From: an uncultured Spirochaetota bacterium
Lineage (GTDB): Bacteria; Spirochaetota; Brevinematia; Brevinematales; JAOACQ01
Direction of reading: 5' to 3'
NCBI GenBank assembly: GCA_963835575.1
Contig: CAWIGG010000004.1
Coordinates: 128,001-192,000, forward strand
DNA: 64,000 nt
In this document: one piece after another, positions 1 to 64,000 of the stretch
Numbering within the stretch: position 1 is the first letter of the stretch
How the letters are laid out: each line of letters begins with the position of its first letter
Notes under the pieces: model-generated
Told to the model about the DNA's origin: nothing
Seen by the model: only the letters and a program-made list of their open reading frames with translations
The model's database searches: none
Made by a program: the position numbers and the translations under genes

Positions 1-99
1 TGTGACAATGGGCGCATGCCATGAAGGGTATTCCTTTTTTAACAGGGACAACATCGCCGTTACAGTTTCCGTAGAAGTCAGGGCGCGCATATTTCTTTC

Positions 100-1287
100 C
101 TATAATCCATGAATGATCCTATTGAAAGTGTCGATTTGATGCTCTTCCATTATCCTCTTCACCACATAACGGGTGTAATCACCCTCAAGATCAATCTGGA
201 GCGGATGTTTGGCAAGCTTATCAAAACCCCTTTCCTTTGTTTTAGGGGAAAGGAATATATTGACAATCGGGCGCAGGGTATAGGGGCTGAGCCTGTGCCC
301 TATGACATAAGCGATTTCGCCTGTATTCAGTATAACAAATGAATTGACAGGATAGATCGGTTCTTCATTGATCTTTTTGGCCATATCCCTCAAAAAAACC
401 TGGGCGACAGTGGGATTGAATTTTTTGCCGGAGTTTTCCATAAAGAATGTAAAGGAATCATGGAACGGGATCGGTTCTTTATAAGGCCTTCTGGAAGTCA
501 TGGCGTCAAACACATCGGCTATGGAAATGATCTGCGAATAAATATTCTGCTTCTCATGATCAATCCCGAGGGGATATCCGCCCCCGGTATAATTCTCATG
601 ATGGCAGAGAATGGCTTTTTCCACCAGGCTGCCGAATGTATTCGCGCCGCGGATGATATTATAGCTGTAAACCGGATGGTTCCTGACGATTTTCCATTCC
701 TCGACGTTCAGATTGGCAGGTTTTTCTATTATTTTTTCCGGGATCATTATTTTGCCGATATCATGGAGCAGACCCGCCACGCCGAGAATGCGGATTTTAT
801 CCCCTTCCATATTAAGCGAAAGCCCCAGAAGCATGGACAGGGTCGCGACGTTAATGGAATGCGTATAGGTATAGTCGTCATACTGGTAAAGGTCCAGAAG
901 GTTGAGATAGGCATCGCTGTTCTGTTTGATATCACTGATAAAACCGGTTATAACCTCATCAATTAGTTTTTCCGGGATCTGCCCGCGGCTCCCCTCGTTT
1001 TTGATCATGCCGTGTATGTCTTCAACAAGAGACACGGCCTTTTCCAGATGAGTATCGGAAACCATTGACCTGGACACTTTCTTCTTAAGTTTAAGTCTTT
1101 CCCTTGTGTACTGGATTGTTTTTACTCCCCTTTCCTTGAGATCGATTATCAATTCCTGTGTGAGCGGGGAATCTTTCTCAATGACCTTATTGCCCTTTTC
1201 ATCATAACCGTCGCCTTTTAAGATCATTCCCGGGTATAGAAAATTCGCATAGACCTGCACTCTCATCAGATCGTTTCTATAGTCCAT
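100..1287 (-). CDS. HD-GYP domain protein (putative c-di-GMP phosphodiesterase)
   Basis: HDIGK, HHE and GGGYP motifs; start moved to ATG 1287, which follows a GGGGAG RBS. Confidence 0.85.
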   Translation of the reverse strand: MDYRNDLMRVQVYANFLYPGMILKGDGYDEKGNKVIEKDSPLTQELIIDLKERGVKTIQYTRERLKLKKKVSRSMVSDTHLEKAVSLVEDIHGMIKNEGSRGQIPEKLIDEVITGFISDIKQNSDAYLNLLDLYQYDDYTYTHSINVATLSMLLGLSLNMEGDKIRILGVAGLLHDIGKIMIPEKIIEKPANLNVEEWKIVRNHPVYSYNIIRGANTFGSLVEKAILCHHENYTGGGYPLGIDHEKQNIYSQIISIADVFDAMTSRRPYKEPIPFHDSFTFFMENSGKKFNPTVAQVFLRDMAKKINEEPIYPVNSFVILNTGEIAYVIGHRLSPYTLRPIVNIFLSPKTKERGFDKLAKHPLQIDLEGDYTRYVVKRIMEEHQIDTFNRIIHGL

Positions 1288-1312
1288 ATGAAACTCCCCC
1301 ATCAACAAAATC

Positions 1313-2683
1313 CTATTCTACTTCCTCTCCTCCGCTATTAACGCCGTATTCCTCCAGCTTCCTCAAGAGGGTCTTCCTTCCAATACTTAAAATTTTCGCT
1401 GCTTTGGACTTATTCCAGTTTGTATAATCAAGCGTTGTCAAAATCGCCTTTTTTTCTATTTCATCCATTGTTGAGCCGATTTCCATAATCATGGCCTTTT
1501 GATTAACGCTCCCCGTGATATTATCCGGAAGCATCTCGACCGTAATCAAATCGCCGCGGCACAGCACAACCAGGTTTTCAATCAGGTTTTGAAGCTCCCG
1601 CACGTTCCCCGGCCACGTATAAAACTCAAGGAACTTCAGCGCGTTCGGCTGGATCCCTTTCACGCTTTTGCTATGTTTATGAGAATAATACTTGATGAAA
1701 TATTCGCAGAAAATGGGAATATCATCCTGCCTTTCGCGGAGGGGCGGAAGATGGAGATTGACAATATTGAGGCGGTAAAAAAGATCTTCCCTGAATTTGC
1801 CTTCCTCCACCAGTTTTTTCAGATTTTTATTAGTCGCCGTTATAATCCGGATATTGACCTTTAATGTTTCCTCGCCGCCGACCCTTTCAAATTCCTGCTC
1901 CTGCAGAACGCGCAGAAGCTTGACCTGCATGTTCAGGGTAATATCCCCTATTTCATCCAGAAATATCGTGCCGCCGTCGGCAAGCTCAAACCGCCCTTTT
2001 TTCCGGGCAATAGCTCCCGTGAATGAGCCCTTTTCATGGCCGAAGAGCTCGCTTTCAAGGAGCGTTTCCGGCAGAGCGGCGCAGTGCACTTTAATAAAAG
2101 GCCCCTTGGAGCGCTTGCTGTTTATATGAATGCTGTTGGCTATCACTTCCTTTCCTGTACCGCTTTCGCCCGAAATGAGTACTGAGGCGTCCGTCGGGGC
2201 AACCTGCCGGACAATCTGCAGGACTTTTTGAAAGGACTTTGAATTTCCGATGATATTTTTAAAACTGAACCTTTCGTCAAGCATTTCCTCAAGCTGGTTC
2301 TGCCGCTGTTTAAGACGCGTTTCCCCGATGGCGCGATTCAGGACAAGAGACAGCCTGTCCAGATTGACAGGCTTGGTCAGAAAATCATAAGCGCCGCGCT
2401 TCATCGCCTCGACGGCTTCATCCACGCCGCCATGGCCGGTTAAAATCAGTATCGGGGCTTCATTGCCCAGCGCGTGGGCCTGTTTTAAGAAATCCATACC
2501 GCCGAGCCTCGGCATTTTTAAATCCAGAACAACTGCGTCGGCGCCGATCGTTTTCAGCTTTTCAAGGCCGTCCGCCCCGTCCTCGGAAGCGTATACGTCA
2601 TAGCCTTCCATCTTCAGTCCGCTCTTAAGGGCTTCGCGTATGTTCTTTTCGTCGTCAATAACCAGGACCAGAGGTTTTTCCAT
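1313..2683 (-). CDS. Sigma-54-dependent NtrC/AtoC-family response regulator (REC-AAA+-HTH)
   Basis: REC domain (LVIDDE, LDLKMP), Walker A GESGTGKE, GSFTGA loop, WPGNVREL, Fis-type HTH; ATG 2683 after GGAGG. Confidence 0.92.
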   Translation of the reverse strand: MEKPLVLVIDDEKNIREALKSGLKMEGYDVYASEDGADGLEKLKTIGADAVVLDLKMPRLGGMDFLKQAHALGNEAPILILTGHGGVDEAVEAMKRGAYDFLTKPVNLDRLSLVLNRAIGETRLKQRQNQLEEMLDERFSFKNIIGNSKSFQKVLQIVRQVAPTDASVLISGESGTGKEVIANSIHINSKRSKGPFIKVHCAALPETLLESELFGHEKGSFTGAIARKKGRFELADGGTIFLDEIGDITLNMQVKLLRVLQEQEFERVGGEETLKVNIRIITATNKNLKKLVEEGKFREDLFYRLNIVNLHLPPLRERQDDIPIFCEYFIKYYSHKHSKSVKGIQPNALKFLEFYTWPGNVRELQNLIENLVVLCRGDLITVEMLPDNITGSVNQKAMIMEIGSTMDEIEKKAILTTLDYTNWNKSKAAKILSIGRKTLLRKLEEYGVNSGGEEVE

Positions 2684-3097
2684 GGGCCTTCCTCCCTCTC
2701 TTATTATAGTAGAATGAAGAAAAAAAGTCATACCTTTTTTCATTTAATAATTTAATTAAAAAATTCACACCTTCTGATGATGCAGCGCTTATCATTTACC
2801 GCAGAGAGCGCAGAGATATTGAAAAAATAGATTAATTTTTTCATTCCGAATTAAACTCTAAATCAATCAATATTTTGAAATATATATTTAGAATATTTTT
2901 TATAAGCACCGATTGAAGTTAAGCAGGCGGCTTGAAGTATAACTAAATCCTTATAAATCCGTCTCATCAATGCAAATCGTGTGAAATTGGGGTCAAAACA
3001 GAAAACTTTTTGTAAAAGCATTAAAGTCATTTAATTCAATATTTTTTGTATTATAAATTAGAATTTAGATAGTTCTCTGCGGCTGATTCAGCTTCAT

Positions 3098-4057
3098 TCA
3101 GTTATTCGTCATGGAAGCAACATATTGAAAATAGTCAAAAACATCCCGGAAGACAATTTTTTTTTCTTTGAAAAGGTCGGCATTATTTGTTAAAAAACGG
3201 GAGAAGGCCTGAACTTCGGGAGCGGCGTTCCCGTTGGAATGGACAAGAAGTATTTTCCAGTTCCGGATTTTATTCCCCATCCAGACATTGGCGTCAAGGG
3301 CAAGAATATTGATGGAACTTAATGCCCGTATATCCTCCCGGGAATGTTTAAACCCCGGAAAGCGGAAAATATAAGAAGGAAGAAGCCCGTTTTCCAGCAT
3401 GACCCTCTCGTTATTAGTAACCTCGGCAGTCAATAAACCGGAGGTATGGCTGTTTGTCAGGATAATATGTCTGTAAGAATGATTGCCCGCTGTAAATGAG
3501 AAGGGATAGCTTTTAATCTTTTCCAGGTCAAGGGAATGCTTTTCAATCCATTTTCCCGAAAAAAACAGGATAAGAGGTATATTTGTGCCTGCCTGACTAT
3601 TAAAATTGCTGATGCTGTCATAAAACAACCTTGCATAGCGGGGGTTTGCCGGGCAGAGGTCCGACGTCAAAACAAGGTTTGTATAAGATCCGGCTGGAAA
3701 TTTCTCCGCGCTGTTCCCGAAAGGCAGCTTCCGGTCAAGTTGAATTTTCATTAATTTAAAGAACATGGCGTTTGAAGACGCGGCGTTGGTCCATGCAGTC
3801 ATGTCCTGTTCTTTCCATTCATCTGTTAATCCATACTGCAATGTGCCTGTATTGATATAATAGTAGTTTGTCTTATTTTCAGGACCTAAAAACTCTCTTG
3901 TAATGATAATGGAAGGGTTGTTCTTTAAACAGTATTGAACGGTTTTATAAGACCGTACCGGTTTGATCGGACTTATGATTGAATTATTATAATTAAAAGT
4001 AAAAGACCGCCCGGTAAAAATAATGATTAAAACCGCGGCAAGCGCCGGCCTTATCAT
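3098..4057 (-). CDS. Secreted polysaccharide deacetylase-family protein
   Basis: N-terminal hydrophobic segment; LTSDLCP, GNHSYRH, FRFPG and LVHSNG resemble NodB-type motifs. Confidence 0.65.
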   Translation of the reverse strand: MIRPALAAVLIIIFTGRSFTFNYNNSIISPIKPVRSYKTVQYCLKNNPSIIITREFLGPENKTNYYYINTGTLQYGLTDEWKEQDMTAWTNAASSNAMFFKLMKIQLDRKLPFGNSAEKFPAGSYTNLVLTSDLCPANPRYARLFYDSISNFNSQAGTNIPLILFFSGKWIEKHSLDLEKIKSYPFSFTAGNHSYRHIILTNSHTSGLLTAEVTNNERVMLENGLLPSYIFRFPGFKHSREDIRALSSINILALDANVWMGNKIRNWKILLVHSNGNAAPEVQAFSRFLTNNADLFKEKKIVFRDVFDYFQYVASMTNN

Positions 4058-4671
4058 ACGGTGATTCCCGCCTTACTCAACCCGTTTTTGATATCATCGA
4101 GCGATTGGACCAGCGTGCTCTGGATCCCCATTCCGGACGCTATTTCAATATTGCCGCTGTTATCATCAAAAAAGAGGATGTCGGACGGATTGATTTTAAA
4201 GTATTCCATGACTGTTTCAAATGCGGCTTTTTCCGGCTTGCGCGAGCGGATCTTATGGGATAAAAACAATTTGTCAAAATAGACAAGCGCTTTATTATAA
4301 TGTTCCAGGAAAAACTTCTCATGGATCTCGTTTGTGTTGCTGAGCGCCGCGACATAATAATAAGGCTTAAGGCACTGGAAAATATTCTCTATTCCGGGCA
4401 TCACATCAGTGAACATCGCGTTAAAGCTCGATTCGAATTCCCGGTCGGTAAACGAATAGCCTATTTTTTTGGAAATATATTTCTTAAAGCGGTTTCCGGA
4501 AATTTCACCCCTCTCGAATTTGTGAAACATCTCGCCGGAGAAATCAAACCTGGACAGGATCACATCTTCGGGAATACCGCTGTATTCCGACCATTTTTTT
4601 AAAGTTTTTCCCGTTGAATACTTTATGACCACATTCCCCAGATCAAAAAGCATTAATTTAGGCAATGTCAC
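4054..4671 (-). CDS. HAD-superfamily phosphatase (YihX-like)
   Basis: FDLGNV motif I, LSNTN, RKPE, FFDD; start uncertain (GTG 4671, TTG 4665 or ATG 4653). Confidence 0.85.
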   Translation of the reverse strand: MTLPKLMLFDLGNVVIKYSTGKTLKKWSEYSGIPEDVILSRFDFSGEMFHKFERGEISGNRFKKYISKKIGYSFTDREFESSFNAMFTDVMPGIENIFQCLKPYYYVAALSNTNEIHEKFFLEHYNKALVYFDKLFLSHKIRSRKPEKAAFETVMEYFKINPSDILFFDDNSGNIEIASGMGIQSTLVQSLDDIKNGLSKAGITV

Positions 4672-4711
4672 TTTCTTCCTCCCAATTATTAAGGCAATTA
4701 TTATAACACTT

Positions 4712-5461
4712 TTATTTCCTATTAGCAAAAAGCCGGCCGATATCTTTTTTCATCCGCTCATAATGCGTCCCTTTCCAGTAAACTTTTCCGCATGACGAGC
4801 ACTGGTAAAAATCATTGAAATATTTTTTTGTGTTCTCTTCCAGGACTTCTTTTACAGTCTCCGCCGGGACGCTGACTATCTCGCCGTTGCATTCCAGACA
4901 GCGGATCAGCGGATAGAGCGAATCCCATAAATCAAACCTGTCCAGTACCTGCCTGAGCTGTTCCTGCGGATAGATTGAGCGGACGAGATACCCGAAACGG
5001 ACCAGGCCGTTCTTTAAAATACCCCTGTCCCGCGTCAATATGATCCTTTTTTCCCTGTTAGAAAGTTCTATGATGGTATTGTCATCCCATTCCGGATTAT
5101 AAGAGGCGTCAAAACCGAGGATCCTGAGATGCTTGACAAGCCGGCCCAGATGGACATCCAGAATAAAACGGCCGGCCGGATAACCTTTTTCGAGGACTTT
5201 GCTCAGATTATTTATTTCTATATTCTTAAAGAATGGATAGACCGCGATCTGGTCATTATTCTGAAGCCTGTACTTCCAGCCGGCGGAAAGCCCGTTGACT
5301 ATGATAAGCCCGACCTCCGTATGAGGGACCCCTTCGGACTCAATCACGTCCTTTATCCCCGGCGATACTTTAAAATGGACATCATACCGGATTCTTTTTG
5401 AAGGTATGATAAGGTCCTTCAAATTGCCGTAAAAGCGAATGGAACAAACATTTTCATTCAT
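4712..5461 (-). CDS. Ubiquitin-like/Mut7-C RNase (PIN) domain protein
   Basis: N-terminal Ub-like part (KDVIESEGVPHTEV); LDVHLGRL, LTRD, zinc ribbon RCLECN...CSSC, YWKGTH. Confidence 0.85.
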   Translation of the reverse strand: MNENVCSIRFYGNLKDLIIPSKRIRYDVHFKVSPGIKDVIESEGVPHTEVGLIIVNGLSAGWKYRLQNNDQIAVYPFFKNIEINNLSKVLEKGYPAGRFILDVHLGRLVKHLRILGFDASYNPEWDDNTIIELSNREKRIILTRDRGILKNGLVRFGYLVRSIYPQEQLRQVLDRFDLWDSLYPLIRCLECNGEIVSVPAETVKEVLEENTKKYFNDFYQCSSCGKVYWKGTHYERMKKDIGRLFANRK

Positions 5462-5697
5462 ATAAACCTTTATTTTATTATTAATTTTATGAGACTTTAA
5501 AAACCATTACTTCAAATTATTATAAATCCATACAGTTATAATTAAATCGGCTTTTAGTTTTTTGCTTTCGCCTGTTTAATCCTTATTTCGTCATTCATGA
5601 TTTAAAATATAAACCTGTTTCATAAGATTTTCCAGATAAATCCGATAAAAGTATATACAAACAGAGTTACTGCAAAATGCTCTTGTTTATGCATAAC

Positions 5698-5848
5698 AGC
5701 CGTCATTGCGAGCATTTCGCATTATACTTCGTTACTGATTATAGCGCGAAGCAATCTGTCGATTCATTAGGTTGCTTTATTTGCAGACAGATTGCTTCGC
5801 ATTATGGTTTTCGGCAGAGTATAAAGCCGGGTGCTCGCAATGACGGCT
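5698..5848. repeat. Palindromic intergenic element, family A, copy 1
   Basis: Outer IR AGCCGTCATTGCGAGCA/TGCTCGCAATGACGGCT; inner IR GCGAAGCAATCTGTC (5746-5760)/GACAGATTGCTTCGC (5786-5800). Confidence 0.9.
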
Positions 5849-5868
5849 TTAAGACAAGGAGTCACTGA

Positions 5869-8550
5869 ATGAAAAAAATCGTTATCTTTTTAATATTTTT
5901 ATCGATTATAATCCCTCTTTTTGCCGTTGTTGACGGCAGCCAGTGGATCTATACGGGCACATCGCCCGCCGGAACGGCTAAAGCCTACACCGGCGTATCT
6001 CTTCAGCAGTACGCGGGCGACTTTCTCTACAATCCGGCCGTTCCCGCCCTGATCAACAGATTCACATTTTTCGGGAATACCGGATTTCTCTCAAAAGACC
6101 TAATCGTGAACGCCGGCCTGACCATACCTATGCCGAACGGCATCATGACTTTTGCCGGGAAAATGCTGAACAGCACACGAGCTGTCGGCAGTATCAGCGG
6201 TTTTGACATCGGCTTCGCGAAATCCATTACAGAGTCTTTTTCCTTCGGGTTCAAAGGCTCATTCCTCAATCAGACTATACGGACCACAAACAATGGTAAT
6301 GAAGTCTTATCGTCCGATATTGCCGTCACTCTGGACGCCGGGGCGATTTTCACACTCAGGAACCTGGTCCCTTTCGACAGGGGCTTCGGTATCAGGAATA
6401 ATACAATCGGCCTTGTGATTCTGGGGCTGGGAAAACCCTCCGTTCTTCAAAATAATTCCTCCATCCCGGGGATGGGCCTAAAAGGCGGAGTCAGTTTCGA
6501 ATGGATGGACTTCGAAAACGTCAAGGCCCTCTCCTCGATCGAACTGACATCCTATTTCTTTCCCTTATGCTATTCAAGCGCTGCCGGTTTAACATTAAAT
6601 CTTTTTAATATATTTAATCTCAGGGGCGGTCTCATCTACGGCAGCAACGGCCTGGGCAGCGCCTCAGACGGCCTTTTGTTTTATACTTTAGGCGCGTCGC
6701 TTGCCTATCAGTTCGGCGAAACACCGGTGGAAATATTTTATTCCTACAATCCGCACCAATTCCAGGGCGTTCCGGAAGCCACTCATTTTATCGGGATGGA
6801 AATCGGCTTCGGATCGATCGATAAAAACCCTCCTACAATTGAAATATCTTTTGACGGGGTAAAAACCAACCTGGCTTATTTTTCGCCGAATTACGACGGG
6901 GCCCAGGATGTTGTTTCCATCGATCTGGATATCCGGGATGAAAGCCTGATCGCCGACTGGGATATTTCCATCTATAACAGCAAAGGCGAAAGGGTCCGCC
7001 ACAGGGAAGGTGAAAAGGAAAGGGATGTGTCCCTGGATTTCGACCTCTTCTGGAAAAAGCTCTGGGCTAATAAGGAAAGCGTTCCGGTCCCTAAAAAAAT
7101 CGTGTGGAACGGCACTTCCGACAGCGGCGCGATCCTGCCTGAAGGGACTTATTATTTCATTGTGACAGCGCGGGACGAATTGAACAACCTGGCCGTTTCA
7201 AAAACCAATACGATCATACTCGACGTGACGCCGCCTTCCGGCTCCCTGTCGCTCTACGATTCCGTCTTTTCGCCCAACGGCGACGGGAAAAAAGACATTA
7301 TCATCATTTCACAGACCTTATCATCCAACGATTTCTGGAGGGCCGAGATCCGCGATGTGAACGGAAAGAAGGTCAGGGAATGGAACTGGGGCTTGAACCC
7401 GCCGATGCAGCTTGAATGGGACGGAAGGAATGACGCGGGAGTACTTCAGCCCGAAGGCACCTATGATTACATCGCGTACGGATGGGACAGGGCCGGCAAC
7501 AAAGCGGTCCTTCCCATGCCCGGCATCAACCTGTCGCTAAAAAAATATTCTGTATTTCTTGCCCTTGACAGGAACGGCATTTCGCCCAACGGCGATTCGG
7601 TCAATGATACGCTCAGATTGGTCCCGTCTGTCTCGGATTCAAACGGCCTGGTTTCATGGGCCTTAAGAATAAAAGACAAAAATCATGCTGTGATCAGGGA
7701 AATTAAAGGAAAAAACCTGCCTTCTTTCATACAATGGGATGGAAAAGACGCCGGCAATACAACAGTCAGGGACGGGCATTATCTTTGTTCCCTCTTGTGT
7801 GAATACGCCAACGGTGAAACGCCCGTATCCCAGGAATATCCCGTCACGGTCGATACAACGCCTCCATCCGTGGAATTTTCAGCGGAACCGGCGCTTTTTT
7901 CGCCGGACAATGACGGTGAAAACGACACGCTTTTCATTCACTTTAACGCCCAGGATGAAGAGGGCATAAAAAAATGGAGGATCACGATTTTAGACCCGGA
8001 TAATAAGCCGTTCAAGATATTCGAAGGAAGCGCGAACCCGGCCGATACAATTCAATGGGACGGCCGTTCTGAAAACGGCGAACTGGTCGAAAGCGCGCAG
8101 GACTACAGGGTCAGAGTGTACGCTGAAGACAGCCTGGGTAATATTACAGAAAAGGAAATAGATAAGCCCATTTCCGTCGATGTTCTTGTCGAAAAAACGG
8201 ACCGCGGCCTGAAGATCCGCATCAATAATATCGAGTTCGACTTCGCCAAAGCGTCGCTGAAGCCGAAGAAGGCCTTTATTCTGGACCGCGTGGCGCAGAT
8301 CCTTCAGAAATACGGCGGTTATAAAGTGGAAATCCAGGGACATACGGACAACATCGGATCGGAGGAAAAAAACCTGAAACTTTCCCGGGAAAGGGCGCAG
8401 ACGGTTTATGACTACCTGGTTAAGAAAGGGATATCCGGAACAAGGCTTACCACGGCAGGCTTCGGGTTCCAGTTTCCTGTCGCGAATAACAGCTCTGAAG
8501 AGGGAAGAAGGAAGAACAGGAGAGTGGAGTTTATTCTTCTCAAGAATTGA
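5869..8550 (+). CDS. Large secreted OmpA-family protein with repeated FlgD-like Ig domains
   Basis: Signal peptide; repeated FSPNxDG / WDG / GxY Ig-like units; C-terminal OmpA motifs (IQGHTD, LSRERA, NRRVE). Confidence 0.85.
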   Translation: MKKIVIFLIFLSIIIPLFAVVDGSQWIYTGTSPAGTAKAYTGVSLQQYAGDFLYNPAVPALINRFTFFGNTGFLSKDLIVNAGLTIPMPNGIMTFAGKMLNSTRAVGSISGFDIGFAKSITESFSFGFKGSFLNQTIRTTNNGNEVLSSDIAVTLDAGAIFTLRNLVPFDRGFGIRNNTIGLVILGLGKPSVLQNNSSIPGMGLKGGVSFEWMDFENVKALSSIELTSYFFPLCYSSAAGLTLNLFNIFNLRGGLIYGSNGLGSASDGLLFYTLGASLAYQFGETPVEIFYSYNPHQFQGVPEATHFIGMEIGFGSIDKNPPTIEISFDGVKTNLAYFSPNYDGAQDVVSIDLDIRDESLIADWDISIYNSKGERVRHREGEKERDVSLDFDLFWKKLWANKESVPVPKKIVWNGTSDSGAILPEGTYYFIVTARDELNNLAVSKTNTIILDVTPPSGSLSLYDSVFSPNGDGKKDIIIISQTLSSNDFWRAEIRDVNGKKVREWNWGLNPPMQLEWDGRNDAGVLQPEGTYDYIAYGWDRAGNKAVLPMPGINLSLKKYSVFLALDRNGISPNGDSVNDTLRLVPSVSDSNGLVSWALRIKDKNHAVIREIKGKNLPSFIQWDGKDAGNTTVRDGHYLCSLLCEYANGETPVSQEYPVTVDTTPPSVEFSAEPALFSPDNDGENDTLFIHFNAQDEEGIKKWRITILDPDNKPFKIFEGSANPADTIQWDGRSENGELVESAQDYRVRVYAEDSLGNITEKEIDKPISVDVLVEKTDRGLKIRINNIEFDFAKASLKPKKAFILDRVAQILQKYGGYKVEIQGHTDNIGSEEKNLKLSRERAQTVYDYLVKKGISGTRLTTAGFGFQFPVANNSSEEGRRKNRRVEFILLKN

Positions 8551-8595
8551 ATCGGGCCTTCCGCTAAGCCACGCGAAGGGTTAATAACAAAAGAT

Positions 8596-8745
8596 CGTCA
8601 TTGCGAGTCACAAGAATTAAACCTCGCCACTATTCATGGTACGAAGCAATCTGTCTATAAATAAAGAATTCTAAATAAATTAACAGATTGCTTCGTGCGG
8701 CAATAATCGGCATAGTATAAAGCCGGTTTTCTCGCAATGACGGCT
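8596..8745. repeat. Palindromic intergenic element, family A, copy 2
   Basis: CGTCATTGCGAG...ACGAAGCAATCTGT...ACAGATTGCTTCGT...CTCGCAATGACG, lying between convergent genes. Confidence 0.9.
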
Positions 8746-8746
8746 A

Positions 8747-9439
8747 TTATTTACCGTAAGAATAGCTTTTTATTTTTTTGACCCATCCGCGGGGATTTCT
8801 GTCTTCAAAAAAAGCATACCCGATAACAAGAATATCAGCTCCGTTCTGAAGAACATTCCCATAAGTAAGCCTGTTAATTCCGCCGTCAACCTGAACGGCA
8901 ATGGAACGGCCTTTGATCAATTCCCTGAGTTTTTTCAAACGTCCGAGGGTTTCCGGAATAAATTTCTGCCCTGAGTATCCCGGCTCAACGCTCATCAGAA
9001 GGACCAGGTCGATAATGTCCAGGAAAGGACTCAGCGCCTTAACAGGCGTTTTCGGCCGGATTGAAAGGCCAATGGTTTTTCCGCTCTTTTTAACAGCCTT
9101 TATATACTCATTTATACTGCCGTTCATGGATTCCAGATGAAGAGTAATATGATCAACAGGCAGTTCAAGAAAAGGTTTAAGCCCGGCCGGCTTTTCCAGA
9201 TCGATCATAAGATGAACATCCGCCGGGATCCTTGTTTTTGAATTGATATCCCCGATCAATTTAGCGCCGAAGGAAATATTCGGGACAAAATGATTGTCCA
9301 TCACGTCATAGTGGATCATATCAACTTTAGCGGCCCCGCAAACGGCCGCGGCTTTTTTCAGGTTATAAAAATCGGCCGCGAAAATCGAAGGCGCGGCGCA
9401 TGGGCCGCTGACCGGCAGAAAAGGCCTGCTGTTATTCAT
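8747..9439 (-). CDS. rpe: Ribulose-phosphate 3-epimerase
   Basis: APSI, HYDVMDNHFVPN, DVHLM, MSVEPGYSGQ, VDGGI. Confidence 0.95.
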   Translation of the reverse strand: MNNSRPFLPVSGPCAAPSIFAADFYNLKKAAAVCGAAKVDMIHYDVMDNHFVPNISFGAKLIGDINSKTRIPADVHLMIDLEKPAGLKPFLELPVDHITLHLESMNGSINEYIKAVKKSGKTIGLSIRPKTPVKALSPFLDIIDLVLLMSVEPGYSGQKFIPETLGRLKKLRELIKGRSIAVQVDGGINRLTYGNVLQNGADILVIGYAFFEDRNPRGWVKKIKSYSYGK

Positions 9440-10541
9440 ACGGAAATTCCTTCACAAAGCTGTTGTCGATAAAAAGGGTCAGTTTTGCCTTGCCGTAGGC
9501 TTTAAAGCAGAGGATGATATAATCACCGTAATTCTGCATTTTATTGAAAACCTCCTGCTGATCATTCACTTCGTCTGAAAGCATGATCTTAATATTCGCC
9601 TGATTTTTCGCGAGCGATTCATCCATTACAGCGGCCTCATTGGATGATACAGATGATATGCTTTCAAGATGGTAGCTGAAAATCCGGTATCTGGCTTTCT
9701 GTTTTTTTACATCATTGTCCTCAAAAATCCCGACTTTCAGCCGGATTTCGGAGTTTTTCGGCACAATTGTATTGGATTGAACGCTCTGAGATAATATCAA
9801 TCCGTCTTCATCCGCGTTCTGGACAGGAGTTTCTTCAATAACAGGCTGGATTGAATTGACGATCAGGGTCCTGGCGACCAGTTCCAGCGCCTGTCTTGAA
9901 TAATCCGCGACCCTGAACTGGCCCTCGCCCACATCCGAATTGACCACAATCTTCATTTTAACGTTCCTGTCCTCTTCCTGGTTCGGCGGGATGTCCTGGC
10001 TGATCACAGTATCAACCTGATAATCCGAACTCTGGATTATGGTGACCTCATAGCTGATATTTAATTTTGTCAAAAGCTGTTCGGCTTCCTCGCGTTTCAA
10101 GCCGGTTAATGCCGGGGCAGTATAAACGTCTTTTCCCATGCTGACTAATAGCGTCACAGTTCGCCCCTTCCTGACAGCAGAGCCCTGTGAAGGGAACTGC
10201 TCAAGCACAAAGTATTTCTGTGAATTCGTGTCAAACTTGCTGTCTAATTCCACAACAAGCCCTTTATCCTGCAGTTCAATGGACGCTTCAATAACATTCA
10301 GGCCGGCAACCGAAGGCACCTTTACCACCGGGGCCGCGATGCTGGATATAATCAGCACCATAAAAGCCACAAAAGCGGCCGCGGCGCATGCTAATATAAA
10401 AACAAAAAACATCCTTCTCACAAAACGGGTGTATATATCAGCCCCCGAGGCGCTGAAATAATCCCTTGTTTTTTTCTCGAATTTAAAAATCGTGATTTTA
10501 AGCTTCTGAAAAAGCGCGCTTGCCGCCTTCGGTTCATTCAT
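9432..10541 (-). CDS. PASTA domain-containing membrane protein
   Basis: One TM helix followed by three PASTA-like repeats (VPSVAGL...QFPSQG); lies between fmt and rpe. Confidence 0.85.
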   Translation of the reverse strand: MNEPKAASALFQKLKITIFKFEKKTRDYFSASGADIYTRFVRRMFFVFILACAAAAFVAFMVLIISSIAAPVVKVPSVAGLNVIEASIELQDKGLVVELDSKFDTNSQKYFVLEQFPSQGSAVRKGRTVTLLVSMGKDVYTAPALTGLKREEAEQLLTKLNISYEVTIIQSSDYQVDTVISQDIPPNQEEDRNVKMKIVVNSDVGEGQFRVADYSRQALELVARTLIVNSIQPVIEETPVQNADEDGLILSQSVQSNTIVPKNSEIRLKVGIFEDNDVKKQKARYRIFSYHLESISSVSSNEAAVMDESLAKNQANIKIMLSDEVNDQQEVFNKMQNYGDYIILCFKAYGKAKLTLFIDNSFVKEFPYE

Positions 10542-10552
10542 ATATAATCTCC

Positions 10553-11518
10553 TTAAAAAATCCTTCCTGCAGCCGGTTTATAGCCGTTGATAAAAGCCGG
10601 ATAATCCATTTCCTTTTTGCCCCATGGCTTTAATTTCAAAAGCGAGAGGCATCCCTCTCTGCACTGCACAATCAGGCCTTTTTTATCCGCCTCCAGTATG
10701 ACCCCGGCCTTTTGAACAGGCCCGCATTGTTCAATCAGCTTTATTTCCATTAATGCCACATTGATTGCCGGGCCCTGAAGGGCGCTTCCATCGGGCAGAT
10801 TGCGGTATTCGGTATAAACGCCGGGCCAGACAGCGTAAGCCCTTCTTTTATTATAGATCTCCGCGGCGGTATGGGATTTAAAGCTGACCCGCCCGTCCTC
10901 TTTTTTTATCAGTTTCGTGAAAGTGGCCGCCGAATCGTCCTGCTTGATGCGCTTAACGCTTCCATCTTCTATCGCGTGAACCGCCTCTCTTAAAATGAGC
11001 GCGCCTTCCCCGGCCAGCCTGGGAGAGAGGGTTGTGTAATCATCCTCCTGAGCTATCCCGACTTCCTTCTGCATAATGATATCGCCTTTGTCCAGCTCTT
11101 TTGCCATATACTGTACGGTAACGCCGGTAACACTGCCGCCATGCTCCAGGACCGCCTGGATGGGAGACGCCCCTCTATATAAAGGAAGAAGAGAAGCATG
11201 GAGATTGACCGAATGGCGCTTCGGTATTGATAAAACCGCCTCGGGAAGGATCATGCCGTAAGACACAACAACGGACAGATCCGGATTCAAAACTCTCAAA
11301 GACTCTATCACTCCCTCATCCTTCAGACTGCAGGTTTGAATAACCGGAATATTATGCGCAAGAGCGAATACCTTGACCGGAGTCTGGCGCAGTTCCTTCA
11401 AACCGCGCCCGCAGGCGGAATCCGGGTTTGTCACTACCGAGATAATCTCATGCTCTTTAAATAATATTTCCAGAGAAGGAACGGAAAAGTCAGAGCTTCC
11501 CCAAAACAGGACCCTCAT
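10553..11518 (-). CDS. fmt: Methionyl-tRNA formyltransferase
   Basis: NLHASLLPLYRGASPI, LDKGDI; adjacent to def. Confidence 0.95.
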   Translation of the reverse strand: MRVLFWGSSDFSVPSLEILFKEHEIISVVTNPDSACGRGLKELRQTPVKVFALAHNIPVIQTCSLKDEGVIESLRVLNPDLSVVVSYGMILPEAVLSIPKRHSVNLHASLLPLYRGASPIQAVLEHGGSVTGVTVQYMAKELDKGDIIMQKEVGIAQEDDYTTLSPRLAGEGALILREAVHAIEDGSVKRIKQDDSAATFTKLIKKEDGRVSFKSHTAAEIYNKRRAYAVWPGVYTEYRNLPDGSALQGPAINVALMEIKLIEQCGPVQKAGVILEADKKGLIVQCREGCLSLLKLKPWGKKEMDYPAFINGYKPAAGRIF

Positions 11519-12051
11519 AAACAGACATTCCCGAACTTCTTTCTGTTCTTCTCAAGAATATCCTCGATTTTATCCTTATTCTTCACCCTCTCTTCAAAAG
11601 ACAGGTAATCAATAAAAAGTTTGCCGTTCAGGTGGTCCATTTCATGCTGGAGGACCCTGGCAAAGACATCGTCAGCGTCTAAGAGAATTGTCTTCCCGCC
11701 GGGCAAAGTCCCCTTCAACTTTATTGTTTTAGGACGGCTGACGGTCCCCCAGACATCCGGTATGGAAAGACAGCCTTCTTCATTCTCTTCTTCATCAAAA
11801 GACCTGTAAATAATTTTCGGATTGATCAGGGCTATTCTTCTCTCTTTTTCTTCCTTCGATTTTGTCAGGTCGATGACCAGGATTTTCTTTGTTATACCAA
11901 CCTGGGTCGCCGCCAGGCCTATTCCGCTTTCTTCGAGAGTGTCCATCATATCATGGACAATCCTCATAATATCTTTATCAACTTCTTTGACTTCCTCGGC
12001 TTTTTTCCTTAAGACAGGGTGGCCGTAAGTCAGAATTTCCAGTTTTGCCAT
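11515..12051 (-). CDS. def: Peptide deformylase
   Basis: GIGLAATQVG, EGCLS, QHEMDHLNG; ATG 12051 after a GAGG RBS. Confidence 0.96.
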   Translation of the reverse strand: MAKLEILTYGHPVLRKKAEEVKEVDKDIMRIVHDMMDTLEESGIGLAATQVGITKKILVIDLTKSKEEKERRIALINPKIIYRSFDEEENEEGCLSIPDVWGTVSRPKTIKLKGTLPGGKTILLDADDVFARVLQHEMDHLNGKLFIDYLSFEERVKNKDKIEDILEKNRKKFGNVCL

Positions 12052-12373
12052 TGTTTTATTGACCTCGCTCTTATTAAGCATAATATTTTAAAGAAAAAAA
12101 CCAGTTAAGCCAATATTTTGAGTACTTATTTTTATTCTCATGCCGTTTTTTTTCAATTCAACCCTTTCTATTAAAAAAATAATAAAATTTCATCAAATTT
12201 CAAAATAACCTGAGCTGAGAATTTATCTATGGCGAATTTATTTGACAAAACGGCTCAATTCAAGAATTAAAATTATCCTGAAAAATATAAGGCATTTTAA
12301 AAAACTGCCGATTTTTAATATAAGATTGAAAGCTTTATATTTAAAAGCAAAAAACTCTCAAAGGAGCGGGAAT

Positions 12374-13345
12374 ATGAAAACTAAAATAGCGGTATCAAGT
12401 ATCATACTTATATTCTCCATTTTAACGGCTTTACAGGCTACCATCAACAGGACTTTGATCGATTTCGCCAAATATGATGAATCTGTCAAAGCCCAGTACC
12501 CTGAACCGGCTGAAAGCTACATCTCGAATGTTGACGGCAGTCCAAGGGTTGTGGTCGGTTACAAAGACTATATGCTGGAAAACTGGAAGGTTGAGCTGAA
12601 TGAATCCGCCGATATGATCGATAACAGGATCAACAGCTTCTGCAAGCCGGTTGACAGCCAGCGCTTTAAAACCACCCTCGGCATCAGGGTCCATTTTCCA
12701 AAATGGAATAACAACAGCTACGCTGTGATAAAACCGCCTTTCCCCATAAAAATATATGACACAAACAGCCAGTTTGCCAACGCGGAAAACGGCGTTATGC
12801 CGAACGCGTCGGAAATCAAAAGCCTTTCGGTCTGGGTGAACGGCAGGAATTTCCGTTTCGGGCTGGCAGTGCGCCTGAGGGACCGTTATGAAGTGGTCCA
12901 CGAATACTTTTTAGGCTGGCTCTGGTTTGACGGATGGAGAAAGCTTGTTTTCCTCAATTCGAACTACACGGAAAGGATCTCGGCAAAAACCCTTTCCAGG
13001 GAACCGCTCTATCCTTTTGACATTCCCTATTATGTGTTTGATTCCATTGTCATATACCGCCCGGCCGATCAGATCGGGGGGGATTTTGTAACATATATTA
13101 AATCCATCGAAATGGAATATAATCCTTACGTAATCGACGAGGAAGTCACGCAGGACATCAAGGACAAACAGGTATGGGGCATTATTACTGCTAAGACAAA
13201 ACAAAAAATGGATTTTGAAAACAAGAACCTGACTGAAAATCTTTACCTCTATCAGCAGGAAAAGAAAAGAATGCAGTCCAACAAGGATTCGGCTGTAACA
13301 TCATCAGCGCCTTCGACGCCGTCAACAACATCAACCAACAAATAA
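12374..13345 (+). CDS. flaA: Periplasmic flagellar filament sheath protein FlaA
   Basis: Signal peptide; TLIDFAK, WKVELN, LGIRVHFP, IKSLSVWVNG, LWFDGWRKL are typical of spirochaete FlaA; AAGGAG RBS before ATG 12374. Confidence 0.88.
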   Translation: MKTKIAVSSIILIFSILTALQATINRTLIDFAKYDESVKAQYPEPAESYISNVDGSPRVVVGYKDYMLENWKVELNESADMIDNRINSFCKPVDSQRFKTTLGIRVHFPKWNNNSYAVIKPPFPIKIYDTNSQFANAENGVMPNASEIKSLSVWVNGRNFRFGLAVRLRDRYEVVHEYFLGWLWFDGWRKLVFLNSNYTERISAKTLSREPLYPFDIPYYVFDSIVIYRPADQIGGDFVTYIKSIEMEYNPYVIDEEVTQDIKDKQVWGIITAKTKQKMDFENKNLTENLYLYQQEKKRMQSNKDSAVTSSAPSTPSTTSTNK

Positions 13346-13364
13346 TCATAGGTCCTTATAAAAC

Positions 13365-13399
13365 AAAAAAGAGACGCTCTCCGGAGCGTCTTTTTTTTT
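13365..13399 (+). terminator. Rho-independent terminator after flaA (probably bidirectional)
   Basis: A-run, then stem GACGCTC/GAGCGTC with loop TCCG, then a T run. Confidence 0.85.
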
Positions 13400-13417
13400 A
13401 TTCCGCGCCGACTTTTC

Positions 13418-13446
13418 TTGATTATCCGGCTGAAAATTAGTATAAT
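13418..13446 (+). promoter_or_regulatory. Sigma70-type promoter, copy 1 of 3 related promoters
   Basis: TTGATT-17-TATAAT; context TTTCTTGATTATC...TATAATTTT shared with 15444 and 27148. Confidence 0.65.
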
Positions 13447-13479
13447 TTTCCCGAGTTTGTAAATTATTGAGGTGGCATT

Positions 13480-15234
13480 ATGAAATTTCAAAAATCAAAT
13501 TTACTTTTTATCATGATCCTTCTGTTTCTTTTTAACAGCGCTCAGACATGGCCGGCCGGTAAAAGCGCCGAGCCGTTCGGCTCGAAAGACGCCGTCAGGG
13601 GCGGGGAACTCTCCCTCCGGGTCAATGATTTTCCCAAATCATTCAATTATTTTGTCAATAACGCCTCTGACGCCTCTGAGGTTTTTGCCGCAGTCTACGA
13701 TACGCTTTTAGAAATGGACCCGACAACACTTGAATTCCAGCCTCTTCTGGCAAAATCCTGGACCATCTCAAAAGATAAAAAGGAATTCACTTTTATATTG
13801 GACCCCTCGGCAAAATGGGCCGACGGAAAGCCCGTTACGGCAGAGGATGTAAAATTCACCTATGATGTCATCATGGACACAAACAACATGACCATTGTCC
13901 AGCGTATGGGGTACAGCCGGTTTTATCCGCCGGTCATTCTAGATTCCCATTCCATAAAATTCACGGCAAAAATGGTCCATTTCAACAATTTTGTCAACCT
14001 GGCCGGTTTTACCGTACTGCCGAAACACCTTTTTGAAGGAAAGGATTTCAACAAGAGCTTTAATATGAACCTGCCGGCCGGCAGCGGCCCTTATATTTTA
14101 AGCGAGGTCCGTGAAGGCCGCTATTACACGCTCACTCGCCGGAAAGACTACTGGGCAGATTCCCTGCCGTCGCACCGCGGCACTTATAATTTCGAGAGGA
14201 TCAAGTACAAAGTCATCCGTGATGACAACGTGGCATTCGAAGGCTTTAAAAAAGGCGATTTCGACATGATCGCAGACGATATATCGGCCAAGCGCTGGGC
14301 AACCGAAACCGGATCGGAACCCTTCCAGAAAAACTGGATTGTCAAGCATAAGGTCTATAATTATTATCCGCGCGGTTTTTCCGGCATCGCGCTGAATTTA
14401 AGAAAGCCGCTCTTTCAGGATATCCGTGTCAGGAAAGCGCTCTTTATGCTGTTAGACAGGAAGGACCTGATTGAAAAGATCATGTATAACCAGTATGAAC
14501 CTCTTTCGTCCTACTGGCCGTCTTTATACGGTCCGAAGGGCGGGAATAATCCGGTCAGCTACGATCCGGAAAAAGCCAAAAAACTCCTCCGTGAAGCGGG
14601 TTATACAAAATTGGACAGGGAAGGCTATCTCATCAATAAAAAGGGCGAAAGGATGGAATTCACTTTGTCCTATTCAGGCGATAGCTTTGAGAAGCACCTG
14701 ACGCTTTATGCCGATTCTTGCCGGCAGGCGGGGGTTAAAATCAATCTGGAACTGTTGTCATGGGCGACACTATTAAAGAAGATGGAACAGTACAATTTTG
14801 ACTCTCTGATCATAGCCTGGAGCACATCCCTTTTTGAAGACCCTGAACAGCTCTGGCATTCCCGGTACGCTGACGTACCGGGCGGCAGCGACCTTCCAGG
14901 ATTTAAAAACAAAAAAGTGGACGCCTATATCGATTCCCTGCCCCCCCTATTTGATGCGGATGAAAGAATAAACATCATTAAGAATATTGATAAAATCATT
15001 TATGAGGAAACCCCATACATCTTAATGTGGGGCGCGAATTACTCACGCCTGCTCTACAAAAACATCTTCGGGATGCCGAAAACATTCCTTTCAAAATACG
15101 GCTCCACACACGACGTCATCAACTACTGGTGGTTTGACCCGGAAAAAGAAAAAAAATACGATGAAGCGAAAAAGAATAACATCCCGCTTCCCCCCGAACC
15201 GGTTGAAGTGTATTACGATAAACTGGCGAAGTAA
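13480..15234 (+). CDS. Peptide ABC transporter substrate-binding protein (family 5, YejA-like)
   Basis: AKWADGKPVTAEDVKFT, GSGPY, DIRVRKAL family-5 SBP motifs. Confidence 0.9.
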   Translation: MKFQKSNLLFIMILLFLFNSAQTWPAGKSAEPFGSKDAVRGGELSLRVNDFPKSFNYFVNNASDASEVFAAVYDTLLEMDPTTLEFQPLLAKSWTISKDKKEFTFILDPSAKWADGKPVTAEDVKFTYDVIMDTNNMTIVQRMGYSRFYPPVILDSHSIKFTAKMVHFNNFVNLAGFTVLPKHLFEGKDFNKSFNMNLPAGSGPYILSEVREGRYYTLTRRKDYWADSLPSHRGTYNFERIKYKVIRDDNVAFEGFKKGDFDMIADDISAKRWATETGSEPFQKNWIVKHKVYNYYPRGFSGIALNLRKPLFQDIRVRKALFMLLDRKDLIEKIMYNQYEPLSSYWPSLYGPKGGNNPVSYDPEKAKKLLREAGYTKLDREGYLINKKGERMEFTLSYSGDSFEKHLTLYADSCRQAGVKINLELLSWATLLKKMEQYNFDSLIIAWSTSLFEDPEQLWHSRYADVPGGSDLPGFKNKKVDAYIDSLPPLFDADERINIIKNIDKIIYEETPYILMWGANYSRLLYKNIFGMPKTFLSKYGSTHDVINYWWFDPEKEKKYDEAKKNNIPLPPEPVEVYYDKLAK

Positions 15235-15251
15235 AGGAATCTTTTAGTAAA

Positions 15252-15362
15252 GGCTTCACCCCCATCCGTTCTCCATCCCTCGGCAGACGACAGGCTCACT
15301 GCAAGCTTCGCTCGGGAACCGTTGGAGAGGGGTGCCGAGCCTTGCGAGGCGGGGTGAGGCAT
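15252..15362. repeat. Palindromic element, family D (CCTCACCCC...CTCTCC/GGAGAGG...GGGGTGAGG), with an internal family-C segment
   Basis: 15323-15362 is the reverse complement of 58100-58139 with one mismatch. Confidence 0.8.
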
Positions 15363-15443
15363 GCCGGTCCTGCCTTATTGGGATTGTCCTAATAAAGGAT
15401 AGATAATTCAAATTCATTTTCATTCATATAAACACTACATTTC

Positions 15444-15472
15444 TTGATTATCACAATAAGTGCGGCTATAAT
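15444..15472 (+). promoter_or_regulatory. Sigma70-type promoter, copy 2
   Basis: TTGATT-17-TATAAT in the same flanking context. Confidence 0.65.
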
Positions 15473-15502
15473 TTTTCACTTCTTAATACCGGGAGATTTT
15501 TC

Positions 15503-17266
15503 ATGAAAGCCAGCGATGTAAAATATTTTCTATATGTTTCTTTTTTCCTATTACTTTACGCTGTCATCTGGAGCAACCCCGCCGGGATCAGGACAGCCGG
15601 CGATCCGTCAGCCGTCCGCGGCGGGACGCTGAACCTTCATTCCCCGGAATTCCCGAAATCGTTCAATCTTTTTGTCAATAACGCGGCGGACGCGGCGGAC
15701 GTTTTTTACCTTGTCTATGACACGCTTCTTAATGTCAATCCCGGCACCCTGGAATTCGAACCGCTGATCGCGAGCGCCTGGAACGTGTCCGCCGACAAAA
15801 AAGTTTTTACCTTCACCATCGACAAACGCGCCCGCTGGTCCGACGGCAAACCGGTTACGGCGCAGGACGTTCTTTTTACATACGACACGATCATGAATAA
15901 AAGCAACCTGACCTCGGTCCAGCGCCTCAGCTTCAGCCGCTTTGAGGAACCTCAAATCATCAGCGACCGGATAATCCGGTTCAAAGCTCTTACCGTCCAC
16001 TATAACAACCTGGTCACCCTGGCTGAAATGAATATACTTCCTAAGCACCTTTATGAAGGAAAGGATTTTAATAAAAGCTTCAATATGGAACTGCCGGGGT
16101 CCAGCGGGCCTTACAGCCTTTCCGAAGTGAAGGAAGGCCGCTACTATGTCCTTGCCAGGCGGAAGGATTACTGGGCCGATGTCCTTCCATGCCGGAGATA
16201 TATGTTCAATTTCGATTTAATCAAATACAAAATCATCCGGGACAATAACGTTTCGTTCGAAGCATTTAAAAAAGGGGAATTCGACGTCTACTCAAAGGAA
16301 GTTTCAGATGTCACCCCCAAGCGCTGGGTAACGGAAACAGATTCCGAAAAATTCAAAAAAAACTATATCATCAAACAGAAAATATATAATCATGCTCCCC
16401 GCGGGTTCCGGGGACTGGCACTCAATATGAGAAATCCCCTTTTCAAGGACATCAGGGTCAGGGAGGCCCTTTTCAGGCTGCTGGACAGAAAGACCATAAC
16501 GGAGAAACTCCTCTACGGTTTTTATAAGCCCCTGACCTCCTACTGGCCGAACATCAGCGAAAACAGGGAAGTCCCTTACGACCCGCCAGTGGCCCGGAAG
16601 CTCCTCAGGGATGCGGGCTATACAAGGCTCGATAAGGACGGATATCTATTGAACGGACGGGGAGAGAAACTGGAATTTACGGTCCTTTCCAGAATGGATG
16701 AAAACAGAGAAAAATACCTGACTTTTTTCGCCGAGTCATGCAGAAAGGCCGGAGTGAAAGTAAACCTTGAATTGACATCATGGTCCACTCTGATAAAAAA
16801 AATGGACGAGTACAAATTCGACGCCGTTGATATAGCCTGGACCGGCACGCTTTTCGATGACCCTGAACAGCTCTGGCATTCCAGGCATAAGAACGAGACC
16901 GGCGGCAGCGACCTGCCGGGATACAGCAGCCCTCAGGTCGACGCCCTGATCGATTCCCTCCCGTCTGTTTTCAGCGCGAAGGAAAGAGAAAAAAAAACAA
17001 GAATGATCGATAAGATCATTTATAATGACGTCCCGTACCTCCTTTACTGGTGGCAGGATTATTATGCCCTGTTTTATAAAAACGAGTTCGGCATGCCCAA
17101 AAACGCAGTATCCAGGTTCGGTTCCGGTACATACATGATCGAAACGGAGATCATTAATTACTGGTGGTTTGATCCTGCCCGGGCGGAAAAACTTCGGGAA
17201 ACTGAAAAAACCGGCGCGGCGCTGAACCCCGAACCGCCGGAAATATATTATGATAAAATAAGATAA
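15503..17266 (+). CDS. Peptide ABC transporter substrate-binding protein, tandem paralogue
   Basis: Colinear with 13480-15234 (FPKSFN, GKPVTA, DPEQLWHS, INYWWFDP shared). Confidence 0.9.
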   Translation: MKASDVKYFLYVSFFLLLYAVIWSNPAGIRTAGDPSAVRGGTLNLHSPEFPKSFNLFVNNAADAADVFYLVYDTLLNVNPGTLEFEPLIASAWNVSADKKVFTFTIDKRARWSDGKPVTAQDVLFTYDTIMNKSNLTSVQRLSFSRFEEPQIISDRIIRFKALTVHYNNLVTLAEMNILPKHLYEGKDFNKSFNMELPGSSGPYSLSEVKEGRYYVLARRKDYWADVLPCRRYMFNFDLIKYKIIRDNNVSFEAFKKGEFDVYSKEVSDVTPKRWVTETDSEKFKKNYIIKQKIYNHAPRGFRGLALNMRNPLFKDIRVREALFRLLDRKTITEKLLYGFYKPLTSYWPNISENREVPYDPPVARKLLRDAGYTRLDKDGYLLNGRGEKLEFTVLSRMDENREKYLTFFAESCRKAGVKVNLELTSWSTLIKKMDEYKFDAVDIAWTGTLFDDPEQLWHSRHKNETGGSDLPGYSSPQVDALIDSLPSVFSAKEREKKTRMIDKIIYNDVPYLLYWWQDYYALFYKNEFGMPKNAVSRFGSGTYMIETEIINYWWFDPARAEKLRETEKTGAALNPEPPEIYYDKIR

Positions 17267-17270
17267 ATCC

Positions 17271-17495
17271 AAACACCAAGATCACCAAGTGCAATAAGAG
17301 CCACGAACGAGGTAAAGGGAACCACAGATTGCACAGATTTCACTGATATTTCTTTGTTGTACAGACCCCAATAAGGCAGGATAGACGGCAGGCTCACTAC
17401 AAGTTTTCAGGATATGACAGGATTCTCAGTATATTGTTATCTGGAATTTTTGGAAGAAAGGTCAGCCACGGAATGACACGAAAGCACACGAAAAT
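17271..17495. repeat. Stack of repeat half-elements at the left edge of the metal island
   Basis: ACCACAGATTGCACAGATT, GACCCCAAT, CGGCAGGCTCACTACAAGT, CAGGATATGACAGGATT, GCCACGGAATGACACGAAAGCACACGAAA. Confidence 0.6.
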
Positions 17496-17717
17496 AAAAA
17501 TTTAATAATAATCCACTATCCTTAATATTCCGAATCGTTATTATGGGGAGATATGAGTAGAAAAAGAACATTGCTTCTCCGCAAAAAGGTTGCCGGTTTT
17601 TTCCCGGCAAAAAAAAGATACTGCCATGTTCTCGTATTTTGCCGTGTCTTATTTGCAATTTTAGAGTAAATATTTTACACTTGAAACAGCCGTACTGATT
17701 CGCTCTAAAATAACAAT

Positions 17718-18152
17718 ATGCCTTCCAGGCAGAAATTGGTAAAAGAAAAGATGCCGCATAAAAAATTTATCAGTAAAGTATACAAAACCACTCGCAGTTT
17801 TTTCAAGGTATATTTTAAAAAAATTGTCCTTCTCATTACTTTTATTGCTTTCATTTCGATTTCCGTATTTTCACATCACACTCACCATGATGAGGATCTT
17901 CAAATAAAGAATTACACCGCCCATTGTCTTAAAGTGCAAAGCGCGTCTCTTCAAGACAAAGATGGGGATTTTTGTATCGCCTGTTTCTGGCAGAGCATTG
18001 CCCAATCGACTGGCATTTTCGACAAGATCGTATTACCCTATGAAAACCCTGTTCAGAATATTTTCAAACCTTCACTAAAATTCCATTCTGAAAAAATTAT
18101 TCTATCATTCCAGAACAGGGCCCCTCCGGCCCGGGTTTCCGCCGGCTGTTAA
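17718..18152 (+). CDS. DUF2946-like leader protein (TM/signal, His-rich, CxxC, C-terminal RAPP); candidate arrest peptide A
   Basis: Hydrophobic segment, HHTHHD, CIAC, then RAPP (18117-18128); paralogue at 21798-22154; start may be ATG 17751. Confidence 0.75.
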   Translation: MPSRQKLVKEKMPHKKFISKVYKTTRSFFKVYFKKIVLLITFIAFISISVFSHHTHHDEDLQIKNYTAHCLKVQSASLQDKDGDFCIACFWQSIAQSTGIFDKIVLPYENPVQNIFKPSLKFHSEKIILSFQNRAPPARVSAGC

Positions 18153-18347
18153 AAAATCAATGAATATTTCATTTTCCTGCTTCGCTGTCTACAGGTCAGC
18201 TTATTCATGATCTATTAATAGTAGCGGCATAAATTTAAATATGCACTGACTGCTGTTCACTGAATAAAAAGCGGTGAATTGCGCGGGAAAAAGGCCGTTT
18301 TATGAACAGCCTTTCAAACCTAATAAATACTTTGGAGGATTACAACT

Positions 18348-19664
18348 ATGAAAAGAAACAGGATCGTTTTTACAGCCGCCGGCATCTTGATGCTTTCAGT
18401 CCTTTTTACGGGATGCGCGGCGAAAAAGCAGCCGTTCGGGTTTCAAGCCCTCAAGATAAACGGCCGGTTCGTGGATGTTTCCATTTTTAACCAGGAATAC
18501 CAGAGATTTTTCGAAAATAACCGGAGAAACGCCCTGGTAATGCGGACGCCGGATGACGAGCGCAGGGCGGAGGTCCTTGATACTGTCATTGAAAGGGAAA
18601 TCGTTGAAAATTACCTGACCAACCGCAGGGATATAGAAGTCACCGACAAGGAAGTAACGGATTTTCTCAACCGCTATGTCAAGCCGAGCATGTGTATGAA
18701 TATCAATGAGGATGATCCGGTTCTCTTGAGTATTCAGGATGTTGTTGTCAGCCAGCAGACGTTTTCCTCTATAAAATCCTACCTGCTGAGTCTGAAAATC
18801 ATACCTGAAATAGCCGCGAAGTATAATATTAAAGCCGATCCGAAAGAAGTAAAGAAGGAATATAAGCGTCAGTTTAAGGATAATTATCTTGTCTTGGGGA
18901 GGCATATAGTCCTGCCGAAATGGCAGATAAAGCTCTCCGGTGAGCTTGCGGAAAAGATGAAGAAAGAAACAGATATCGGGGACCTTGTCCGGAAATATTC
19001 CATTGATCCTTACTCTAAGAATAAAGGCGGAGCGATGGGAAACATCGCCCTTGCCGCGATAACGCCCGATTTTGCGAAAAAAATGCGGACCGTCAGGCCC
19101 GGGGAAATACTCGGACCTTACCAGGTTTCATACGGAATAGAGATCATCCGGATTGATGATGTTATCCATTTTAATCATCCTGAAAATGAGATAGAAAAAA
19201 CCATTCTGATGAAAAATTTTCATTCTTCACCTGTTTATCAAGACTGGGTTGGATCGCTGAAAGCCGGGGTTAATATAGAAATCACCGACCCGGTTTTAAA
19301 AGCATACTATTTTTTCAAAACCGGAAAATACGCGGAGGCCGCTCCCCTGTTCATTAAATTATATCAGTCCGGGAAATCACGCGATGCGCTGGACCTGGCA
19401 GCGGCCTGCTTTAAAAAAGCCGGCGACGGGGAAGAGCTTGTCCGCTGGAGCGGGGAAGGAATAAGAACGTTTCCCGGGTTCAGTCTGAATTATTATTTGT
19501 CCCAGGCCTCCGGTTTTATGATGCTTCAAAAAACAAATGAATGCCTTCTTGCCATGAAAAACGCGGAGAAAGCGGCCGGCGGACAAATCCTGAAGGAAAT
19601 AGCCGATCAATACTTTGAATTGGGTTTGACCAATGAAGGAAGTAAATATACTAACAGAAGATAA
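18348..19664 (+). CDS. SurA/PrsA-like peptidyl-prolyl isomerase (PpiC) lipoprotein with a C-terminal TPR-like region
   Basis: Lipobox-like LFTGC; SurA-like N domain; KYSIDPYSKNKGGAMG and GPYQVSYGIEII parvulin motifs; GGAGG RBS. Confidence 0.7.
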   Translation: MKRNRIVFTAAGILMLSVLFTGCAAKKQPFGFQALKINGRFVDVSIFNQEYQRFFENNRRNALVMRTPDDERRAEVLDTVIEREIVENYLTNRRDIEVTDKEVTDFLNRYVKPSMCMNINEDDPVLLSIQDVVVSQQTFSSIKSYLLSLKIIPEIAAKYNIKADPKEVKKEYKRQFKDNYLVLGRHIVLPKWQIKLSGELAEKMKKETDIGDLVRKYSIDPYSKNKGGAMGNIALAAITPDFAKKMRTVRPGEILGPYQVSYGIEIIRIDDVIHFNHPENEIEKTILMKNFHSSPVYQDWVGSLKAGVNIEITDPVLKAYYFFKTGKYAEAAPLFIKLYQSGKSRDALDLAAACFKKAGDGEELVRWSGEGIRTFPGFSLNYYLSQASGFMMLQKTNECLLAMKNAEKAAGGQILKEIADQYFELGLTNEGSKYTNRR

Positions 19665-19758
19665 TATCCGGCTGACTATTAAGCCTTTAGACGATAACTG
19701 TTAATTCAAAGCTTCCGCCGGAAGACAAAGAGAGGGACGGTAAAACAAAGAATTATTT

Positions 19759-19791
19759 GGCAGTTCTAAAAATGTGAGTTTTAGAACTGCC
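19759..19791. repeat. Short hairpin, family E (GGCAGTTCTAAAA...TTTTAGAACTGCC)
   Basis: IR between convergent genes; related copies at 22271, 40859 and 41002, half copy at 46825. Confidence 0.8.
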
Positions 19792-19957
19792 CTTGATTTT
19801 GTTTCAGGAATAATAACCTTTGATGATTCAAATATGCGTGTGCCCTAAAAGACAATGATCCAGGCAATTGTACGCCTTTTTTATTAACATGCAGATTATT
19901 CGTTTCAGAGCCGCTCCCTTTCTTAACCCGGCACGAGCATTCAACAAATCAGACTAA

Positions 19958-20692
19958 TTAATATACAAACGGTTCCTTCTCTTTAAAATCGGACATAAAA
20001 GGGTTATCAGGCTCTTTGTCCGGAATTATTTTATCCGCCGCGAACATAAAATCTTCCTTGATTTCAGTGTTCGGAGTGTCCGCGATTACCGCATCCTTTT
20101 CCAGATTGTCCGGCTTAAAAGGGACAAAGTGTCCATAAACTTTCACCCAGTCTCCCATCTTATATTGACTGATATCATCCTGTTTTATCCTCAGGCCGTA
20201 AGCGCAGGAATCGTAAAAACAGCAGACCATCACGACCCTCGCGACAACAATATTACTGATTTGATCCAGTTTGCTGTTTCTGTAAATAGAGCCCCTGAAA
20301 ACGTAGTTATTTTTCCGGATGATCCCGTCCAGTTTTTTCGGCGGATTATTATAAAGTATCATAAATAGCTCGCCTAAATTGACCGGAATGTATTCCTTTC
20401 CATTCAAATTTTCCCGGGCGGCCTTTTGTACGGCATGCGATTTGACAGCCGGCGCGATTAGACAAATGATAATAAAAACTATCATCGCCAGGATCGCTGA
20501 AAATTTGACTTCAAACCGCCTGAAAAGCGTTATGACGCCGAAGAGTATCAGGAGCGCTCCGCTTCCGCCGGTCAAGAGCAAAAACTTCGGACTCAGCAAG
20601 CGGCTGTAAAATCCGCTGAAAATCAAAAATAAAATATAACCTCCCAGGACCAGAAAAGAAATGCTGCCGATAATCGATAAAAATTTTTTCAT
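19958..20692 (-). CDS. TIGR03943/DUF1980-like membrane protein (permease partner)
   Basis: N-terminal TM helices, ARVVMVCCFYDS and WVKVYG motifs; directly downstream of a DUF318-type permease. Confidence 0.7.
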   Translation of the reverse strand: MKKFLSIIGSISFLVLGGYILFLIFSGFYSRLLSPKFLLLTGGSGALLILFGVITLFRRFEVKFSAILAMIVFIIICLIAPAVKSHAVQKAARENLNGKEYIPVNLGELFMILYNNPPKKLDGIIRKNNYVFRGSIYRNSKLDQISNIVVARVVMVCCFYDSCAYGLRIKQDDISQYKMGDWVKVYGHFVPFKPDNLEKDAVIADTPNTEIKEDFMFAADKIIPDKEPDNPFMSDFKEKEPFVY

Positions 20693-20696
20693 AATT

Positions 20697-21629
20697 TCAC
20701 CTCAGGATTAAACCCAGTATATTACACACAAAGAAAATAAGGATAAACGGTATAACTGTTATGAGCGCCAGCGCCTTCTTTTTAAAAGTACCGGAATACA
20801 TCAATAGAAGCTTTAAATCCACCACCGGACCGATGGTTACAAAAGCCAGTTGAGAAAACGGCGAAAATTTCATGAAGGAAGCCGCGACAAAAGCGTCCGC
20901 CTCAGAACAGATCGAGAGCAATACCGCCAGGACCATCATAAACAGGATGGAAAGCAATGGATTCAACCCCCAGAGCATGACTACGCTTTTCGGTACAAGC
21001 ACGCTGAAGGTTGAAGCGAGGATCGCGCCCAAAATCAGATATTTCGACATCTCCAGAAATTCCCGGGAAGAATGCCTGATGATCAACAGGATTTTTTCCG
21101 GCCATGTCCGCGCTTCAATGTCCTCACAGAGGCAAAGGCCTTCATGACGCTTATGGCCGTGTTCATGTTCATCTTCTCTATCATGGTCTTTTAGTTTATC
21201 GCTATCCAGAAAGATATTGCCCTGCCCGGAAAGAACAAGACCTACTACTAAAGCTGTCAAGGCCGAAATACCGATCCTGCCCAGGACCATCCAGATATTG
21301 TAGCGGAAAGCGACATAGGTCGCCGCGATGACTATCGGATTGATAACAGGCGCTGAAAACATATAAACTACTGCAAGATAAGACGGCAGACCTTTCTTAA
21401 CCATCTTCTTCGCGATCGGAATAACTCCGCATTCGCAGGTAGGCAGCAAGAACCCCAGAAAGATGCTGATGAATAAGCCGGAAGCCTTCCTCTGAAACAG
21501 TTTTCCCCGGAACAGCTTTTCCGGTAAAAACACCTCTATAACCGATCCCAGTATCGAACCGATCAGCAGAAACGGCAGCGCTTCCAGGACTATAGCGGCT
21601 ACATCAAAAATAAATATATTGAATTTCAA
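20697..21629 (-). CDS. DUF318/ArsP-family permease with a His-rich loop (putative metal transporter)
   Basis: EALPF, PTCECGVIP, APVINP, HEHGHKRH loop, SICSEADAF, GPVVDLK; TTG 21629 after GAGG. Confidence 0.85.
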   Translation of the reverse strand: MKFNIFIFDVAAIVLEALPFLLIGSILGSVIEVFLPEKLFRGKLFQRKASGLFISIFLGFLLPTCECGVIPIAKKMVKKGLPSYLAVVYMFSAPVINPIVIAATYVAFRYNIWMVLGRIGISALTALVVGLVLSGQGNIFLDSDKLKDHDREDEHEHGHKRHEGLCLCEDIEARTWPEKILLIIRHSSREFLEMSKYLILGAILASTFSVLVPKSVVMLWGLNPLLSILFMMVLAVLLSICSEADAFVAASFMKFSPFSQLAFVTIGPVVDLKLLLMYSGTFKKKALALITVIPFILIFFVCNILGLILR

Positions 21630-21797
21630 CAAATTTAACCTCAACCTGCCAAGGATAAACTCAAAACAATCAGTTTTTAGAATTATCCCGGCTTTTAAAT
21701 TATTTAACTGTTTCAATGAATTTAGCGGCGGCAAATACCGGCGCCCGGATGGCAGTTCCAGTTCCGGAAATACGGATTTCTGGAGCTGACCTCATTT

Positions 21798-22154
21798 TCA
21801 AACAAGCGGAGGCGCCCTCATCTGAAAATCAAAGAAATGTTTTTGAAACTGATAGGACTCTGTAATTTTAATAAAATGCTGACCTGGATTTTCATAACTT
21901 AAAAGGATTTTGTTAAAACCGCCTGTTGAAACAACGATACCGGCCCATAAACAGGCAATACAGATATGATCATCGGCGTCTTCATAAGCGGATGCTGTTT
22001 TTTTAAAAACAGCCGTTTTATTCAAATTGGAACAGCCATAACAATGCTCATGGCAGGTGTGTTCAGAAAAAACTGAAAGGGTTATGAAAGAAAACAACAA
22101 GAACAGGAGAAGGAATTTATTTAAAATAATCTTAACTGGCATATATTTCCTCAT
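21798..22154 (-). CDS. DUF2946-like leader protein (TM, His/Cys-rich, CxxC, RAPP); candidate arrest peptide B
   Basis: Hydrophobic segment, EHTCHEHC, CIAC, RAPP (21807-21818) two residues before the stop. Confidence 0.78.
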   Translation of the reverse strand: MRKYMPVKIILNKFLLLFLLFSFITLSVFSEHTCHEHCYGCSNLNKTAVFKKTASAYEDADDHICIACLWAGIVVSTGGFNKILLSYENPGQHFIKITESYQFQKHFFDFQMRAPPLV

Positions 22155-22231
22155 TTCCGCTGAACTTAATCCCTAAGGAAAAACCGGCCCGGAAAGCCTT
22201 TGGGTCGTGCAATTACTTCCTATTTAAGACT

Positions 22232-22260
22232 ATTATAATTTTGGGTAATTGGAATGTCAA
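22232..22260 (-). promoter_or_regulatory. Consensus sigma70 promoter for leader B-permease operon
   Basis: TTGACA-17-TATAAT on the minus strand. Confidence 0.75.
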
Positions 22261-22270
22261 TGATTTAAGA

Positions 22271-22303
22271 GGAGTTCTAAAAACTTCGGTTTTAGAAATG
22301 TCC
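22271..22303. repeat. Family E hairpin (degenerate)
   Basis: GGAGTTCTAAAAAC...GTTTTAGAAATGTCC. Confidence 0.6.
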
Positions 22304-22376
22304 TTAAATCAGTATCTCAGTATCTCAGTATCTCCGCGCCTTGCGGTTAAATAATTGCTCATTTCAGGAAAGTTCA

Positions 22377-22451
22377 AAACGCCAATTGTTTGCATTTTAC
22401 TTGACACCAGGGGAATTTTTAAATATAATTATAATGCGATTGATTTGCATT
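22377..22451 (+). promoter_or_regulatory. Consensus sigma70 promoter of the znu-like operon, flanked by two putative Fur/Zur-type boxes
   Basis: TTGACA(22401)-17-TATAAT(22424); imperfect IRs AATGCGATT-G-ATTTGCATT (22433-22451) and AAACGCCAAT-T-GTTTGCATTT (from ~22377). Confidence 0.65.
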
Positions 22452-22529
22452 TTGATTTAGCATTCTGGAGGGCTTGTTCTATGCTAAACGCGAATGATAG
22501 ACAAACTAAAAATGAAAGAGAAGAGCGAC

Positions 22530-22784
22530 ATGAAAATTAAAAATGCATTGGAACATTTAAATGAATTATTGCCGTTAAAAGAAAGGCAAATACAGCTTGC
22601 TCAACCGTCCAAGGGTATTCATAGAGCAATATTACGATTATTTGTAGAACGGGGACATATTTTGAATAAAAAGGAAATATCCGATATGCTTGGCGGAATT
22701 GATGCCATACAAGTATTAACCCGGCTAAGCGAGGATGATTTAATTGTATTGGATGAAACTACCAATGAACCAATTTTAAATTAA
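22530..22784 (+). pseudogene. Truncated fragment resembling the N-terminal region of MerB (alkylmercury lyase)-family proteins
   Basis: LLPLKERQ...HRAILRLF...LTRLSEDDLIVLD ends where the GAYPF motif and catalytic domain would be expected. Confidence 0.5.
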
Positions 22785-22803
22785 AGATTAAGAGGAGTTT
22801 GTC

Positions 22804-23520
22804 ATGAAATGTATCCTTTATTTCTACGCGGTTATAGTGCCTTTATTGTTAGCAGCTGCGGTCCGCGCTTTTCCTTATTCGTTTAATGCGTATAACGGCA
22901 TGACGGGTAAAGGGGTCGTATCATTCGACCCCACATTGTCTTTTCCCATCTCACCGAAATTCGGCACGGCGGCCGACATTATCGGTTCCTATGGTCTTAC
23001 TCCCAATTTCGACCTCTTTGCGGACGTTGCGGACTTCAATCTTGCGCCGGAAGCGGGTTATGCCTATTCCTGGATTATGCCTCGTTTTGAGTTTTTGCCG
23101 AACAACATTATTGCCTTACAGTTGCAGTTTAATAACACACAGCCTATGAGCTACAACATTATGCCGCAGTACCACCTGTTTTATGAAAATGATTCTATGG
23201 CGTTTGAATTCAATGGTATCGCCACGATTCCCATAAATAATCCGTATTCTTCAACGGCCATAAGCGGAATTATCGCTCCCGTATGGAAGGCTGTTAAAGG
23301 TATTCTTTATCCTTTCATCGAAATTGATCCATCTTACGTTTTTGGTGATAAAGGCGGCTTTCACCTGAATATCGTGCCGGGAGTCTGGCTGGGCATACCG
23401 GATACCCCGCATCAGTTTTGCCTCGCGTTTACCTTGGCAGATGTTACTTCCGGGGCTTTAGGTTTTGGTGTTAATTTTTGGTATTCCATATCGTTTGTAC
23501 CGGATACAACTAACAAATAA
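22804..23520 (+). CDS. Secreted hypothetical protein, possible outer-membrane beta-barrel
   Basis: Signal peptide (AVRA/F); many aromatic alternating strands; GAGGAG RBS; 15 nt upstream of znuA. Confidence 0.6.
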   Translation: MKCILYFYAVIVPLLLAAAVRAFPYSFNAYNGMTGKGVVSFDPTLSFPISPKFGTAADIIGSYGLTPNFDLFADVADFNLAPEAGYAYSWIMPRFEFLPNNIIALQLQFNNTQPMSYNIMPQYHLFYENDSMAFEFNGIATIPINNPYSSTAISGIIAPVWKAVKGILYPFIEIDPSYVFGDKGGFHLNIVPGVWLGIPDTPHQFCLAFTLADVTSGALGFGVNFWYSISFVPDTTNK

Positions 23521-23535
23521 AACGGAGGAAAATAT

Positions 23536-24438
23536 ATGAAAAGATTAGTTATCACATTACTCGGTGCGGGTTTACTTCTGCTTGCCGGTCAGTCGTTTGC
23601 GGAAGCGCAAAAAAAGACAATAGTCGTCACCTACACGGTTTTGGGTTCGCTGGTCAAAGAACTGGTCGGCGATTCTTTTGAAGTAAAAACATCCATCCCC
23701 AACGGACTCGACGTCCATGATCGGGAACCGTCGGCAAAGGACATCGAAACAATCACTAAAGCCGATCTTATTGTACAGAACGGCCTGGACCTGGAGGGTG
23801 GCTTGCAGAAGGCTCTCAAGCAGGCTAAAGATGCCGGGGTAAAATTTTTCACGGCATCTGACTACATAACCGTCAGGCATGTCGGGCAGGGAGAGGGTAT
23901 CCCCGGAGACGATCCTGATCAGGCCCTTGGAGCGGCAGATCCCCATATCTGGCTGGATCCGGTCAATATGAAATCTGTAATCCTGGCTCTGACCAAATAC
24001 ATAAAGGATAACTACTCCATCGACCTCTCTAAAAACTCATCGAAACTTACCGCAAAGCTTGATTCTCTTGATGATTCCATTAAAAAGAAAGTGTTGTCCA
24101 TTTCCCCGGGAAAAAGGAAACTGGTCACGGGACATGAATCCATGGGATATTTCGCTCAGCGTTACGGCTTTAAACTGGTGGGGGCGGTCATTCCGAGCCT
24201 TTCCACCGAAGGCCAAGTATCGGCCTCTGATATGACGGCCCTGAAAAAGCTCATCGCGGAAAACAATGTATCGGTCATTTTTATTGAATTAGGAACTCCT
24301 GAAAAAGTAGCTAAAATACTCGCCAGCGAGGCGCACGTAAAATCAGTACCGTTGATTACCCACTACCTTCTTTCGGATAATAATTATTTCACCTTAATGA
24401 ATACAATGGTTGATAAGATTACCCAGAGTTTAAAATAA
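23536..24438 (+). CDS. znuA: Zn/Mn ABC transporter substrate-binding protein
   Basis: DVHDREPS, NGLDLE, DPHIWLDP, TGHESMGYFAQRYG. Confidence 0.88.
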   Translation: MKRLVITLLGAGLLLLAGQSFAEAQKKTIVVTYTVLGSLVKELVGDSFEVKTSIPNGLDVHDREPSAKDIETITKADLIVQNGLDLEGGLQKALKQAKDAGVKFFTASDYITVRHVGQGEGIPGDDPDQALGAADPHIWLDPVNMKSVILALTKYIKDNYSIDLSKNSSKLTAKLDSLDDSIKKKVLSISPGKRKLVTGHESMGYFAQRYGFKLVGAVIPSLSTEGQVSASDMTALKKLIAENNVSVIFIELGTPEKVAKILASEAHVKSVPLITHYLLSDNNYFTLMNTMVDKITQSLK

Positions 24439-24449
24439 AATCCAGATAC

Positions 24450-24477
24450 GGCTAATTCTTTCATGAAAGAATTAGCC
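24450..24477 (+). terminator. Perfect 28-bp palindrome after znuA (attenuator or mRNA-stabilising hairpin)
   Basis: GGCTAATTCTTTCA|TGAAAGAATTAGCC followed by ATGTTTTTATT. Confidence 0.55.
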
Positions 24478-24537
24478 ATGTTTTTATTGCCGTATTGAGG
24501 ACACAGGTTGATATTATTAACGGGAGTTTGAAATAAT

Positions 24538-25416
24538 ATGGAACAATTCATCACGCCTTTTTTATCGAATCAATTTATGATCAACGCCCTTCTTGCCGGA
24601 ATTTTGGTATCAATAGCCTGCGGGATCGTGGGCACCTTTATGATACTGCGCGGCCTGGCGTTCATAGGAGACGCGCTGGCCCATGGAGTGCTTCCCGGAG
24701 TCGCCGGAGCAATGCTCCTGGGTTTTCCAGGGCTTTTAGGCGCCGCCGCCGGAAGCCTGCTTATGATCGGAGGGATCAGCCTCATTACCAGAAAGACCCG
24801 CTTATCATCGGATTCCGCCATAGGGCTCCTCTTTGTCGGAATGCTCGCGCTGGGCGTTGTGATAGTCTCCCGTTCCAACTCCTTCTCCGGCGATCTGATC
24901 AATGTGCTTTTCGGTGAAATATTGGGTATATCGCGCAGCGATATTTTCATCCAGCTGGGAGCGACCGTTTTCCTGGGGATAACGGCTTACATTTTCCGGA
25001 GGCCTTTTCTTCTCCTCTGCTTCAGCCAGGAACAGGCCCAGGTTTCCGGTTTTTCCGCGAAGCTCTATCATGGCATCATGCTCCTGATGATCGCGCTGAC
25101 GGTCATCGTATCATTCCAGACAGTCGGCACGCTTCTGGTCTTCGGTATGCTGCTGGCTCCGGCCGGCACCAGCGCCCTGTTTTCAAGGCGTATGGGTACT
25201 ATGATGTTTCTGGCGTCGATCACCGGAATGGTATCGGTCTATCTGGGACTCCTGGCAAGTTATCATTTTAATTTCGCGGCCGGCGCGTCCATTACTCTGA
25301 CAGCGACGGTTATTTTTTTTATATCGCTCATTCTGACCCAGGTTTTCCGCCCAAAAAGAAAAACCCGGCCGGATAAGGCGGATTCTCAATCAGAAACCCT
25401 GGAGGCAAAAGAATGA
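24538..25416 (+). CDS. znuB: Zn/Mn ABC transporter permease
   Basis: AFIGDALAHGVLPG, LFGEILG, VGTLLV motifs of ABC-3 permeases. Confidence 0.9.
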   Translation: MEQFITPFLSNQFMINALLAGILVSIACGIVGTFMILRGLAFIGDALAHGVLPGVAGAMLLGFPGLLGAAAGSLLMIGGISLITRKTRLSSDSAIGLLFVGMLALGVVIVSRSNSFSGDLINVLFGEILGISRSDIFIQLGATVFLGITAYIFRRPFLLLCFSQEQAQVSGFSAKLYHGIMLLMIALTVIVSFQTVGTLLVFGMLLAPAGTSALFSRRMGTMMFLASITGMVSVYLGLLASYHFNFAAGASITLTATVIFFISLILTQVFRPKRKTRPDKADSQSETLEAKE

Positions 25417-26198
25417 ATGAATCTTTCATAACGGCCCGGGATTTGACCATCGGTTACGGCCGCCAGGTGATTATATCCGGTATCAACTTCACGCTTGAGC
25501 CTGGTAAAACCCTGGCCCTGGTAGGGGTCAACGGCTCCGGAAAATCCACGCTCCTGAAAACAATAGCCGGGCTTTTGCCTAAGATAGAAGGAAATATTAC
25601 CGTATTCGGCCGGGAGCCGGGCAAAACTCCTGTCCGTATTGCTTATTTAAGTCAGTTCAACCCCGCCGGTTTTCTATTGCCGCTGCGCGCCATTGATGTG
25701 GTGCGGATGGGACGATTTTCCGCGTTAGGCCTTCTGGGCCGGATGAAAAAAGAAGACGAGGATATAGTACGGAATTCAATGGACTTTATGGGCGTGCCGC
25801 ATCTGGCGGACAAAGCATTGAGTACGCTGTCCGGCGGACAGCGCCAGAGGGTCTTTCTCGCTCATGTCCTGGCCCGGCAGGCTGATCTGTTCCTTCTGGA
25901 CGAACCGGCATCCGGCCTGGATGTGCCGGGGAACGAGCTCTACAAAAAAGCCGTCGCCGCCATACTGAAACGGGGAGCCTCGCTGGTCATAGCGACCCAC
26001 AATATCAAAGAAGCAAGCATTTGCGATCAGGCCATGCTTTTAGCCCAGCGGGTTGTGACATATGGTCCAGGTAATTCTGTTTTAACTCCGGAAACGCTAT
26101 TATCGACTTTCGGCATTATCGCGAGGATGGAAGCCGGTCAGGTTGTTGTAGTTGAAAAGGAACATGGATGCGATCACGGCGAGGATAATTGCGATTGA
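25413..26198 (+). CDS. znuC: Zn/Mn ABC transporter ATP-binding protein
   Basis: GVNGSGKS, LSGGQRQR, LLDEP; His/Cys tail HGCDH. Confidence 0.9.
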   Translation: MNESFITARDLTIGYGRQVIISGINFTLEPGKTLALVGVNGSGKSTLLKTIAGLLPKIEGNITVFGREPGKTPVRIAYLSQFNPAGFLLPLRAIDVVRMGRFSALGLLGRMKKEDEDIVRNSMDFMGVPHLADKALSTLSGGQRQRVFLAHVLARQADLFLLDEPASGLDVPGNELYKKAVAAILKRGASLVIATHNIKEASICDQAMLLAQRVVTYGPGNSVLTPETLLSTFGIIARMEAGQVVVVEKEHGCDHGEDNCD

Positions 26199-26578
26199 CG
26201 GCATTTTTCACATATACCGGTGAAATAGAGCGAGTGATGAAGGATCCGGTAGTGATATTTCTCTTCAATAGAATGAACGTAATTTTCTATAAAGCACTCG
26301 TCGAGCCGGATAAACTGATGACAGTTTTCACAATGAATGAAATGAATATGCCTGTCGTTTGTCGCGTAATAATACCGCATGTTCTCCTCGGTACTGCATT
26401 GGATCGAAAACCCTTCGATTAACTGCTGCGATTCCAGATATTTTAAAGCGCGGTATATAGTCGATAAATCGACTTTTTTACCATAAAGCTCATCTATCTC
26501 ACCGGCACTCAGAGGATTTGTCGACTTATTCAAGATATCCAGGATTTCTTTTCTGATATTGGTAAATGGTTTCCTCAT
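26174..26578 (-). CDS. Fur-family regulator (probably Zur)
   Basis: LSTIYRAL, HIHFIHCENC, C-terminal CEKC; adjacent to znuABC. Confidence 0.88.
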   Translation of the reverse strand: MRKPFTNIRKEILDILNKSTNPLSAGEIDELYGKKVDLSTIYRALKYLESQQLIEGFSIQCSTEENMRYYYATNDRHIHFIHCENCHQFIRLDECFIENYVHSIEEKYHYRILHHSLYFTGICEKCRQSQLSSP

Positions 26579-26806
26579 TTTGCTCCCTCTTTCGGATGAA
26601 AGTCCGGTTCTTTTTTGTTTAATTTATCTTAAAGTTCTTTTTGATAAATTTCAAGGCCTGTTCTCCCCACTTTTTGAGCAGCCCCTTATTAATACAAGCT
26701 TTATCAATCCTATAATTTAACAAAAAGTGTTTTATACTGACATTCATAGGGTAGAATATCAACATTCAGGATTTTTTCTCCACTCGCATATATACACATG
26801 AGGTCA

Positions 26807-27088
26807 TTCGGCAAGCCTCCAAGTTTTCAAGACAGAGTAGGATTCGCGAGATTAGTTTACCACGGAATGTCGCAGAAGTTCATGGAAATTATAAATTAAA
26901 TCTTTTACAAATATTTAACTTCATTAAACATTCAGTGTCATCCCGTGTAATTCTATGGCCGTTTTTTTACATCCTGTAAATCCCGATTAATCCTACCAAT
27001 CCTGCGGAACTTGTGCTGAGCCCATTCGCGAAGTTTATCCTGAGTGAAACGAAGGACTCAGGGCAAGCTCAGCCGAAGCATTGGGGTC
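26807..27088. repeat. Composite nested palindrome at the right edge of the metal island
   Basis: Left arms at 26807-26890 are mirrored by TTCAGTGTCATCCCGTG..TGGC, ATCCTGTAAATCCCG, ACTTGTGCTGAGCC..GCCGAAG and ATTGGGGTC. Confidence 0.6.
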
Positions 27089-27147
27089 AGCCTAATTAAG
27101 TATTTTCATTTCAAGTTCTTTCTTATTCCATGTAAATTCAGGTTTTC

Positions 27148-27176
27148 TTGATTATCCGGTTATTAACAACTATAAT
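27148..27176 (+). promoter_or_regulatory. Sigma70-type promoter, copy 3
   Basis: TTGATT-17-TATAAT; TTTTCTTGATTATCCGG is identical to copy 1. Confidence 0.65.
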
Positions 27177-27261
27177 TTTACACCTTATTTACAAGTGGTT
27201 ATATCCAGTAAAAAAGGCTTCAATTTGACATATAATGAATTCTTGATTGGAGTATATTGTC

Positions 27262-28294
27262 ATGCGGGCTTATTTTTTAAAAAGGCTTCTGCTCATCATC
27301 CCGACAATGTTCGGCATAACAATAGCGTGCTTTCTGATCATGCAGGCCGTACCCGGCGGGCCTGTCGAACAGGCGATCCAGAAAATGCGGCGCCTCTCGC
27401 AGGGCGAGGGCGGGGCATCGCCCGGCACAGGCACCGTCCAGCAGAATATGACGCAGGAAGAAATAGAGAATATAAAAAAATACTATGGTTTTGATAAACC
27501 CATCCTGGTCCGCTATTTTCTCTGGCTGGGAAAGCTTGTCCGGTTCGACCTCGGCACTTCCTACTCCTATGAAAAGCCGGTTGCGGACGTCATTTTCAGC
27601 CGTCTTCCCATTTCGCTCACTTTCGGCATCACAAGCCTGTTTTTCACATACCTGATCTGCATCCCGCTCGGTGTGAAAAAAGCCCTTTCGCATGGGCTGA
27701 TCTTCGATCAGGTTTCGAGTGTTCTTGTTTTTATAGGCTATTCCATCCCGTCGTTTGTTCTGGGAGTTGTTCTGATCGTCCTTTTCGGAGGCGGCAGCTT
27801 CCTTAATATATTCCCCATCAGCGGCTTTGTGTCCGATAATTTCGAACAGCTTTCCTTTTTCGGCAAGATCGGCGATTATATCTCCCATATGTTCCTGCCT
27901 GTTCTGTGCTACACGGTCGGCAGTTTCGCCACCATCACGCTCCTGATGAAAAATTCCATGATGGAACAGCTCAACCAGGACTATATGCGCACGGCGCTTG
28001 CCAAGGGCCTGTCGTACCGCCAGGCAGTTCTGCGCCACGCCCTGAGGAATTCCCTGATCCCGATCGCCACCAATATCGGCATGATCATCGGCGTGATACT
28101 TTCCGGCTCTTTTTCTGATCGAAACAATCTTTACAATAGACGGCATGGGCCTCCTGGGCTACGAATCGATCATCAACCGCGATTATCCCGTGGCGCTGGG
28201 TTTGATCGTGATATCCAGCCTTCTTGTTCTCGTCGGCAGGATCATTTCCGACTTCTGCCTCGTGCTTGTCGATCCCCGCATCAGGTTTCAATAG
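27262..28294 (+). pseudogene. Peptide ABC transporter permease (YejB/OppB-like) with a +1 frameshift
   Basis: Extra T in the T5 run at 28110-28114; removing it restores SGSFLIETIFTIDGMG...VDPRIRFQ*; may be a sequencing error. Confidence 0.85.
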
Positions 28295-28303
28295 GAGGCG
28301 GAC

Positions 28304-29341
28304 ATGCAGATATCACCGGTCACTCTTAAAAGGCTCCAGAAATTCCAGAAGATGAAGCGGGCTTCCGTTTCATTCTGGATATTGATTGTCCTATTTGTCA
28401 TTTCCCTTTTTGCCGATATTCTTGCCAACGACAAGCCTGTTTTTTTAAGTTATAAAGGAAAGCTTTTTTTCCCTATTTTCACATTTTATTCCGGCGATCA
28501 TTTCGGGTTGAAGACGACAGACGTCCCGAATTACAAAGAGCTCAATAAAAGCGCGGACTTTGAAAAGGGCAGCGGCAATTTTATGGTTTTCCCGCTGATA
28601 CCCTACGGATATAACGAGTCCCTTCTTTCTCTGCCCGGCAATCCCCCGACTCCGCCGACCTGGCAGAACCCGCTGGGGACCGATGACCGCGGGCGGGACA
28701 TCCTGACGCGGCTTCTCTACGGCTTCCGCATCAGCTTCAGCTTCGCGCTTCTCATCACGTTCGCCAGCATGGCGCTCGGCACTTTCATCGGGGCGATCCA
28801 GGGATTTTTCGGCGGGGCTTTCGATATCACAATGCAGAGGCTGATCGAGATCCTCTCGGCCCTGCCTTTCCTCTACATCGTCATCATCATCGGCAGTTCA
28901 CTGGGGACAAGCTTTGTGATACTCCTGTTCCTCTTTACCATTTTTGACTGGATCGATATCTCTTATTTTATCCGCTCCGAGTTTTATAAACTCCGCGAGG
29001 TCCCTTTTGTTGAGGCATCGCGGTCGCTGGGCGCGAAAAACGCGCAGATCATGTTCGGGCATATCCTGCCCAACGCCCTGACGCCGATCATTACCTTTCT
29101 TCCTTTTTACCTGATCGGGGCGATATTCTCGCTTTCAGCCCTGGATTTCCTAGGATTCGGACTGCCCGCGCCGACGCCGAGCATCGGAGAGCTCCTGCGC
29201 CAGGGCATGTCGAACCTCACAAGCTACTGGCTGTCGCTTTACCCGGCCGCGTTTTTATTTTTCATTCTTCTTCTCATAGCCTTTGTCGGCGAGGGCGTAC
29301 GGGACGCTTTCGACCCGAAGGAATATTATAGGATGGAGTAA
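28304..29341 (+). CDS. Peptide ABC transporter permease (YejE/OppC-like)
   Basis: LGTDDRGRD, EASRSLGA, HILPNAL, GEGVRDAFDP. Confidence 0.92.
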   Translation: MQISPVTLKRLQKFQKMKRASVSFWILIVLFVISLFADILANDKPVFLSYKGKLFFPIFTFYSGDHFGLKTTDVPNYKELNKSADFEKGSGNFMVFPLIPYGYNESLLSLPGNPPTPPTWQNPLGTDDRGRDILTRLLYGFRISFSFALLITFASMALGTFIGAIQGFFGGAFDITMQRLIEILSALPFLYIVIIIGSSLGTSFVILLFLFTIFDWIDISYFIRSEFYKLREVPFVEASRSLGAKNAQIMFGHILPNALTPIITFLPFYLIGAIFSLSALDFLGFGLPAPTPSIGELLRQGMSNLTSYWLSLYPAAFLFFILLLIAFVGEGVRDAFDPKEYYRME

Positions 29342-29374
29342 GACATAGAATTTGGAACATAATTAGAAACGGGG

Positions 29375-29875
29375 TAATCCGCTAATACACGCGAATAAAC
29401 GCGAAGTAAAAAGAAGGAATAATTAATGCCTGATGAATTGATATTCAAAGATGAAGTGTTCAAAATAATCGGTTGTGCAATAGATGTCCAGAATGAATTG
29501 GGAATTGGTTTTTTAGAAGCAGTTTATCAGGAAGCTCTTGAGATCGAATTAAAAAAGCAACATGTGCCTTTTGAATCTCAAAAACGAATAAAAATTATTT
29601 ATAAAGAACAGATTCTTCAGAATGAATATATTGCTGATTTAGTATGTTTCAGCAATATTATAATCGAGCTTAAGGCTGAAGAAAAGCTGACATCCATAGA
29701 TAAATCTCAATTGCCGAATTATTTGAAGGCAACCGGCTTGCCTTTAGGACTGTTGATAAACTTTGGGGCAAAAAATAAATTGGAATGGAAAAGATTTGCC
29801 CGCACTAATTGCAGTAAGAATAAACAGTAAATTTAAACATATTATTAGCGTGACTTCGCGTGGCTTCGCGGAAGA
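29375..29875. mobile_element. Putative GxxExxY cassette bounded by 10-nt-periodic inverted repeats (family B)
   Basis: Left arm TCCGCTAATACACGCGAATAAACGCGAA, right arm TTAGCGTGACTTCGCGTGGCTTCGCGGA; 21/28 match as an IR; interrupts an ABC operon. Confidence 0.55.
29426..29830 (+). CDS. GxxExxY protein (PD-(D/E)xK-like nuclease family)
   Basis: GIGFLEAVYQEAL, ADLV, IIELKA, GLLINFG; visibly more AT-rich than its neighbours. Confidence 0.92.
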   Translation: MPDELIFKDEVFKIIGCAIDVQNELGIGFLEAVYQEALEIELKKQHVPFESQKRIKIIYKEQILQNEYIADLVCFSNIIIELKAEEKLTSIDKSQLPNYLKATGLPLGLLINFGAKNKLEWKRFARTNCSKNKQ

Positions 29876-29893
29876 CCTCACAAAGGAATTGTT

Positions 29894-30866
29894 ATGGAAA
29901 AAAACATCCTGGAAATACAGGACCTGACGGTCGAATTCGAGCTTGAGAACAGTTCTATCCGCGCCGTCGATGATGTGACGCTTGACATCGGCCCGTCCGA
30001 AGTGCTCGGTTTGGTCGGCGAATCCGGCTGCGGAAAAAGCACAACCGCTTTGTCAATTTTAAGGCTTATTCCATCGCCTCCCGGCAGAATTTCCGGCGGC
30101 AGAATACTCTGGAAGAAAAATGACCTCCTGGAACTTCCGATTGACCGGATGCGCGCGGTCCGGGGCCGTGAAATCAGCATGATCTTTCAGGAGCCCCTGT
30201 CCAGCTTTAATCCGGTCCAGAAAATCGGGAAGCAGGTTGAAGAGACTCTCTTGATCCATGAAAATATTGAAAAAGAAAGCACCCGGGACAGGGTCATCAA
30301 GATGTTCGGGCATGCGGGCCTCAAAAACCCGGAGCAGGTTTATGAATCCTATCCCCATGAACTATCCGGCGGCATGCGCCAGCGCGCCATGATCGCCATG
30401 GCCCTGATCCTGCAGACCCGAGCTCCTTATCGCCGACGAGCCGACAACGGCGCTGGATGTCACCATCCAGGCCCAGATCCTGAGCCTTATCAAGGACCTG
30501 CAGGAGGAGAACAGAATGTCGGTCCTTCTGATCACGCATAACCTGGGCATCGTCGCGCAGGTGGCTGACAGGGTGGCCGTGATGTACACGGGAAAGATCA
30601 TTGAGAACTCTCCCGTTTCCGATCTCTTTAAAAATCCCCTGCATCCCTATACGCAGGCGCTCCTGAAATCCGTCCCCAACCCGAACAGGAAGGGAAAACT
30701 GTATGCCATACCCGGAACCATCCCGAACATGGCCGATCTGCCGGGCGGCTGTCCGTTCCATCCCCGGTGTGAATCCGCCATGCCGGTCTGCAGGGAAAAA
30801 TTCCCGGACACAAAAGAAATGGAGAAAGGGCACAGCACGGCCTGCTGGCTTTACCTGGAGAATTGA
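29894..30866 (+). pseudogene. Peptide ABC transporter ATP-binding protein (OppD/DppD-like) with a +1 frameshift
   Basis: GESGCGKS...LSGGMRQR, then an extra base near 30413-30416; the shifted frame continues [10 protein letters not shown]...HPYTQAL...CPFHPRC. Confidence 0.85.
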
Positions 30867-31835
30867 ATGCAGAATATTATTGAGGTTAACAATTTAAAAA
30901 AATATTTCCCTATCCGCTCAGGGCTTTTCGGCCGTACGAAAAAATGGGCCGCGGCTGTGGATGATATCAGCTTTGCCGTCAGGGCGGGGGAAACGCTCGG
31001 CCTTGTCGGGGAGTCCGGCTGCGGAAAGACGACCGCCGCGCGCTGCATCCTGAGGCTTCTGGAAGCGACAGGCGGAGAAGTGATTTTTGAAGGCCGGAAT
31101 ATTTTAGAGCTCAAAGCCTCAGAAATGCGCCGGCTGAGGCGGAAAATGCAGATCATTTTTCAAGACCCGTATTCCTCGCTTAATCCGCGCCGTGTTATCC
31201 TCGATATCATCGGCGAGGGGCTGGAAATCCATAAAATGATAAAAGATAAAAAAGAGCTCCATGAAAAAGTAGCCGCTCTTCTTGAAAAGGTCGGCCTTTC
31301 TTCAGACATCATCTACCGCTATCCCCATGAGTTTTCCGGCGGCCAGCGGCAGAGGATTTCCATAGCCAGGGCCATATCGCTGTCGCCTTCATTTATTGTC
31401 TGCGACGAGCCGGTCTCTTCCTTAGACGTTTCCATACAGGCGCAGATCATCAATCTGCTGATGAAGCTCCAGGAAGAAATGAATATCACCTATCTATTTA
31501 TCGCGCACGACCTGGCGCTGGTCAAACATATCTCGCACAGGATCGCCGTGATGTACCTTGGGCAGATTGTTGAAACGGCGCCTTCGGAAGAGCTTTTTAA
31601 AAACCCCCTTCATCCTTATACCCTGATGCTCCTCTCATCCATTCCTGTGCCCGATCCGGAGATCAAACAGAAACGCGTCATCATGAGCGATGAGATCACA
31701 AAATTGCCGGAAGGAAAAAAGGGATGCGTCTTCGCTCCCCGCTGTCCCGAAGCGTCGAAGGAATGTTCGGAAAGCGGGATTGAGGATAAGTTTGTGACAA
31801 AAGACCATATGGTGAAGTGTTTGAAATTTAAGTAG
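30867..31835 (+). CDS. Peptide ABC transporter ATP-binding protein (OppF/DppF-like)
   Basis: GESGCGKT, FSGGQRQR, CDEPVS, HPYT, CVFAPRC. Confidence 0.92.
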   Translation: MQNIIEVNNLKKYFPIRSGLFGRTKKWAAAVDDISFAVRAGETLGLVGESGCGKTTAARCILRLLEATGGEVIFEGRNILELKASEMRRLRRKMQIIFQDPYSSLNPRRVILDIIGEGLEIHKMIKDKKELHEKVAALLEKVGLSSDIIYRYPHEFSGGQRQRISIARAISLSPSFIVCDEPVSSLDVSIQAQIINLLMKLQEEMNITYLFIAHDLALVKHISHRIAVMYLGQIVETAPSEELFKNPLHPYTLMLLSSIPVPDPEIKQKRVIMSDEITKLPEGKKGCVFAPRCPEASKECSESGIEDKFVTKDHMVKCLKFK

Positions 31836-31896
31836 AGTGTGCCGCAGAGGCATCCTTTGCCCTCCCTTCAAAAGACTTTTTGAAAACTTTTTTATT

Positions 31897-32053
31897 AACC
31901 ACAAAGTACACGAAGAACACGAAGTTTTTAATAATTGGACAAACTTTTTTGTTTAATTATCGTTGAACTTCTTTAATGAAGTTATAAAATGAAAATATTA
32001 TAAATTTTGACTAACCCATTTATTTTCTTCGTGTTCTTCGTGGTCTTCGTGGT
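31897..32053. repeat. 9-nt-periodic inverted repeat element without cargo
   Basis: AACCACAAAGTACACGAAGAACACGAAG ... CTTCGTGTTCTTCGTGGTCTTCGTGGT around an AT-rich spacer. Confidence 0.75.
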
Positions 32054-32183
32054 GAAATTTTGACTTTTCATACAGTCTGCAAGACGGGGCTCTGGACAGG
32101 CTCCGGACACACACATAGATATTATAATATATTTTTCAGCTGCTTTATGGATTTTACCCTCTATTCGACAGGGCCAGGGAAAG

Positions 32184-32227
32184 CGCGGTGAAATTTTGCG
32201 GTTTTTTCTTCCCGGAAGTACAATATC
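32184..32227 (+). promoter_or_regulatory. Promoter-containing 44-bp repeat (inverted partner at 34209-34252)
   Basis: TTGCGG-17-TACAAT; 36/44 identity to the reverse complement of 34209-34252. Confidence 0.6.
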
Positions 32228-32278
32228 TGATGCAGAATGATAGTTTTTCCTATTTGTAAAAATTATAGAGGAGGATTT

Positions 32279-32866
32279 ATGAAAAGAAAAGGGTGGCTGA
32301 TCACAGTATTAATCGTGGTATGTATTTCTTGGGTTTATGCCGTTAACAAGTACGGTATTAAATCCGGTATTATAACAATGGAAAGCGTAAGCACAATCGG
32401 TAAAATGAAAATAAAAATGACAAAAATCATTTATTTCGACGATTACGGAATGAAAGAATGCCAGGAAACTTATACGGACGGCAAGATAAGTCATGTGTTT
32501 TTCTGCGACGGGAAGGAAAAGATTTCTCTGACGCCTTTAAAGAAAAAGGCTCTTAAACAGGGCGCGGCAGACAACGGTATCGGAATGCGGGTCGATATCA
32601 ACGATATGGGAACGAAAAAAGACATCGATTCGGGGATGGTAAAAAAAATGCCGCCCATGACCATTGCCGGCCAGTCATGTGAAATTATCCAGGTCGCCAG
32701 AAAAGACGGCGCTAAAGATATCTACGGCGGATGGAATAACGTGCTGGTGTATTTGAAAACAAGCGCTTCCGGTGTAGCCACCGAGATGAAAGCCGTCAAG
32801 ATTGTAGCAAACGCGGCTGTACCGAAGGATAAATTTCAGGTCCCGGCCGGATATACCGTGCAATAA
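32279..32866 (+). CDS. Secreted hypothetical protein
   Basis: Signal peptide; IYFDDYGMKE, TIAGQSC, C-terminal FQVPAGY; GAGGAGG RBS. Confidence 0.65.
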   Translation: MKRKGWLITVLIVVCISWVYAVNKYGIKSGIITMESVSTIGKMKIKMTKIIYFDDYGMKECQETYTDGKISHVFFCDGKEKISLTPLKKKALKQGAADNGIGMRVDINDMGTKKDIDSGMVKKMPPMTIAGQSCEIIQVARKDGAKDIYGGWNNVLVYLKTSASGVATEMKAVKIVANAAVPKDKFQVPAGYTVQ

Positions 32867-32937
32867 AATTCAGGCAATAAAAAAAGCCGTACTGTCGACG
32901 GTTTGTTATTTATTTTAATTCATCTCTGATTATAATT

Positions 32938-34110
32938 TTACCTGTCAGCCGCTTTTTCCGGCGCGGGCACCAGGTCTTCCAATAGTTCGACGGCGCGGCC
33001 GGCATCAGGCATCGCCGCGATTTCATTTTGAATGCTCCGTGCGCGCTCGCGGTAGCTTGCGCTGCCGAGCACTTCGCGCACTCCGTCCCGTATTGCCTGC
33101 GGGTTCAGCCGGTCGGGTGAAATGACACATGCGGCGCCAAGTTCGGCGCAGCGCTCCGCGTGGGCCGGCTGATCTGCCCCGATTGGAATGACCAGCATCG
33201 GCAATCCATGGCTTAAAGCCGACATTACCGTGTTATAACCCCCGTGGGTGATAACCATGCCGCAATGAGGGAAGAGGAGCGTTTGCGGGATGTACCGCTC
33301 GATATGAATGTTTTCCGGCTGCGGACCGAAAGCATCGGGATTTTGCGTTCGTCCTACAGTGAGGATAAGGTTTAAGGGCTCGTCCCGCAACCCGGCAAGG
33401 ATCATGTCGAAAATGCCTCTGCTCATCTGGTTATAGACAGTTCCAAGGGTGGCGTATACCACCGGCCGAGCAGAAAGTTTTTCAACCCAATCGGGCAGGG
33501 TTTCTGTTCCGGTGCGGTCAAACACCGGCGGACGGATGCTGTGCGCTGTCTTACCCGCTGATGCGGCCGGCTGGAAACTGTCCGGGAGACAATGCAGGTA
33601 CAGATATCGATAAAGTGTTTTAAGCTGAGGGTCAGGCGGCAGCCCATAGGCAGCGCGCAGACCGTCCAATTGTCTGCCGATCCAGTCCATCGACTGGAAA
33701 AAACCGATCCCAAGCACGGCATGCGGCAAATTCAGCACCTCGGCCGCGATGTAACCCCCGAATTCCCAGGTTTCACGCAAGATGATATCGAAATGCTGAT
33801 CTTTTACTATCCTGATTAGATCTGATGCCATGGGCTGGGCCGCGGCATGACTGAAGACAAACCTCGCGGCGAAATCGGAGATTTCAGTTAAAGTCATTGT
33901 CTGTATTTGAGGGAAGGTTTTTTCGGTCTCATCCGTGTTCCAGTCAAGACCGGCCGGGACCGTTTTTAATCCAGCCGCCTCGACCGCCTGGCAAAATGAA
34001 CGGGCACAGGCTACCGTAACTTCATGTCCGGACTTTTCGATTGCCTTTGCCAGGGGAACCATCGGATGGAAATGCCCGTAGGACGGCTCGGTTGTCAATA
34101 AAACTTTCAT
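32938..34110 (-). CDS. GT1/MGT-family glycosyltransferase (macrolide glycosyltransferase-like)
   Basis: YGHFHPMVPLA, YATLGT, IPQ, THGGYNT, PIGADQ; ATG 34110 after GGAGG. Confidence 0.88.
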   Translation of the reverse strand: MKVLLTTEPSYGHFHPMVPLAKAIEKSGHEVTVACARSFCQAVEAAGLKTVPAGLDWNTDETEKTFPQIQTMTLTEISDFAARFVFSHAAAQPMASDLIRIVKDQHFDIILRETWEFGGYIAAEVLNLPHAVLGIGFFQSMDWIGRQLDGLRAAYGLPPDPQLKTLYRYLYLHCLPDSFQPAASAGKTAHSIRPPVFDRTGTETLPDWVEKLSARPVVYATLGTVYNQMSRGIFDMILAGLRDEPLNLILTVGRTQNPDAFGPQPENIHIERYIPQTLLFPHCGMVITHGGYNTVMSALSHGLPMLVIPIGADQPAHAERCAELGAACVISPDRLNPQAIRDGVREVLGSASYRERARSIQNEIAAMPDAGRAVELLEDLVPAPEKAADR

Positions 34111-34208
34111 AGCGGCCTCCGCATAAAAACATTCAAAGAATGACAACGTTTTCCTTTCCAGTCTTCCACCTGATAGTTATAGGAAATATTAAAATCCTTC
34201 TACCGCCG

Positions 34209-34252
34209 GATATTCTACCTCAAGGCATAAAAAACCTCAAAAATTCACCGCG
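34209..34252 (-). promoter_or_regulatory. Promoter-containing 44-bp repeat upstream of the glycosyltransferase
   Basis: TTGAGG-17-TAGAAT on the minus strand; homologous to 32184-32227. Confidence 0.6.
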
Positions 34253-34295
34253 TTTCTTCTGTATCCGGTTTGATTTCAGGGTCTATTAAAATTTT

Positions 34296-35345
34296 TTACA
34301 CGATCAGCAATTTGAGAAGGCTGCTCACCTCTTCTTCCACGACCTGTTTTGTCTGGGCGCCCTGCATCGTCCCCGCCAGACTGCCGTCCTTAAAAATCAG
34401 TAATGTCGGTATGGAAGTGATTTTATATTCAGAGGAAATGACGGGGTTTTCATCGACATTGAGCTTGCCGTAAACCACCCTTCCGGCGTATTCTTTTGCC
34501 AGCTCTTCAATCACAGGGGACATCATACGGCAGGGAGCGCACCATTCAGCCCATGAATCGACGACAAGGCGCGGGTATTTCAATAGCGCTTCCTTAAAAT
34601 TGGATTCTCCCAGTAATATGACGCTGTCCGGATTGTCTTCTAATACCATCGCCTCGGCTTTTTCTTTCTCTTTCTGCTTTAAGTATTCCTCAAAGGCCCC
34701 GGAACCATATCTCAGTACTTCAGTTAATAATTTCGGCTCCGGCTGGACCCCGAGCATCCGGCTTTCTTTCACTTCGTTAACCATCAGTATCGGCACAGAG
34801 GAAATGTCCAGGTCCTGCGACAGGCTTAAATTTTCCTCCGCTTCTATCACCTCGGATGAAACAAGGTCATTCCGGGCCACGGCAAAGCGGTTCGCCAGCG
34901 CGGCCGCCTGCGGGCAGTACGGACATGATGTCGTCACAAAAGTCTGGAGTTTGACCGGTTTATCAAGCTTTTTGACCGCCTCAAGCGATTCGGCGGAAAG
35001 CCCGGCTTCGCCTGTGGAAATCATCTTGATCGTCTCAATCAGGGTATTGGCCTCATGACCGGCCGGCGTCCCGCTGAAATAGATTTTATAACCCAGGTCC
35101 TCGCCGAACACGATATACGGGTCAATCGGAAATCCTTTCTTTTTTCCTTCTTCAGCGCTGAAAATATTGATCTTTATTTTATCCGAAATAAGGGCAAGCT
35201 CTCTTAAAAACTCGGCCGTGAATTCGGCGTACTGCCCCGTTTGCGCGGAATAGACTTTAATATCAACGTCCCTTTTGAGCGACTTATCAAACGTGTCCTT
35301 TAAAAAAGCCGTTGTCGCCTCATCAATCAACCGTTCCATAAACAT
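34296..35345 (-). CDS. Protein-disulfide oxidoreductase (AhpF-NTD/PDO-like) fused to thioredoxin
   Basis: GTPAGHE, CPYC, then a C-terminal WAEWCAPC thioredoxin domain; ATG 35345 after AAGGAG. Confidence 0.85.
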   Translation of the reverse strand: MFMERLIDEATTAFLKDTFDKSLKRDVDIKVYSAQTGQYAEFTAEFLRELALISDKIKINIFSAEEGKKKGFPIDPYIVFGEDLGYKIYFSGTPAGHEANTLIETIKMISTGEAGLSAESLEAVKKLDKPVKLQTFVTTSCPYCPQAAALANRFAVARNDLVSSEVIEAEENLSLSQDLDISSVPILMVNEVKESRMLGVQPEPKLLTEVLRYGSGAFEEYLKQKEKEKAEAMVLEDNPDSVILLGESNFKEALLKYPRLVVDSWAEWCAPCRMMSPVIEELAKEYAGRVVYGKLNVDENPVISSEYKITSIPTLLIFKDGSLAGTMQGAQTKQVVEEEVSSLLKLLIV

Positions 35346-35509
35346 CTCCTTTCTTCTTATAATATAATCAATAATTATGACTTTTGCAAAAATATTTAGC
35401 ATCAAACCCGAGTCCCCAATTTATTAATACCGTTCATTTTTTTCCTGAATAAAAGCGATATTCTTTTTTTATATTCCTCAAAACGGATTCATACTTTTCC
35501 ATAATTTAC

Positions 35510-35553
35510 TTGACATCTATATCGTTGTATTATACAATGTTTGTATCATACAA
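35510..35553 (+). promoter_or_regulatory. Promoter with a tandem palindromic operator upstream of marR-hgcAB
   Basis: TTGACA(35510)-17-TACAAT(35533); perfect 6-1-6 palindromes TTGTATTATACAA (35525-35537) and TTGTATCATACAA (35541-35553). Confidence 0.75.
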
Positions 35554-35567
35554 TACAGGAAATTATT

Positions 35568-36032
35568 ATGAATATTCAGGATGTAAAACAATTCAGGGCC
35601 GGCTTAAGGGCCCTGGAAAGGGAAATCGGCGACCAGATAAAAAAAGATGTCACATGCTGCGGCGTCAGGCAGGACGAGTGCCATACGCTGATGGAGCTGG
35701 ACGATGAAAATGAGATGAGCCTGAAAGATCTCTCGGAAAGGCTCGATACCGACAAGGGCAATTTAAGCCGTACGATTGACAGGCTTGTCAAAATAGGATT
35801 TGTCCGCAGGGCCGGGTCGCCCTCAGACAGGCGGCAGGTTCTGGTCTCTCTAACAGAAAAAGGCAGAATAAAAGCGGCCTCGATCCATGAAATCTGCAAC
35901 CCTGAATACCAGGAGCTTTTCAGTTATATCCCCGAGGAAAAACACGACGCGGTCATAGAAGGGATAAAACTCCTGGCGGACGGACTTTCCCGTATGAAAA
36001 AGAAGCGGGAAAACGCTTCCTGTATAAAATAA
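35568..36032 (+). CDS. MarR-family transcriptional regulator with a Cys-Cys motif
   Basis: LSRTIDRLV, DRRQVLVSLTEKG winged helix; N-terminal TCCGV..ECH. Confidence 0.85.
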   Translation: MNIQDVKQFRAGLRALEREIGDQIKKDVTCCGVRQDECHTLMELDDENEMSLKDLSERLDTDKGNLSRTIDRLVKIGFVRRAGSPSDRRQVLVSLTEKGRIKAASIHEICNPEYQELFSYIPEEKHDAVIEGIKLLADGLSRMKKKRENASCIK

Positions 36033-36050
36033 AGATATTAGAGGATTTAT

Positions 36051-37133
36051 ATGGCCCAAAACACATGCTGCGGGAATGATCCCGGCCCCAATACGGGGAA
36101 AAACTTATCGTCATTAAAAAATAAATCAATAGTTTTATGGAAAGACACACCGGCCGGAAAAATCCCGATTGTGTCCGCAAAACTATCTCTCGGAGACAGA
36201 CTCGGCGGCTGGCGCGTCCGCTGGCGCTTTAATAGGGATAACTACAGGGTCCGGCCCGGCCTTTACGGCGTCGGGGAACCGGATAAGACTTCGCCCGTTT
36301 TTGTCAGCGCCAATTATAAATTTTCTTTTGACGCGCTCAGGAAAGAGCTTTCCGACATTGACGCCTGGGTCCTTGTCATCGACACAAAAGGCATCAATGT
36401 CTGGTGCGCCGCCGGGAAAGGGACTTTCGGCACAAAAGAGCTGATAGCAAGGATCATCAATCATAATCTTGCCGGTCTGGTCAGTCACAGGAACGTGATA
36501 CTTCCCCAACTGGGCGCTGTCGGCGTGTCGGCGCATAAAGTGACTTCATTCACGAAGTTTAAAGTCATTTACGGACCTGTTAAAGCGGAAGATATCCCCG
36601 CTTTCTTAAAAAATAATTATAAAAAAACCGAAGAAATGAAACTTGTACCATTCGGCTGGAAGGACCGCCTCATAATTGTTCCCGCCGAATTAGTCGAGTC
36701 TTTTCTCCCGGCGCTGGCTGTCCTTGCCGTTATTTCCATTTTCTATTTCATCCAGCGGCATTCATTAAATCCTGATATAATGAAAAGTCTTGTCCCATTC
36801 ATCGGCTCGATCATAACCGGAGCGGCGCTTGTGCCCCTGTTCCTGCCGTTCATTCCCGGCCGGTCCTTCGCATGGAAGGGTTTTCTTATAGGATTATTAT
36901 GGGCCTTAATTTCAATTCTAATTTATTCCCGGTCCCTGGTTTATTCCCTGTTTCTTCTATTAACGCTTCCGCCCATCAGCTCTTTTATCGCCTTGAACTT
37001 TACCGGGGCGACAACCTTTACTTCGCAGACGGGGGTTAAGAAGGAAATGCGCTACGCCATTCCCTATTATATTGTATCAATCGGACTGGGTTTGATTGTA
37101 AAGACAGTTTCCTTATTTATTCCGAATATATAA
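36051..37133 (+). CDS. hgcA: Mercury methylation corrinoid protein HgcA
   Basis: Cap-helix motif NVWCAAGKG, ILPQLGA, C-terminal TM helices with NFTGATTFTS..GVKKE. Confidence 0.95.
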   Translation: MAQNTCCGNDPGPNTGKNLSSLKNKSIVLWKDTPAGKIPIVSAKLSLGDRLGGWRVRWRFNRDNYRVRPGLYGVGEPDKTSPVFVSANYKFSFDALRKELSDIDAWVLVIDTKGINVWCAAGKGTFGTKELIARIINHNLAGLVSHRNVILPQLGAVGVSAHKVTSFTKFKVIYGPVKAEDIPAFLKNNYKKTEEMKLVPFGWKDRLIIVPAELVESFLPALAVLAVISIFYFIQRHSLNPDIMKSLVPFIGSIITGAALVPLFLPFIPGRSFAWKGFLIGLLWALISILIYSRSLVYSLFLLLTLPPISSFIALNFTGATTFTSQTGVKKEMRYAIPYYIVSIGLGLIVKTVSLFIPNI

Positions 37134-37167
37134 AGTAATCTAAATAAGAGATATTATGATCTCGGAT

Positions 37168-37264
37168 AACGGGTAATCCGCTAATGCACGCGAATAAACG
37201 CGAATGGATTTGATAAATTTGTGAAATATTTTATTAGCGTGTCTTCGCGCGGCTTAGCGGAAGA
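37168..37264. repeat. Family B element, empty copy, between hgcA and hgcB
   Basis: Both arms nearly identical to those flanking GxxExxY; only ~28 nt of AT-rich spacer. Confidence 0.85.
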
Positions 37265-37313
37265 TTTCAACCTTTTTAATGTATATTAATGAATATGAAT
37301 TGAGGAGAAAATT

Positions 37314-37601
37314 ATGAAATTGCAATACCTCAAGAATATAACGACCCTCCGGCTCTTTCAGGATAAATGCACAGGCTGCGGCATGTGCTCCGAAGTCTGC
37401 CCGCATGCTGTGTTCATAATTAACGACAAAAAAGCTATAATAACAGATAAAGATTCATGCATGGAATGCGGGGCATGCATGCAGAACTGTCCTGCCGGGG
37501 CCATTCAGGTCAATACCGGCGTCGGCTGCGCCGCCGCTCTTATCAGGGGCGCCCTGACCGGCTCAGACCCGGCCTGCGGTCCTTCCTGCGGATGCTCATA
37601 G
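37314..37601 (+). CDS. hgcB: Mercury methylation ferredoxin HgcB
   Basis: Two CxxCxxCxxxCP motifs including CMECGAC, plus GVGCA and a Cys-rich tail; downstream of hgcA. Confidence 0.93.
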   Translation: MKLQYLKNITTLRLFQDKCTGCGMCSEVCPHAVFIINDKKAIITDKDSCMECGACMQNCPAGAIQVNTGVGCAAALIRGALTGSDPACGPSCGCS

Positions 37602-37640
37602 TTATCCTGAATTAAGCAATTTATTTAACAAATATGATAC

Positions 37641-37708
37641 GGATAATCCGCTGATACACGCGAATGAACACGAAGGCCTCACCCCGCCTCGCAAGGCTTA
37701 GCGGAAGA
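37641..37708. repeat. Family B left arm, partial family D and short right arm
   Basis: TAATCCGCTGATACACGCGAATGAACACGAA-GGCCTCACCCCGCCTCGCAAGGCT-TAGCGGAAGA. Confidence 0.75.
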
Positions 37709-37769
37709 TTGATCTCTCTTGTCTCTGTGTTGAGATCAAAAGTATTAAAAAGATGATATGAGGTGAAAA

Positions 37770-38645
37770 ATGATCGGGAAAAAACCAAAAATTACCGGCG
37801 TCTGGCTGCCGATCGTCACGCCGTTTCTTGACGGCGAGGTCGATTATGAATCCTACGAAAAGCTTGTCCGGCATTATATCAGTAAAGGCATTTCAGGTAT
37901 CATTCCGGCGGGGACCACAGGCGAAAGCCCGGCCCTGTCCGATTATGAATACGAGAAGATAATGGAAAAAACAATTGAGGCCGTTGATGGAAAAATCCCC
38001 ATATATATGGGTTTGGGCGGTAATTATACAAAAAAAGTGGTTGATCATATAAAGACTGTTGAAAAATATAAAATCGACGGGATCCTTTCCGTCTGTCCCT
38101 ATTATAACCGGCCTGACCAGCGGGGTATAGAGGAGCATTTTAAGAAAATTTCCGGGGCGACTGATCTCAGTATCATCATTTATAATATACCTTACAGGAC
38201 CGGCAGGAACATTGAAAACGCCACAATCCGCAGGCTTGCCGGACTGGCCAATATCGCCGGGCTTAAAGATTCATGCGGAGACATCAGGCAGACCATGGAG
38301 CTTTTAATGAATCCGCCGCCGGACTTTTCTATTCTGACAGGCGAGGATATATTATATTACATTACTCTAACGATGGGCGGAGATGGTGGAATTTTGGCCG
38401 CGGCGCATCTTTACACGGAAGATTATATCGATATATTTAATTCCCTGCAGGAGAATAATCATCAGAAAGCGCTGGGAGTCTGGAAAAAGCTTTCTCAAAT
38501 AATCCCGCTCCTCTTTATCGAGCCCAATCCGGCGCCCGTTAAATATTGTCTGAGAAAGCTCGGATTAATAGCCTCGGATGAAGCGCGCCTGCCGCTCATG
38601 TCCATTACTGAAACTCTCAGGAAGGAACTGGATAATTTTTTATAA
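37770..38645 (+). CDS. dapA: 4-hydroxy-tetrahydrodipicolinate synthase
   Basis: GTTGES, PYYNRP, IYNIPYRTG, GLKDS, PNPAPVK. Confidence 0.93.
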   Translation: MIGKKPKITGVWLPIVTPFLDGEVDYESYEKLVRHYISKGISGIIPAGTTGESPALSDYEYEKIMEKTIEAVDGKIPIYMGLGGNYTKKVVDHIKTVEKYKIDGILSVCPYYNRPDQRGIEEHFKKISGATDLSIIIYNIPYRTGRNIENATIRRLAGLANIAGLKDSCGDIRQTMELLMNPPPDFSILTGEDILYYITLTMGGDGGILAAAHLYTEDYIDIFNSLQENNHQKALGVWKKLSQIIPLLFIEPNPAPVKYCLRKLGLIASDEARLPLMSITETLRKELDNFL

Positions 38646-38654
38646 ATCTTTTTT

Positions 38655-39635
38655 TCAAAACGCTATGGAAAGCGGAATAATCGTCCAGGCTATATCATGA
38701 TTCAATATGCCGTACTCAATAGCCCCATAAGCAAAAAGTATTTGCGCTCCAAGTATCAGCCTTAAATCCATTAATGAATAAGGTTTGGGCGTTGTGTCGC
38801 CGGTTATTGTGGGTAAAGTATAAGGGCCTCCGAGGCTGTTTAAAGTATCATCCAGGGTAGCGGTTGTTACAACCTGACCGTAATTCATATTAAGGCCGAG
38901 TCCCCCGAAAACCCCTCCTATAAAAGGTATATTCACTCCCGCCATTATTTTCGCTCCGATGGAAACTCCGCTCCACTGCATATTCATACCGATTTTATAA
39001 TCGTTTGTTCCGATTACAAGACCGTTTGTACTGGCTTCATTATTCCCGGTATATGACATGCTGATTTTTCCGCTGTCATAATCAACTGAAAGCCTGCCGT
39101 CGATTTTAATCAGGCCCAGTAAATCGAACAAAACATAACGCCCTTCGGCCCCCAGATGAAACTGCCCGAAATTCACTGTTGCCGCGTCATTTTTCAGGTC
39201 CATTGACGGTATATAGCCGATCCGGACCCCGACATCCATAGGCAATAAAGGTATGCCTATCTTAAAATAAGCCTCGTCATAAGGGAAAGGCACAAGAGCG
39301 GCGCCCTTCGACATAGTATCAAAATAGGAGTCCATCGGGTTTGAATAAGTGTTTGTAAACACAATCTCTTTATTCAATGTCCTCATTAACAGGTCCGTCG
39401 TATTAAAGCCGAGACCTATACCGGCCTTTATTCCTGGAAAGCCCGAAGTATTGACAGGCGAAATATTTCCGGAACCGGTATAATATCCCAGATGCTTTGC
39501 CATCTCTGTCGATATAGGATCAATGGCGCCGGACAGGATTTTCTGCAGTTCAGCCTGCATATCGTCCTGAATAGCGGCGGAGAGCATACCGGAAGCGGTG
39601 ATGACAAATATTAATGCAAATAAAATCCTCTTCAT
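38655..39635 (-). CDS. Secreted hypothetical protein, probable outer-membrane beta-barrel
   Basis: Signal peptide; amphipathic Gly/aromatic strands; terminal Phe; tandem paralogue upstream. Confidence 0.6.
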   Translation of the reverse strand: MKRILFALIFVITASGMLSAAIQDDMQAELQKILSGAIDPISTEMAKHLGYYTGSGNISPVNTSGFPGIKAGIGLGFNTTDLLMRTLNKEIVFTNTYSNPMDSYFDTMSKGAALVPFPYDEAYFKIGIPLLPMDVGVRIGYIPSMDLKNDAATVNFGQFHLGAEGRYVLFDLLGLIKIDGRLSVDYDSGKISMSYTGNNEASTNGLVIGTNDYKIGMNMQWSGVSIGAKIMAGVNIPFIGGVFGGLGLNMNYGQVVTTATLDDTLNSLGGPYTLPTITGDTTPKPYSLMDLRLILGAQILFAYGAIEYGILNHDIAWTIIPLSIAF

Positions 39636-39808
39636 AAAAACCTCCTTTATGAAAATAATTATCCTCTCAAGCGAATTATACATCATTTTTGCTGAAAATC
39701 AATATAAATATCAATTTTAAATTCTCAAGAGATTATTAAATAAGTAAGCGACAGTTTTGAATATAATCATTGAAAATGAAAAAGTGATTTAAAAATCAAT
39801 ATTTTTTG

Positions 39809-40811
39809 TCAGAAAGAAAGCGACACCGGCATGATGATCCATGCCAGGTCTTTATTCAGAATGCCGTATTCAAAAGCCGCGCAGGCAAAAAAGAGCTGTG
39901 TTCCCATAATCAGCCTGACATCAAAAAGATTATACGCTTTTGCCGGGGCCGCGTTTAATTCCGGAAATCCCACTGCCGGTTCGATAACAGGAGAGAATGT
40001 ATCATTTATTTTGGCAGACGTTGTAACTCCTCCCAGATTGATATTAACGCCCATGCCGATATACGGACCGCCGACATAGGGAATATCGAGCCCCATCATA
40101 ATCCTGCCGCCGAGTGAAATCCCCGCCCATTGATAATTCAAATCAATCCTGTAAGCATTCGTCCCGACAAGAATATCATTAGTATAGGCCTGGCCCTGCC
40201 CGCCATATGAAAATCCGACATGCCCTTCGTCATAATCGAGGGAAACCCTTCCGTCGACTTTAAAAAGACCTTTATATTCATATATCATGGCGCGGCCTTC
40301 GGCGCCGATATGAAACTGGCTGAATGAAACAACTGTGGATTCATCCAGCTTTAAGTTAACGGACGGAACAAAACCGATCCTTAAACCCGCGTCCATCTGT
40401 TTTCCCGGAATGCCGATTTTATAATAAAACTCGTCATAAGGAAAAGGCACCAGCGCGACAGCCTTGGAAAGCGTGTTATAATACCGGATCATCAGATTGG
40501 TAGAATCGCTTTTAAAAACATCCTCGCCTTTTTTTGTACCGGTTATAAACATCCGTTGTATTGAAACCAAACCCCAGGCCGAATTTCATATGCATATCCC
40601 CCGATGTATTCACAGGGCTTAGATTTCCTGAACCGGTATAAAACCCCATATGGTATGCCATTTCTGAGGAAATAGGGGTCAGGGCTATTGTCAATAGTTT
40701 CTCCAGATCAGTCTTTACGGCATCCGACAGCGCGTCGGCAAAAAGGCCTTGAATTAATAAGAGCGTCAGAACAGCAGTCAAAATCAGTATCTTCACAAAA
40801 TCCACCTTCAT
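39809..40811 (-). pseudogene. Paralogue of 38655-39635 with a +1 frameshift
   Basis: Extra base in the T7 run at 40529-40535; the corrected reading NTTDVYNRYKKGEDVF aligns without gaps to NTTDLLMRTLNKEIVF. Confidence 0.75.
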
Positions 40812-40858
40812 GAATAAATTAAACTTTATTTGAGATATTATATACAAATTATTATAAG

Positions 40859-41061
40859 GGCAGTTCTAAAAACTCAAATATTTAGAACTGCCACTATTGT
40901 ATGAGTTCATGCTACCGCTCGAGTTCGCTGTCTGAAAAGAAAGCCGGCCAGCGAACTCTATACGGTAGCGCCATTTGCATTTAGAAGGAATTCTTTACCC
41001 GGGGCAGTTCCAAAACTTATTGTGGAAATATCTGATAAATTTTTAGTTTTTGGAACTGCCC
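40859..41061. repeat. Two family E hairpins flanking a further hairpin
   Basis: IRs at 40859-40892 and 41002-41061; GCTACCG..GAGTTCGCTG/CAGCGAACTC..CGGTAGC at 40911-40969. Confidence 0.75.
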
Positions 41062-41087
41062 ATAAATCAAAAAGAATGAAATTAAAT

Positions 41088-41927
41088 TTAAATTCTTCCA
41101 AAAACCATGCCGAGGATATACAGCGAACCCAGAAAACCGAGTGATAATCCATTTGCCAGTTTGGCTGTTTTCGGATCCTTTTTAAAAGCAAAAAGTATAT
41201 TGATCAGTGAACCGGTTATTATAATTCCTATCATACAGTATAAATAGTAAACACTGAATTTCCCTGTAAAAAATGCCGCCAGCCCGAACAAATAAGAAGC
41301 AGCCTCATGGAAAAAGAGAAATTTAATGGAAAAGCCCATCCCGTATTTTCCCGGTAAAGTAACCAGACCGGCTTTTTTATCAAAATCCAGGTCCCGGATA
41401 TCCCCCAGCACCTTTCCGCCGGACATCGCAAAAAAAAGAAATAAAGAAAGCATAAGAGGCGCCAATCCCGTATTTCCCGCCGCCAGGGCCCCAATCCAGA
41501 CATAAAAAGCCTGCAGGGCGCCCAGGCTGTATGCCCTGCCCAATGGGCTGTCAAGAATACCCGACCCTAACCCGGCTATGACCAGTATAACGCATGATAA
41601 AGGTATTAAAATGAATGGCGTCATTATAATAGTGAAAATAACAGCGGTAATGAGCGCGCAGACCGTAATGCAGACACCGGTATAGAAAGAAATTGCCCCG
41701 GCAGCTATTGGATTGGATAATTGACCGGATTTTTTATCTTTTTTAAAATCAAAAAGATTATCCATAAAAAAACCGGCCAAAGAAAGTAAACCGCCGGTTA
41801 ACCCCGCATAAAAAGTGTTTTTAAAAGACGCTCCCAGCCCATAGGCTGTTGAAGCTGTTACAATTGAAAGCATTAAAACCCGGTAAATCCTGAATGATTC
41901 CAGGGCCCTGTGAATATTTAAAAGCAT
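41088..41927 (-). CDS. UbiA-family prenyltransferase
   Basis: DNLFDFKKD and GDIRDLDFD Asp-rich motifs; multiple TM helices. Confidence 0.8.
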   Translation of the reverse strand: MLLNIHRALESFRIYRVLMLSIVTASTAYGLGASFKNTFYAGLTGGLLSLAGFFMDNLFDFKKDKKSGQLSNPIAAGAISFYTGVCITVCALITAVIFTIIMTPFILIPLSCVILVIAGLGSGILDSPLGRAYSLGALQAFYVWIGALAAGNTGLAPLMLSLFLFFAMSGGKVLGDIRDLDFDKKAGLVTLPGKYGMGFSIKFLFFHEAASYLFGLAAFFTGKFSVYYLYCMIGIIITGSLINILFAFKKDPKTAKLANGLSLGFLGSLYILGMVFGRI

Positions 41928-41933
41928 CTTGCC

Positions 41934-42809
41934 TTATTCTATCGGAGTACCATGAGAATTTACATAATTCTTGAATTTTTTTACGAGCTCCCTGGTAATC
42001 TTACCCGGTTTTCCATCGCCTATGACACGGCCGTCAATTTGAATGACCGGTACGATTTCCGCACCTGTCCCGGTCAGGAAGACTTCGTCGGCAATAAACA
42101 TTTCAGCGCGGGAGAAGAATTTCTCCGCCACTGAATAACCGGCGCTTTCCGCGAGATCTATCACAGTGTCCCTTGTAATACCGGGCAGGGCGCCTGCGAC
42201 AACGGAAGGCGTATATATCTTGTTTCCCTTTATCATAAAAATATTATCGCCGGAGCATTCCGCAACATATCCGTCATTATTGAGCATGATCACTTCTTCA
42301 ACACCGGCGATCTTGCCCTCAATCTTGGCCATTATATTATTCAGATAGTTCAGCGACTTCACCATCGGGCTTACGGCCTCGTTTAAATTCCTTCTAGTCG
42401 GAACCGTAACAACCGGCATGCCCTTTTCATAGAGCTCCTCAGGATACAGCTGTATTTTATCAGCTATGATTATTACAGAAGGCCCTTTACATATCCAGGG
42501 AGAAAGCCCGAGGTCCCCCTCTCCTCTTGTGACAATAGGCCTGATATAACCGTCGGTAATTCCATTGGCCTTGCAGATTTTTATAACAGCGTTTTTAAAT
42601 TCATCTTTTTTGACGGGTATTTCAAGCATGATGACTTTTGCCGAATTATACAGCCGGTCGATATGCTCATCCAGCTTGAATATCCTTTTGCTGTAAGCGC
42701 GTATGCCTTCAAATACGCCGTCGCCGTACAAAAGACCGTGATCAAATACGGAAATCTTCGCGTTCTCCTTTTCCACCAGTTCGCCGTTTAAATAAACATA
42801 CTTACCCAT
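41934..42809 (-). CDS. ilvE: Branched-chain amino acid aminotransferase
   Basis: DHGLLYGDGVFEG, KSLNYLNN, ECSGDN, LPGITR. Confidence 0.95.
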   Translation of the reverse strand: MGKYVYLNGELVEKENAKISVFDHGLLYGDGVFEGIRAYSKRIFKLDEHIDRLYNSAKVIMLEIPVKKDEFKNAVIKICKANGITDGYIRPIVTRGEGDLGLSPWICKGPSVIIIADKIQLYPEELYEKGMPVVTVPTRRNLNEAVSPMVKSLNYLNNIMAKIEGKIAGVEEVIMLNNDGYVAECSGDNIFMIKGNKIYTPSVVAGALPGITRDTVIDLAESAGYSVAEKFFSRAEMFIADEVFLTGTGAEIVPVIQIDGRVIGDGKPGKITRELVKKFKNYVNSHGTPIE

Positions 42810-42909
42810 ATCAGTCTCCTCATTATATCTACAGGAATTATCCTTTTAAAAAATCCTTATAATAAAATAACGCCATTAATTATCGTCTTTCGGTTATTTA
42901 AACCTGAAT

Positions 42910-43572
42910 CTATCCCAGATCGATAATTCTATCGCATTTTTTCGCTATTTCCATATTATGCGTCGCGATGATAAATGTCTTATTGAATTTTTCCTTTAAA
43001 TCCCACATCAGCGACTCAACATTCGACGCGTTCCGTTTATCAAGGCTTCCCGTGGGCTCGTCGGCAAATACGACAAGCGGGTCATGGATCAATGCCCTGA
43101 CTATGGCCACTCGCTGTCTTTCCCCGCCGCTCAGCTGATCGGGATAATGGGAGTGCCTCTCCTTCAGCCCTACAATATCAAGCATTCTTAACGCGTTTTC
43201 CCTGACATAATCGGTTATCGGCGTGCCCTTGATCCTGAGAGGAATGAGGACATTGTCCAGGGCGGTAAAATCCTCCAGGAGGTAGTGGTGCTGAAATATA
43301 AATCCGACGCTCCTGTTCCGGAATTCAGAAAGCCTTTCTTCATCAAGGTTGTCAATCCTCAGTTCATTAAAAACAACTTCTCCCGATGTCGGCCTGTCCA
43401 GGCCGCTCAATATGTTGAGCATCGTTGTTTTTCCGCGTCCGCTCTGCCCGATAATGGCGACAGCCGATCCTTCTTTAATTTCTATATTCATTCCTTCAAA
43501 AACAAGGACACTGTCCACGGCCGTTTTGTATGTTTTTGCCAGGTCTTTTGCGGCAATGATGGGCTTAGTCAT
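42910..43572 (-). CDS. lolD: Lipoprotein-releasing ABC transporter ATPase
   Basis: GQSGRGKT, GFIFQHHYLL, LSGGERQR, ADEPTG; adjacent to lolC/E. Confidence 0.8.
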   Translation of the reverse strand: MTKPIIAAKDLAKTYKTAVDSVLVFEGMNIEIKEGSAVAIIGQSGRGKTTMLNILSGLDRPTSGEVVFNELRIDNLDEERLSEFRNRSVGFIFQHHYLLEDFTALDNVLIPLRIKGTPITDYVRENALRMLDIVGLKERHSHYPDQLSGGERQRVAIVRALIHDPLVVFADEPTGSLDKRNASNVESLMWDLKEKFNKTFIIATHNMEIAKKCDRIIDLG

Positions 43573-44848
43573 TTCGGAGTACCTCTACAGGCCTGAATTT
43601 AGACGCTTTTAACGCCGGTATGATAACGGCGACAGTACTGAGAACAACAGACAGCGCCATTACGAATAAAATATCCTCATAGAGGATTTTTATCGGGAAC
43701 TTATCTATATAATATACACTCGAATTAAAAAATTGAAACGGAACCGGCGCCATCACCGGCCTGAAACCTTTAACCAGTAAATAAGCCGTCCTCGATACAA
43801 AATTGACGGCTGTTTCAATTAATTTCAATATATCATTAAGCGATACGGTAAACAATAGCCCTGTTATGATGCCGATAATGCTTCCGACCACTCCCAGGAA
43901 AAAACCGTCCAGTAAAAAGACCTTGAGGACACCGCTTGGTTTCAGCCCCATTGCCTTTAAAATACCGATTTCCACTTTCTTATCCAGGACCATGGCGATC
44001 ATGGTGCTGAGAATATTGAAAGTGACCACTATAAAAAAGACGGAAAGAATAATTTTAATCAGCATACTTTCGTCCTGGAGCGCGGCCAGGTCATTCCTGT
44101 GCAGATCTTTCCAGCTATAGACATAAAAGGGCGTCGCTTTTTTTATGGCGGGAAGATAATTATCGATCGCATAAGGGTCATCAACCTTGATGCCCAGTCC
44201 GTATGCGTAACCTTCGGCATTAAAGATCTGCTGGGCGTCTTTAAAAGAAATAAAAGCGAGCGTTGAATCGTAATCCTTATGTCCTGCGGTAAAAACCCCG
44301 GTAACCCTGAACCGGTATTCAATCGGGATATAATCTTCGCCGTAAACCATTACGGACAGAATGCTTCCGGCGTTGACGCCGAGGTTCAGGGCCAGGTTAT
44401 AGCCTATCATGATGGATTTATTCTCTTTAAAGCTGAAAGAACCTTCATTCATCTTGAACTGTTTCTGGAAATCCTTATCAGTCTGATACATATTCTCCGG
44501 GATACCCATTATGATGGAACCCCATACATTGAGGCTTCCCTTGAGAAGCGCCTGCTTCTCAAAATAAGGGGAAACTGTCTTTATTCCTTTTATCTTCAAT
44601 AAATCTTTTCCATATTTTTCATAATTCTTTACACCCCGGCCGGGCCCCAGGATAATGGCATGGAAATCCTTGGCCATCAGCTTCTGCATGAAATTATCAT
44701 GGATGCCGTTTGCCGCGGAAAGGATGACAATGGCCGCAGCGCAGCTGATAACGATCGTAAGGAGCGCGATCACAGCTATCGCAGACAAACCCCTGTCGCT
44801 TGCCTTGAATTTTAAGTATTTTGAAGACAAATAGAGTATTATGTCCAT
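43565..44848 (-). CDS. Lipoprotein-releasing ABC transporter permease (LolC/E)
   Basis: EIGILKAMG, VYYIDKFP, PVEVLR FtsX/LolE motifs. Confidence 0.85.
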   Translation of the reverse strand: MDIILYLSSKYLKFKASDRGLSAIAVIALLTIVISCAAAIVILSAANGIHDNFMQKLMAKDFHAIILGPGRGVKNYEKYGKDLLKIKGIKTVSPYFEKQALLKGSLNVWGSIIMGIPENMYQTDKDFQKQFKMNEGSFSFKENKSIMIGYNLALNLGVNAGSILSVMVYGEDYIPIEYRFRVTGVFTAGHKDYDSTLAFISFKDAQQIFNAEGYAYGLGIKVDDPYAIDNYLPAIKKATPFYVYSWKDLHRNDLAALQDESMLIKIILSVFFIVVTFNILSTMIAMVLDKKVEIGILKAMGLKPSGVLKVFLLDGFFLGVVGSIIGIITGLLFTVSLNDILKLIETAVNFVSRTAYLLVKGFRPVMAPVPFQFFNSSVYYIDKFPIKILYEDILFVMALSVVLSTVAVIIPALKASKFRPVEVLRND

Positions 44849-45090
44849 TTAAGAAAATACCTGTCCTATCCGATATCAATACCAAAGATTATAATTGATA
44901 ATAATATTTTAGTAAATAAATAATTAGCAATAAGGAGAAGCTGAAAAAAGCGGGATAATTAACCGCTTTTATTTTAAATACTTATTAATTAAAAATTGCT
45001 GTTTCAAGTAAACAGAATTATAATTAGATGCCTTTTTAAAATTAGAATGCTATTTTTTAATAAATACTTTATTTCCGATTTGAGGTTTTT

Positions 45091-46116
45091 ATGGCCGCTG
45101 AAGTGAAAATGGACAATTCATATATTGTAATAAAAGGCAGGTTCCGCGCTGTAGCATCGAGTTCCTACGGCGTTTTTATAGTATTTCTGGATAATATCAC
45201 CAAAAATGTGGATAAATACGATATTGTCTCATCCCACTTCAGCACTCTCTATGAAAATAATATCAGCATGCCCTGGCATGAGCTGGAAGAAATCATCTCC
45301 AAACTGAAATGGAGGGGCGAATACGCGACGAGCCTCACTCATGATATCCAGGCCAGCATGGAAGATATCTTTCAAGCCGGAACAGGAAGGACACAGGATA
45401 TCTGGTCCAACATAAAAAAAGCGCAGCTCAATAAAGTGTCGGACATCTTCGACGAGGTCTTGGCGCGGCCTACAACCGATAAAAACGTAAAATGCGAACT
45501 CACTATTGAATCCATCATGAAAAGCGAGATTGAAGAAGCCAAAAAGCTCCGCACCGAGCGGGAAGCAAAAGAATTATTCTCAAATGCGGATGCCGGCGGT
45601 CAAGCCAGCCTTCCCAGCTCGATGCCTGTTCTTGAAGAATCGGCAGTCGTTCTGGAAGTTTCGCTGGTGCTTTCGCCCATATCAGGAATTCCCATATACG
45701 ACCTTAAGGAAGATGATAAGATTTTGATCAAAATCAGCGAGCAGTCCAGCCGGGGCCAATATTTTATCGACCTCCTGAACGCTTCCGAGGACAACGAAAT
45801 TGTCCCGATTCCCGCGACTGTCGTCAAAATGACTAAAGAGGGTAAAATATATACGGTCCTGGTGAATATCGGGCCCGGCATCTACGGCAAATCTCTTGAT
45901 GAAGACACGGTCAAAGTTAAAAAATACGATCCGGCCGATGATAAAAGAAAGAAAAAGGAAGCCGCGCCTCAGGTCGATTTTATGCAGGCCTCCCCGGCAA
46001 CCACGCCGGAAAAGGAAAAAAAGAGAAAAGGCAAGGAAGCCCTCAATATCATCTTTATCATAATCGGAATTATGGCCATCCTCATGCTGATTATTATCAT
46101 TTATCTTTTTATGTAA
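45091..46116 (+). CDS. Hypothetical protein with a C-terminal transmembrane anchor
   Basis: 341-codon ORF with GAGG RBS; Lys-rich linker, then a hydrophobic C-terminus. Confidence 0.7.
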   Translation: MAAEVKMDNSYIVIKGRFRAVASSSYGVFIVFLDNITKNVDKYDIVSSHFSTLYENNISMPWHELEEIISKLKWRGEYATSLTHDIQASMEDIFQAGTGRTQDIWSNIKKAQLNKVSDIFDEVLARPTTDKNVKCELTIESIMKSEIEEAKKLRTEREAKELFSNADAGGQASLPSSMPVLEESAVVLEVSLVLSPISGIPIYDLKEDDKILIKISEQSSRGQYFIDLLNASEDNEIVPIPATVVKMTKEGKIYTVLVNIGPGIYGKSLDEDTVKVKKYDPADDKRKKKEAAPQVDFMQASPATTPEKEKKRKGKEALNIIFIIIGIMAILMLIIIIYLFM

Positions 46117-46127
46117 CCACAATCGAC

Positions 46128-46195
46128 AGCCTTTAGCGGTTAGTCAGAAGCTAACCGCTAAAGGCTAAAAGCTAATAGCTAATAGCTAACGGCTA
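46128..46195. repeat. Hairpin plus 7-nt tandem repeat (GCTAAnn)x6
   Basis: AGCCTTTAGCGGTTAG/CTAACCGCTAAAGGCT IR; units GCTAACC GCTAAAG GCTAAAA GCTAATA GCTAATA GCTAACG. Confidence 0.75.
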
Positions 46196-46804
46196 TTTTA
46201 TACTGTCCGAATCGATCAATATCACTCCCGCTTTTTCCATTTCATCAAAGGCTTTTTTCGAATCGTCTTCCGCTATATTGACGCCCCTGCAGGCATCCCG
46301 GATTACAGCTGTTTTATAACCGAGGGCAATGGCGTCCAGCGCGGTGAATTTAACGCAATAATCAGCTGCCAGTCCAGCTATATAAATTTCATTAACACCT
46401 TTTGCCTTCAAATATGGCGCAAGGCCCGTCGATTTTTTATGGCCGTTATCAAAAAAAGCGCTGTAGCTGTCTATATTTTTATCCGTGGCTTTATAAAATA
46501 TCTTTCCTATTCTCTCCTTCTTCAGCTCCTTATGAAGCTCCGCTCCATGGGTGCCCTGGACGCAATGGTCGGGCCAGAGCGTCTGTTCAAGACCGAAAAG
46601 CATAATTTGATCATAGACATGCTTTCCCTGAACGCTGGCAAAACTCCCGTGGTCCTTCGGGTGCCAATCCTGCGTGGCGACCACAACATCAAATTTATCC
46701 TGAAGTGAATTGATTATAGGAATGACTTTATCCCCTTCTTTAACCGGGAGGGCGCCGCCCGGACAAAAATCATATTGAATGTCGACAATAATAAACGCTT
46801 TCAC
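46193..46804 (-). CDS. pncA: Nicotinamidase/pyrazinamidase
   Basis: VDIQYDF, TQDWHP, WPDHC, GLAADYCV. Confidence 0.93.
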   Translation of the reverse strand: MKAFIIVDIQYDFCPGGALPVKEGDKVIPIINSLQDKFDVVVATQDWHPKDHGSFASVQGKHVYDQIMLFGLEQTLWPDHCVQGTHGAELHKELKKERIGKIFYKATDKNIDSYSAFFDNGHKKSTGLAPYLKAKGVNEIYIAGLAADYCVKFTALDAIALGYKTAVIRDACRGVNIAEDDSKKAFDEMEKAGVILIDSDSIK

Positions 46805-46865
46805 TATGAGCCTCCTTTTATTAAGGGCAGTCCTAAAACTTGTGGTGAGTTTATCGAACCAACAT

Positions 46866-48332
46866 TCAGGTTTTTCTTCGTGAAAATACCATCCCTGTCT
46901 TTAAATCGAATAAGGACTTTTCCAGACCGACCGGGTAAACATGAGGATTCACAAATCTCTTGATACCGGAATGAAACTGTCCCAGGTTAATTTGCGTATT
47001 TTCCCGTATTTTTTGAATATCGATTTCAGGTGAAACCCTTTTTCCTTTTCTAAATACCGGGACAAGCAGATCAGCGTACTCCGTTTTATTATCCAGTTTC
47101 TTCTGTTTTGTATGATCAAGCGGATCAACTATCACGCATCCGCCGCTGAGATCGGTATGGATATCAAAAATACAATCGGCGGAATTTCCCCCTTTTTCTT
47201 TGTATCGGCGTATCTGCAAAATCCCCGGATTGGTAATTTTTACGGCCTGCTCTGAAAGTTTGATCTCATATTTCCACTCTTTTCCGGGCATCCGGACAGC
47301 GGAAAGTTTATATACTCCGTCAAGAGCGGGCTGGTCATACGCCGTGACAAGCTTGGTCCCTATGCCCCAGAGGTCTATCCTGGCCCCCTGTTCCTTCAAA
47401 CTGAGAATGATGTTCTCATCCAGCTCGTTGGAAGCCAGGATTTTCGCATTGGGAAATCCATTCTCATCAAGAATCCTGCGCGCCATGATGCTGAGATAGG
47501 CCAGGTCGCCGGAGTCAAGCCGGATCCCGGCCATTTCATAGCCCTTCTTTCTGAGCCATTGGCCTGCCTTGACCGCTTTTTTAACTCCCTCAAGACTGTT
47601 ATAAGTGTCCACTAAAAAAATACAGTTATCAGGCATCGCCTCCGCATACGCCCTAAAAGCCTCTTCCTCATCATCAAAGGACATCACCCAGCTGTGCGCA
47701 TGAGTCCCCCTGACGGGTATGCCGAAGATCTTGCCGGCCATCACGTTGGATGTCGCCGTACAGCCGCCGATATAAGCCGCCCTGCTCGCCGCGATGGCAC
47801 CGTCCGGGCCCTGCGCCCGCCTGAGCCCGAACTCGATTACCGGGTCGCCCTTGGCCGCCATGACAATTCTCGCCGCTTTTGTGGCTATGAGGGTCTGAAA
47901 GTTGATGAAATTCAGTAATATTGTCTCCAGGATCTGGCACTGTATGATCGGCCCCTGAACGCGGACAAGCAGTTCATAGGGAAAAACTATCGTGCCTTCG
48001 GGCACGGCATCGACATCGCATTCAAAACGGAGATCTTCCAGATACTTCAAAAAGCCTTCTTCAAACAGCTGCCTGCCGTCGCCGCCCTTGAGCGATGAGA
48101 GATAATCCAGGTCTGACTTGTCAAAATTAAAATTTCCCAGAAAATCCGCGGCGTATTCCAGGCCGCATGCCGCGGCAAAGCCGCCCTGGAAAGGATTTTT
48201 ACGGTAGAACAAATGAAAAACCGCCTCTTTTTGAAAAGTCCCGCTTTTCCAGTAAGCGTAAGACATTGTCATCTGGTAAAAATCGGTGAGAAGATTGAGA
48301 GACTGGTTGTAAGCCAGGGTCTTGTAATTCAT
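46866..48332 (-). CDS. pncB: Nicotinate phosphoribosyltransferase
   Basis: LLTDFYQ, EFGLRRAQG, GTHAHS, LVDTY, RLDSGD. Confidence 0.94.
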   Translation of the reverse strand: MNYKTLAYNQSLNLLTDFYQMTMSYAYWKSGTFQKEAVFHLFYRKNPFQGGFAAACGLEYAADFLGNFNFDKSDLDYLSSLKGGDGRQLFEEGFLKYLEDLRFECDVDAVPEGTIVFPYELLVRVQGPIIQCQILETILLNFINFQTLIATKAARIVMAAKGDPVIEFGLRRAQGPDGAIAASRAAYIGGCTATSNVMAGKIFGIPVRGTHAHSWVMSFDDEEEAFRAYAEAMPDNCIFLVDTYNSLEGVKKAVKAGQWLRKKGYEMAGIRLDSGDLAYLSIMARRILDENGFPNAKILASNELDENIILSLKEQGARIDLWGIGTKLVTAYDQPALDGVYKLSAVRMPGKEWKYEIKLSEQAVKITNPGILQIRRYKEKGGNSADCIFDIHTDLSGGCVIVDPLDHTKQKKLDNKTEYADLLVPVFRKGKRVSPEIDIQKIRENTQINLGQFHSGIKRFVNPHVYPVGLEKSLFDLKTGMVFSRRKT

Positions 48333-48428
48333 AACCCGCTCCGGCGCAACAAATAATATTAATTAAAACGGTCAAAATAATCAAGCTGAAAACATCATAC
48401 AGTATGCTTCCAGACAGTGTTCTATACC

Positions 48429-48585
48429 AAAAGCCATCATTGCGAGTCAAAAGACTTGAACCGGGCCAATATTCATTATACGAAGCAATCTGTCTGCAAA
48501 CAAAGATGGCTTAAAGAGTTGACAGATTGCTTCGCACTATAATAATCGTCGAAGATAAAATCAGTCGCTCGCAATGACGGCTTTT
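48429..48585. repeat. Palindromic element, family A, copy 3
   Basis: AAAAGCCATCATTGCGAG...CGAAGCAATCTGTC...GACAGATTGCTTCG...CTCGCAATGACGGCTTTT. Confidence 0.9.
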
Positions 48586-48840
48586 GTATTGAAATTCTTA
48601 GTTTTTCAACAAGTCCTATTTAATTATCAATAAAAAAAACTATTTACCGGCTCTTTCCGACAAAAAACAGAACAAATCATTTAATTTAAGTAACAGCTAA
48701 TATTGATTAAACTCATGTTTTAATTTAAAATATCTTTAACAGCATATATAAAATAAATCATGTTTCTTTTTCCCGGTTTTCTTATTATACTTATATTGAA
48801 TCATTTATTAAAAAGCGGAGATTAAAAAAGGAAGAATATT

Positions 48841-51420
48841 ATGAAATTTGCAGGGATGGTTAAGGTCACGCCGAATATACCTCCCAATATAATTAGAATA
48901 AAGGAACTTTCTTATAATGTCTGGTGGTCGTGGAACCCTGAAGCCGTTAAATTATATCAATTGATTGATGAAAGGCTCTGGGAGGAAGTATACCACAATC
49001 CCGTCAAATTCCTTCTGAATGTTACGCAGACAAAGATCGAAAAAGCCGCCAAGTCCAGGACCTATCTTGAGCTCTATAACAAAATAATGGAAGAATTCGA
49101 CAGTTATATGAAAGATGAGAACACATGGTTCTGCCAGACTTTCCCGGACTGTAAAAACGATCTGATAGCCTACTTTTCGGCAGAATACGGAATTCACGAA
49201 TCCCTTCCCATTTATTCGGGCGGCCTCGGGATTTTGGCCGGAGACCATGTCAAAAGCGCGAGCGACATCGGCCTGCCGTATGTCGGGATCGGGCTTCTGT
49301 ATAAACAGGGATATTTTACTCAAAAGCTTACAAACGAGGGCTGGCAGGAAGCGGTTTACTACAATCTTGATTTCTCACAGCTGCCCTTGAATAAAGCCCA
49401 GGACAAAAACGGCGATCAGCTTACCATTGATGTCGACCTGCCGGGAAGAAAAGTCTATGCCAATATCTGGTATATACAGGCGGGGCGAGTCCGCGTTTAT
49501 CTTCTTGACACCAATATTGATAAAAATAAGGCGGAAGACCGCTGGTTTACATCCCAGCTGTACGGCGGCGACCAGGAAATGCGTATTACCCAGGAGATCA
49601 TACTGGGGATCGGCGGCGTCAGGGTCCTGAGGGCGCTGGGGCTTAAACCGGCTGTATGGCATATGAATGAAGGACATTCCGTATTTATGGGCCTGGAACG
49701 GATACGCGAGATTGTCGCGGAAGGTTTAACATTCTATGAAGCCCTGGAAGCCGTCAAAGCCTCCACGATATTCACCACCCATACGCCGGTGCCTGCGGGA
49801 AATGACGCTTTTCCCCTTCAGCTTCAGGCGAAATATTTCCGGAGCTACTGGGAAAAAGTAAAAATCAGCGAATCGCAGTTCATGGAGCTGGGCAAGGAAA
49901 TTGAACCCGGCGGTTCCCAGATCTTCAGCCTTACCATGCTGGCGCTGAAGCTGGCCGGCAGGGCAAACGGCGTAAGCGAACTGCACGGACATGTGTCCCG
50001 CAAGCTATGGGAAAATGTATGGGCAGGCGTCCCCTATGAAGAAAACCCGATCACTCATATAACAAACGGCGTCAGCACCGGCACATGGATAGCAGGCGAA
50101 ATAAAGAACCTGTATGATGAACATATGGGAATTGATTGGAAAAAGCGCCTGAACGACGCGAAGTTCTGGGAAAACGTTAAAAATATTCCGGACAAAGACC
50201 TCTGGCGGACACACCAAGCGCTTAAGCAAAAGATGGTGGATTATGTCAGAGAAAAAGCAATACAGGAATGGAAAAGATACGGCATTTCGCTCTCGGACAT
50301 TGCCGAAGACGCGGAAGACCTTCTCAATCCCGAGTATTTCACAATCGGATTCGCCAGAAGGTTCGCCACATATAAGAGGGCCGTCCTTCTATTCCGCGAC
50401 AGGGAAAGATTGAAGAAGATACTCAATAATCCCGAAATGCCGATGCAGATCATATTCGCGGGAAAAGCGCATCCCAAGGACAAGCCCGGCCAGGAATTCA
50501 TCAAAATGATTTTCGATCTGGCAAAACAGGACGGGTTCAAGGGCAGAATATTTTTCCTTGAAGATTATGATATGAATGTGGCGAGATATCTTGTTCAGGG
50601 CGTGGATGTCTGGCTGAACACGCCCCGCAGGCCTTACGAGGCAAGCGGAACAAGCGGCCAGAAAGGCCCGATCAACGGCGTCATTAACTTCAGCGTACTG
50701 GACGGCTGGTGGAGAGAGGCTTATGCCCTTAATCCCGGCTGCGGATGGTCGATCGGCCAGGACCAGGATTATCCAAACCCCGATTTTCAGGACCAGGAAG
50801 ACGCGCTGGACATTTACTCAAAACTGGAAAAAGAAATTCTCCCGCTTTACTATGATAGAGAGAAAGACGGTATCCCTGCCGGATGGGTCAAAAAAATGAA
50901 ACTTTCCATGCAGACCGTTATTCCTCATTTCAGCACCGATAGAATGGTCAAGGATTATACGGAAAGACGCTATGTAGAAGCGGCGCGGCAGGGGAAGAAT
51001 TATATAAAGGATAACTATGAAAAATCTAAAATCGCGGCCGCCTGGAAGTATAAGATCGCGTCCCAGTGGAACCAGGTCCATATAGACGCGGATTCTATTA
51101 CAAAATCCGACGCGTTTCAGGAAGTGTCCCTGAAGGAAGGCTTTCCTGTAAGCGCTGTCATAAGCCTCGGTCCGGTAAAAACACAGGATGTTTTAGTTGA
51201 GATTTATTATAGAAAGGTCGATGATAAAGGGAATATCACGGAAGAAAATCTCATAAGCGGAATGAAGCTTTCGGAAGAGCTGGGGAATGGCAGGTTCCGC
51301 TTTAACGGGATCTTAAAGCCGCTTAACGGCGGGCATTATGAATATACAATAAGGGTCATTCCATTCCTGGAAGGTACGGCGCATAAGTTTGAAATGGGTT
51401 TAATTAAGTGGCTGGATTAG
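48841..51420 (+). CDS. glgP: Alpha-glucan (glycogen/maltodextrin) phosphorylase
   Basis: YSGGLGILAGD, MNEGH, ARRFATYKR, EASGTSGQK PLP-binding motif. Confidence 0.95.
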   Translation: MKFAGMVKVTPNIPPNIIRIKELSYNVWWSWNPEAVKLYQLIDERLWEEVYHNPVKFLLNVTQTKIEKAAKSRTYLELYNKIMEEFDSYMKDENTWFCQTFPDCKNDLIAYFSAEYGIHESLPIYSGGLGILAGDHVKSASDIGLPYVGIGLLYKQGYFTQKLTNEGWQEAVYYNLDFSQLPLNKAQDKNGDQLTIDVDLPGRKVYANIWYIQAGRVRVYLLDTNIDKNKAEDRWFTSQLYGGDQEMRITQEIILGIGGVRVLRALGLKPAVWHMNEGHSVFMGLERIREIVAEGLTFYEALEAVKASTIFTTHTPVPAGNDAFPLQLQAKYFRSYWEKVKISESQFMELGKEIEPGGSQIFSLTMLALKLAGRANGVSELHGHVSRKLWENVWAGVPYEENPITHITNGVSTGTWIAGEIKNLYDEHMGIDWKKRLNDAKFWENVKNIPDKDLWRTHQALKQKMVDYVREKAIQEWKRYGISLSDIAEDAEDLLNPEYFTIGFARRFATYKRAVLLFRDRERLKKILNNPEMPMQIIFAGKAHPKDKPGQEFIKMIFDLAKQDGFKGRIFFLEDYDMNVARYLVQGVDVWLNTPRRPYEASGTSGQKGPINGVINFSVLDGWWREAYALNPGCGWSIGQDQDYPNPDFQDQEDALDIYSKLEKEILPLYYDREKDGIPAGWVKKMKLSMQTVIPHFSTDRMVKDYTERRYVEAARQGKNYIKDNYEKSKIAAAWKYKIASQWNQVHIDADSITKSDAFQEVSLKEGFPVSAVISLGPVKTQDVLVEIYYRKVDDKGNITEENLISGMKLSEELGNGRFRFNGILKPLNGGHYEYTIRVIPFLEGTAHKFEMGLIKWLD

Positions 51421-51450
51421 TCTTTTTTTTAAATAAGCGGGAGGCAGAAG

Positions 51451-52590
51451 ATGATGAATTTTAAAGAGGAATTGGAAAAGGCAAGAAATTTATACAAACA
51501 GCAGGAATATGAAGATACGGAAAAGATCTATACACAAATCCTGAATGAATTAAAGTCTTCAAATGAGCCTGATCAAAACCTGATGCATGAAGCGCTGCAG
51601 GGTATCGGCGATTGCTTGAGGGAACAGCTCTATTTCGAGGAAGCGATCCCTTATTTTCAGGATATTATTAAGATGGCGCCTGATAATAAAAAAGCGATGC
51701 TGGGAATGGCGGACAGCTACCGAGGCCTGAAAGACTGGGACAAAGCCCTGGAATACTGGTTCACCCTCCTGAAGCTCGATCCCGGCGATTTTCTGGTCGC
51801 TACAAGAATAGCCGACGCTTACAGGAAAAAAAGCGATTTCGCCAATGCCGAAAAATATTATCTGGTGTCTCTCGAAATCAACTCCAAAAATAAATTCGCC
51901 CTGATGGGACTGGGCGACCTTTATTATAAGAACAAAAAATATAACAAGGCCCTCGAATACTGGAAAACCCTGCTGGAGATCAACCCTAAATTCATCAATA
52001 TACTCACCATGGTCGGCAACATCTACAGGACATGGAAGCAGTTCGACAAGGCCATAGACTACTATCAGAAGGCCCTGGAAATTGACCGCAATAATTTTTA
52101 CGCCCTTTACGGTATTGCCGACTCGCTCCGCGGCAAAAAGAGATTCAGGGACGCAATCAAGTACTGGAAAAAGATCCTTTCCAAGGAGCCTAATAACGAC
52201 AGGATCCTGACAAGGCTCGCGGACTGCTACCTCAAGGTTGGAAAGATCGACGACGCCGAGAAGATCTATACCGACGTTATGGCCAACAGCTCCAATAAAT
52301 ACACTATGATCGGTCTGATCCGCATACATATCGAAAGGAAAGAATGGGAGAAGGCCACAGAAATGTGCCTGGATTATCTCAGGAAATACCCCAATGATAC
52401 GAGGGTCGTCCTCATCCTGGCCAAGATTTATGAGGATGCCGGCCAGAAGGAAAAGACAATGGAAGTCTATGAAAAGTACAGCACGATCTTTAATGATAAA
52501 AAGGAATTCACCTCCAGGCTCGCTTCATCGACGATAGAAAATTTTCAAAATGAGATTGAAGAGTTTAACGACCATGATATGGACAAATAA
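51451..52590 (+). CDS. Tetratricopeptide repeat protein
   Basis: Multiple 34-residue TPR units (A..YW...L...P.N). Confidence 0.88.
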   Translation: MMNFKEELEKARNLYKQQEYEDTEKIYTQILNELKSSNEPDQNLMHEALQGIGDCLREQLYFEEAIPYFQDIIKMAPDNKKAMLGMADSYRGLKDWDKALEYWFTLLKLDPGDFLVATRIADAYRKKSDFANAEKYYLVSLEINSKNKFALMGLGDLYYKNKKYNKALEYWKTLLEINPKFINILTMVGNIYRTWKQFDKAIDYYQKALEIDRNNFYALYGIADSLRGKKRFRDAIKYWKKILSKEPNNDRILTRLADCYLKVGKIDDAEKIYTDVMANSSNKYTMIGLIRIHIERKEWEKATEMCLDYLRKYPNDTRVVLILAKIYEDAGQKEKTMEVYEKYSTIFNDKKEFTSRLASSTIENFQNEIEEFNDHDMDK

Positions 52591-53161
52591 GCCTGTACTT
52601 TTTCTTTCTTTTACCCTGTTTCTTTTCTCGCTGTATTCACGCTCTTACTGCATCCGTTTTCCTGATATCTCTTATTTCCCGATTCTTCCTAATTACAGCT
52701 TTTCACTCATTTCCGGGAAAAGCAATACACTTGATGTCTCCATGAAAATCGAGATACCTAGGGACGAAGAGATCTATGACAAGTTCTTTTTAAACTGCCT
52801 TATCGTATTGAATATCGATAAGGAGAAATTGATTTATTCCCTGCGGTTCACTCTCATGACCAACGGCGATGTTTATCTGACGGAAATGCGCGACAGCGCC
52901 TTCCAGAGGTCTTTCCCTCCTGACATACTTATCTTTCCGGTCTATCCTTCATACGACAAACCGGTTGTTATCGGCGAGAATATATCCCTGAAATACTCAA
53001 AATCTTTCGGCAAAATGAGCGAGAAGGATTTTAAAAAAGTTTATAACAATGTCGTCACGGCCGAGCTCAAGCTCCTCGACGATCCCTGCCTTATTTATTT
53101 CTCAAAAGACTACGGCATTGTGGGGATTAAGGCAAGAGATGAGGTTTTCAGAAGAAAATAG
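52550..53161 (+). CDS. Hypothetical, possibly exported protein
   Basis: ORF with a hydrophobic N-terminal segment overlapping the end of the TPR gene; start uncertain. Confidence 0.55.
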   Translation: MRLKSLTTMIWTNKPVLFLSFTLFLFSLYSRSYCIRFPDISYFPILPNYSFSLISGKSNTLDVSMKIEIPRDEEIYDKFFLNCLIVLNIDKEKLIYSLRFTLMTNGDVYLTEMRDSAFQRSFPPDILIFPVYPSYDKPVVIGENISLKYSKSFGKMSEKDFKKVYNNVVTAELKLLDDPCLIYFSKDYGIVGIKARDEVFRRK

Positions 53162-53440
53162 ACGTTTTTTTGATTATTCCGCTCTAAATATGAATACCCT
53201 TTCTTAAATTAATTTTATAACTCACCTCAAAATAAGCTCTTGGTATTTATTGACAATTTCAATTAATTATATTAAATTTGTCTGAAAACAAATGAATCAA
53301 CCCGATTTGAGTGATGTTTTATTGACTATAAACAATTTTATCTTTTTTTGGCTTTGAATCATAAGGAAATGAATTTAAATAAGGCTTTCAACAGCTTTAT
53401 GGGTCTCACATAATTTTATTATGTGCCCAGGAGGCCTGAA

Positions 53441-56400
53441 ATGAAAAAGAAAACTAATCCTGCTCATATAAATGATAAAAAGAAGAATAATATTGCCCTT
53501 GAAAACGCCGAACTGCGAAGAAAATTGAAGGAATCCGAAGAGAAACTGAATTCCATCATCGGGTCTCAAAACGACGCTATTCTTATCTATGATCTTGAGC
53601 TGAACGCCGTTCAGGCAAACCCTTCTTTTATTAAAACATACGGCTTCAACCCCGCCGGTTTAAATTTGAAGGATATCATCAAAAAAGTCAATTGCCGCCG
53701 TCTCGACGGCAAGCCTTTAAAACCGGATGAACAGCCGGCGCCTCAAGCCCTTCGCGGCAAAAAAGTCAAAAGCGCTGTCATTCTGGTGAGTAAGGCCGAC
53801 GGTTCTGAGGCCGTTGTGGAGTCTTCCACCGGCCCCCTGAGGAAAGGAAAATTACTAACAGGCTCCGTAACGATCTGGCATGATATTACCGGCCAGATGA
53901 AGGCCCGGGAAGAATTTCATAAGACAAACAGAACGCTTAAAGCCCTCAGCCGCTCAAGCCAGGCCATCATGCGCGCGGCGGATGAAATGTCATATATGAA
54001 GGATGTCTGCAGGATTATTGTGGAAGACTGCGGCCATGCGATGGTATGGATCGGTTTTTCCGGGAATGATGAAGACAAGACTGTCCGGCCTGTCGCTTAT
54101 GCGGGTTTTGAGAAAGGTTATCTTGAAACACTTCATATCACATGGGCGGACACTGAGCGCGGGCGCGGCCCTACCGGGACGGCCATCCGCACAGGAAATA
54201 TTTGCATGTGCAGAAATATGCTGACCGATCCCGAATTTGAGCCCTGGCGCGAAGAGGCAATAAAGCGGGGTTATGCCTCCTCGATCGTTTTACCCCTGTT
54301 CGAAAACAAGAAAACTTTCGGGGCGATAAACATCTATTCAAGGGACCCTGACCCGTTCTCGGCGGATGAAGTCAGTCTTTTGAGTGAATTGGCCGGAGAC
54401 CTTTCTTACGGAATTATGACAATAAGACTGCGTGAAGCGCATGCAAATGCTGAAGAAGCCCTGATGCAGAGCGAGGAGAAATTCAGGCTTATCGCCATGA
54501 ATACGCCGGACCATATCCTGATACAGGATGCTGATCTCCGCTATACAATGGTCATAAATCCTCAATTGGGTCTGACTGAAAAGAATATGATCGGAAAGAC
54601 GGATTTTGAAATTCTTTCAAAAGAGGACGCGATTAATCTCACAAAAATAAAGGAAAGGGTCCTAGAAACCGGAAACCCTGAATCTATAAATATTCCGCTT
54701 GTTAATGATAAAGGAGAAGCGGAATATTTTGAAGGATCTTATGTTCCGAAACGTAATCCGCTGGGCCGGATTGACGGGATATTGGGGTATTTCAGAAATT
54801 TGACAGAACGTAAAAAAATGGAAGAGGCGCTGCGGGAAAACGAGAAGCGCTACCGGTCGCTCTTTAACAGTATGACCGAGGGATTTGCCCTGCATGAGAT
54901 TGTCTGCGACGGACAGGGTATTCCATGCGATTACCGCTTCCTTGAAATAAATCCGGCTTTTGAGCGTTTGACAGGGCTTAACCGCAGGAATGTGACAGGC
55001 AGACGTTTGAGCGAAGTAATGCCCGATGAAGATCCGAAATGGGTCGAAATCTATGGAAATGTCGCCCTGACGGGCAATCCGGTCCATTTCGAGAATTATT
55101 CGCCCGTTCTGAAGAAACACTTAGAGGTCTATTCCTACAGGCCTTCCCCGGGACAATTCGCGGCGATTTTCATAGATATCACCGAACGCAAGCTGGCCGA
55201 GGAATCCCTGCGCCGGACCCGCGACTTTCTGGAAAAACTGATCAATTACGCCAACGCGCCGATCATCTGCTGGGACACTCAATTCAATATTACGATATTT
55301 AACCATGCCTTTGAGCATCTATCTCACTATAAAGCCATTGAAGTTGTCGGGGAGAATTTAAGCATTCTTTTTCCTGATGAAAGCCGTGAGGAATCGTTAT
55401 CAAAAATCATGCGCACACTCAGCGGCGAACACTGGGAAGGGGTTGAAATTCCCATCCTCCGAAAGGACGGGGAAACACGAATTGTATTATGGAACACGGC
55501 CAATATATACTCTGAAGACGGAAAGACGCTGGTCGCCACCATCGCGCAGGGGCAGGATATAAGCGAACGCAAGCATTCCGAGGCGATGATGTCCTATCTG
55601 GCGTCCTTTCCGGAATTAAATCCCAATCCAATTACTGAAGTGAGCATAGAGGGAAAAACGCATTACATCAATCCTGTCGCTGAAAAGCTATTACCTAATC
55701 TCAAGACGCAGGGAATCAAGCACCCATGGCTTGACGGACTGGGAAGTATTACAGAATATCTGTTGAAAAGGAAGACGGGGTTATTCGTCCGGACAGTCGG
55801 AATAAAAGACACCTGGTACCAGCAGACATTCCACTATCTCGAAAGCGACCGGCGGATCCGCATCTATGGGATCGATGTTACAAAGCGCGTTCTTGCCCAG
55901 AAAGAGCTTCAAACCGCCAAGGACGCGGCGGAAGCGGCCGACAGGTCAAAATCCAGCTTTCTGGCCAATATGAGCCATGAGCTCCGTACGCCCCTCAACG
56001 CCATCCTGGGATACTCCCAGGTCCTGAGTAATGAAAGCAACTTGCCGGAAACGCATAAAAAAGATATCGAAGCCATAAGGCGGAGCGGCGAACATCTTCT
56101 GCGTATGATCAATAACCTCCTGGATTTTTCCAAGATAGAAGCCGGAAAGATGGAAGTGAAGAACCAATCATTTCATTTCCAGAATTTTATCAATTCCATT
56201 ATCGAACTTATTGAAATACAGGCAAAGGAAAAACATCTCGATTTCATTTTTGAGGCGTCATCGGCGCTTCCGGTTTTGGTTTCAGGAGATGAAGTCTGCC
56301 TGAGCCAGGTCCTGCTCAATCTGCTCTCAAATGCCGTCAAATTTACCGATAAAGGAAGCGTGACCCTTCACTTAAAGAATTATCAGAAGATCATGAATGA

Positions 56401-56956
56401 TAATAATATGCCGAAACATAAAATCCGTTTTGAAATTGCGGATACAGGCATCGGCATCCCGTCAGAGCAATTAGGTTCTGTTTTTGAACCTTTCAGACAG
56501 CTGAAGGACCGCAAAATTAAGGCAAAAGGAACTGGTCTTGGCCTTACAATCAGCCGGCAGCTGGTACGGATGATGGGCAGCGAACTTTATGTCCAGAGTA
56601 AATACGGGGAAGGGAGTATTTTCTGGTTTGATCTGGTTTTCGACAGTAATGAAACGGCTGACCAGGATATTAAAACTATAAGTCAAATGAAAAAAGCGGC
56701 GTCAGGCGCTGAAGAAAAGCAGGCTAAAATTATCCCACCTTCAGCAGAAGAGCTATCAGCTTTGCTTGATTTGGCTAACACAGGCAATATTATGGGAATA
56801 AGGAAATGGACAGAAAAAACGGATTCAGGCAGTAAAAAATACCTTGCTTTTACAGAAAAGATCAGGCAAATGGCGAGAGATATAAAACTGGAAGAAATAA
56901 GGCTCTTTATCAGGCAATATTCAGGAGGAAAAAATGAAACCAGATCAGTACCATGA
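53441..56956 (+). CDS. PAS/GAF sensor histidine kinase
   Basis: Several PAS domains, a GAF domain, FLANMSHELRTPL H-box, NAVKFT, DTGIGI, GTGLGL; ATG 53441 after AGGAGG. Confidence 0.92.
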   Translation: MKKKTNPAHINDKKKNNIALENAELRRKLKESEEKLNSIIGSQNDAILIYDLELNAVQANPSFIKTYGFNPAGLNLKDIIKKVNCRRLDGKPLKPDEQPAPQALRGKKVKSAVILVSKADGSEAVVESSTGPLRKGKLLTGSVTIWHDITGQMKAREEFHKTNRTLKALSRSSQAIMRAADEMSYMKDVCRIIVEDCGHAMVWIGFSGNDEDKTVRPVAYAGFEKGYLETLHITWADTERGRGPTGTAIRTGNICMCRNMLTDPEFEPWREEAIKRGYASSIVLPLFENKKTFGAINIYSRDPDPFSADEVSLLSELAGDLSYGIMTIRLREAHANAEEALMQSEEKFRLIAMNTPDHILIQDADLRYTMVINPQLGLTEKNMIGKTDFEILSKEDAINLTKIKERVLETGNPESINIPLVNDKGEAEYFEGSYVPKRNPLGRIDGILGYFRNLTERKKMEEALRENEKRYRSLFNSMTEGFALHEIVCDGQGIPCDYRFLEINPAFERLTGLNRRNVTGRRLSEVMPDEDPKWVEIYGNVALTGNPVHFENYSPVLKKHLEVYSYRPSPGQFAAIFIDITERKLAEESLRRTRDFLEKLINYANAPIICWDTQFNITIFNHAFEHLSHYKAIEVVGENLSILFPDESREESLSKIMRTLSGEHWEGVEIPILRKDGETRIVLWNTANIYSEDGKTLVATIAQGQDISERKHSEAMMSYLASFPELNPNPITEVSIEGKTHYINPVAEKLLPNLKTQGIKHPWLDGLGSITEYLLKRKTGLFVRTVGIKDTWYQQTFHYLESDRRIRIYGIDVTKRVLAQKELQTAKDAAEAADRSKSSFLANMSHELRTPLNAILGYSQVLSNESNLPETHKKDIEAIRRSGEHLLRMINNLLDFSKIEAGKMEVKNQSFHFQNFINSIIELIEIQAKEKHLDFIFEASSALPVLVSGDEVCLSQVLLNLLSNAVKFTDKGSVTLHLKNYQKIMNDNNMPKHKIRFEIADTGIGIPSEQLGSVFEPFRQLKDRKIKAKGTGLGLTISRQLVRMMGSELYVQSKYGEGSIFWFDLVFDSNETADQDIKTISQMKKAASGAEEKQAKIIPPSAEELSALLDLANTGNIMGIRKWTEKTDSGSKKYLAFTEKIRQMARDIKLEEIRLFIRQYSGGKNETRSVP

Positions 56957-58055
56957 AACAAAAATCCTGATCGTCGACGATGATCCGGACAATCTCAATA
57001 TTTTACTGGATCTTCTCGACAAATCCCATTTCAAAACCCTGGCGGCGACCGACGGCGAAAGCGCCATCGAACAGATTGTCAATTCCGAACCCGATCTGAT
57101 CCTTCTGGACGTCATGATGCCCGGGATTGACGGGTTTGAGACCTGCCGTGTCTTGAAAAAAAACAACGCGACAAAAAATATTCCGGTTATTTTCATGACC
57201 GCTCTTTCAGATACAGTTGATAAGGTTAAAGGGTTCGCGGCGGGCGGCGTGGATTATATAACCAAGCCCTTTCAGTTCGAAGAGGTGCTGGCGCGGGTCA
57301 ACGCGCACCTGACGATACAAAGGCTCCAGAAACAGCTCCAGCAGCAGAAAAAACAGCTGGAGGAACTCAATGCCAGCAAGGACATGTTTTTTTCAATACT
57401 GGCCCATGACCTGAAGAGCCCGATGGTCGTGTTTTTATCCTACGCGAACCTTCTGGACAAAATCGACAGCATGAAAAAAAGCGAATTTAAAGTCTTTACG
57501 ACCAAACTGCAGGATACGGCCGGGAATTTATTCGCCCTGCTTGAAAACCTTCTGACCTGGTCCACCGTCCAGCATGGCCTGATCGAGTATGCCCCCATAC
57601 AAATGAATATCAGCTCCGTTATCGATGAAAACATCAAATTGATGACCCCAAAAGCTTCGCAGAAGTATGTCCAGTTTAATAATCTTGTCCAGGAGGAAAT
57701 CCAGGTATTCGCCGATAAAAATATGCTGAGTACCATTATCAGGAACCTGCTGTCAAACGCCGTCAAGTTTTCACATCCCGGAGGAACTGTTAAAGTATCC
57801 GCGGTTCCGGATGATGACAGTGTCCAGATATGCGTTTCCGACGAAGGGGTCGGCATCGATAAAAAAAACCTTTCGAATCTTTTCAGGATTGATGTCAGGA
57901 CAAAACAGCCCGGCACCGCCGATGAGAAGGGGACAGGGCTGGGCCTGATACTCTGCAGGGAATTCGCGGAAAAGATGGGCGGAAGCATCGAGGTGGAAAG
58001 CGAGGAATTGAAAGGCACGACGGTCCGTTTCAGCATCCCCGTATCCGGGAAATAA
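56934..58055 (+). CDS. Hybrid response regulator/histidine kinase (REC-HisKA-HATPase)
   Basis: LIVDDD, LLDVMMP, AHDLKSP, NAVKFS, GTGLGL. Confidence 0.92.
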   Translation: MKPDQYHETKILIVDDDPDNLNILLDLLDKSHFKTLAATDGESAIEQIVNSEPDLILLDVMMPGIDGFETCRVLKKNNATKNIPVIFMTALSDTVDKVKGFAAGGVDYITKPFQFEEVLARVNAHLTIQRLQKQLQQQKKQLEELNASKDMFFSILAHDLKSPMVVFLSYANLLDKIDSMKKSEFKVFTTKLQDTAGNLFALLENLLTWSTVQHGLIEYAPIQMNISSVIDENIKLMTPKASQKYVQFNNLVQEEIQVFADKNMLSTIIRNLLSNAVKFSHPGGTVKVSAVPDDDSVQICVSDEGVGIDKKNLSNLFRIDVRTKQPGTADEKGTGLGLILCREFAEKMGGSIEVESEELKGTTVRFSIPVSGK

Positions 58056-58065
58056 CCGCTGAAAA

Positions 58066-58188
58066 ACGGTAATCCGCTAATGCACGCGAATAAACGCAAA
58101 TGCCTCACCCCACCTCGCAAGGCTCGGCACCCCTCTCCAAATTTGGAGAGGGTACGGGGGTGAGGCATTCGCGCGGCTTCGCGGAAGA
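58066..58188. repeat. Family B arms enclosing a complete family D palindrome
   Basis: TAATCCGCTAATGCACGCGAATAAACGCAAA [CCTCACCCC..CCCTCTCCAAATTTGGAGAGGG..GGGGTGAGG] TTCGCGCGGCTTCGCGGAAGA. Confidence 0.85.
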
Positions 58189-58220
58189 TTGGTTAAGTCT
58201 TCGTATTCAATTTTATTTTT

Positions 58221-59033
58221 CTATTCATTATTGACTTCATGGAAAACCAGGACTATTCCCTTGCCGGTCATATTGCTATCCTCATCCATAATAGGAGAAA
58301 TATTAAAATTAACAAATATTTCCACGCCTTTTTTGTTGACAAGAAGGCAGTTTTTATAATTCTTAACGCAGAACCCTTCGTCCTTAATCTTTGAAACAGG
58401 ATTTTCCAGCGGGATATGTTTCTTACCGTTCAGAATGTAAAATACTTCCGAAAGAGGGCTTCCACCGGCATCTCTTGATTTAAAGCCGGTATAGGCTTCG
58501 GCGACAGGATTGATAAAAGTCACCATACCATCGAAATCGGCTGTGATGACTCCTTCGCCAATGCTGTTCAATATACTGTAAAAGCTGTCCCTGCTTTCCT
58601 TCAATTCCTTATTTTGTTTTCTTATCCGCAGCGCCATATCTTTGTTTATTCTTTTCAAATCAAGAAACGCCAGAGCCTGATCGATTGTAACCAACAGCTC
58701 CTGATCATTCCATGGTTTTGTCAGATAGCGGTAAATTTCGCCTTCATTGATGGCTTCTATGGTGGCCTTGATATCGGAATAGCCGGTCAGAAGCATGCGG
58801 ATTGTGTCCGGATAATACCGTCTGACCTGTTTTAAGAATTCAGTGCCGGGCAGATCCGGCATCATCAGATCGGAAATGATGATATCCATATCCTCTTTTT
58901 TTAAAAGGGAAAAACCGTCTTTTGTGTTCTGAGCCGAATAGATTTCCGGATCATGCCTGTCCCTGAAAACTTCTTTAAAATAGCTGAGAACATCCGTGTC
59001 ATCATCGACTATCAGTAACTTGTGGTCGCTCAT
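58221..59033 (-). CDS. Response regulator with a C-terminal PAS domain
   Basis: LIVDDD, SDLMMP, YLTKPW, then a PAS domain; ATG 59033 after AGGAGG. Confidence 0.85.
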   Translation of the reverse strand: MSDHKLLIVDDDTDVLSYFKEVFRDRHDPEIYSAQNTKDGFSLLKKEDMDIIISDLMMPDLPGTEFLKQVRRYYPDTIRMLLTGYSDIKATIEAINEGEIYRYLTKPWNDQELLVTIDQALAFLDLKRINKDMALRIRKQNKELKESRDSFYSILNSIGEGVITADFDGMVTFINPVAEAYTGFKSRDAGGSPLSEVFYILNGKKHIPLENPVSKIKDEGFCVKNYKNCLLVNKKGVEIFVNFNISPIMDEDSNMTGKGIVLVFHEVNNE

Positions 59034-59253
59034 GATTTTTCCTCCTGTTAATAAAAAATAATGCCCGCCATGATACAACCCCCTGCCGTACTATCCTCCG
59101 CTAATTACTCCCATGATAAACTGCCGTTTAAATAAAAAGTAATATTATATTGCCGGAAAGTCAATACAATTATAAAAAAATGATTGGATCAGCATTGAGT
59201 ATTTCTTTTTTTCTTTGAAAATTAATGCTATATTGTTTATAATTAAATGCATA

Positions 59254-59281
59254 GTAGAGACGCACGGCTATGCGTCTCTAC
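59254..59281. repeat. GTAG-type REP-like hairpin
   Basis: GTAGAGACGCA-CGGCTA-TGCGTCTCTAC, a perfect 11-bp IR. Confidence 0.8.
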
Positions 59282-59294
59282 TTTGGAGGAATTT

Positions 59295-60776
59295 ATGAAA
59301 AAAATAACCGTTCTATTCCCCATTATTTTTATATTGGTTTTATTATTCTCCTGCGGCAGCACGGCAAGCGCCGTAAAGCAGGACCCCTCGCCCCAGGTTT
59401 CTTCCGGCCAGCCTTCCTGGGTCGGTACTTCTAAAAAAGATAAGGATTATTTTTACGCCGTGGGCTATGTTGAGGATACGGCGGGCCTGGATGATGTCAA
59501 AGCGAAAGCCTTCCAGAACGCCAAAGGACAGATCGCCAACAATATTTTTGAGGAAACATCCGTTGAAAAGGTTTTTACCGCTTCGGGCGGGCTTTCCGAT
59601 AATGAAGAACTGAAAAAAGGGTACCAGGAAAAAGTCAGAAGCGAGAGCGCCGTGAATCTTTCCGGCGTGGAAATCGAGGATGTCTATTCCGAAAAAACCG
59701 AGGATTCAGGCTTGACGGTGTATAAAGTATGGGTCCTGGCGAAAATATCCTATAAAAACCTGGAAAAGGAAAGGAACCGCGTTATAACCGAACTGCAGAG
59801 AAAGCTCGCTCTTGTGGATAATAATATCAAAGCGGCCCAGGGTTTTACTAATGGCGGCAGGATAATTGACGCCGTCAACGCCTATATAACAGCAGCTGTC
59901 AGTTCTACAAAAGTTAAAGAAAGGACCGACGAATTCCCCATTTATGTCAGTAAAGCGGAAAAACTCCTGGAAGGCATTATAATAGAAGCTCAGGATAATC
60001 CCTCCTCAATCGACACGGTTAAAGGCGGGGTTTTCGGTTTTAAAGTCACTTATGCCTCGCCGTCCGGTAAAATCCCCTTAAGCGGAGCTAAAATCAATTT
60101 TGTGATTAAAAATAATGACGGCGAATATGAAAAGAGCGGGGTTTCCGCTACGAACGGAGTTGTCGAGTGCCGGATAAAAAAGCTTAAAGAAGTAAAAAGC
60201 GATAACCGTTTATACGCGGTTTTTTCCTTCGATTTTCCCGATATTTTAGATCTTGGGAAGGAGTACCAGAAATATTATTCATCCCTTAAAGACAGCGAAG
60301 AGAAAATCAGCGTCTATACCGAATTTAAAACTATTTCCCGGGAAAACAGGAATATTCCCACAACGGTGATCGCCATGATCGCCGGGGAAAACGGGCTGAA
60401 AAATATCCCGGGCCTCTCTGCCGAAGCACAATCCTACCTGATCGACAGGGGTTATAAAGTGGTCAAATTTTCCGGCAGCCTGCCGCTGGAAGACATTGCC
60501 GAGGTCAAGCAGAGCGCGCTGGAAGAGCTGGCCTCAAAAGGGATCAAGCGCGTATTTATTCTCTCCGTGGCATCCCAGGCTAGCCCCAAATACAACCAGG
60601 AGCTGGACAGGTATCTGGGCGTATATTCCGTTTCCGCCCAGCTTGTCGACACGTCGAGCGGTGAGATCATTTCTTCGAAAAATATAAAAGTCAGCGCGAC
60701 CGCTCAGACAGAAAGCGGCGTGTTCGACTCCTTCATCAAAGCGGCCGGCAATCAGATTAAAAACCTGATCGAATAA
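59295..60776 (+). CDS. Lipoprotein (LPP20-like N-terminal domain)
   Basis: Lipobox LLFSC; PSWV, YFYAVG, AFQNAKGQIA; GGAGG RBS. Confidence 0.7.
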   Translation: MKKITVLFPIIFILVLLFSCGSTASAVKQDPSPQVSSGQPSWVGTSKKDKDYFYAVGYVEDTAGLDDVKAKAFQNAKGQIANNIFEETSVEKVFTASGGLSDNEELKKGYQEKVRSESAVNLSGVEIEDVYSEKTEDSGLTVYKVWVLAKISYKNLEKERNRVITELQRKLALVDNNIKAAQGFTNGGRIIDAVNAYITAAVSSTKVKERTDEFPIYVSKAEKLLEGIIIEAQDNPSSIDTVKGGVFGFKVTYASPSGKIPLSGAKINFVIKNNDGEYEKSGVSATNGVVECRIKKLKEVKSDNRLYAVFSFDFPDILDLGKEYQKYYSSLKDSEEKISVYTEFKTISRENRNIPTTVIAMIAGENGLKNIPGLSAEAQSYLIDRGYKVVKFSGSLPLEDIAEVKQSALEELASKGIKRVFILSVASQASPKYNQELDRYLGVYSVSAQLVDTSSGEIISSKNIKVSATAQTESGVFDSFIKAAGNQIKNLIE

Positions 60777-60782
60777 AGCAGA

Positions 60783-63700
60783 ATGGGTTTTATAAATTTT
60801 CACAGCCACAGCGAATATTCTTTTCTTGCGTCTCTTTTAAAAATCGATGAAATTGTCCAATTTTCCCTCTCCGGCGGTTTTGAGGGGTGCGCCGTTACGG
60901 ACACTCTTTCAACATACGGCTTTATAGAACTGTCCCGGACATGTCTTAAGAATAAAATTAAGCCGGTATTCGGCTGCGAGCTTTTTATAAAAGGGTCCGG
61001 TGGAAAGGGCCATTACCCGGTCCTTCTCATAGCCCTGGACAGACGCGGTCTGGAAAATATTTATCTGCTGAACAGCTTCGCCCACAAGCTTTACCTGAGC
61101 GAACACATTTATACATTACCGCAGGAAGTCCTTTTCTCTCATTATGAAGGACTGGCCGTACTGGCCGAATCAGAAATCTACTTTAACAGGAAAAATAAAA
61201 CAAGGGCACTAAAAATTGTTTCGCTCTATCAGGATGTTTTCAAGGAAAACTTTTTTGTCGAAGTGAATTATACCGGCGAAAAAAAAGTCCCTCTGCTCAA
61301 GGAAATAGTGGATCTGATCGAGGCCAACCGTTTCCCGGCATTGGCGGCATGCGAAGCCCGGTATTCCCGGTATGACGGCGATGCCTTTCCGGCACTGAAC
61401 GCTTACAGGGAAAAAAAAGAAGCGGGTAATGAAAAGGGCCTCCCTCTCGATACCGGATTCGATTTCTCTTTGAAAACAAAAGATGATTTCAGCCATTATT
61501 TTAAAAATCACCCGCAATATCTGGCCAACGCGGAAAGCCTCTTTGCCAGGATCGAGGACAATATCATTAAAAAAAGCTTCCCCGTGCCTCATTATATTAA
61601 AAGCCTGTCGAGGCTCAGAAAAATCTGCGAAAGAAAATTAAACGCTTATTGTTCCGATTCATTATACAGGATCAGGCTGGAAGAGGAACTCGGAATTATT
61701 GAGAAGGAAGGCATCTCTGATTATTTTATTTTCGCTTATGACATCGCCTGTTTTATCAAGATCAATAAGATCCCTTACGGGTTCGGGAAAGGCTCTCTTC
61801 CGTCGTCCCTTGTTTTATTCCTTCTGGGGCTGACAAAAATAGATCCGGTCGAACATGGGCTCCTTTTTGAGCTTTTTGTCCCGCCCGGTCTGCCCTTTTC
61901 GTATGAAATTGAACTGGATATATCCAGGAAAAAGAAAGGCGCGGTCTTTTCATATGTCCATTCAAAATTCGGAAAGAAAAATGTGTCATTTCTTTCGGTG
62001 ATAGACCGCTGGACAATCCGCTCGGCATTCCGGGCGGTCTCGAAATACAGCAGACTGGACAGGGATTCCGCAAAAATCCTTTCCTCATTTTTTAACAGGA
62101 GTAATTTTTCCATTGAAGAGGAATTAAATGCCGATTCGCGTTTTGCATTTCTCTATAATGAAAATAAAGAATTAAAAGAATGTTCGGACACGGTCCGCCG
62201 CCTGGACGGGAAAGCCTGTCAGAACCAGGTCCAATCGGACTGTTTTACCGTAATCCCTGGAGGTCTTGAAAAACAGGCCTCGCTGGATTACAATGCCGGA
62301 GGGGAACCATTTGCCGAATTAACCCGCGACGACGGTAGAATCAGCCCATTCCTCCGCGTTGTTTTAAATTCAAACCGCTCGGTCGCGATTATTGAAGAAA
62401 CAATGAGAACGGCAAAATTAAAAGACATAAATTATAATGACGGAGAAACCTATCTTTTATTAAGCGAAGGCAGAACAGCCGGCATCTTTACGCTGGAAAG
62501 CCCCGGCATCCGTGAATTTATAAAAAAAGCGCAGATAGATTCACTCTCATGCCTGTGCGATATTATCACCCTGTATAGAAAAGACCCCCTGACGCTTGGC
62601 ACGGCTTCAGATTATATTACCAGGAGAATCAACAACCTGAACTATGGGAAAGTCTCTCCGAAAGCCCATGAGACAAATCCGATCACATGGGAAACCTACG
62701 GTCTCATCCTGTATGAGGAGCAGGTTTTAAGGATTATCCATGAAGCGGCGGGGGTTGAACTGGATAAATCCATCCTGTTTCTCCAGGCGCTCCTTAAAAA
62801 AAACAACCCGGCGGTCCTTTCTTTTAAAAAGCAATTCATAAAGGGCTGCGTTCAAAACGGCAGCGATAAGGAATTCGCTCAAAGGCTTTTCGGTATTCTT
62901 CTCGAAGTCGGAAGGTGGGCCGTTAAGAAGTCCCATACTCTCAATTATGCTTACCTTGCCTATGCCGGGGCGTACCTGAAAACCCATCATCCCCTTGAAT
63001 TTTATCTTTCATACCTGAACAATAATCTCGACCTGTCTGAAAATTTAAATAAGATTATTATGGACATCCGCTTTTATTCCTGGAACATTAATATTCTTCC
63101 CATAAATATCAATAAAAGCAGATGCCTGTTTTCACTGGAAAACGGGAATATCAGGGCCGGACTTTATCTCATCAATCATTTAGGGCAGGAAACAGCGAGA
63201 AATATTGTCAGGGAAAGAAATAAGAATGGGATGTTCAAGGATATGCTTGATTTTACGCTCAGGATGTCATCATTCGATCTGCATGAAAAAGCCCTGGAAA
63301 ATCTCATCAAGGCCGGCGCTTTTTCTGAATCAGACCGCAGCGTATCAGAACTGCTTTCCACGGCGCATTCCGTATATAAATTCGCCCGGAAAGAAGAAAA
63401 GGACGAGGAAAACAGCCTCTTCGAACGGGGCGAACAGATCCCGGACCTGGAATACTTTATCAGGAAAAATCCGCCGGCGGACATGCCGGTCAATTCCATG
63501 GATGAATTTGAGGCCACGGATGTCTTCCTTACCCATGATCCTCTGGACAGGGTTAAAGACGTGCTCGGCCGGTACAGCGTGGACGAAACCGATCAGATGC
63601 AGAACCTGGAAAAAGGTACCTTTATCGCCTATCTGTTTCAGCTCAGGGCCGCGCGCAGCCGCCGGGGCGGAATGACGGCATCCGCACAGATATGCGACAG

Positions 63701-63860
63701 AAAAGGCATTGCCCGGGCCGTATTTTTCCCTTCGGTCTATCAGCGGTATTCTTCCATCCTGCAGAACCATACAATATACCTGATGAAGGGAAAAATAAAT
63801 AATAACCAGTTGATTGTCGAACAGATATTCCTCTTTGACGAGCTGATTAAAAACGGATGA
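60783..63860 (+). CDS. DNA polymerase III alpha (DnaE)-like protein with degenerate catalytic motifs
   Basis: PHP-palm-fingers-HhH-OB architecture (HSHSEYS, DYFI, IDPVEHGLLFE, ETYGLILYEEQV, LIKAGAF), but PDIDxD is replaced by YEIELD. Confidence 0.85.
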   Translation: MGFINFHSHSEYSFLASLLKIDEIVQFSLSGGFEGCAVTDTLSTYGFIELSRTCLKNKIKPVFGCELFIKGSGGKGHYPVLLIALDRRGLENIYLLNSFAHKLYLSEHIYTLPQEVLFSHYEGLAVLAESEIYFNRKNKTRALKIVSLYQDVFKENFFVEVNYTGEKKVPLLKEIVDLIEANRFPALAACEARYSRYDGDAFPALNAYREKKEAGNEKGLPLDTGFDFSLKTKDDFSHYFKNHPQYLANAESLFARIEDNIIKKSFPVPHYIKSLSRLRKICERKLNAYCSDSLYRIRLEEELGIIEKEGISDYFIFAYDIACFIKINKIPYGFGKGSLPSSLVLFLLGLTKIDPVEHGLLFELFVPPGLPFSYEIELDISRKKKGAVFSYVHSKFGKKNVSFLSVIDRWTIRSAFRAVSKYSRLDRDSAKILSSFFNRSNFSIEEELNADSRFAFLYNENKELKECSDTVRRLDGKACQNQVQSDCFTVIPGGLEKQASLDYNAGGEPFAELTRDDGRISPFLRVVLNSNRSVAIIEETMRTAKLKDINYNDGETYLLLSEGRTAGIFTLESPGIREFIKKAQIDSLSCLCDIITLYRKDPLTLGTASDYITRRINNLNYGKVSPKAHETNPITWETYGLILYEEQVLRIIHEAAGVELDKSILFLQALLKKNNPAVLSFKKQFIKGCVQNGSDKEFAQRLFGILLEVGRWAVKKSHTLNYAYLAYAGAYLKTHHPLEFYLSYLNNNLDLSENLNKIIMDIRFYSWNINILPININKSRCLFSLENGNIRAGLYLINHLGQETARNIVRERNKNGMFKDMLDFTLRMSSFDLHEKALENLIKAGAFSESDRSVSELLSTAHSVYKFARKEEKDEENSLFERGEQIPDLEYFIRKNPPADMPVNSMDEFEATDVFLTHDPLDRVKDVLGRYSVDETDQMQNLEKGTFIAYLFQLRAARSRRGGMTASAQICDRKGIARAVFFPSVYQRYSSILQNHTIYLMKGKINNNQLIVEQIFLFDELIKNG

Positions 63861-64000
63861 AGCCGTCATTGCGAGCATCCGACTTTATACTCTGCCGAAT
63901 ATTTTAAAGCGAAGCAATGGTTCGACAAGTTCACCACGGCGTCTGTCAGCTTTTAATACAGACTTGCCCTGAGCTTGCCGAAGGGTTGCTTCGCGCGATA
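63860..64000. repeat. Family A copy 4 (inverted, runs off the window) with family C inserts
   Basis: Matches the reverse complement of the copy-1 end; inner stem interrupted by GGTTCGACAAGTTCACCAC and TTGCCCTGAGCTTGCCGAAGG. Confidence 0.8.

Follow-up and report, generated by a model that had tools for sequence, protein, structure and literature searches.

The two small open reading frames (ORFs) described here, leaders A and B, are coding genes under selection, each standing first in its own unit within the window (the whole 64,000-nt stretch of DNA analysed). By analogy with CruR and CutF, we propose that they are metal-gated, cis-acting arrest leaders, with zinc the probable metal; we hold this reading with somewhat better than even confidence. 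That ribosomes stall on them at all appears, on the same analogy, very probable.

Anatomy and conservation of the leaders

Leader A (17718..18152, + strand) encodes 144 amino acids (aa) with a basic N-region, a hydrophobic segment, HHTHH, CIAC (17973-17984), 44 residues, RAPP (18117-18128) and a seven-residue tail. Leader B (21798..22154, - strand) encodes 118 aa, or 114 from the ATG at 22142, with a hydrophobic segment, HTCHEHCYGC, CIAC (21951-21962), RAPP (21807-21818) and a two-residue tail. Translation bears out the sequence-only reading, which had described an ORF pair with a hydrophobic segment that ends in SVFS, a His patch (HHTHH in leader A, EHTCHEH in leader B), CIAC, and RAPP near the stop, heading two converging units; these units meet at 19664-19958. 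It also reproduces the gap-free alignment reported there, with 49 residues inclusive from the first Cys of CIAC to the Arg of RAPP in both leaders and W, STG, YENP and FQxRAPP in common. From CIAC through RAPP, 26 of 52 residues are identical, and BLASTP aligns the leaders at 39% over 109 aa (E 8e-24). All eight family sequences show a hydropathy peak of 2.3-3.0 over 15 residues, a signal-like N-terminal segment, and the sequence suggests cleavage after VFS. A structure model from a shallow alignment predicts an N-terminal helix with the rest unstructured (mean pLDDT 49), and was on the whole uninformative.

The same genome holds a third copy on another contig (G000:C5:250530-250964; 144 aa, seven-residue tail), hereafter the C5 copy, which precedes a paralogous foldase across a 155-nt intergenic gap. 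CIAC is present in all three copies, and CxxC is invariant in the seven aligned family sequences. The CxxC-RAPP distance, whose constancy in homologues had been proposed as a check, held at 44 residues in 8/8 family sequences measured and also in P0012; the motif itself was less constant, being RAPP in the three copies, P0007-P0009 and P0012 and KAPP in P0010/P0011. The Pro-Pro codons are CCT-CCN in all three leaders; across PP pairs, the first Pro is encoded by CCT in 27% of cases.

A six-frame scan of the 4.39-Mb genome for RAPP, RGPP or RAGP at most 15 residues from the stop, in frames of 55-260 aa, gave five matches, three of which are this leader family. For leader A, dN/dS is 0.28 overall and 0.09 over codons 84-137 (CxxC-RAPP), the latter below the 0.21 of the foldase, indicating purifying selection; together with the scan, this argues that the family did not arise by chance. 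RAPP and RGPP are absent from the 965,407 residues of the genome's frames of at least 300 aa, in which seven control words occur 1-6 times.

Homologues in relatives are scarce. The 34 other genomes of the order gave one weak match, inside a 411-aa frame, and weak matches (E 1e-4 or worse) came from 32 of 400 genomes of the phylum, with no leader among the 29 loci scanned. Collection scans for the genomic context of outside homologues found nothing genuine; in the three candidate loci, the match lay antisense to another gene. A pattern scan of the order yielded one further, unrelated leader, in genome G024. The family is tiny, and a single genome shows it in context; its reach is limited accordingly.

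An HMM search against DUF2946 (PF11162; gathering cut-off 23.7 bits), suggested earlier as a check, found no match for the three copies and P0007 at E up to 10, or for P0008-P0010 and P0012 at E up to 1, and we reject DUF2946 membership by HMM. The model appears insensitive here, as it matched only one of nine other CxxC-RAPP-type leaders of the phylum, at 17.3 bits. The language-model (Atlas) neighbours of the leaders are DUF2946 clusters, with a top match of 0.96 for leader B.

Target units and the znu-type neighbourhood

Leader A is preceded by a promoter-like block (17647..17720, + strand) with a palindrome (17666-17678), a -35-like hexamer at 17681 and a -10-like hexamer ending at 17711; the hexamer spacing of 19 lies outside the range of our promoter scan, hence its absence from the scan listing. 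The block is the same in the C5 copy at 73 of 74 nt, against a synonymous divergence of 25%, and on this sequence evidence it probably acts as a promoter. The ATG lies 6 nt past the -10-like hexamer, and the mRNA is possibly leaderless. Before the RAPP codons, a C-rich, G-poor, weakly folded stretch (18027..18116, + strand; 21 C, 6 G) is a candidate Rho loading site, and the genome has a Rho gene. Among 3027 long-frame ends, C>G enrichment places leader A in the top 0.4%, the C5 copy in the top 4% and leader B at 21%.

The 195-nt intergenic region that follows (18153..18347, + strand) carries GGAGGA at 18334-18339 and, in our scan, no promoter or terminator consensus on the + strand; a consensus promoter was likewise absent from the scan of both leader-target gaps of the window (195 and 168 nt). 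Downstream lies a 438-aa PrsA-like foldase lipoprotein (18348..19664, + strand) with SurA_N, a parvulin domain and a weak TPR-like tail, as expected of the PpiC lipoprotein noted earlier (Pfam PpiC/SurA_N). Of the solved structures, PrsA (4wo7, E 5.8e-9) is its best relative and PpiD is more distant; its NCBIfam matches fall under their cut-offs. The foldase is not evidently a zinc gene. The genome also encodes a foldase paralogue that has its own promoter and no leader, and it gives two more SurA_N matches; a foldase tree did not decide whether the two copies headed by leaders form a sister pair. Between the converging units, the 294-nt gap (56 blastn pieces) contains a 13-bp palindrome (19759..19791, no strand assigned), a genome-wide repeat and possible terminator.

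The promoter of leader B (22232..22260, - strand) agrees with the sigma-70 consensus at 12/12 positions, and the nearest repressor-like box is 119 nt away. A structured 168-nt intergenic region (21630..21797, - strand) separates the leader from a DUF318/ArsP_1 permease (20697..21629, - strand), which has a His/Asp-rich loop and CECG/CSEAD motifs and is 310 aa long from the TTG at 21629; judged from orthologues, this start is most likely the true one, not 21734. A 244-aa DUF1980/TIGR03943-like permease subunit follows (19958..20692, - strand). The DUF318 permease pair of the sequence-only reading was thus confirmed, by matches to ArsP_1 (DUF318) and DUF1980_C. It is a probable zinc permease; a literature search on this pair found nothing useful.

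On the other side of leader B, a znu-type operon (22494..26198, + strand) encodes a 96-aa ORF product, a 238-aa exported protein of no family, and znuA-, znuB- and znuC-like genes. Its promoter region (22379..22450, + strand) holds a perfect sigma-70 promoter (22401-22429) with ATGCAA-N5-TTGCAT-like boxes on either side (22379-22395 and 22434-22450), which from their sequence probably bind a repressor. The same box occurs elsewhere, as a perfect copy before znuC in G020 and as two boxes in G024. The operon is followed by a FUR-family regulator (26174..26578, - strand), one of four FUR matches in the genome. Pfam (ZnuA, ABC-3, ABC ATPase, FUR family) supports the znuA/B/C-like part of the znuABC/zur neighbourhood described earlier; NCBIfam does not back zur, the best matches being PerR/Fur, all under cut-off, so the regulator is putatively Zur by context only. 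A Zur-type box was rejected for the promoters of leaders A and B, neither of which has one within two mismatches. The C5 copy promoter has one two-mismatch Zur-type-like site, one of 158 in the genome.

A constant downstream gene, also suggested as a check, was not found: none of 20 permease orthologues follows a RAPP leader, and three of five foldase loci have no leader. One of the 20 has a CxxC-43-KDPP leader instead; it is a separate leader that heads the same permease pair in G106, which belongs to another family, and we count it in favour of our main reading. Seven of the 20 orthologues adjoin znu- or fur-type genes, and three of four genomes of the same genus have the pair immediately after znuC-znuB(-fur). 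As the pair is leaderless in these znu/fur operons, the leader may have replaced repressor control, for which we also count the lack of a box on leader B's own promoter. Leader B thus seems to do at the permease pair what a Zur-type repressor does in relatives.

Proposed mechanism and alternatives

We propose that, as for CruR, the ribosome would stall when the first Pro of RAPP occupies the P site. CxxC, at a distance of 47-50 residues from that site, would then lie just beyond the exit tunnel, with the His patch about 80 residues out. The earlier argument that CxxC is outside the tunnel during a RAPP stall holds, the spacer of 44 lying within 1-2 of CruR's 45 (PMC9426467). Metal binding would fold the exposed CxxC/His part and pull the nascent chain free. 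With scarce metal the stall would persist and the downstream gene would be expressed; with plentiful metal the ribosome would leave and expression would be shut off, most likely by Rho-dependent termination across the long intergenic region, a route for which the foldase units offer better support than the permease unit. Zinc is the most likely metal. Two observations weigh against this reading at the permease pair: leader B is without the C>G stretch, and the permease ribosome-binding site, predicted to lie in a local hairpin, is not opened by the modelled stalled ribosome. The KDPP of the G106 leader also counts against it, as this motif is without the Arg found irreplaceable in three tested arrest peptides (PMC12992588). 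More generally, we weigh against the reading the missing DUF2946 HMM match, the lack of a leader at most orthologues of both targets, a foldase target with no evident zinc role and the copper-like context of the pair in G024.

An unlikely alternative is that the leaders follow CutF logic or sense another metal, perhaps copper. Metal bound during export would then lengthen the stall and turn the targets on, serving efflux or stress repair. CutF is described as working by a metal-prolonged stall that needs its signal peptide (bioRxiv 2025.02.05.636593), and the NCBIfam models nearest to the permease, far under cut-off, belong to the Cu/Zn efflux families SO_0444 and SaoE. PCuAC and SCO fragments precede the permease pair in G024, a context that points to copper; a foldase would suit metal stress, and a ZIP gene and a cation-efflux gene each lie about 7 kb from the C5 copy. 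However, across gaps of 155-195 nt a stalled ribosome is too far away to melt a hairpin directly, in modelled stalls of A and B the energy needed to open the ribosome-binding site shifts by less than 2 kcal/mol, and orthologous permease pairs sit in uptake operons.

It is unlikely that the leaders are export or folding monitors, whose stall is freed by translocation and periplasmic folding, with leader A feeding back on the very foldase that aids its release and the Cys residues perhaps reporting oxidative folding. RAPP peptides are classic export monitors (PMC10987492), VemP release requires the periplasmic chaperone PpiD/YfgM (PMC11470409), the foldase behind leader A has SurA_N and rotamase domains and a weak TPR-like tail, and two of the three leader copies head a foldase. 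This would leave unexplained the fixed CxxC spacing and His patch, equal to CruR's, and the permease target, and the foldase's likeness to PrsA, the leaderless paralogue and the further SurA_N matches in the genome speak against it. A combined scenario is similarly doubtful, in which this lineage twice recruited a portable promoter-plus-leader cassette: the zinc permease pair would have passed from Zur-type repression to co-translational zinc sensing, and at the foldase an arrest released by export and folding would give feedback on both metal supply and periplasmic folding capacity.

We consider it very unlikely that the leaders are small metal-binding proteins, secreted and co-transcribed with neighbouring genes, RAPP being a relic of no regulatory effect. 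In favour, both targets are leaderless in relatives, and the transposase genes flanking the C5 copy in a genome rich in insertion sequences make chance capture possible. Against it, conservation within the leader is highest in the tunnel-length segment, long frames otherwise exclude RAPP, and past the N-terminal helix the model is unstructured.

For this leader class, sensing has so far been shown for copper only. The genome contains built-in controls, namely one leader family before two unrelated targets and a third foldase paralogue that is leaderless and has a promoter of its own; the relatives' permease pair in a repressor-box operon is a further one. With these controls it can be tested directly whether a RAPP leader can stand in for Zur as a zinc sensor, and whether an envelope foldase can be under the control of an arrest peptide. 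The DUF318/DUF1980 permease pair, so far little studied, would also gain a first regulatory clue.

Comparison with known arrest leaders

As judged from sequence, the leader anatomy appears to fit the CruR/CutF type on every tested feature except the Pfam HMM; the sequence-only interpretation as a whole is partly supported. In CruR (Bp2923) of Bordetella pertussis, the CxxC-RAPP spacing of 45 is kept within 1-2, and adding five residues weakens regulation (PMC9426467); toeprinting places the arrest at RAPP, its first Pro in the P site (PMC12992588). The leaders resemble CruR in being first genes with an export signal, CxxC, a spacer of 44 versus 45, RAPP near the stop and a poorly structured product. 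The leader-target gaps are 195 (A), 168 (B) and 155 nt (C5 copy), against 162 in CruR, which also has a C>G stretch, as in the leader A copies. Leader B is, like CruR, a first gene with a long gap before a probable metal-homeostasis gene; leader A shares the position and gap, although the foldase is not a metal gene. Unlike CruR, the leaders have no HMM match, carry an extra His/Cys patch, lie in a zinc context and occur as three paralogues in one genome.

The CruR/CutF-type class is described as broad (PMC9973294, PMC12992588), with 5,334 CutF-like proteins, among which Spirochaetota are called scarce (PMC9973294). As far as they could be applied, the filters given there (fewer than 150 aa, PP within the last 15 residues, a signal-like segment, a same-strand neighbour within 1,000 nt) would admit all three leaders, at 144, 118 and 144 aa, with tails of 7, 2 and 7 and gaps of 195, 168 and 155 nt. 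[quoted passage not shown] Our predictions do not support such a switch: the RAPP codons pair with the ribosome-binding site at a probability of 0.00-0.03 in A and B and of 0.99 or 0.10, depending on window, in the C5 copy. We therefore reject an anti-SD switch as the general mechanism, pairing being predicted only for the C5 copy in the short window.

SecM, ApdA, ApdP and VemP also carry an RAPP-type C-terminal motif behind a localisation signal (PMC10987492, PMC11470409, PMC12992588), and one target here is an envelope folding factor. They differ in heading sec/yidC genes, and a fixed-distance CxxC does not feature in the descriptions of them compared here. RAPP by itself is not always arresting (PMC12992588).

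Other leaders of the phylum (L134, L151-L156, L159 and L161) share the layout and spacing, with CxxC-43..45-R[AG]PP, but precede TonB-dependent receptors or porin-like genes, and in a profile comparison with this family only CxxC aligns (probability 29.7%). The pattern scan of the phylum, which allowed no more than a three-codon tail, missed this genome's leaders and returned mostly chance matches; its leaders serve as examples, not frequencies. The leader class itself is thus already published, and stands before TonB receptors in other genomes of the phylum; the CruR target is a TonB-dependent copper transporter. What is new here is the targets, the DUF318/DUF1980 permease pair and the PrsA-like foldase lipoprotein, which main-text passages of PMC9973294 do not name and which, in agreement with the sequence-only reading, are not found among described targets of this class in the searchable literature.

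Leader family

Both small ORFs translate as the sequence-only reading had stated. In leader A (17718-18152, +, 144 aa) and leader B (21798-22154, -, 118 aa) alike, the stretch that opens with the first CIAC Cys and closes with the RAPP Arg is 49 residues long, both ends included, and it aligns without gaps. They are identical at 26 of 52 positions through RAPP (BLASTP: 39% over 109 residues). We identified a third copy on another contig (G000:C5:250530-250964), ahead of a foldase paralogue 81% identical to that behind leader A. This leader-foldase copy (G000:C5:250530-252436; L026 7531-9437) is flanked by transposase genes, and genes for ZIP and for cation efflux are ~7 kb away; transposase-like ORFs of 485 and 561 aa occur in many copies in the genome.

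Comparison of the two A-type leaders gave a dN/dS of 0.28 overall (Fisher p 5e-5); the value drops to 0.09 within codons 84-137, and for the foldase it is 0.21; between leaders A and B the ratio across CIAC-RAPP is 0.23, with synonymous sites near-saturated. RAPP and RGPP are absent from 965,407 residues in frames of at least 300 aa of the genome, in which seven control words occur 1-6 times each; the expected counts being small, this is modest evidence. Scanning the genome for such motifs near the stop of short frames returned five matches, three of them the leader family. Structure prediction was confident for the N-terminal helix only. We conclude that the leaders are a real, selected pair (or trio), similar to the copper-sensing leader peptides CruR and CutF and outside their Pfam family: the DUF2946 HMM (PF11162), proposed earlier as a check, gives no match. 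In an Atlas feature search, leader B adjoins DUF2946 clusters at 0.96 (DUF2946 on 36% of the first cluster's members), and leader A adjoins unnamed clusters at 0.96 and a cluster with 12% DUF2946 at 0.95.

Database searches recovered five outside clusters (P0007-P0010 and P0012), mostly singletons from metagenomes. The CxxC-RAPP distance, whose conservation had been raised as a question, is constant, with a 44-residue spacer in 8/8 sequences and in P0012; the C-terminal motif of P0010/P0011 is KAPP. No true homologue was found among 34 further genomes from the order or in 400 sampled genomes of the phylum (29 of the loci with weak hits scanned).

Targets and their distribution

Leader A stands ahead of a lipoprotein of 438 aa that carries SurA_N and rotamase domains (PrsA-like foldase, 18348-19664, +), and leader B ahead of an ArsP_1 (DUF318) permease with a DUF1980 subunit (19958-21629, -). 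Genes for ZnuA, ABC-3, an ABC ATPase and a FUR-family protein lie on the other side of leader B. The window also contains a FlaA gene, consistent with a spirochaete. In an oligopeptide ABC operon (27247-31835), whose binding-protein genes are at 13480-17266, the permease appears to be frameshifted, the ATPase is short and a PD-(D/E)XK gene is inserted.

Of 400 other genomes of the phylum, 20 contain a match to the permease. None of these 20 orthologues has a RAPP leader within the 1.5 kb scanned upstream, three out-of-context motif matches having been dropped by eye. Seven adjoin znu- or fur-type genes, and in three of four genomes of the same genus the pair comes immediately after znuC-znuB(-fur). 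The closest orthologue (77%, genome G024) follows fur, PCuAC and SCO pieces, without a leader. In one of the 20, a genome of another family (G106), a 111-aa ORF (L104 2480-2815, -) with a signal-like segment, CPLC, 43 residues and KDPP sits 40 nt ahead of a DUF318/DUF1980 pair. Its score against the A/B family profile is no better than that of its own shuffles, which makes it an independent or very distant leader. A palindrome lies upstream of it.

The foldase occurs at five loci in 3/401 genomes, with the leader at two and without it at three: a C2 paralogue in the same genome, with a consensus-like promoter of its own, and loci in G028 and G029. Because the outgroups lack it, gain of the leader is the simpler reading; the foldase tree does not resolve the order among the three paralogues.

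Promoters and intergenic regions

The sigma-70 promoter of leader B (22260-22232, -) matches the consensus at 12/12 positions. That of the znu-type operon (22401-22429, +) is likewise a perfect match and has two ATGCAA-N5-TTGCAT-like boxes either side. This putative Zur site has a perfect copy before znuC in G020 and occurs twice in G024; it is absent, at up to two mismatches, from both leader promoters in the window. Upstream of leader A, 73/74 nt are the same in the C5 copy, including a -10-like hexamer that ends 6 nt upstream of the ATG (+) and a palindrome (17666-17678) abutting the -35-like hexamer. The palindrome has 27 genomic matches, intergenic at two, before A-type leaders, and is possibly a regulator's binding site. 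Short repeats at 19759-19791 and 17315-17353 have dozens of copies genome-wide.

The znu-type operon begins with a 96-aa ORF (22494-22784, +) without a family or structure match, which may resemble the N-terminal part of MerB. Before znuA lies a 238-aa exported aromatic-rich protein (22804-23520, +), possibly a porin, with no Pfam or NCBIfam family; a counterpart also precedes znuA in G024.

The leaders are separated from their targets by 195, 168 and 155 nt. [quoted passage not shown] Among 3027 frame ends, a weakly folded, C>G stretch ahead of RAPP places leader A in the top 0.4% and the C5 copy in the top 4%; leader B is not enriched (21%). The genome encodes Rho. A 31-codon ORF (21795-21700, -), 2 nt past the leader B stop, contains RSAP and RAPV; it may be a chance frame, a product of re-initiation or what is left of a leader.

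Proposed mechanism and known leaders

The ribosome exit tunnel spans ~30-40 residues, and the 44-residue spacer would place the CxxC of leaders A and B past its end, at a distance of 47-50 residues from the P site. In CruR, the stall at RAPP protects the transcript from Rho and is released by copper on CxxC, and the 45-residue spacing tolerates shifts of 1-2 but not 5 (PMC9426467); in vitro, the arrested CruR ribosome holds Pro-Pro in its P and A sites (PMC12992588). On the basis of this mechanism and the CxxC position past the tunnel, we lean towards leaders A and B being metal-released arrest leaders, which would allow expression when metal is scarce. The neighbours and the His-rich loop of the permease, together with the leaders' His patch, lead us to infer zinc as the metal.

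Alternatively, the leaders may follow the logic of CutF (bioRxiv 2025.02.05.636593) or sense copper, which we consider unlikely. Somewhat less probable still is a monitor of export or folding: VemP release needs PpiD/YfgM (PMC11470409), whereas the nearest solved relative of the target foldase is PrsA. That the leaders are non-regulatory proteins is improbable.

Beside the metal-released arrest leaders proposed here, the phylum contains at least nine other CxxC-43..45-R[AG]PP leaders (11 regions examined, loci partly chosen by eye), upstream of TonB receptors (2/2 tested) or porin-like genes. Among these, the conserved leaders at L151-L156, L159 and L161 precede ~800-aa TonB-dependent receptors (f15) and 420-aa porin-like genes (f18), with no DUF2946 match. 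In G024, a CxxC-43-RAPP leader with a weak DUF2946 match (L073 1351-1665 / L089) precedes porin-like and ZnuA-like genes, in a stretch of 55% GC with several frameshifted genes, in a genome 5% contaminated.

RAPP leaders precede many gene types (PMC12992588); neither a foldase nor DUF318 figures in the top-30 list of that study, and the 8,420 rows covered of its leader list contain no 'isomerase', 'peptidyl', 'foldase' or 'SurA'. Among those rows are at least 21 'permease' entries, all RND subunits, and zinc-regulated receptors. PMC9973294 catalogues 5,334 CutF-like proteins, not all of them copper-specific, and terms Spirochaetota scarce among them. Its main text lacks zinc, ZnuA, permease and peptidyl-prolyl, although both targets may be in its neighbour table; PMC10987492 does not mention PpiD, chaperone or CxxC. 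Our literature search turned up no RAPP leader described ahead of a foldase or in such a setting. The earlier impression that neither the foldase nor the DUF318/DUF1980 pair had been described for this class holds for the text and tables covered, and any novelty lies in these two target types, within a leader class that is itself known.

Follow-up and report, generated by a model that had tools for sequence, protein, structure and literature searches.

The window analysed here is a 64,000-nt stretch of DNA from the Brevinematales genome G000. It contains a two-gene unit in which an exported lipoprotein gene is followed by P0001, an accessory copy of dnaE (Table 1). The 6-nt gap between the genes and the uninterrupted frame of 1025 codons in P0001, both noted in the original prediction, were confirmed, with zero internal stops. 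The lipoprotein comprises LPP20/FlgT-N-like, helical, Ig-like and TolB-N/CsgG/PelC-like domains. An Rfam search of the window and three orthologous loci revealed no match.

P0001 belongs to the C-family DnaE superfamily, with a TIGR00594 score of 463.9 (cut-off 434.35) and with PHP, palm, thumb, fingers, HhH and OB parts. The Pfam PHP, DNA_pol3_alpha, finger and HHH_6 models scored above their cut-offs and the OB model below its own. The AlphaFold2 model has a pLDDT of 87.5 and a TM-score of 0.84 with the DnaE proteins of M. tuberculosis and E. coli. The "complete DnaE architecture" read from the sequence holds from the PHP domain to the OB fold, but the OB fold is the last part of P0001, and the C-terminal domain with which canonical copies extend further is missing. 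In DnaE1 this domain binds tau. Automatic annotation labels the family members "DNA polymerase III alpha" or "hypothetical protein", which hides the family.

A search for a canonical dnaE elsewhere in the genome, as had been suggested, found it on contig C2 (912891-916379), with PDIDVD, KMDILG and GRGS. P0001 is about 27-29% identical to the canonical replicase and scores 494.7 bits against an equivalog cut-off of 1002 bits, and is thus not the replicative DnaE1 of the genome.

Table 1. Features of the two-gene unit, in window coordinates
Feature	Position	Strand	Remarks
Sigma-70-like promoter, TTGAAA-17-TATAAT (11/12)	59215..59243	+	Before the two-gene unit; consensus match only
Exported lipoprotein gene	59295..60776	+	Upstream of P0001; probable start 59295 after GGAGGA; lipobox LFSC
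Accessory DnaE copy P0001, 1025 aa, catalytically dead	60783..63860	+	PHP-palm-thumb-fingers-HhH-clamp motif-OB, without C-terminal domain
PHP domain, about residues 1-258	60783..61556	+	Metal site eroded; family-specific T44, P79, N162, Y163, R193, N242, H243
GKGS in place of GRGS	61785..61796	+	E. coli R362 to K336; sequence reading and alignment
YEIELD	61902..61919	+	E375 = D401, E377 = D403, D379 = D405; both catalytic Asp replaced, non-catalytic D405 kept
RVVLN	62355..62369	+	V527 at the position of catalytic D555; alignment to E. coli DnaE
Tandem helix-hairpin-helix region	63087..63335	+	First Gly of hairpin replaced by His
ENSLF, internal beta-clamp-binding motif position	63408..63422	+	Gln at position 1 missing
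OB fold	63609..63842	+	Pfam below cut-off; protein end directly 3'

Active-site and PHP residues

The motifs YEIELD, RVVLN and ENSLF had been given with correct letters and coordinates, and GKGS, SFLAS, TDT and CEARY, mentioned without coordinates, were located at residues 335, 13, 39 and 190. The alignment to E. coli DnaE and the structure prediction that the original prediction called for show a replaced catalytic triad within an intact modelled DnaE fold. As claimed, the catalytic D401, D403 and D555, whose role is described in passages of PMC3919608 and PMC8485763, correspond to E375, E377 and V527. Further changes are R390 to L364, R396 to L370, H511 to Q484, R709/R710 to L667/Q668 and F756 to V714, and the steric gate H760 is retained as H718.

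Residual or altered nucleotidyl transfer through E375, E377 and D379 could be imagined, because each of the five copies of genus g1 is acidic at D403 and at D405, and P0001 keeps H760 and K553(R). However, the other four g1 copies carry S, G, T or G at the position of D401, only one of the five has kept D555, the surrounding arginines are gone, and the copies of family f4 have no palm at all. We consider such activity extremely improbable.

The predicted erosion of the PHP metal site was also found. Only three of the nine ligands are unchanged (H7, H9 and E66) and one is a D-to-E change, so that P0001 does not carry the proofreading exonuclease motif HHDHEH[C/H]DH given in PMC12926913; the canonical DnaE of the same genome has all nine. 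The erosion is common to catalytically intact orthologues, indicating that it is older than the loss of the polymerase residues. The domain also has conserved residues that are specific to the family: H243 occurs in 28/28 family rows and in 0/42 other DnaEs, Y163 in 27/28 and 2/42, and T44 in 26/28 and 1/42.

This concentration of family-specific invariant residues in the PHP domain would fit a selected function in the domain itself, as a metal-poor phosphoesterase or pyrophosphatase or as a ligand pocket, with the rest of the protein carried along to scaffold its folding or to localise it. The eroded PHP domain of E. coli is reported to hydrolyse pyrophosphate through H12 and D19, with D43, D69, H83 and D201 also proposed (PMC4822814), and P0001 has kept H12 and D43 (its D40) and is acidic at the D69 and D201 positions. 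However, the equivalents of D19 and H83 are lost, f4 retains only H12 and an acidic D69, and the copy of the sister order (f7) retains neither. The LF residues of the clamp motif, the HhH region and the OB fold, for which a PHP domain acting alone would have no use, are also retained. A PHP-centred function is therefore unlikely.

Distribution, locus and selection

Orthologues were found in 22 of 35 Brevinematales genomes, with the triad intact in 10 and lost in 12, four of the latter by deletion of the palm (f4). Each dead lineage has its own set of active-site substitutions. A more eroded copy is present in 8/8 genomes of the sister order. Erosion forms a graded series that starts with point substitutions, continues with loss of thumb and palm and ends with the f7 relic. 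In f6, 12/12 genomes yielded no member of the family, and the gene is thus dispensable there; a second DnaE fragment in one of them (G029) was left uncounted, its best score being to clostridial DnaE1. The linked lipoprotein's tree rejected a single dead clade within the order (p-AU 1.5e-5, 3 changes), as did that of canonical DnaE1 (p-AU 3.7e-4), whereas the gene's own tree without the palm columns did not (p-AU 0.23). Outside the class, the top matches listed for 151 genomes of the phylum, from a set with 96 more, contained no family-level member. A search of genome contigs for related loci confirmed no relative, and phage records gave, among the matches listed, only DnaE-type proteins of about 25-26% identity. 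The presence of DinB, LexA or PolA did not separate live from dead lineages.

The position after a lipoprotein gene had been called odd. The adjacency is real, and the wider genomes add what the single sequence could not reveal, namely that the order as a whole conserves the pairing although it can be dispensed with. An LPP20-like protein gene precedes the accessory dnaE, at a distance of -1 to +6 nt, in 20 of the 21 testable genomes of the order, with other neighbours varying. Such constancy, and the fact that neither orthologue was found in the 12 f6 genomes, might point to a partnership of the two proteins, for example in handling incoming DNA or in tethering DNA to the envelope. However, the lipoprotein is exported and has ordinary envelope folds with no DNA-handling domain, the genome G003 has lost it and kept the accessory dnaE, and the f6 co-loss represents a single event in small genomes. 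In the sister order the dead DnaE gene follows rplB in 7/7 loci examined, with the lipoprotein homologue unlinked. We regard a partnership as quite improbable; because the sister-order copy follows rplB instead, operon hitchhiking is the likely basis of the link.

Four dead pairs with unsaturated dS gave dN/dS values of 0.111, 0.128, 0.152 and 0.148, and intact pairs gave 0.058-0.143. In five dead pairs pN/pS was 0.23-0.37, with bootstrap intervals below 0.42. All pairs with G000 are saturated at synonymous sites, and selection on P0001 itself is thus read from its kin. This comparison, also proposed in the original prediction, yielded values far from about 1, and the orthologues are uninterrupted, so that neither mark of pseudogene decay was seen.

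A slower decay is conceivable, in which the gene is an operon passenger and selection purges only misfolding or dominant-toxic variants until deletion. It would account for the dN of most dead pairs, which is raised 2-6-fold over canonical DnaE, for the graded erosion down to the f7 relic and for the absence of the gene from the f6 search results. However, in four lineages the frames are still open after synonymous divergence has reached saturation, dN/dS equals that of intact orthologues, and erosion is domain-selective. G003 kept the gene after dropping the one upstream, and the f7 copy persists in 8/8 small genomes within a different operon. Slow decay thus appears slightly less probable still than a role confined to the PHP domain.

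Together with the canonical dnaE elsewhere in the genome, the open frames and the low dN/dS of the dead pairs (0.11-0.15) support the predicted maintained pseudo-enzyme. The accessory DnaE is very probably dead but functional.

Retained parts and a proposed role

The domain-selective erosion is clearest in the second palm segment. It is the best-conserved part of canonical DnaE (identity 0.82-0.93 within four dead-lineage groups) and has an identity of 0.33-0.40 in the dead copies, in which PHP and HhH keep 0.44-0.65. The PHP surface, HhH, OB and clamp LF are thus retained while the palm erodes or is deleted. Retention of fold and outer surfaces in a faster-evolving sequence could, by inference only, also suit a decoy that would titrate Pol III alpha inhibitors of phages or plasmids. 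However, P0001 shares only about 27-29% of residues with the replicase it would mimic, and it is inherited vertically in housekeeping operons rather than in defence islands, which makes a decoy highly improbable.

At the clamp motif, P0001 keeps LF of the DnaE1 QxxLF motif and lacks the Gln. L879-F880 are invariant in 28/28 full-length rows of the order, and no LF motif was found in the f7 copy. A predicted complex of residues 765-935 with DnaN of the same genome scored 0.53 (best control 0.00), with runs agreeing in at least 97% of contacts and partner pLDDT of at least 76. This lends weak support to the motif comparison, since the mark was reached by 116/157 solved and 2/215 mismatched pairs, and at scores of 0.60 or below by 18 solved pairs and both mismatched ones. 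The pair may have passed through its resemblance to alpha-beta complexes of solved structure. None of the family members shown has kept the first Gly of the HhH hairpin, and f3 and f4 have replaced the second as well, suggesting that DNA binding may be weak.

We also considered P0001 as a platform for epsilon and found no support for it. The main DEDDh domain of the order, which lies inside a RecJ, occurs in f6 but not in f7, a distribution that does not track the accessory DnaE family, and N242 of P0001 aligns with E. coli D252, which makes only a transient epsilon contact.

For the dead but functional protein, a specific non-catalytic role as scaffold, clamp competitor or DNA binder, as originally put forward, would be in keeping with the retained parts. 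The odds are about even that this old accessory DnaE is kept as a non-catalytic adaptor docked on clamp and DNA. Translational coupling to the lipoprotein gene would give constitutive production of P0001, probably in small amounts. The LF motif would contact the clamp, and the fingers, HhH and OB parts would contact DNA, with no primer extension. Lacking the C-terminal domain, the protein would not be tethered by tau to the replisome. For recruiting a partner it would use its remodelled PHP surface; co-occurrence across genomes gave no partner gene that names this client. The non-catalytic role may already be present in the catalytically intact orthologues, in which case catalysis could be dropped several times and the gene kept.

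More tentatively, with the chances somewhat below even, we propose a class-wide C-family group with a second, non-catalytic clamp function, in which synthesis was discarded independently at least four times, by substitutions, by thumb and palm deletions or by reduction to near-unrecognisable relics, and the gene was kept. Such a series from live polymerase to pseudo-polymerase would point to an undescribed replication or repair factor at the remodelled PHP surface. Live and dead orthologues at one shared locus are useful, because comparing them tells the requirements for synthesis apart from other reasons for keeping an accessory DnaE, and allows direct tests of what PHP, HhH and OB do beyond catalysis.

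Comparison with known systems

P0001 shares with DnaE1 (Pol III alpha) the fold and the PHP-to-OB order, with a TM-score up to 0.84 (E. coli 5fku and 2hnh, T. aquaticus 2hpi and 3e0d, M. tuberculosis 7pu7), its best NCBIfam score (PRK05673, 494.7 bits) and the internal position of the clamp motif. It differs in the replaced triad, the missing C-terminal domain, the eroded PHP site and its status as a second copy beside a canonical DnaE1. Origin as a duplicate of the class's own DnaE1 was rejected (p-AU 2.5e-6).

DnaE2/ImuC proteins, including DnaE2B and DnaE2X, are likewise accessory second copies of about 1000-1050 aa with an eroded PHP domain, and their clamp motif is conserved at positions 4-5 only according to the motif analysis in PMC3919608. 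Against the DnaE2 model P0001 scores lower (252 bits). In the best trees the family falls outside DnaE2, and a forced joint clade gave p-AU 0.09, with only six DnaE2-like references in the tree. That this grouping was not rejected, that the missing C-terminal domain, eroded PHP and weak clamp motif resemble DnaE2, and that G000 has a DinB-like gene could suggest an inverted mutasome, in which a dead DnaE2-like protein is an SOS-controlled scaffold for an active Y-family polymerase. However, DnaE2 has an intact triad and shows linkage to ImuA/ImuB or a Y-family gene, and a search for such an SOS link (Y-family, LexA, ImuA/ImuB and neighbours) found none. No Y-family match was obtained in f4 (0/4), f7 (0/8) or g4 (0/3), no LexA match in G000 or f4 and none above the LexA cut-off in any of 43 genomes, no ImuA/ImuB tblastn match in G000 and no repair gene as a conserved neighbour. 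The inverted mutasome is improbable, a shade more so than the lipoprotein partnership.

The 2014 survey of bacterial C-family polymerases (PMC3919608) reports that the three catalytic aspartates are absolutely conserved, having filtered for an intact polymerase active-site region. The C-family section of a 2026 survey (PMC12926913) describes no dead group, its supplement gave no match to the terms searched, and we found no published description of such a protein in open-licence PMC and bioRxiv texts, with the caveat that the 2014 supplements could list one. The "DnaEX" proteins of Timinskas et al. 2014 (PMC3919608) are, like P0001, strongly diverged extra DnaE copies. The survey demanded an intact polymerase active-site region, which the dead members do not have; the intact orthologues might fit the label.

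The closest functional analogy is with ImuB, which, according to PMC6511836, is an inactive polymerase that persists as an adaptor binding the clamp. ImuB belongs to another polymerase family and its partners are known and co-encoded, whereas none was identified for P0001. With a dead DnaE maintained by selection, the principle seen in ImuB would apply to the replicase family as well.

Sequence and predicted fold of P0001

The P0001 reading frame encodes 1025 residues without an internal stop, as originally predicted, and all the motifs lie where that prediction had placed them. The catalytic residues of E. coli DnaE are D401, D403 and D555, according to parts of PMC3919608 and PMC8485763. Alignment to this protein confirmed that the catalytic palm aspartates are replaced in P0001, by E375, E377 and V527, respectively, with D405 retained. 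R390, R396, R709 and R710, which have substrate-binding roles in E. coli DnaE, are likewise substituted, and the steric gate H760 is retained. Set beside these losses and the retained D405 and H760, residual catalysis is barely credible. The claimed complete DnaE architecture held through the OB fold, with a well-folded DnaE in the predicted structure (pLDDT 87.5, TM-score 0.84), but not beyond it: P0001 ends there and lacks a further domain found in canonical DnaE copies. A canonical dnaE is indeed present elsewhere in the genome (G000), where the one other DnaE, on contig C2, retains every catalytic residue as well as the full set of nine PHP residues.

Locations of the genes and motifs discussed
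Feature	Location	Strand
ORF of P0001	window 60783-63860	+
Upstream lipoprotein gene	window 59295-60776	+
ENSLF, including L879-F880	window 63408-63422	
Genes after the pair	window 63860-64000; G000:C4:192260 onward	
Distant lipoprotein paralogue	G000:C2:851428-852642	
RecJ-like gene, outside the window	L141:394-2655 (G000:C4)	
Bases before the DnaE start in G003	L035 (G003:C106), near 1640-1667	
DnaE fragment in G029	L118 (G029:C7)	
Canonical DnaE1 of f6	L080, L083	
Relic loci of f7	L119-L124, L075	

Distribution and origin of live and dead copies

The class sample of 43 genomes includes 35 of the order, and orthologues turned up in 22 of these: 11/12 in family f1, where the exception is a 57% complete assembly, 1/1 in f2, 2/2 in f3, 4/4 in f4, 4/4 in f5 and 0/12 in f6. 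The full triad is kept in 10 of the 22 (two of them from partial assemblies) and lost in 12. In the five copies of genus g1, which includes G000, position D401 reads E/S/G/T/G, D403 reads E throughout and D555 reads V/E/T/I/D; much of the thumb is also gone in four. The G006 and f3 copies carry other substitutions, and the f4 copies (~785 aa) have the palm deleted; one of the latter, P0123, bears the annotation "hypothetical protein" from a bacterium of the Brevinematales, which names the order, and NCBI files it under Spirochaetota. When 1.84 billion representatives were searched with a profile, eight more members ranked above ordinary DnaEs, namely P0124, P0126 and P0127 (intact), P0129-P0132 (dead) and P0133 (fragment). 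G029 has a DnaE fragment, carried by a contig of 1.3 kb, that scored best to a clostridial DnaE1 and is probably contamination of that bin.

All trees were quick searches on row subsets, with partial rows G019 and G025 excluded from the gene's own trees. Duplication of the DnaE1 native to the class was rejected as the family's origin (p-AU 2.5e-6); the nearest rows to the family are DnaE1-like proteins from other lineages, and a clade joining it with DnaE2 was not rejected (p-AU 0.09). On the gene's own tree without palm columns, the dead members require 3-4 changes and a single dead clade was not rejected (p-AU 0.23). Trees of two other genes from the same genomes did reject that clade: the one for the linked lipoprotein at p-AU 1.5e-5, with three changes, and the one for canonical DnaE1 at p-AU 3.7e-4. 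On our inference that an entire active site is unlikely to be regained, the order has seen three or more losses of catalysis, to which the sister order f7 adds another if it belongs to the family.

All eight f7 genomes contain a DnaE relic of ~820 aa, one copy being split over contigs. Its alignment to the family profile spans 220 columns (probability 98.8%), family members account for six of the eight outside matches, and the relic groups in the family clade with a support of 87; its membership is suggestive rather than proven because of the long branch. In 7/7 loci it lies 3-16 nt downstream of what we take to be rplB. At these loci rplW-rplB is separated from the remaining S10 ribosomal operon, with the eroded relic directly after it.

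Selection and genomic context

The proposal of a maintained gene agreed with dN/dS among orthologues (NG86, 19 genome pairs), which was 0.111, 0.128, 0.152 and 0.148 in the four dead pairs with unsaturated dS and 0.058-0.143 in four intact pairs, the remaining 11, including all four with G000, being saturated. Five dead pairs had an uncorrected pN/pS of 0.23-0.37 (bootstrap limits <0.42), compared with 0.23 for two intact pairs. Identity in the second palm segment falls from 0.82-0.93 in canonical DnaE to 0.33-0.40 in dead copies, where PHP and HhH identity remains 0.44-0.65; judged by sequence, erosion is selective by domain. Slow decay is quite unlikely beside these values. Across the 28 full-length rows at order level (f7 and five partial rows excluded), L879-F880, at the position of the internal beta-clamp-binding motif, is invariant. 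So is the PHP residue H243, which none of 42 other DnaEs has; Y163 and T44 come close to this pattern. With the epsilon site taken from PMC3664792, N242 of P0001 aligns with E. coli D252, a transient epsilon contact. A PHP-centred activity, for which part of PMC4822814 offers a basis, is conceivable though unlikely.

The canonical DnaE1 of f6, which has no accessory copy, shows an eroded PHP metal site. The RecJ-like protein (~750 aa), read in its G000 copy, has a DEDDh/DnaQ-like exonuclease domain inserted. Most of the order's genomes have a long ORF with this domain, f6 among them, where it is the sole DEDDh match per genome; no match was found in f7.

In 20 of the 21 genomes where this could be tested, the upstream lipoprotein gene lies -1 to +6 nt ahead of the DnaE-copy start, and other neighbours vary. 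The G024 locus is interrupted by a contig end. G003 lacks the lipoprotein gene, and the bases before its DnaE start resemble that gene's last codons and stop, which suggests that the gene was deleted and the polymerase copy spared. No Shine-Dalgarno sequence was seen by eye before the DnaE-copy start at the junctions, consistent with translational coupling. A strong sigma-70 consensus match lies 5' of the lipoprotein gene; such sites numbered 13 against 8.0 in shuffles, so it counts by score and place alone. The lipoprotein gene product is exported (lipobox in 13/20 copies) and has LPP20/FlgT-N-like, Ig-like and TolB-N/CsgG-like folds, with no DNA-handling domain among them. We read the placements behind this gene in the order and behind rplB in f7 as riding on a constitutive transcript, and a partnership with the lipoprotein, despite the close linkage, as very unlikely. 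A distant paralogue of the lipoprotein (E 1.8e-13) recurs in many of the order's genomes. In g1, the pair is followed by what are presumably rimP-nusA-infB-rbfA-like genes, a neighbourhood that other genera lack.

No LexA match was found in G000 or f4, and 0/43 genomes exceeded the LexA cut-off. ImuA and ImuB had no match in G000, and Y-family matches occurred in 14/43 genomes, none in f4 or f7. No SOS link for the accessory DnaE was found in these searches, and an inverted mutasome is very improbable.

Proposed role and comparison with known polymerases

P0001 is very probably catalytically dead yet functional. We propose, with about an even chance of being right, that it would be made constitutively and dock on clamp and DNA as an adaptor, acting outside the tau-tethered replisome and presenting a remodelled PHP surface to a putative partner. 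Its predicted complex with G000 DnaN scored 0.53 (best control 0.00, contact agreement >=97%, partner pLDDT >=76) and is rated weak; the mark was reached by 116/157 solved and 2/215 mismatched pairs, with 18 solved pairs and both mismatches at <=0.60. Because solved alpha-beta complexes exist, this score speaks for likeness only. The putative clamp motif lacks Gln and the f7 relic lacks LF, which count against clamp binding, and the altered HhH hairpin glycines count against DNA binding. Action as a decoy is highly improbable. We conclude that P0001 is a real, selected pseudo-polymerase.

No such dead DnaE is described in the literature searched, subscription papers being outside its scope, and "polymerase" does not occur in the available part of a preprint on the order (bioRxiv 10.1101/2025.07.04.663154). 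PMC3919608, in the part consulted, calls the catalytic aspartates absolutely conserved and required an intact active site for inclusion. PMC12926913 distinguishes four C-family groups and describes inactive PHP, DnaQ-like and Y-family proteins, with no dead DnaE in the parts consulted, among them the abstract and sections 5 and 14, or in a five-term search of its supplement. ImuB, as presented in part of PMC6511836, offers an analogy for a dead DnaE; the occurrence of live and dead orthologues together at one locus is the distinctive feature of this DnaE family.
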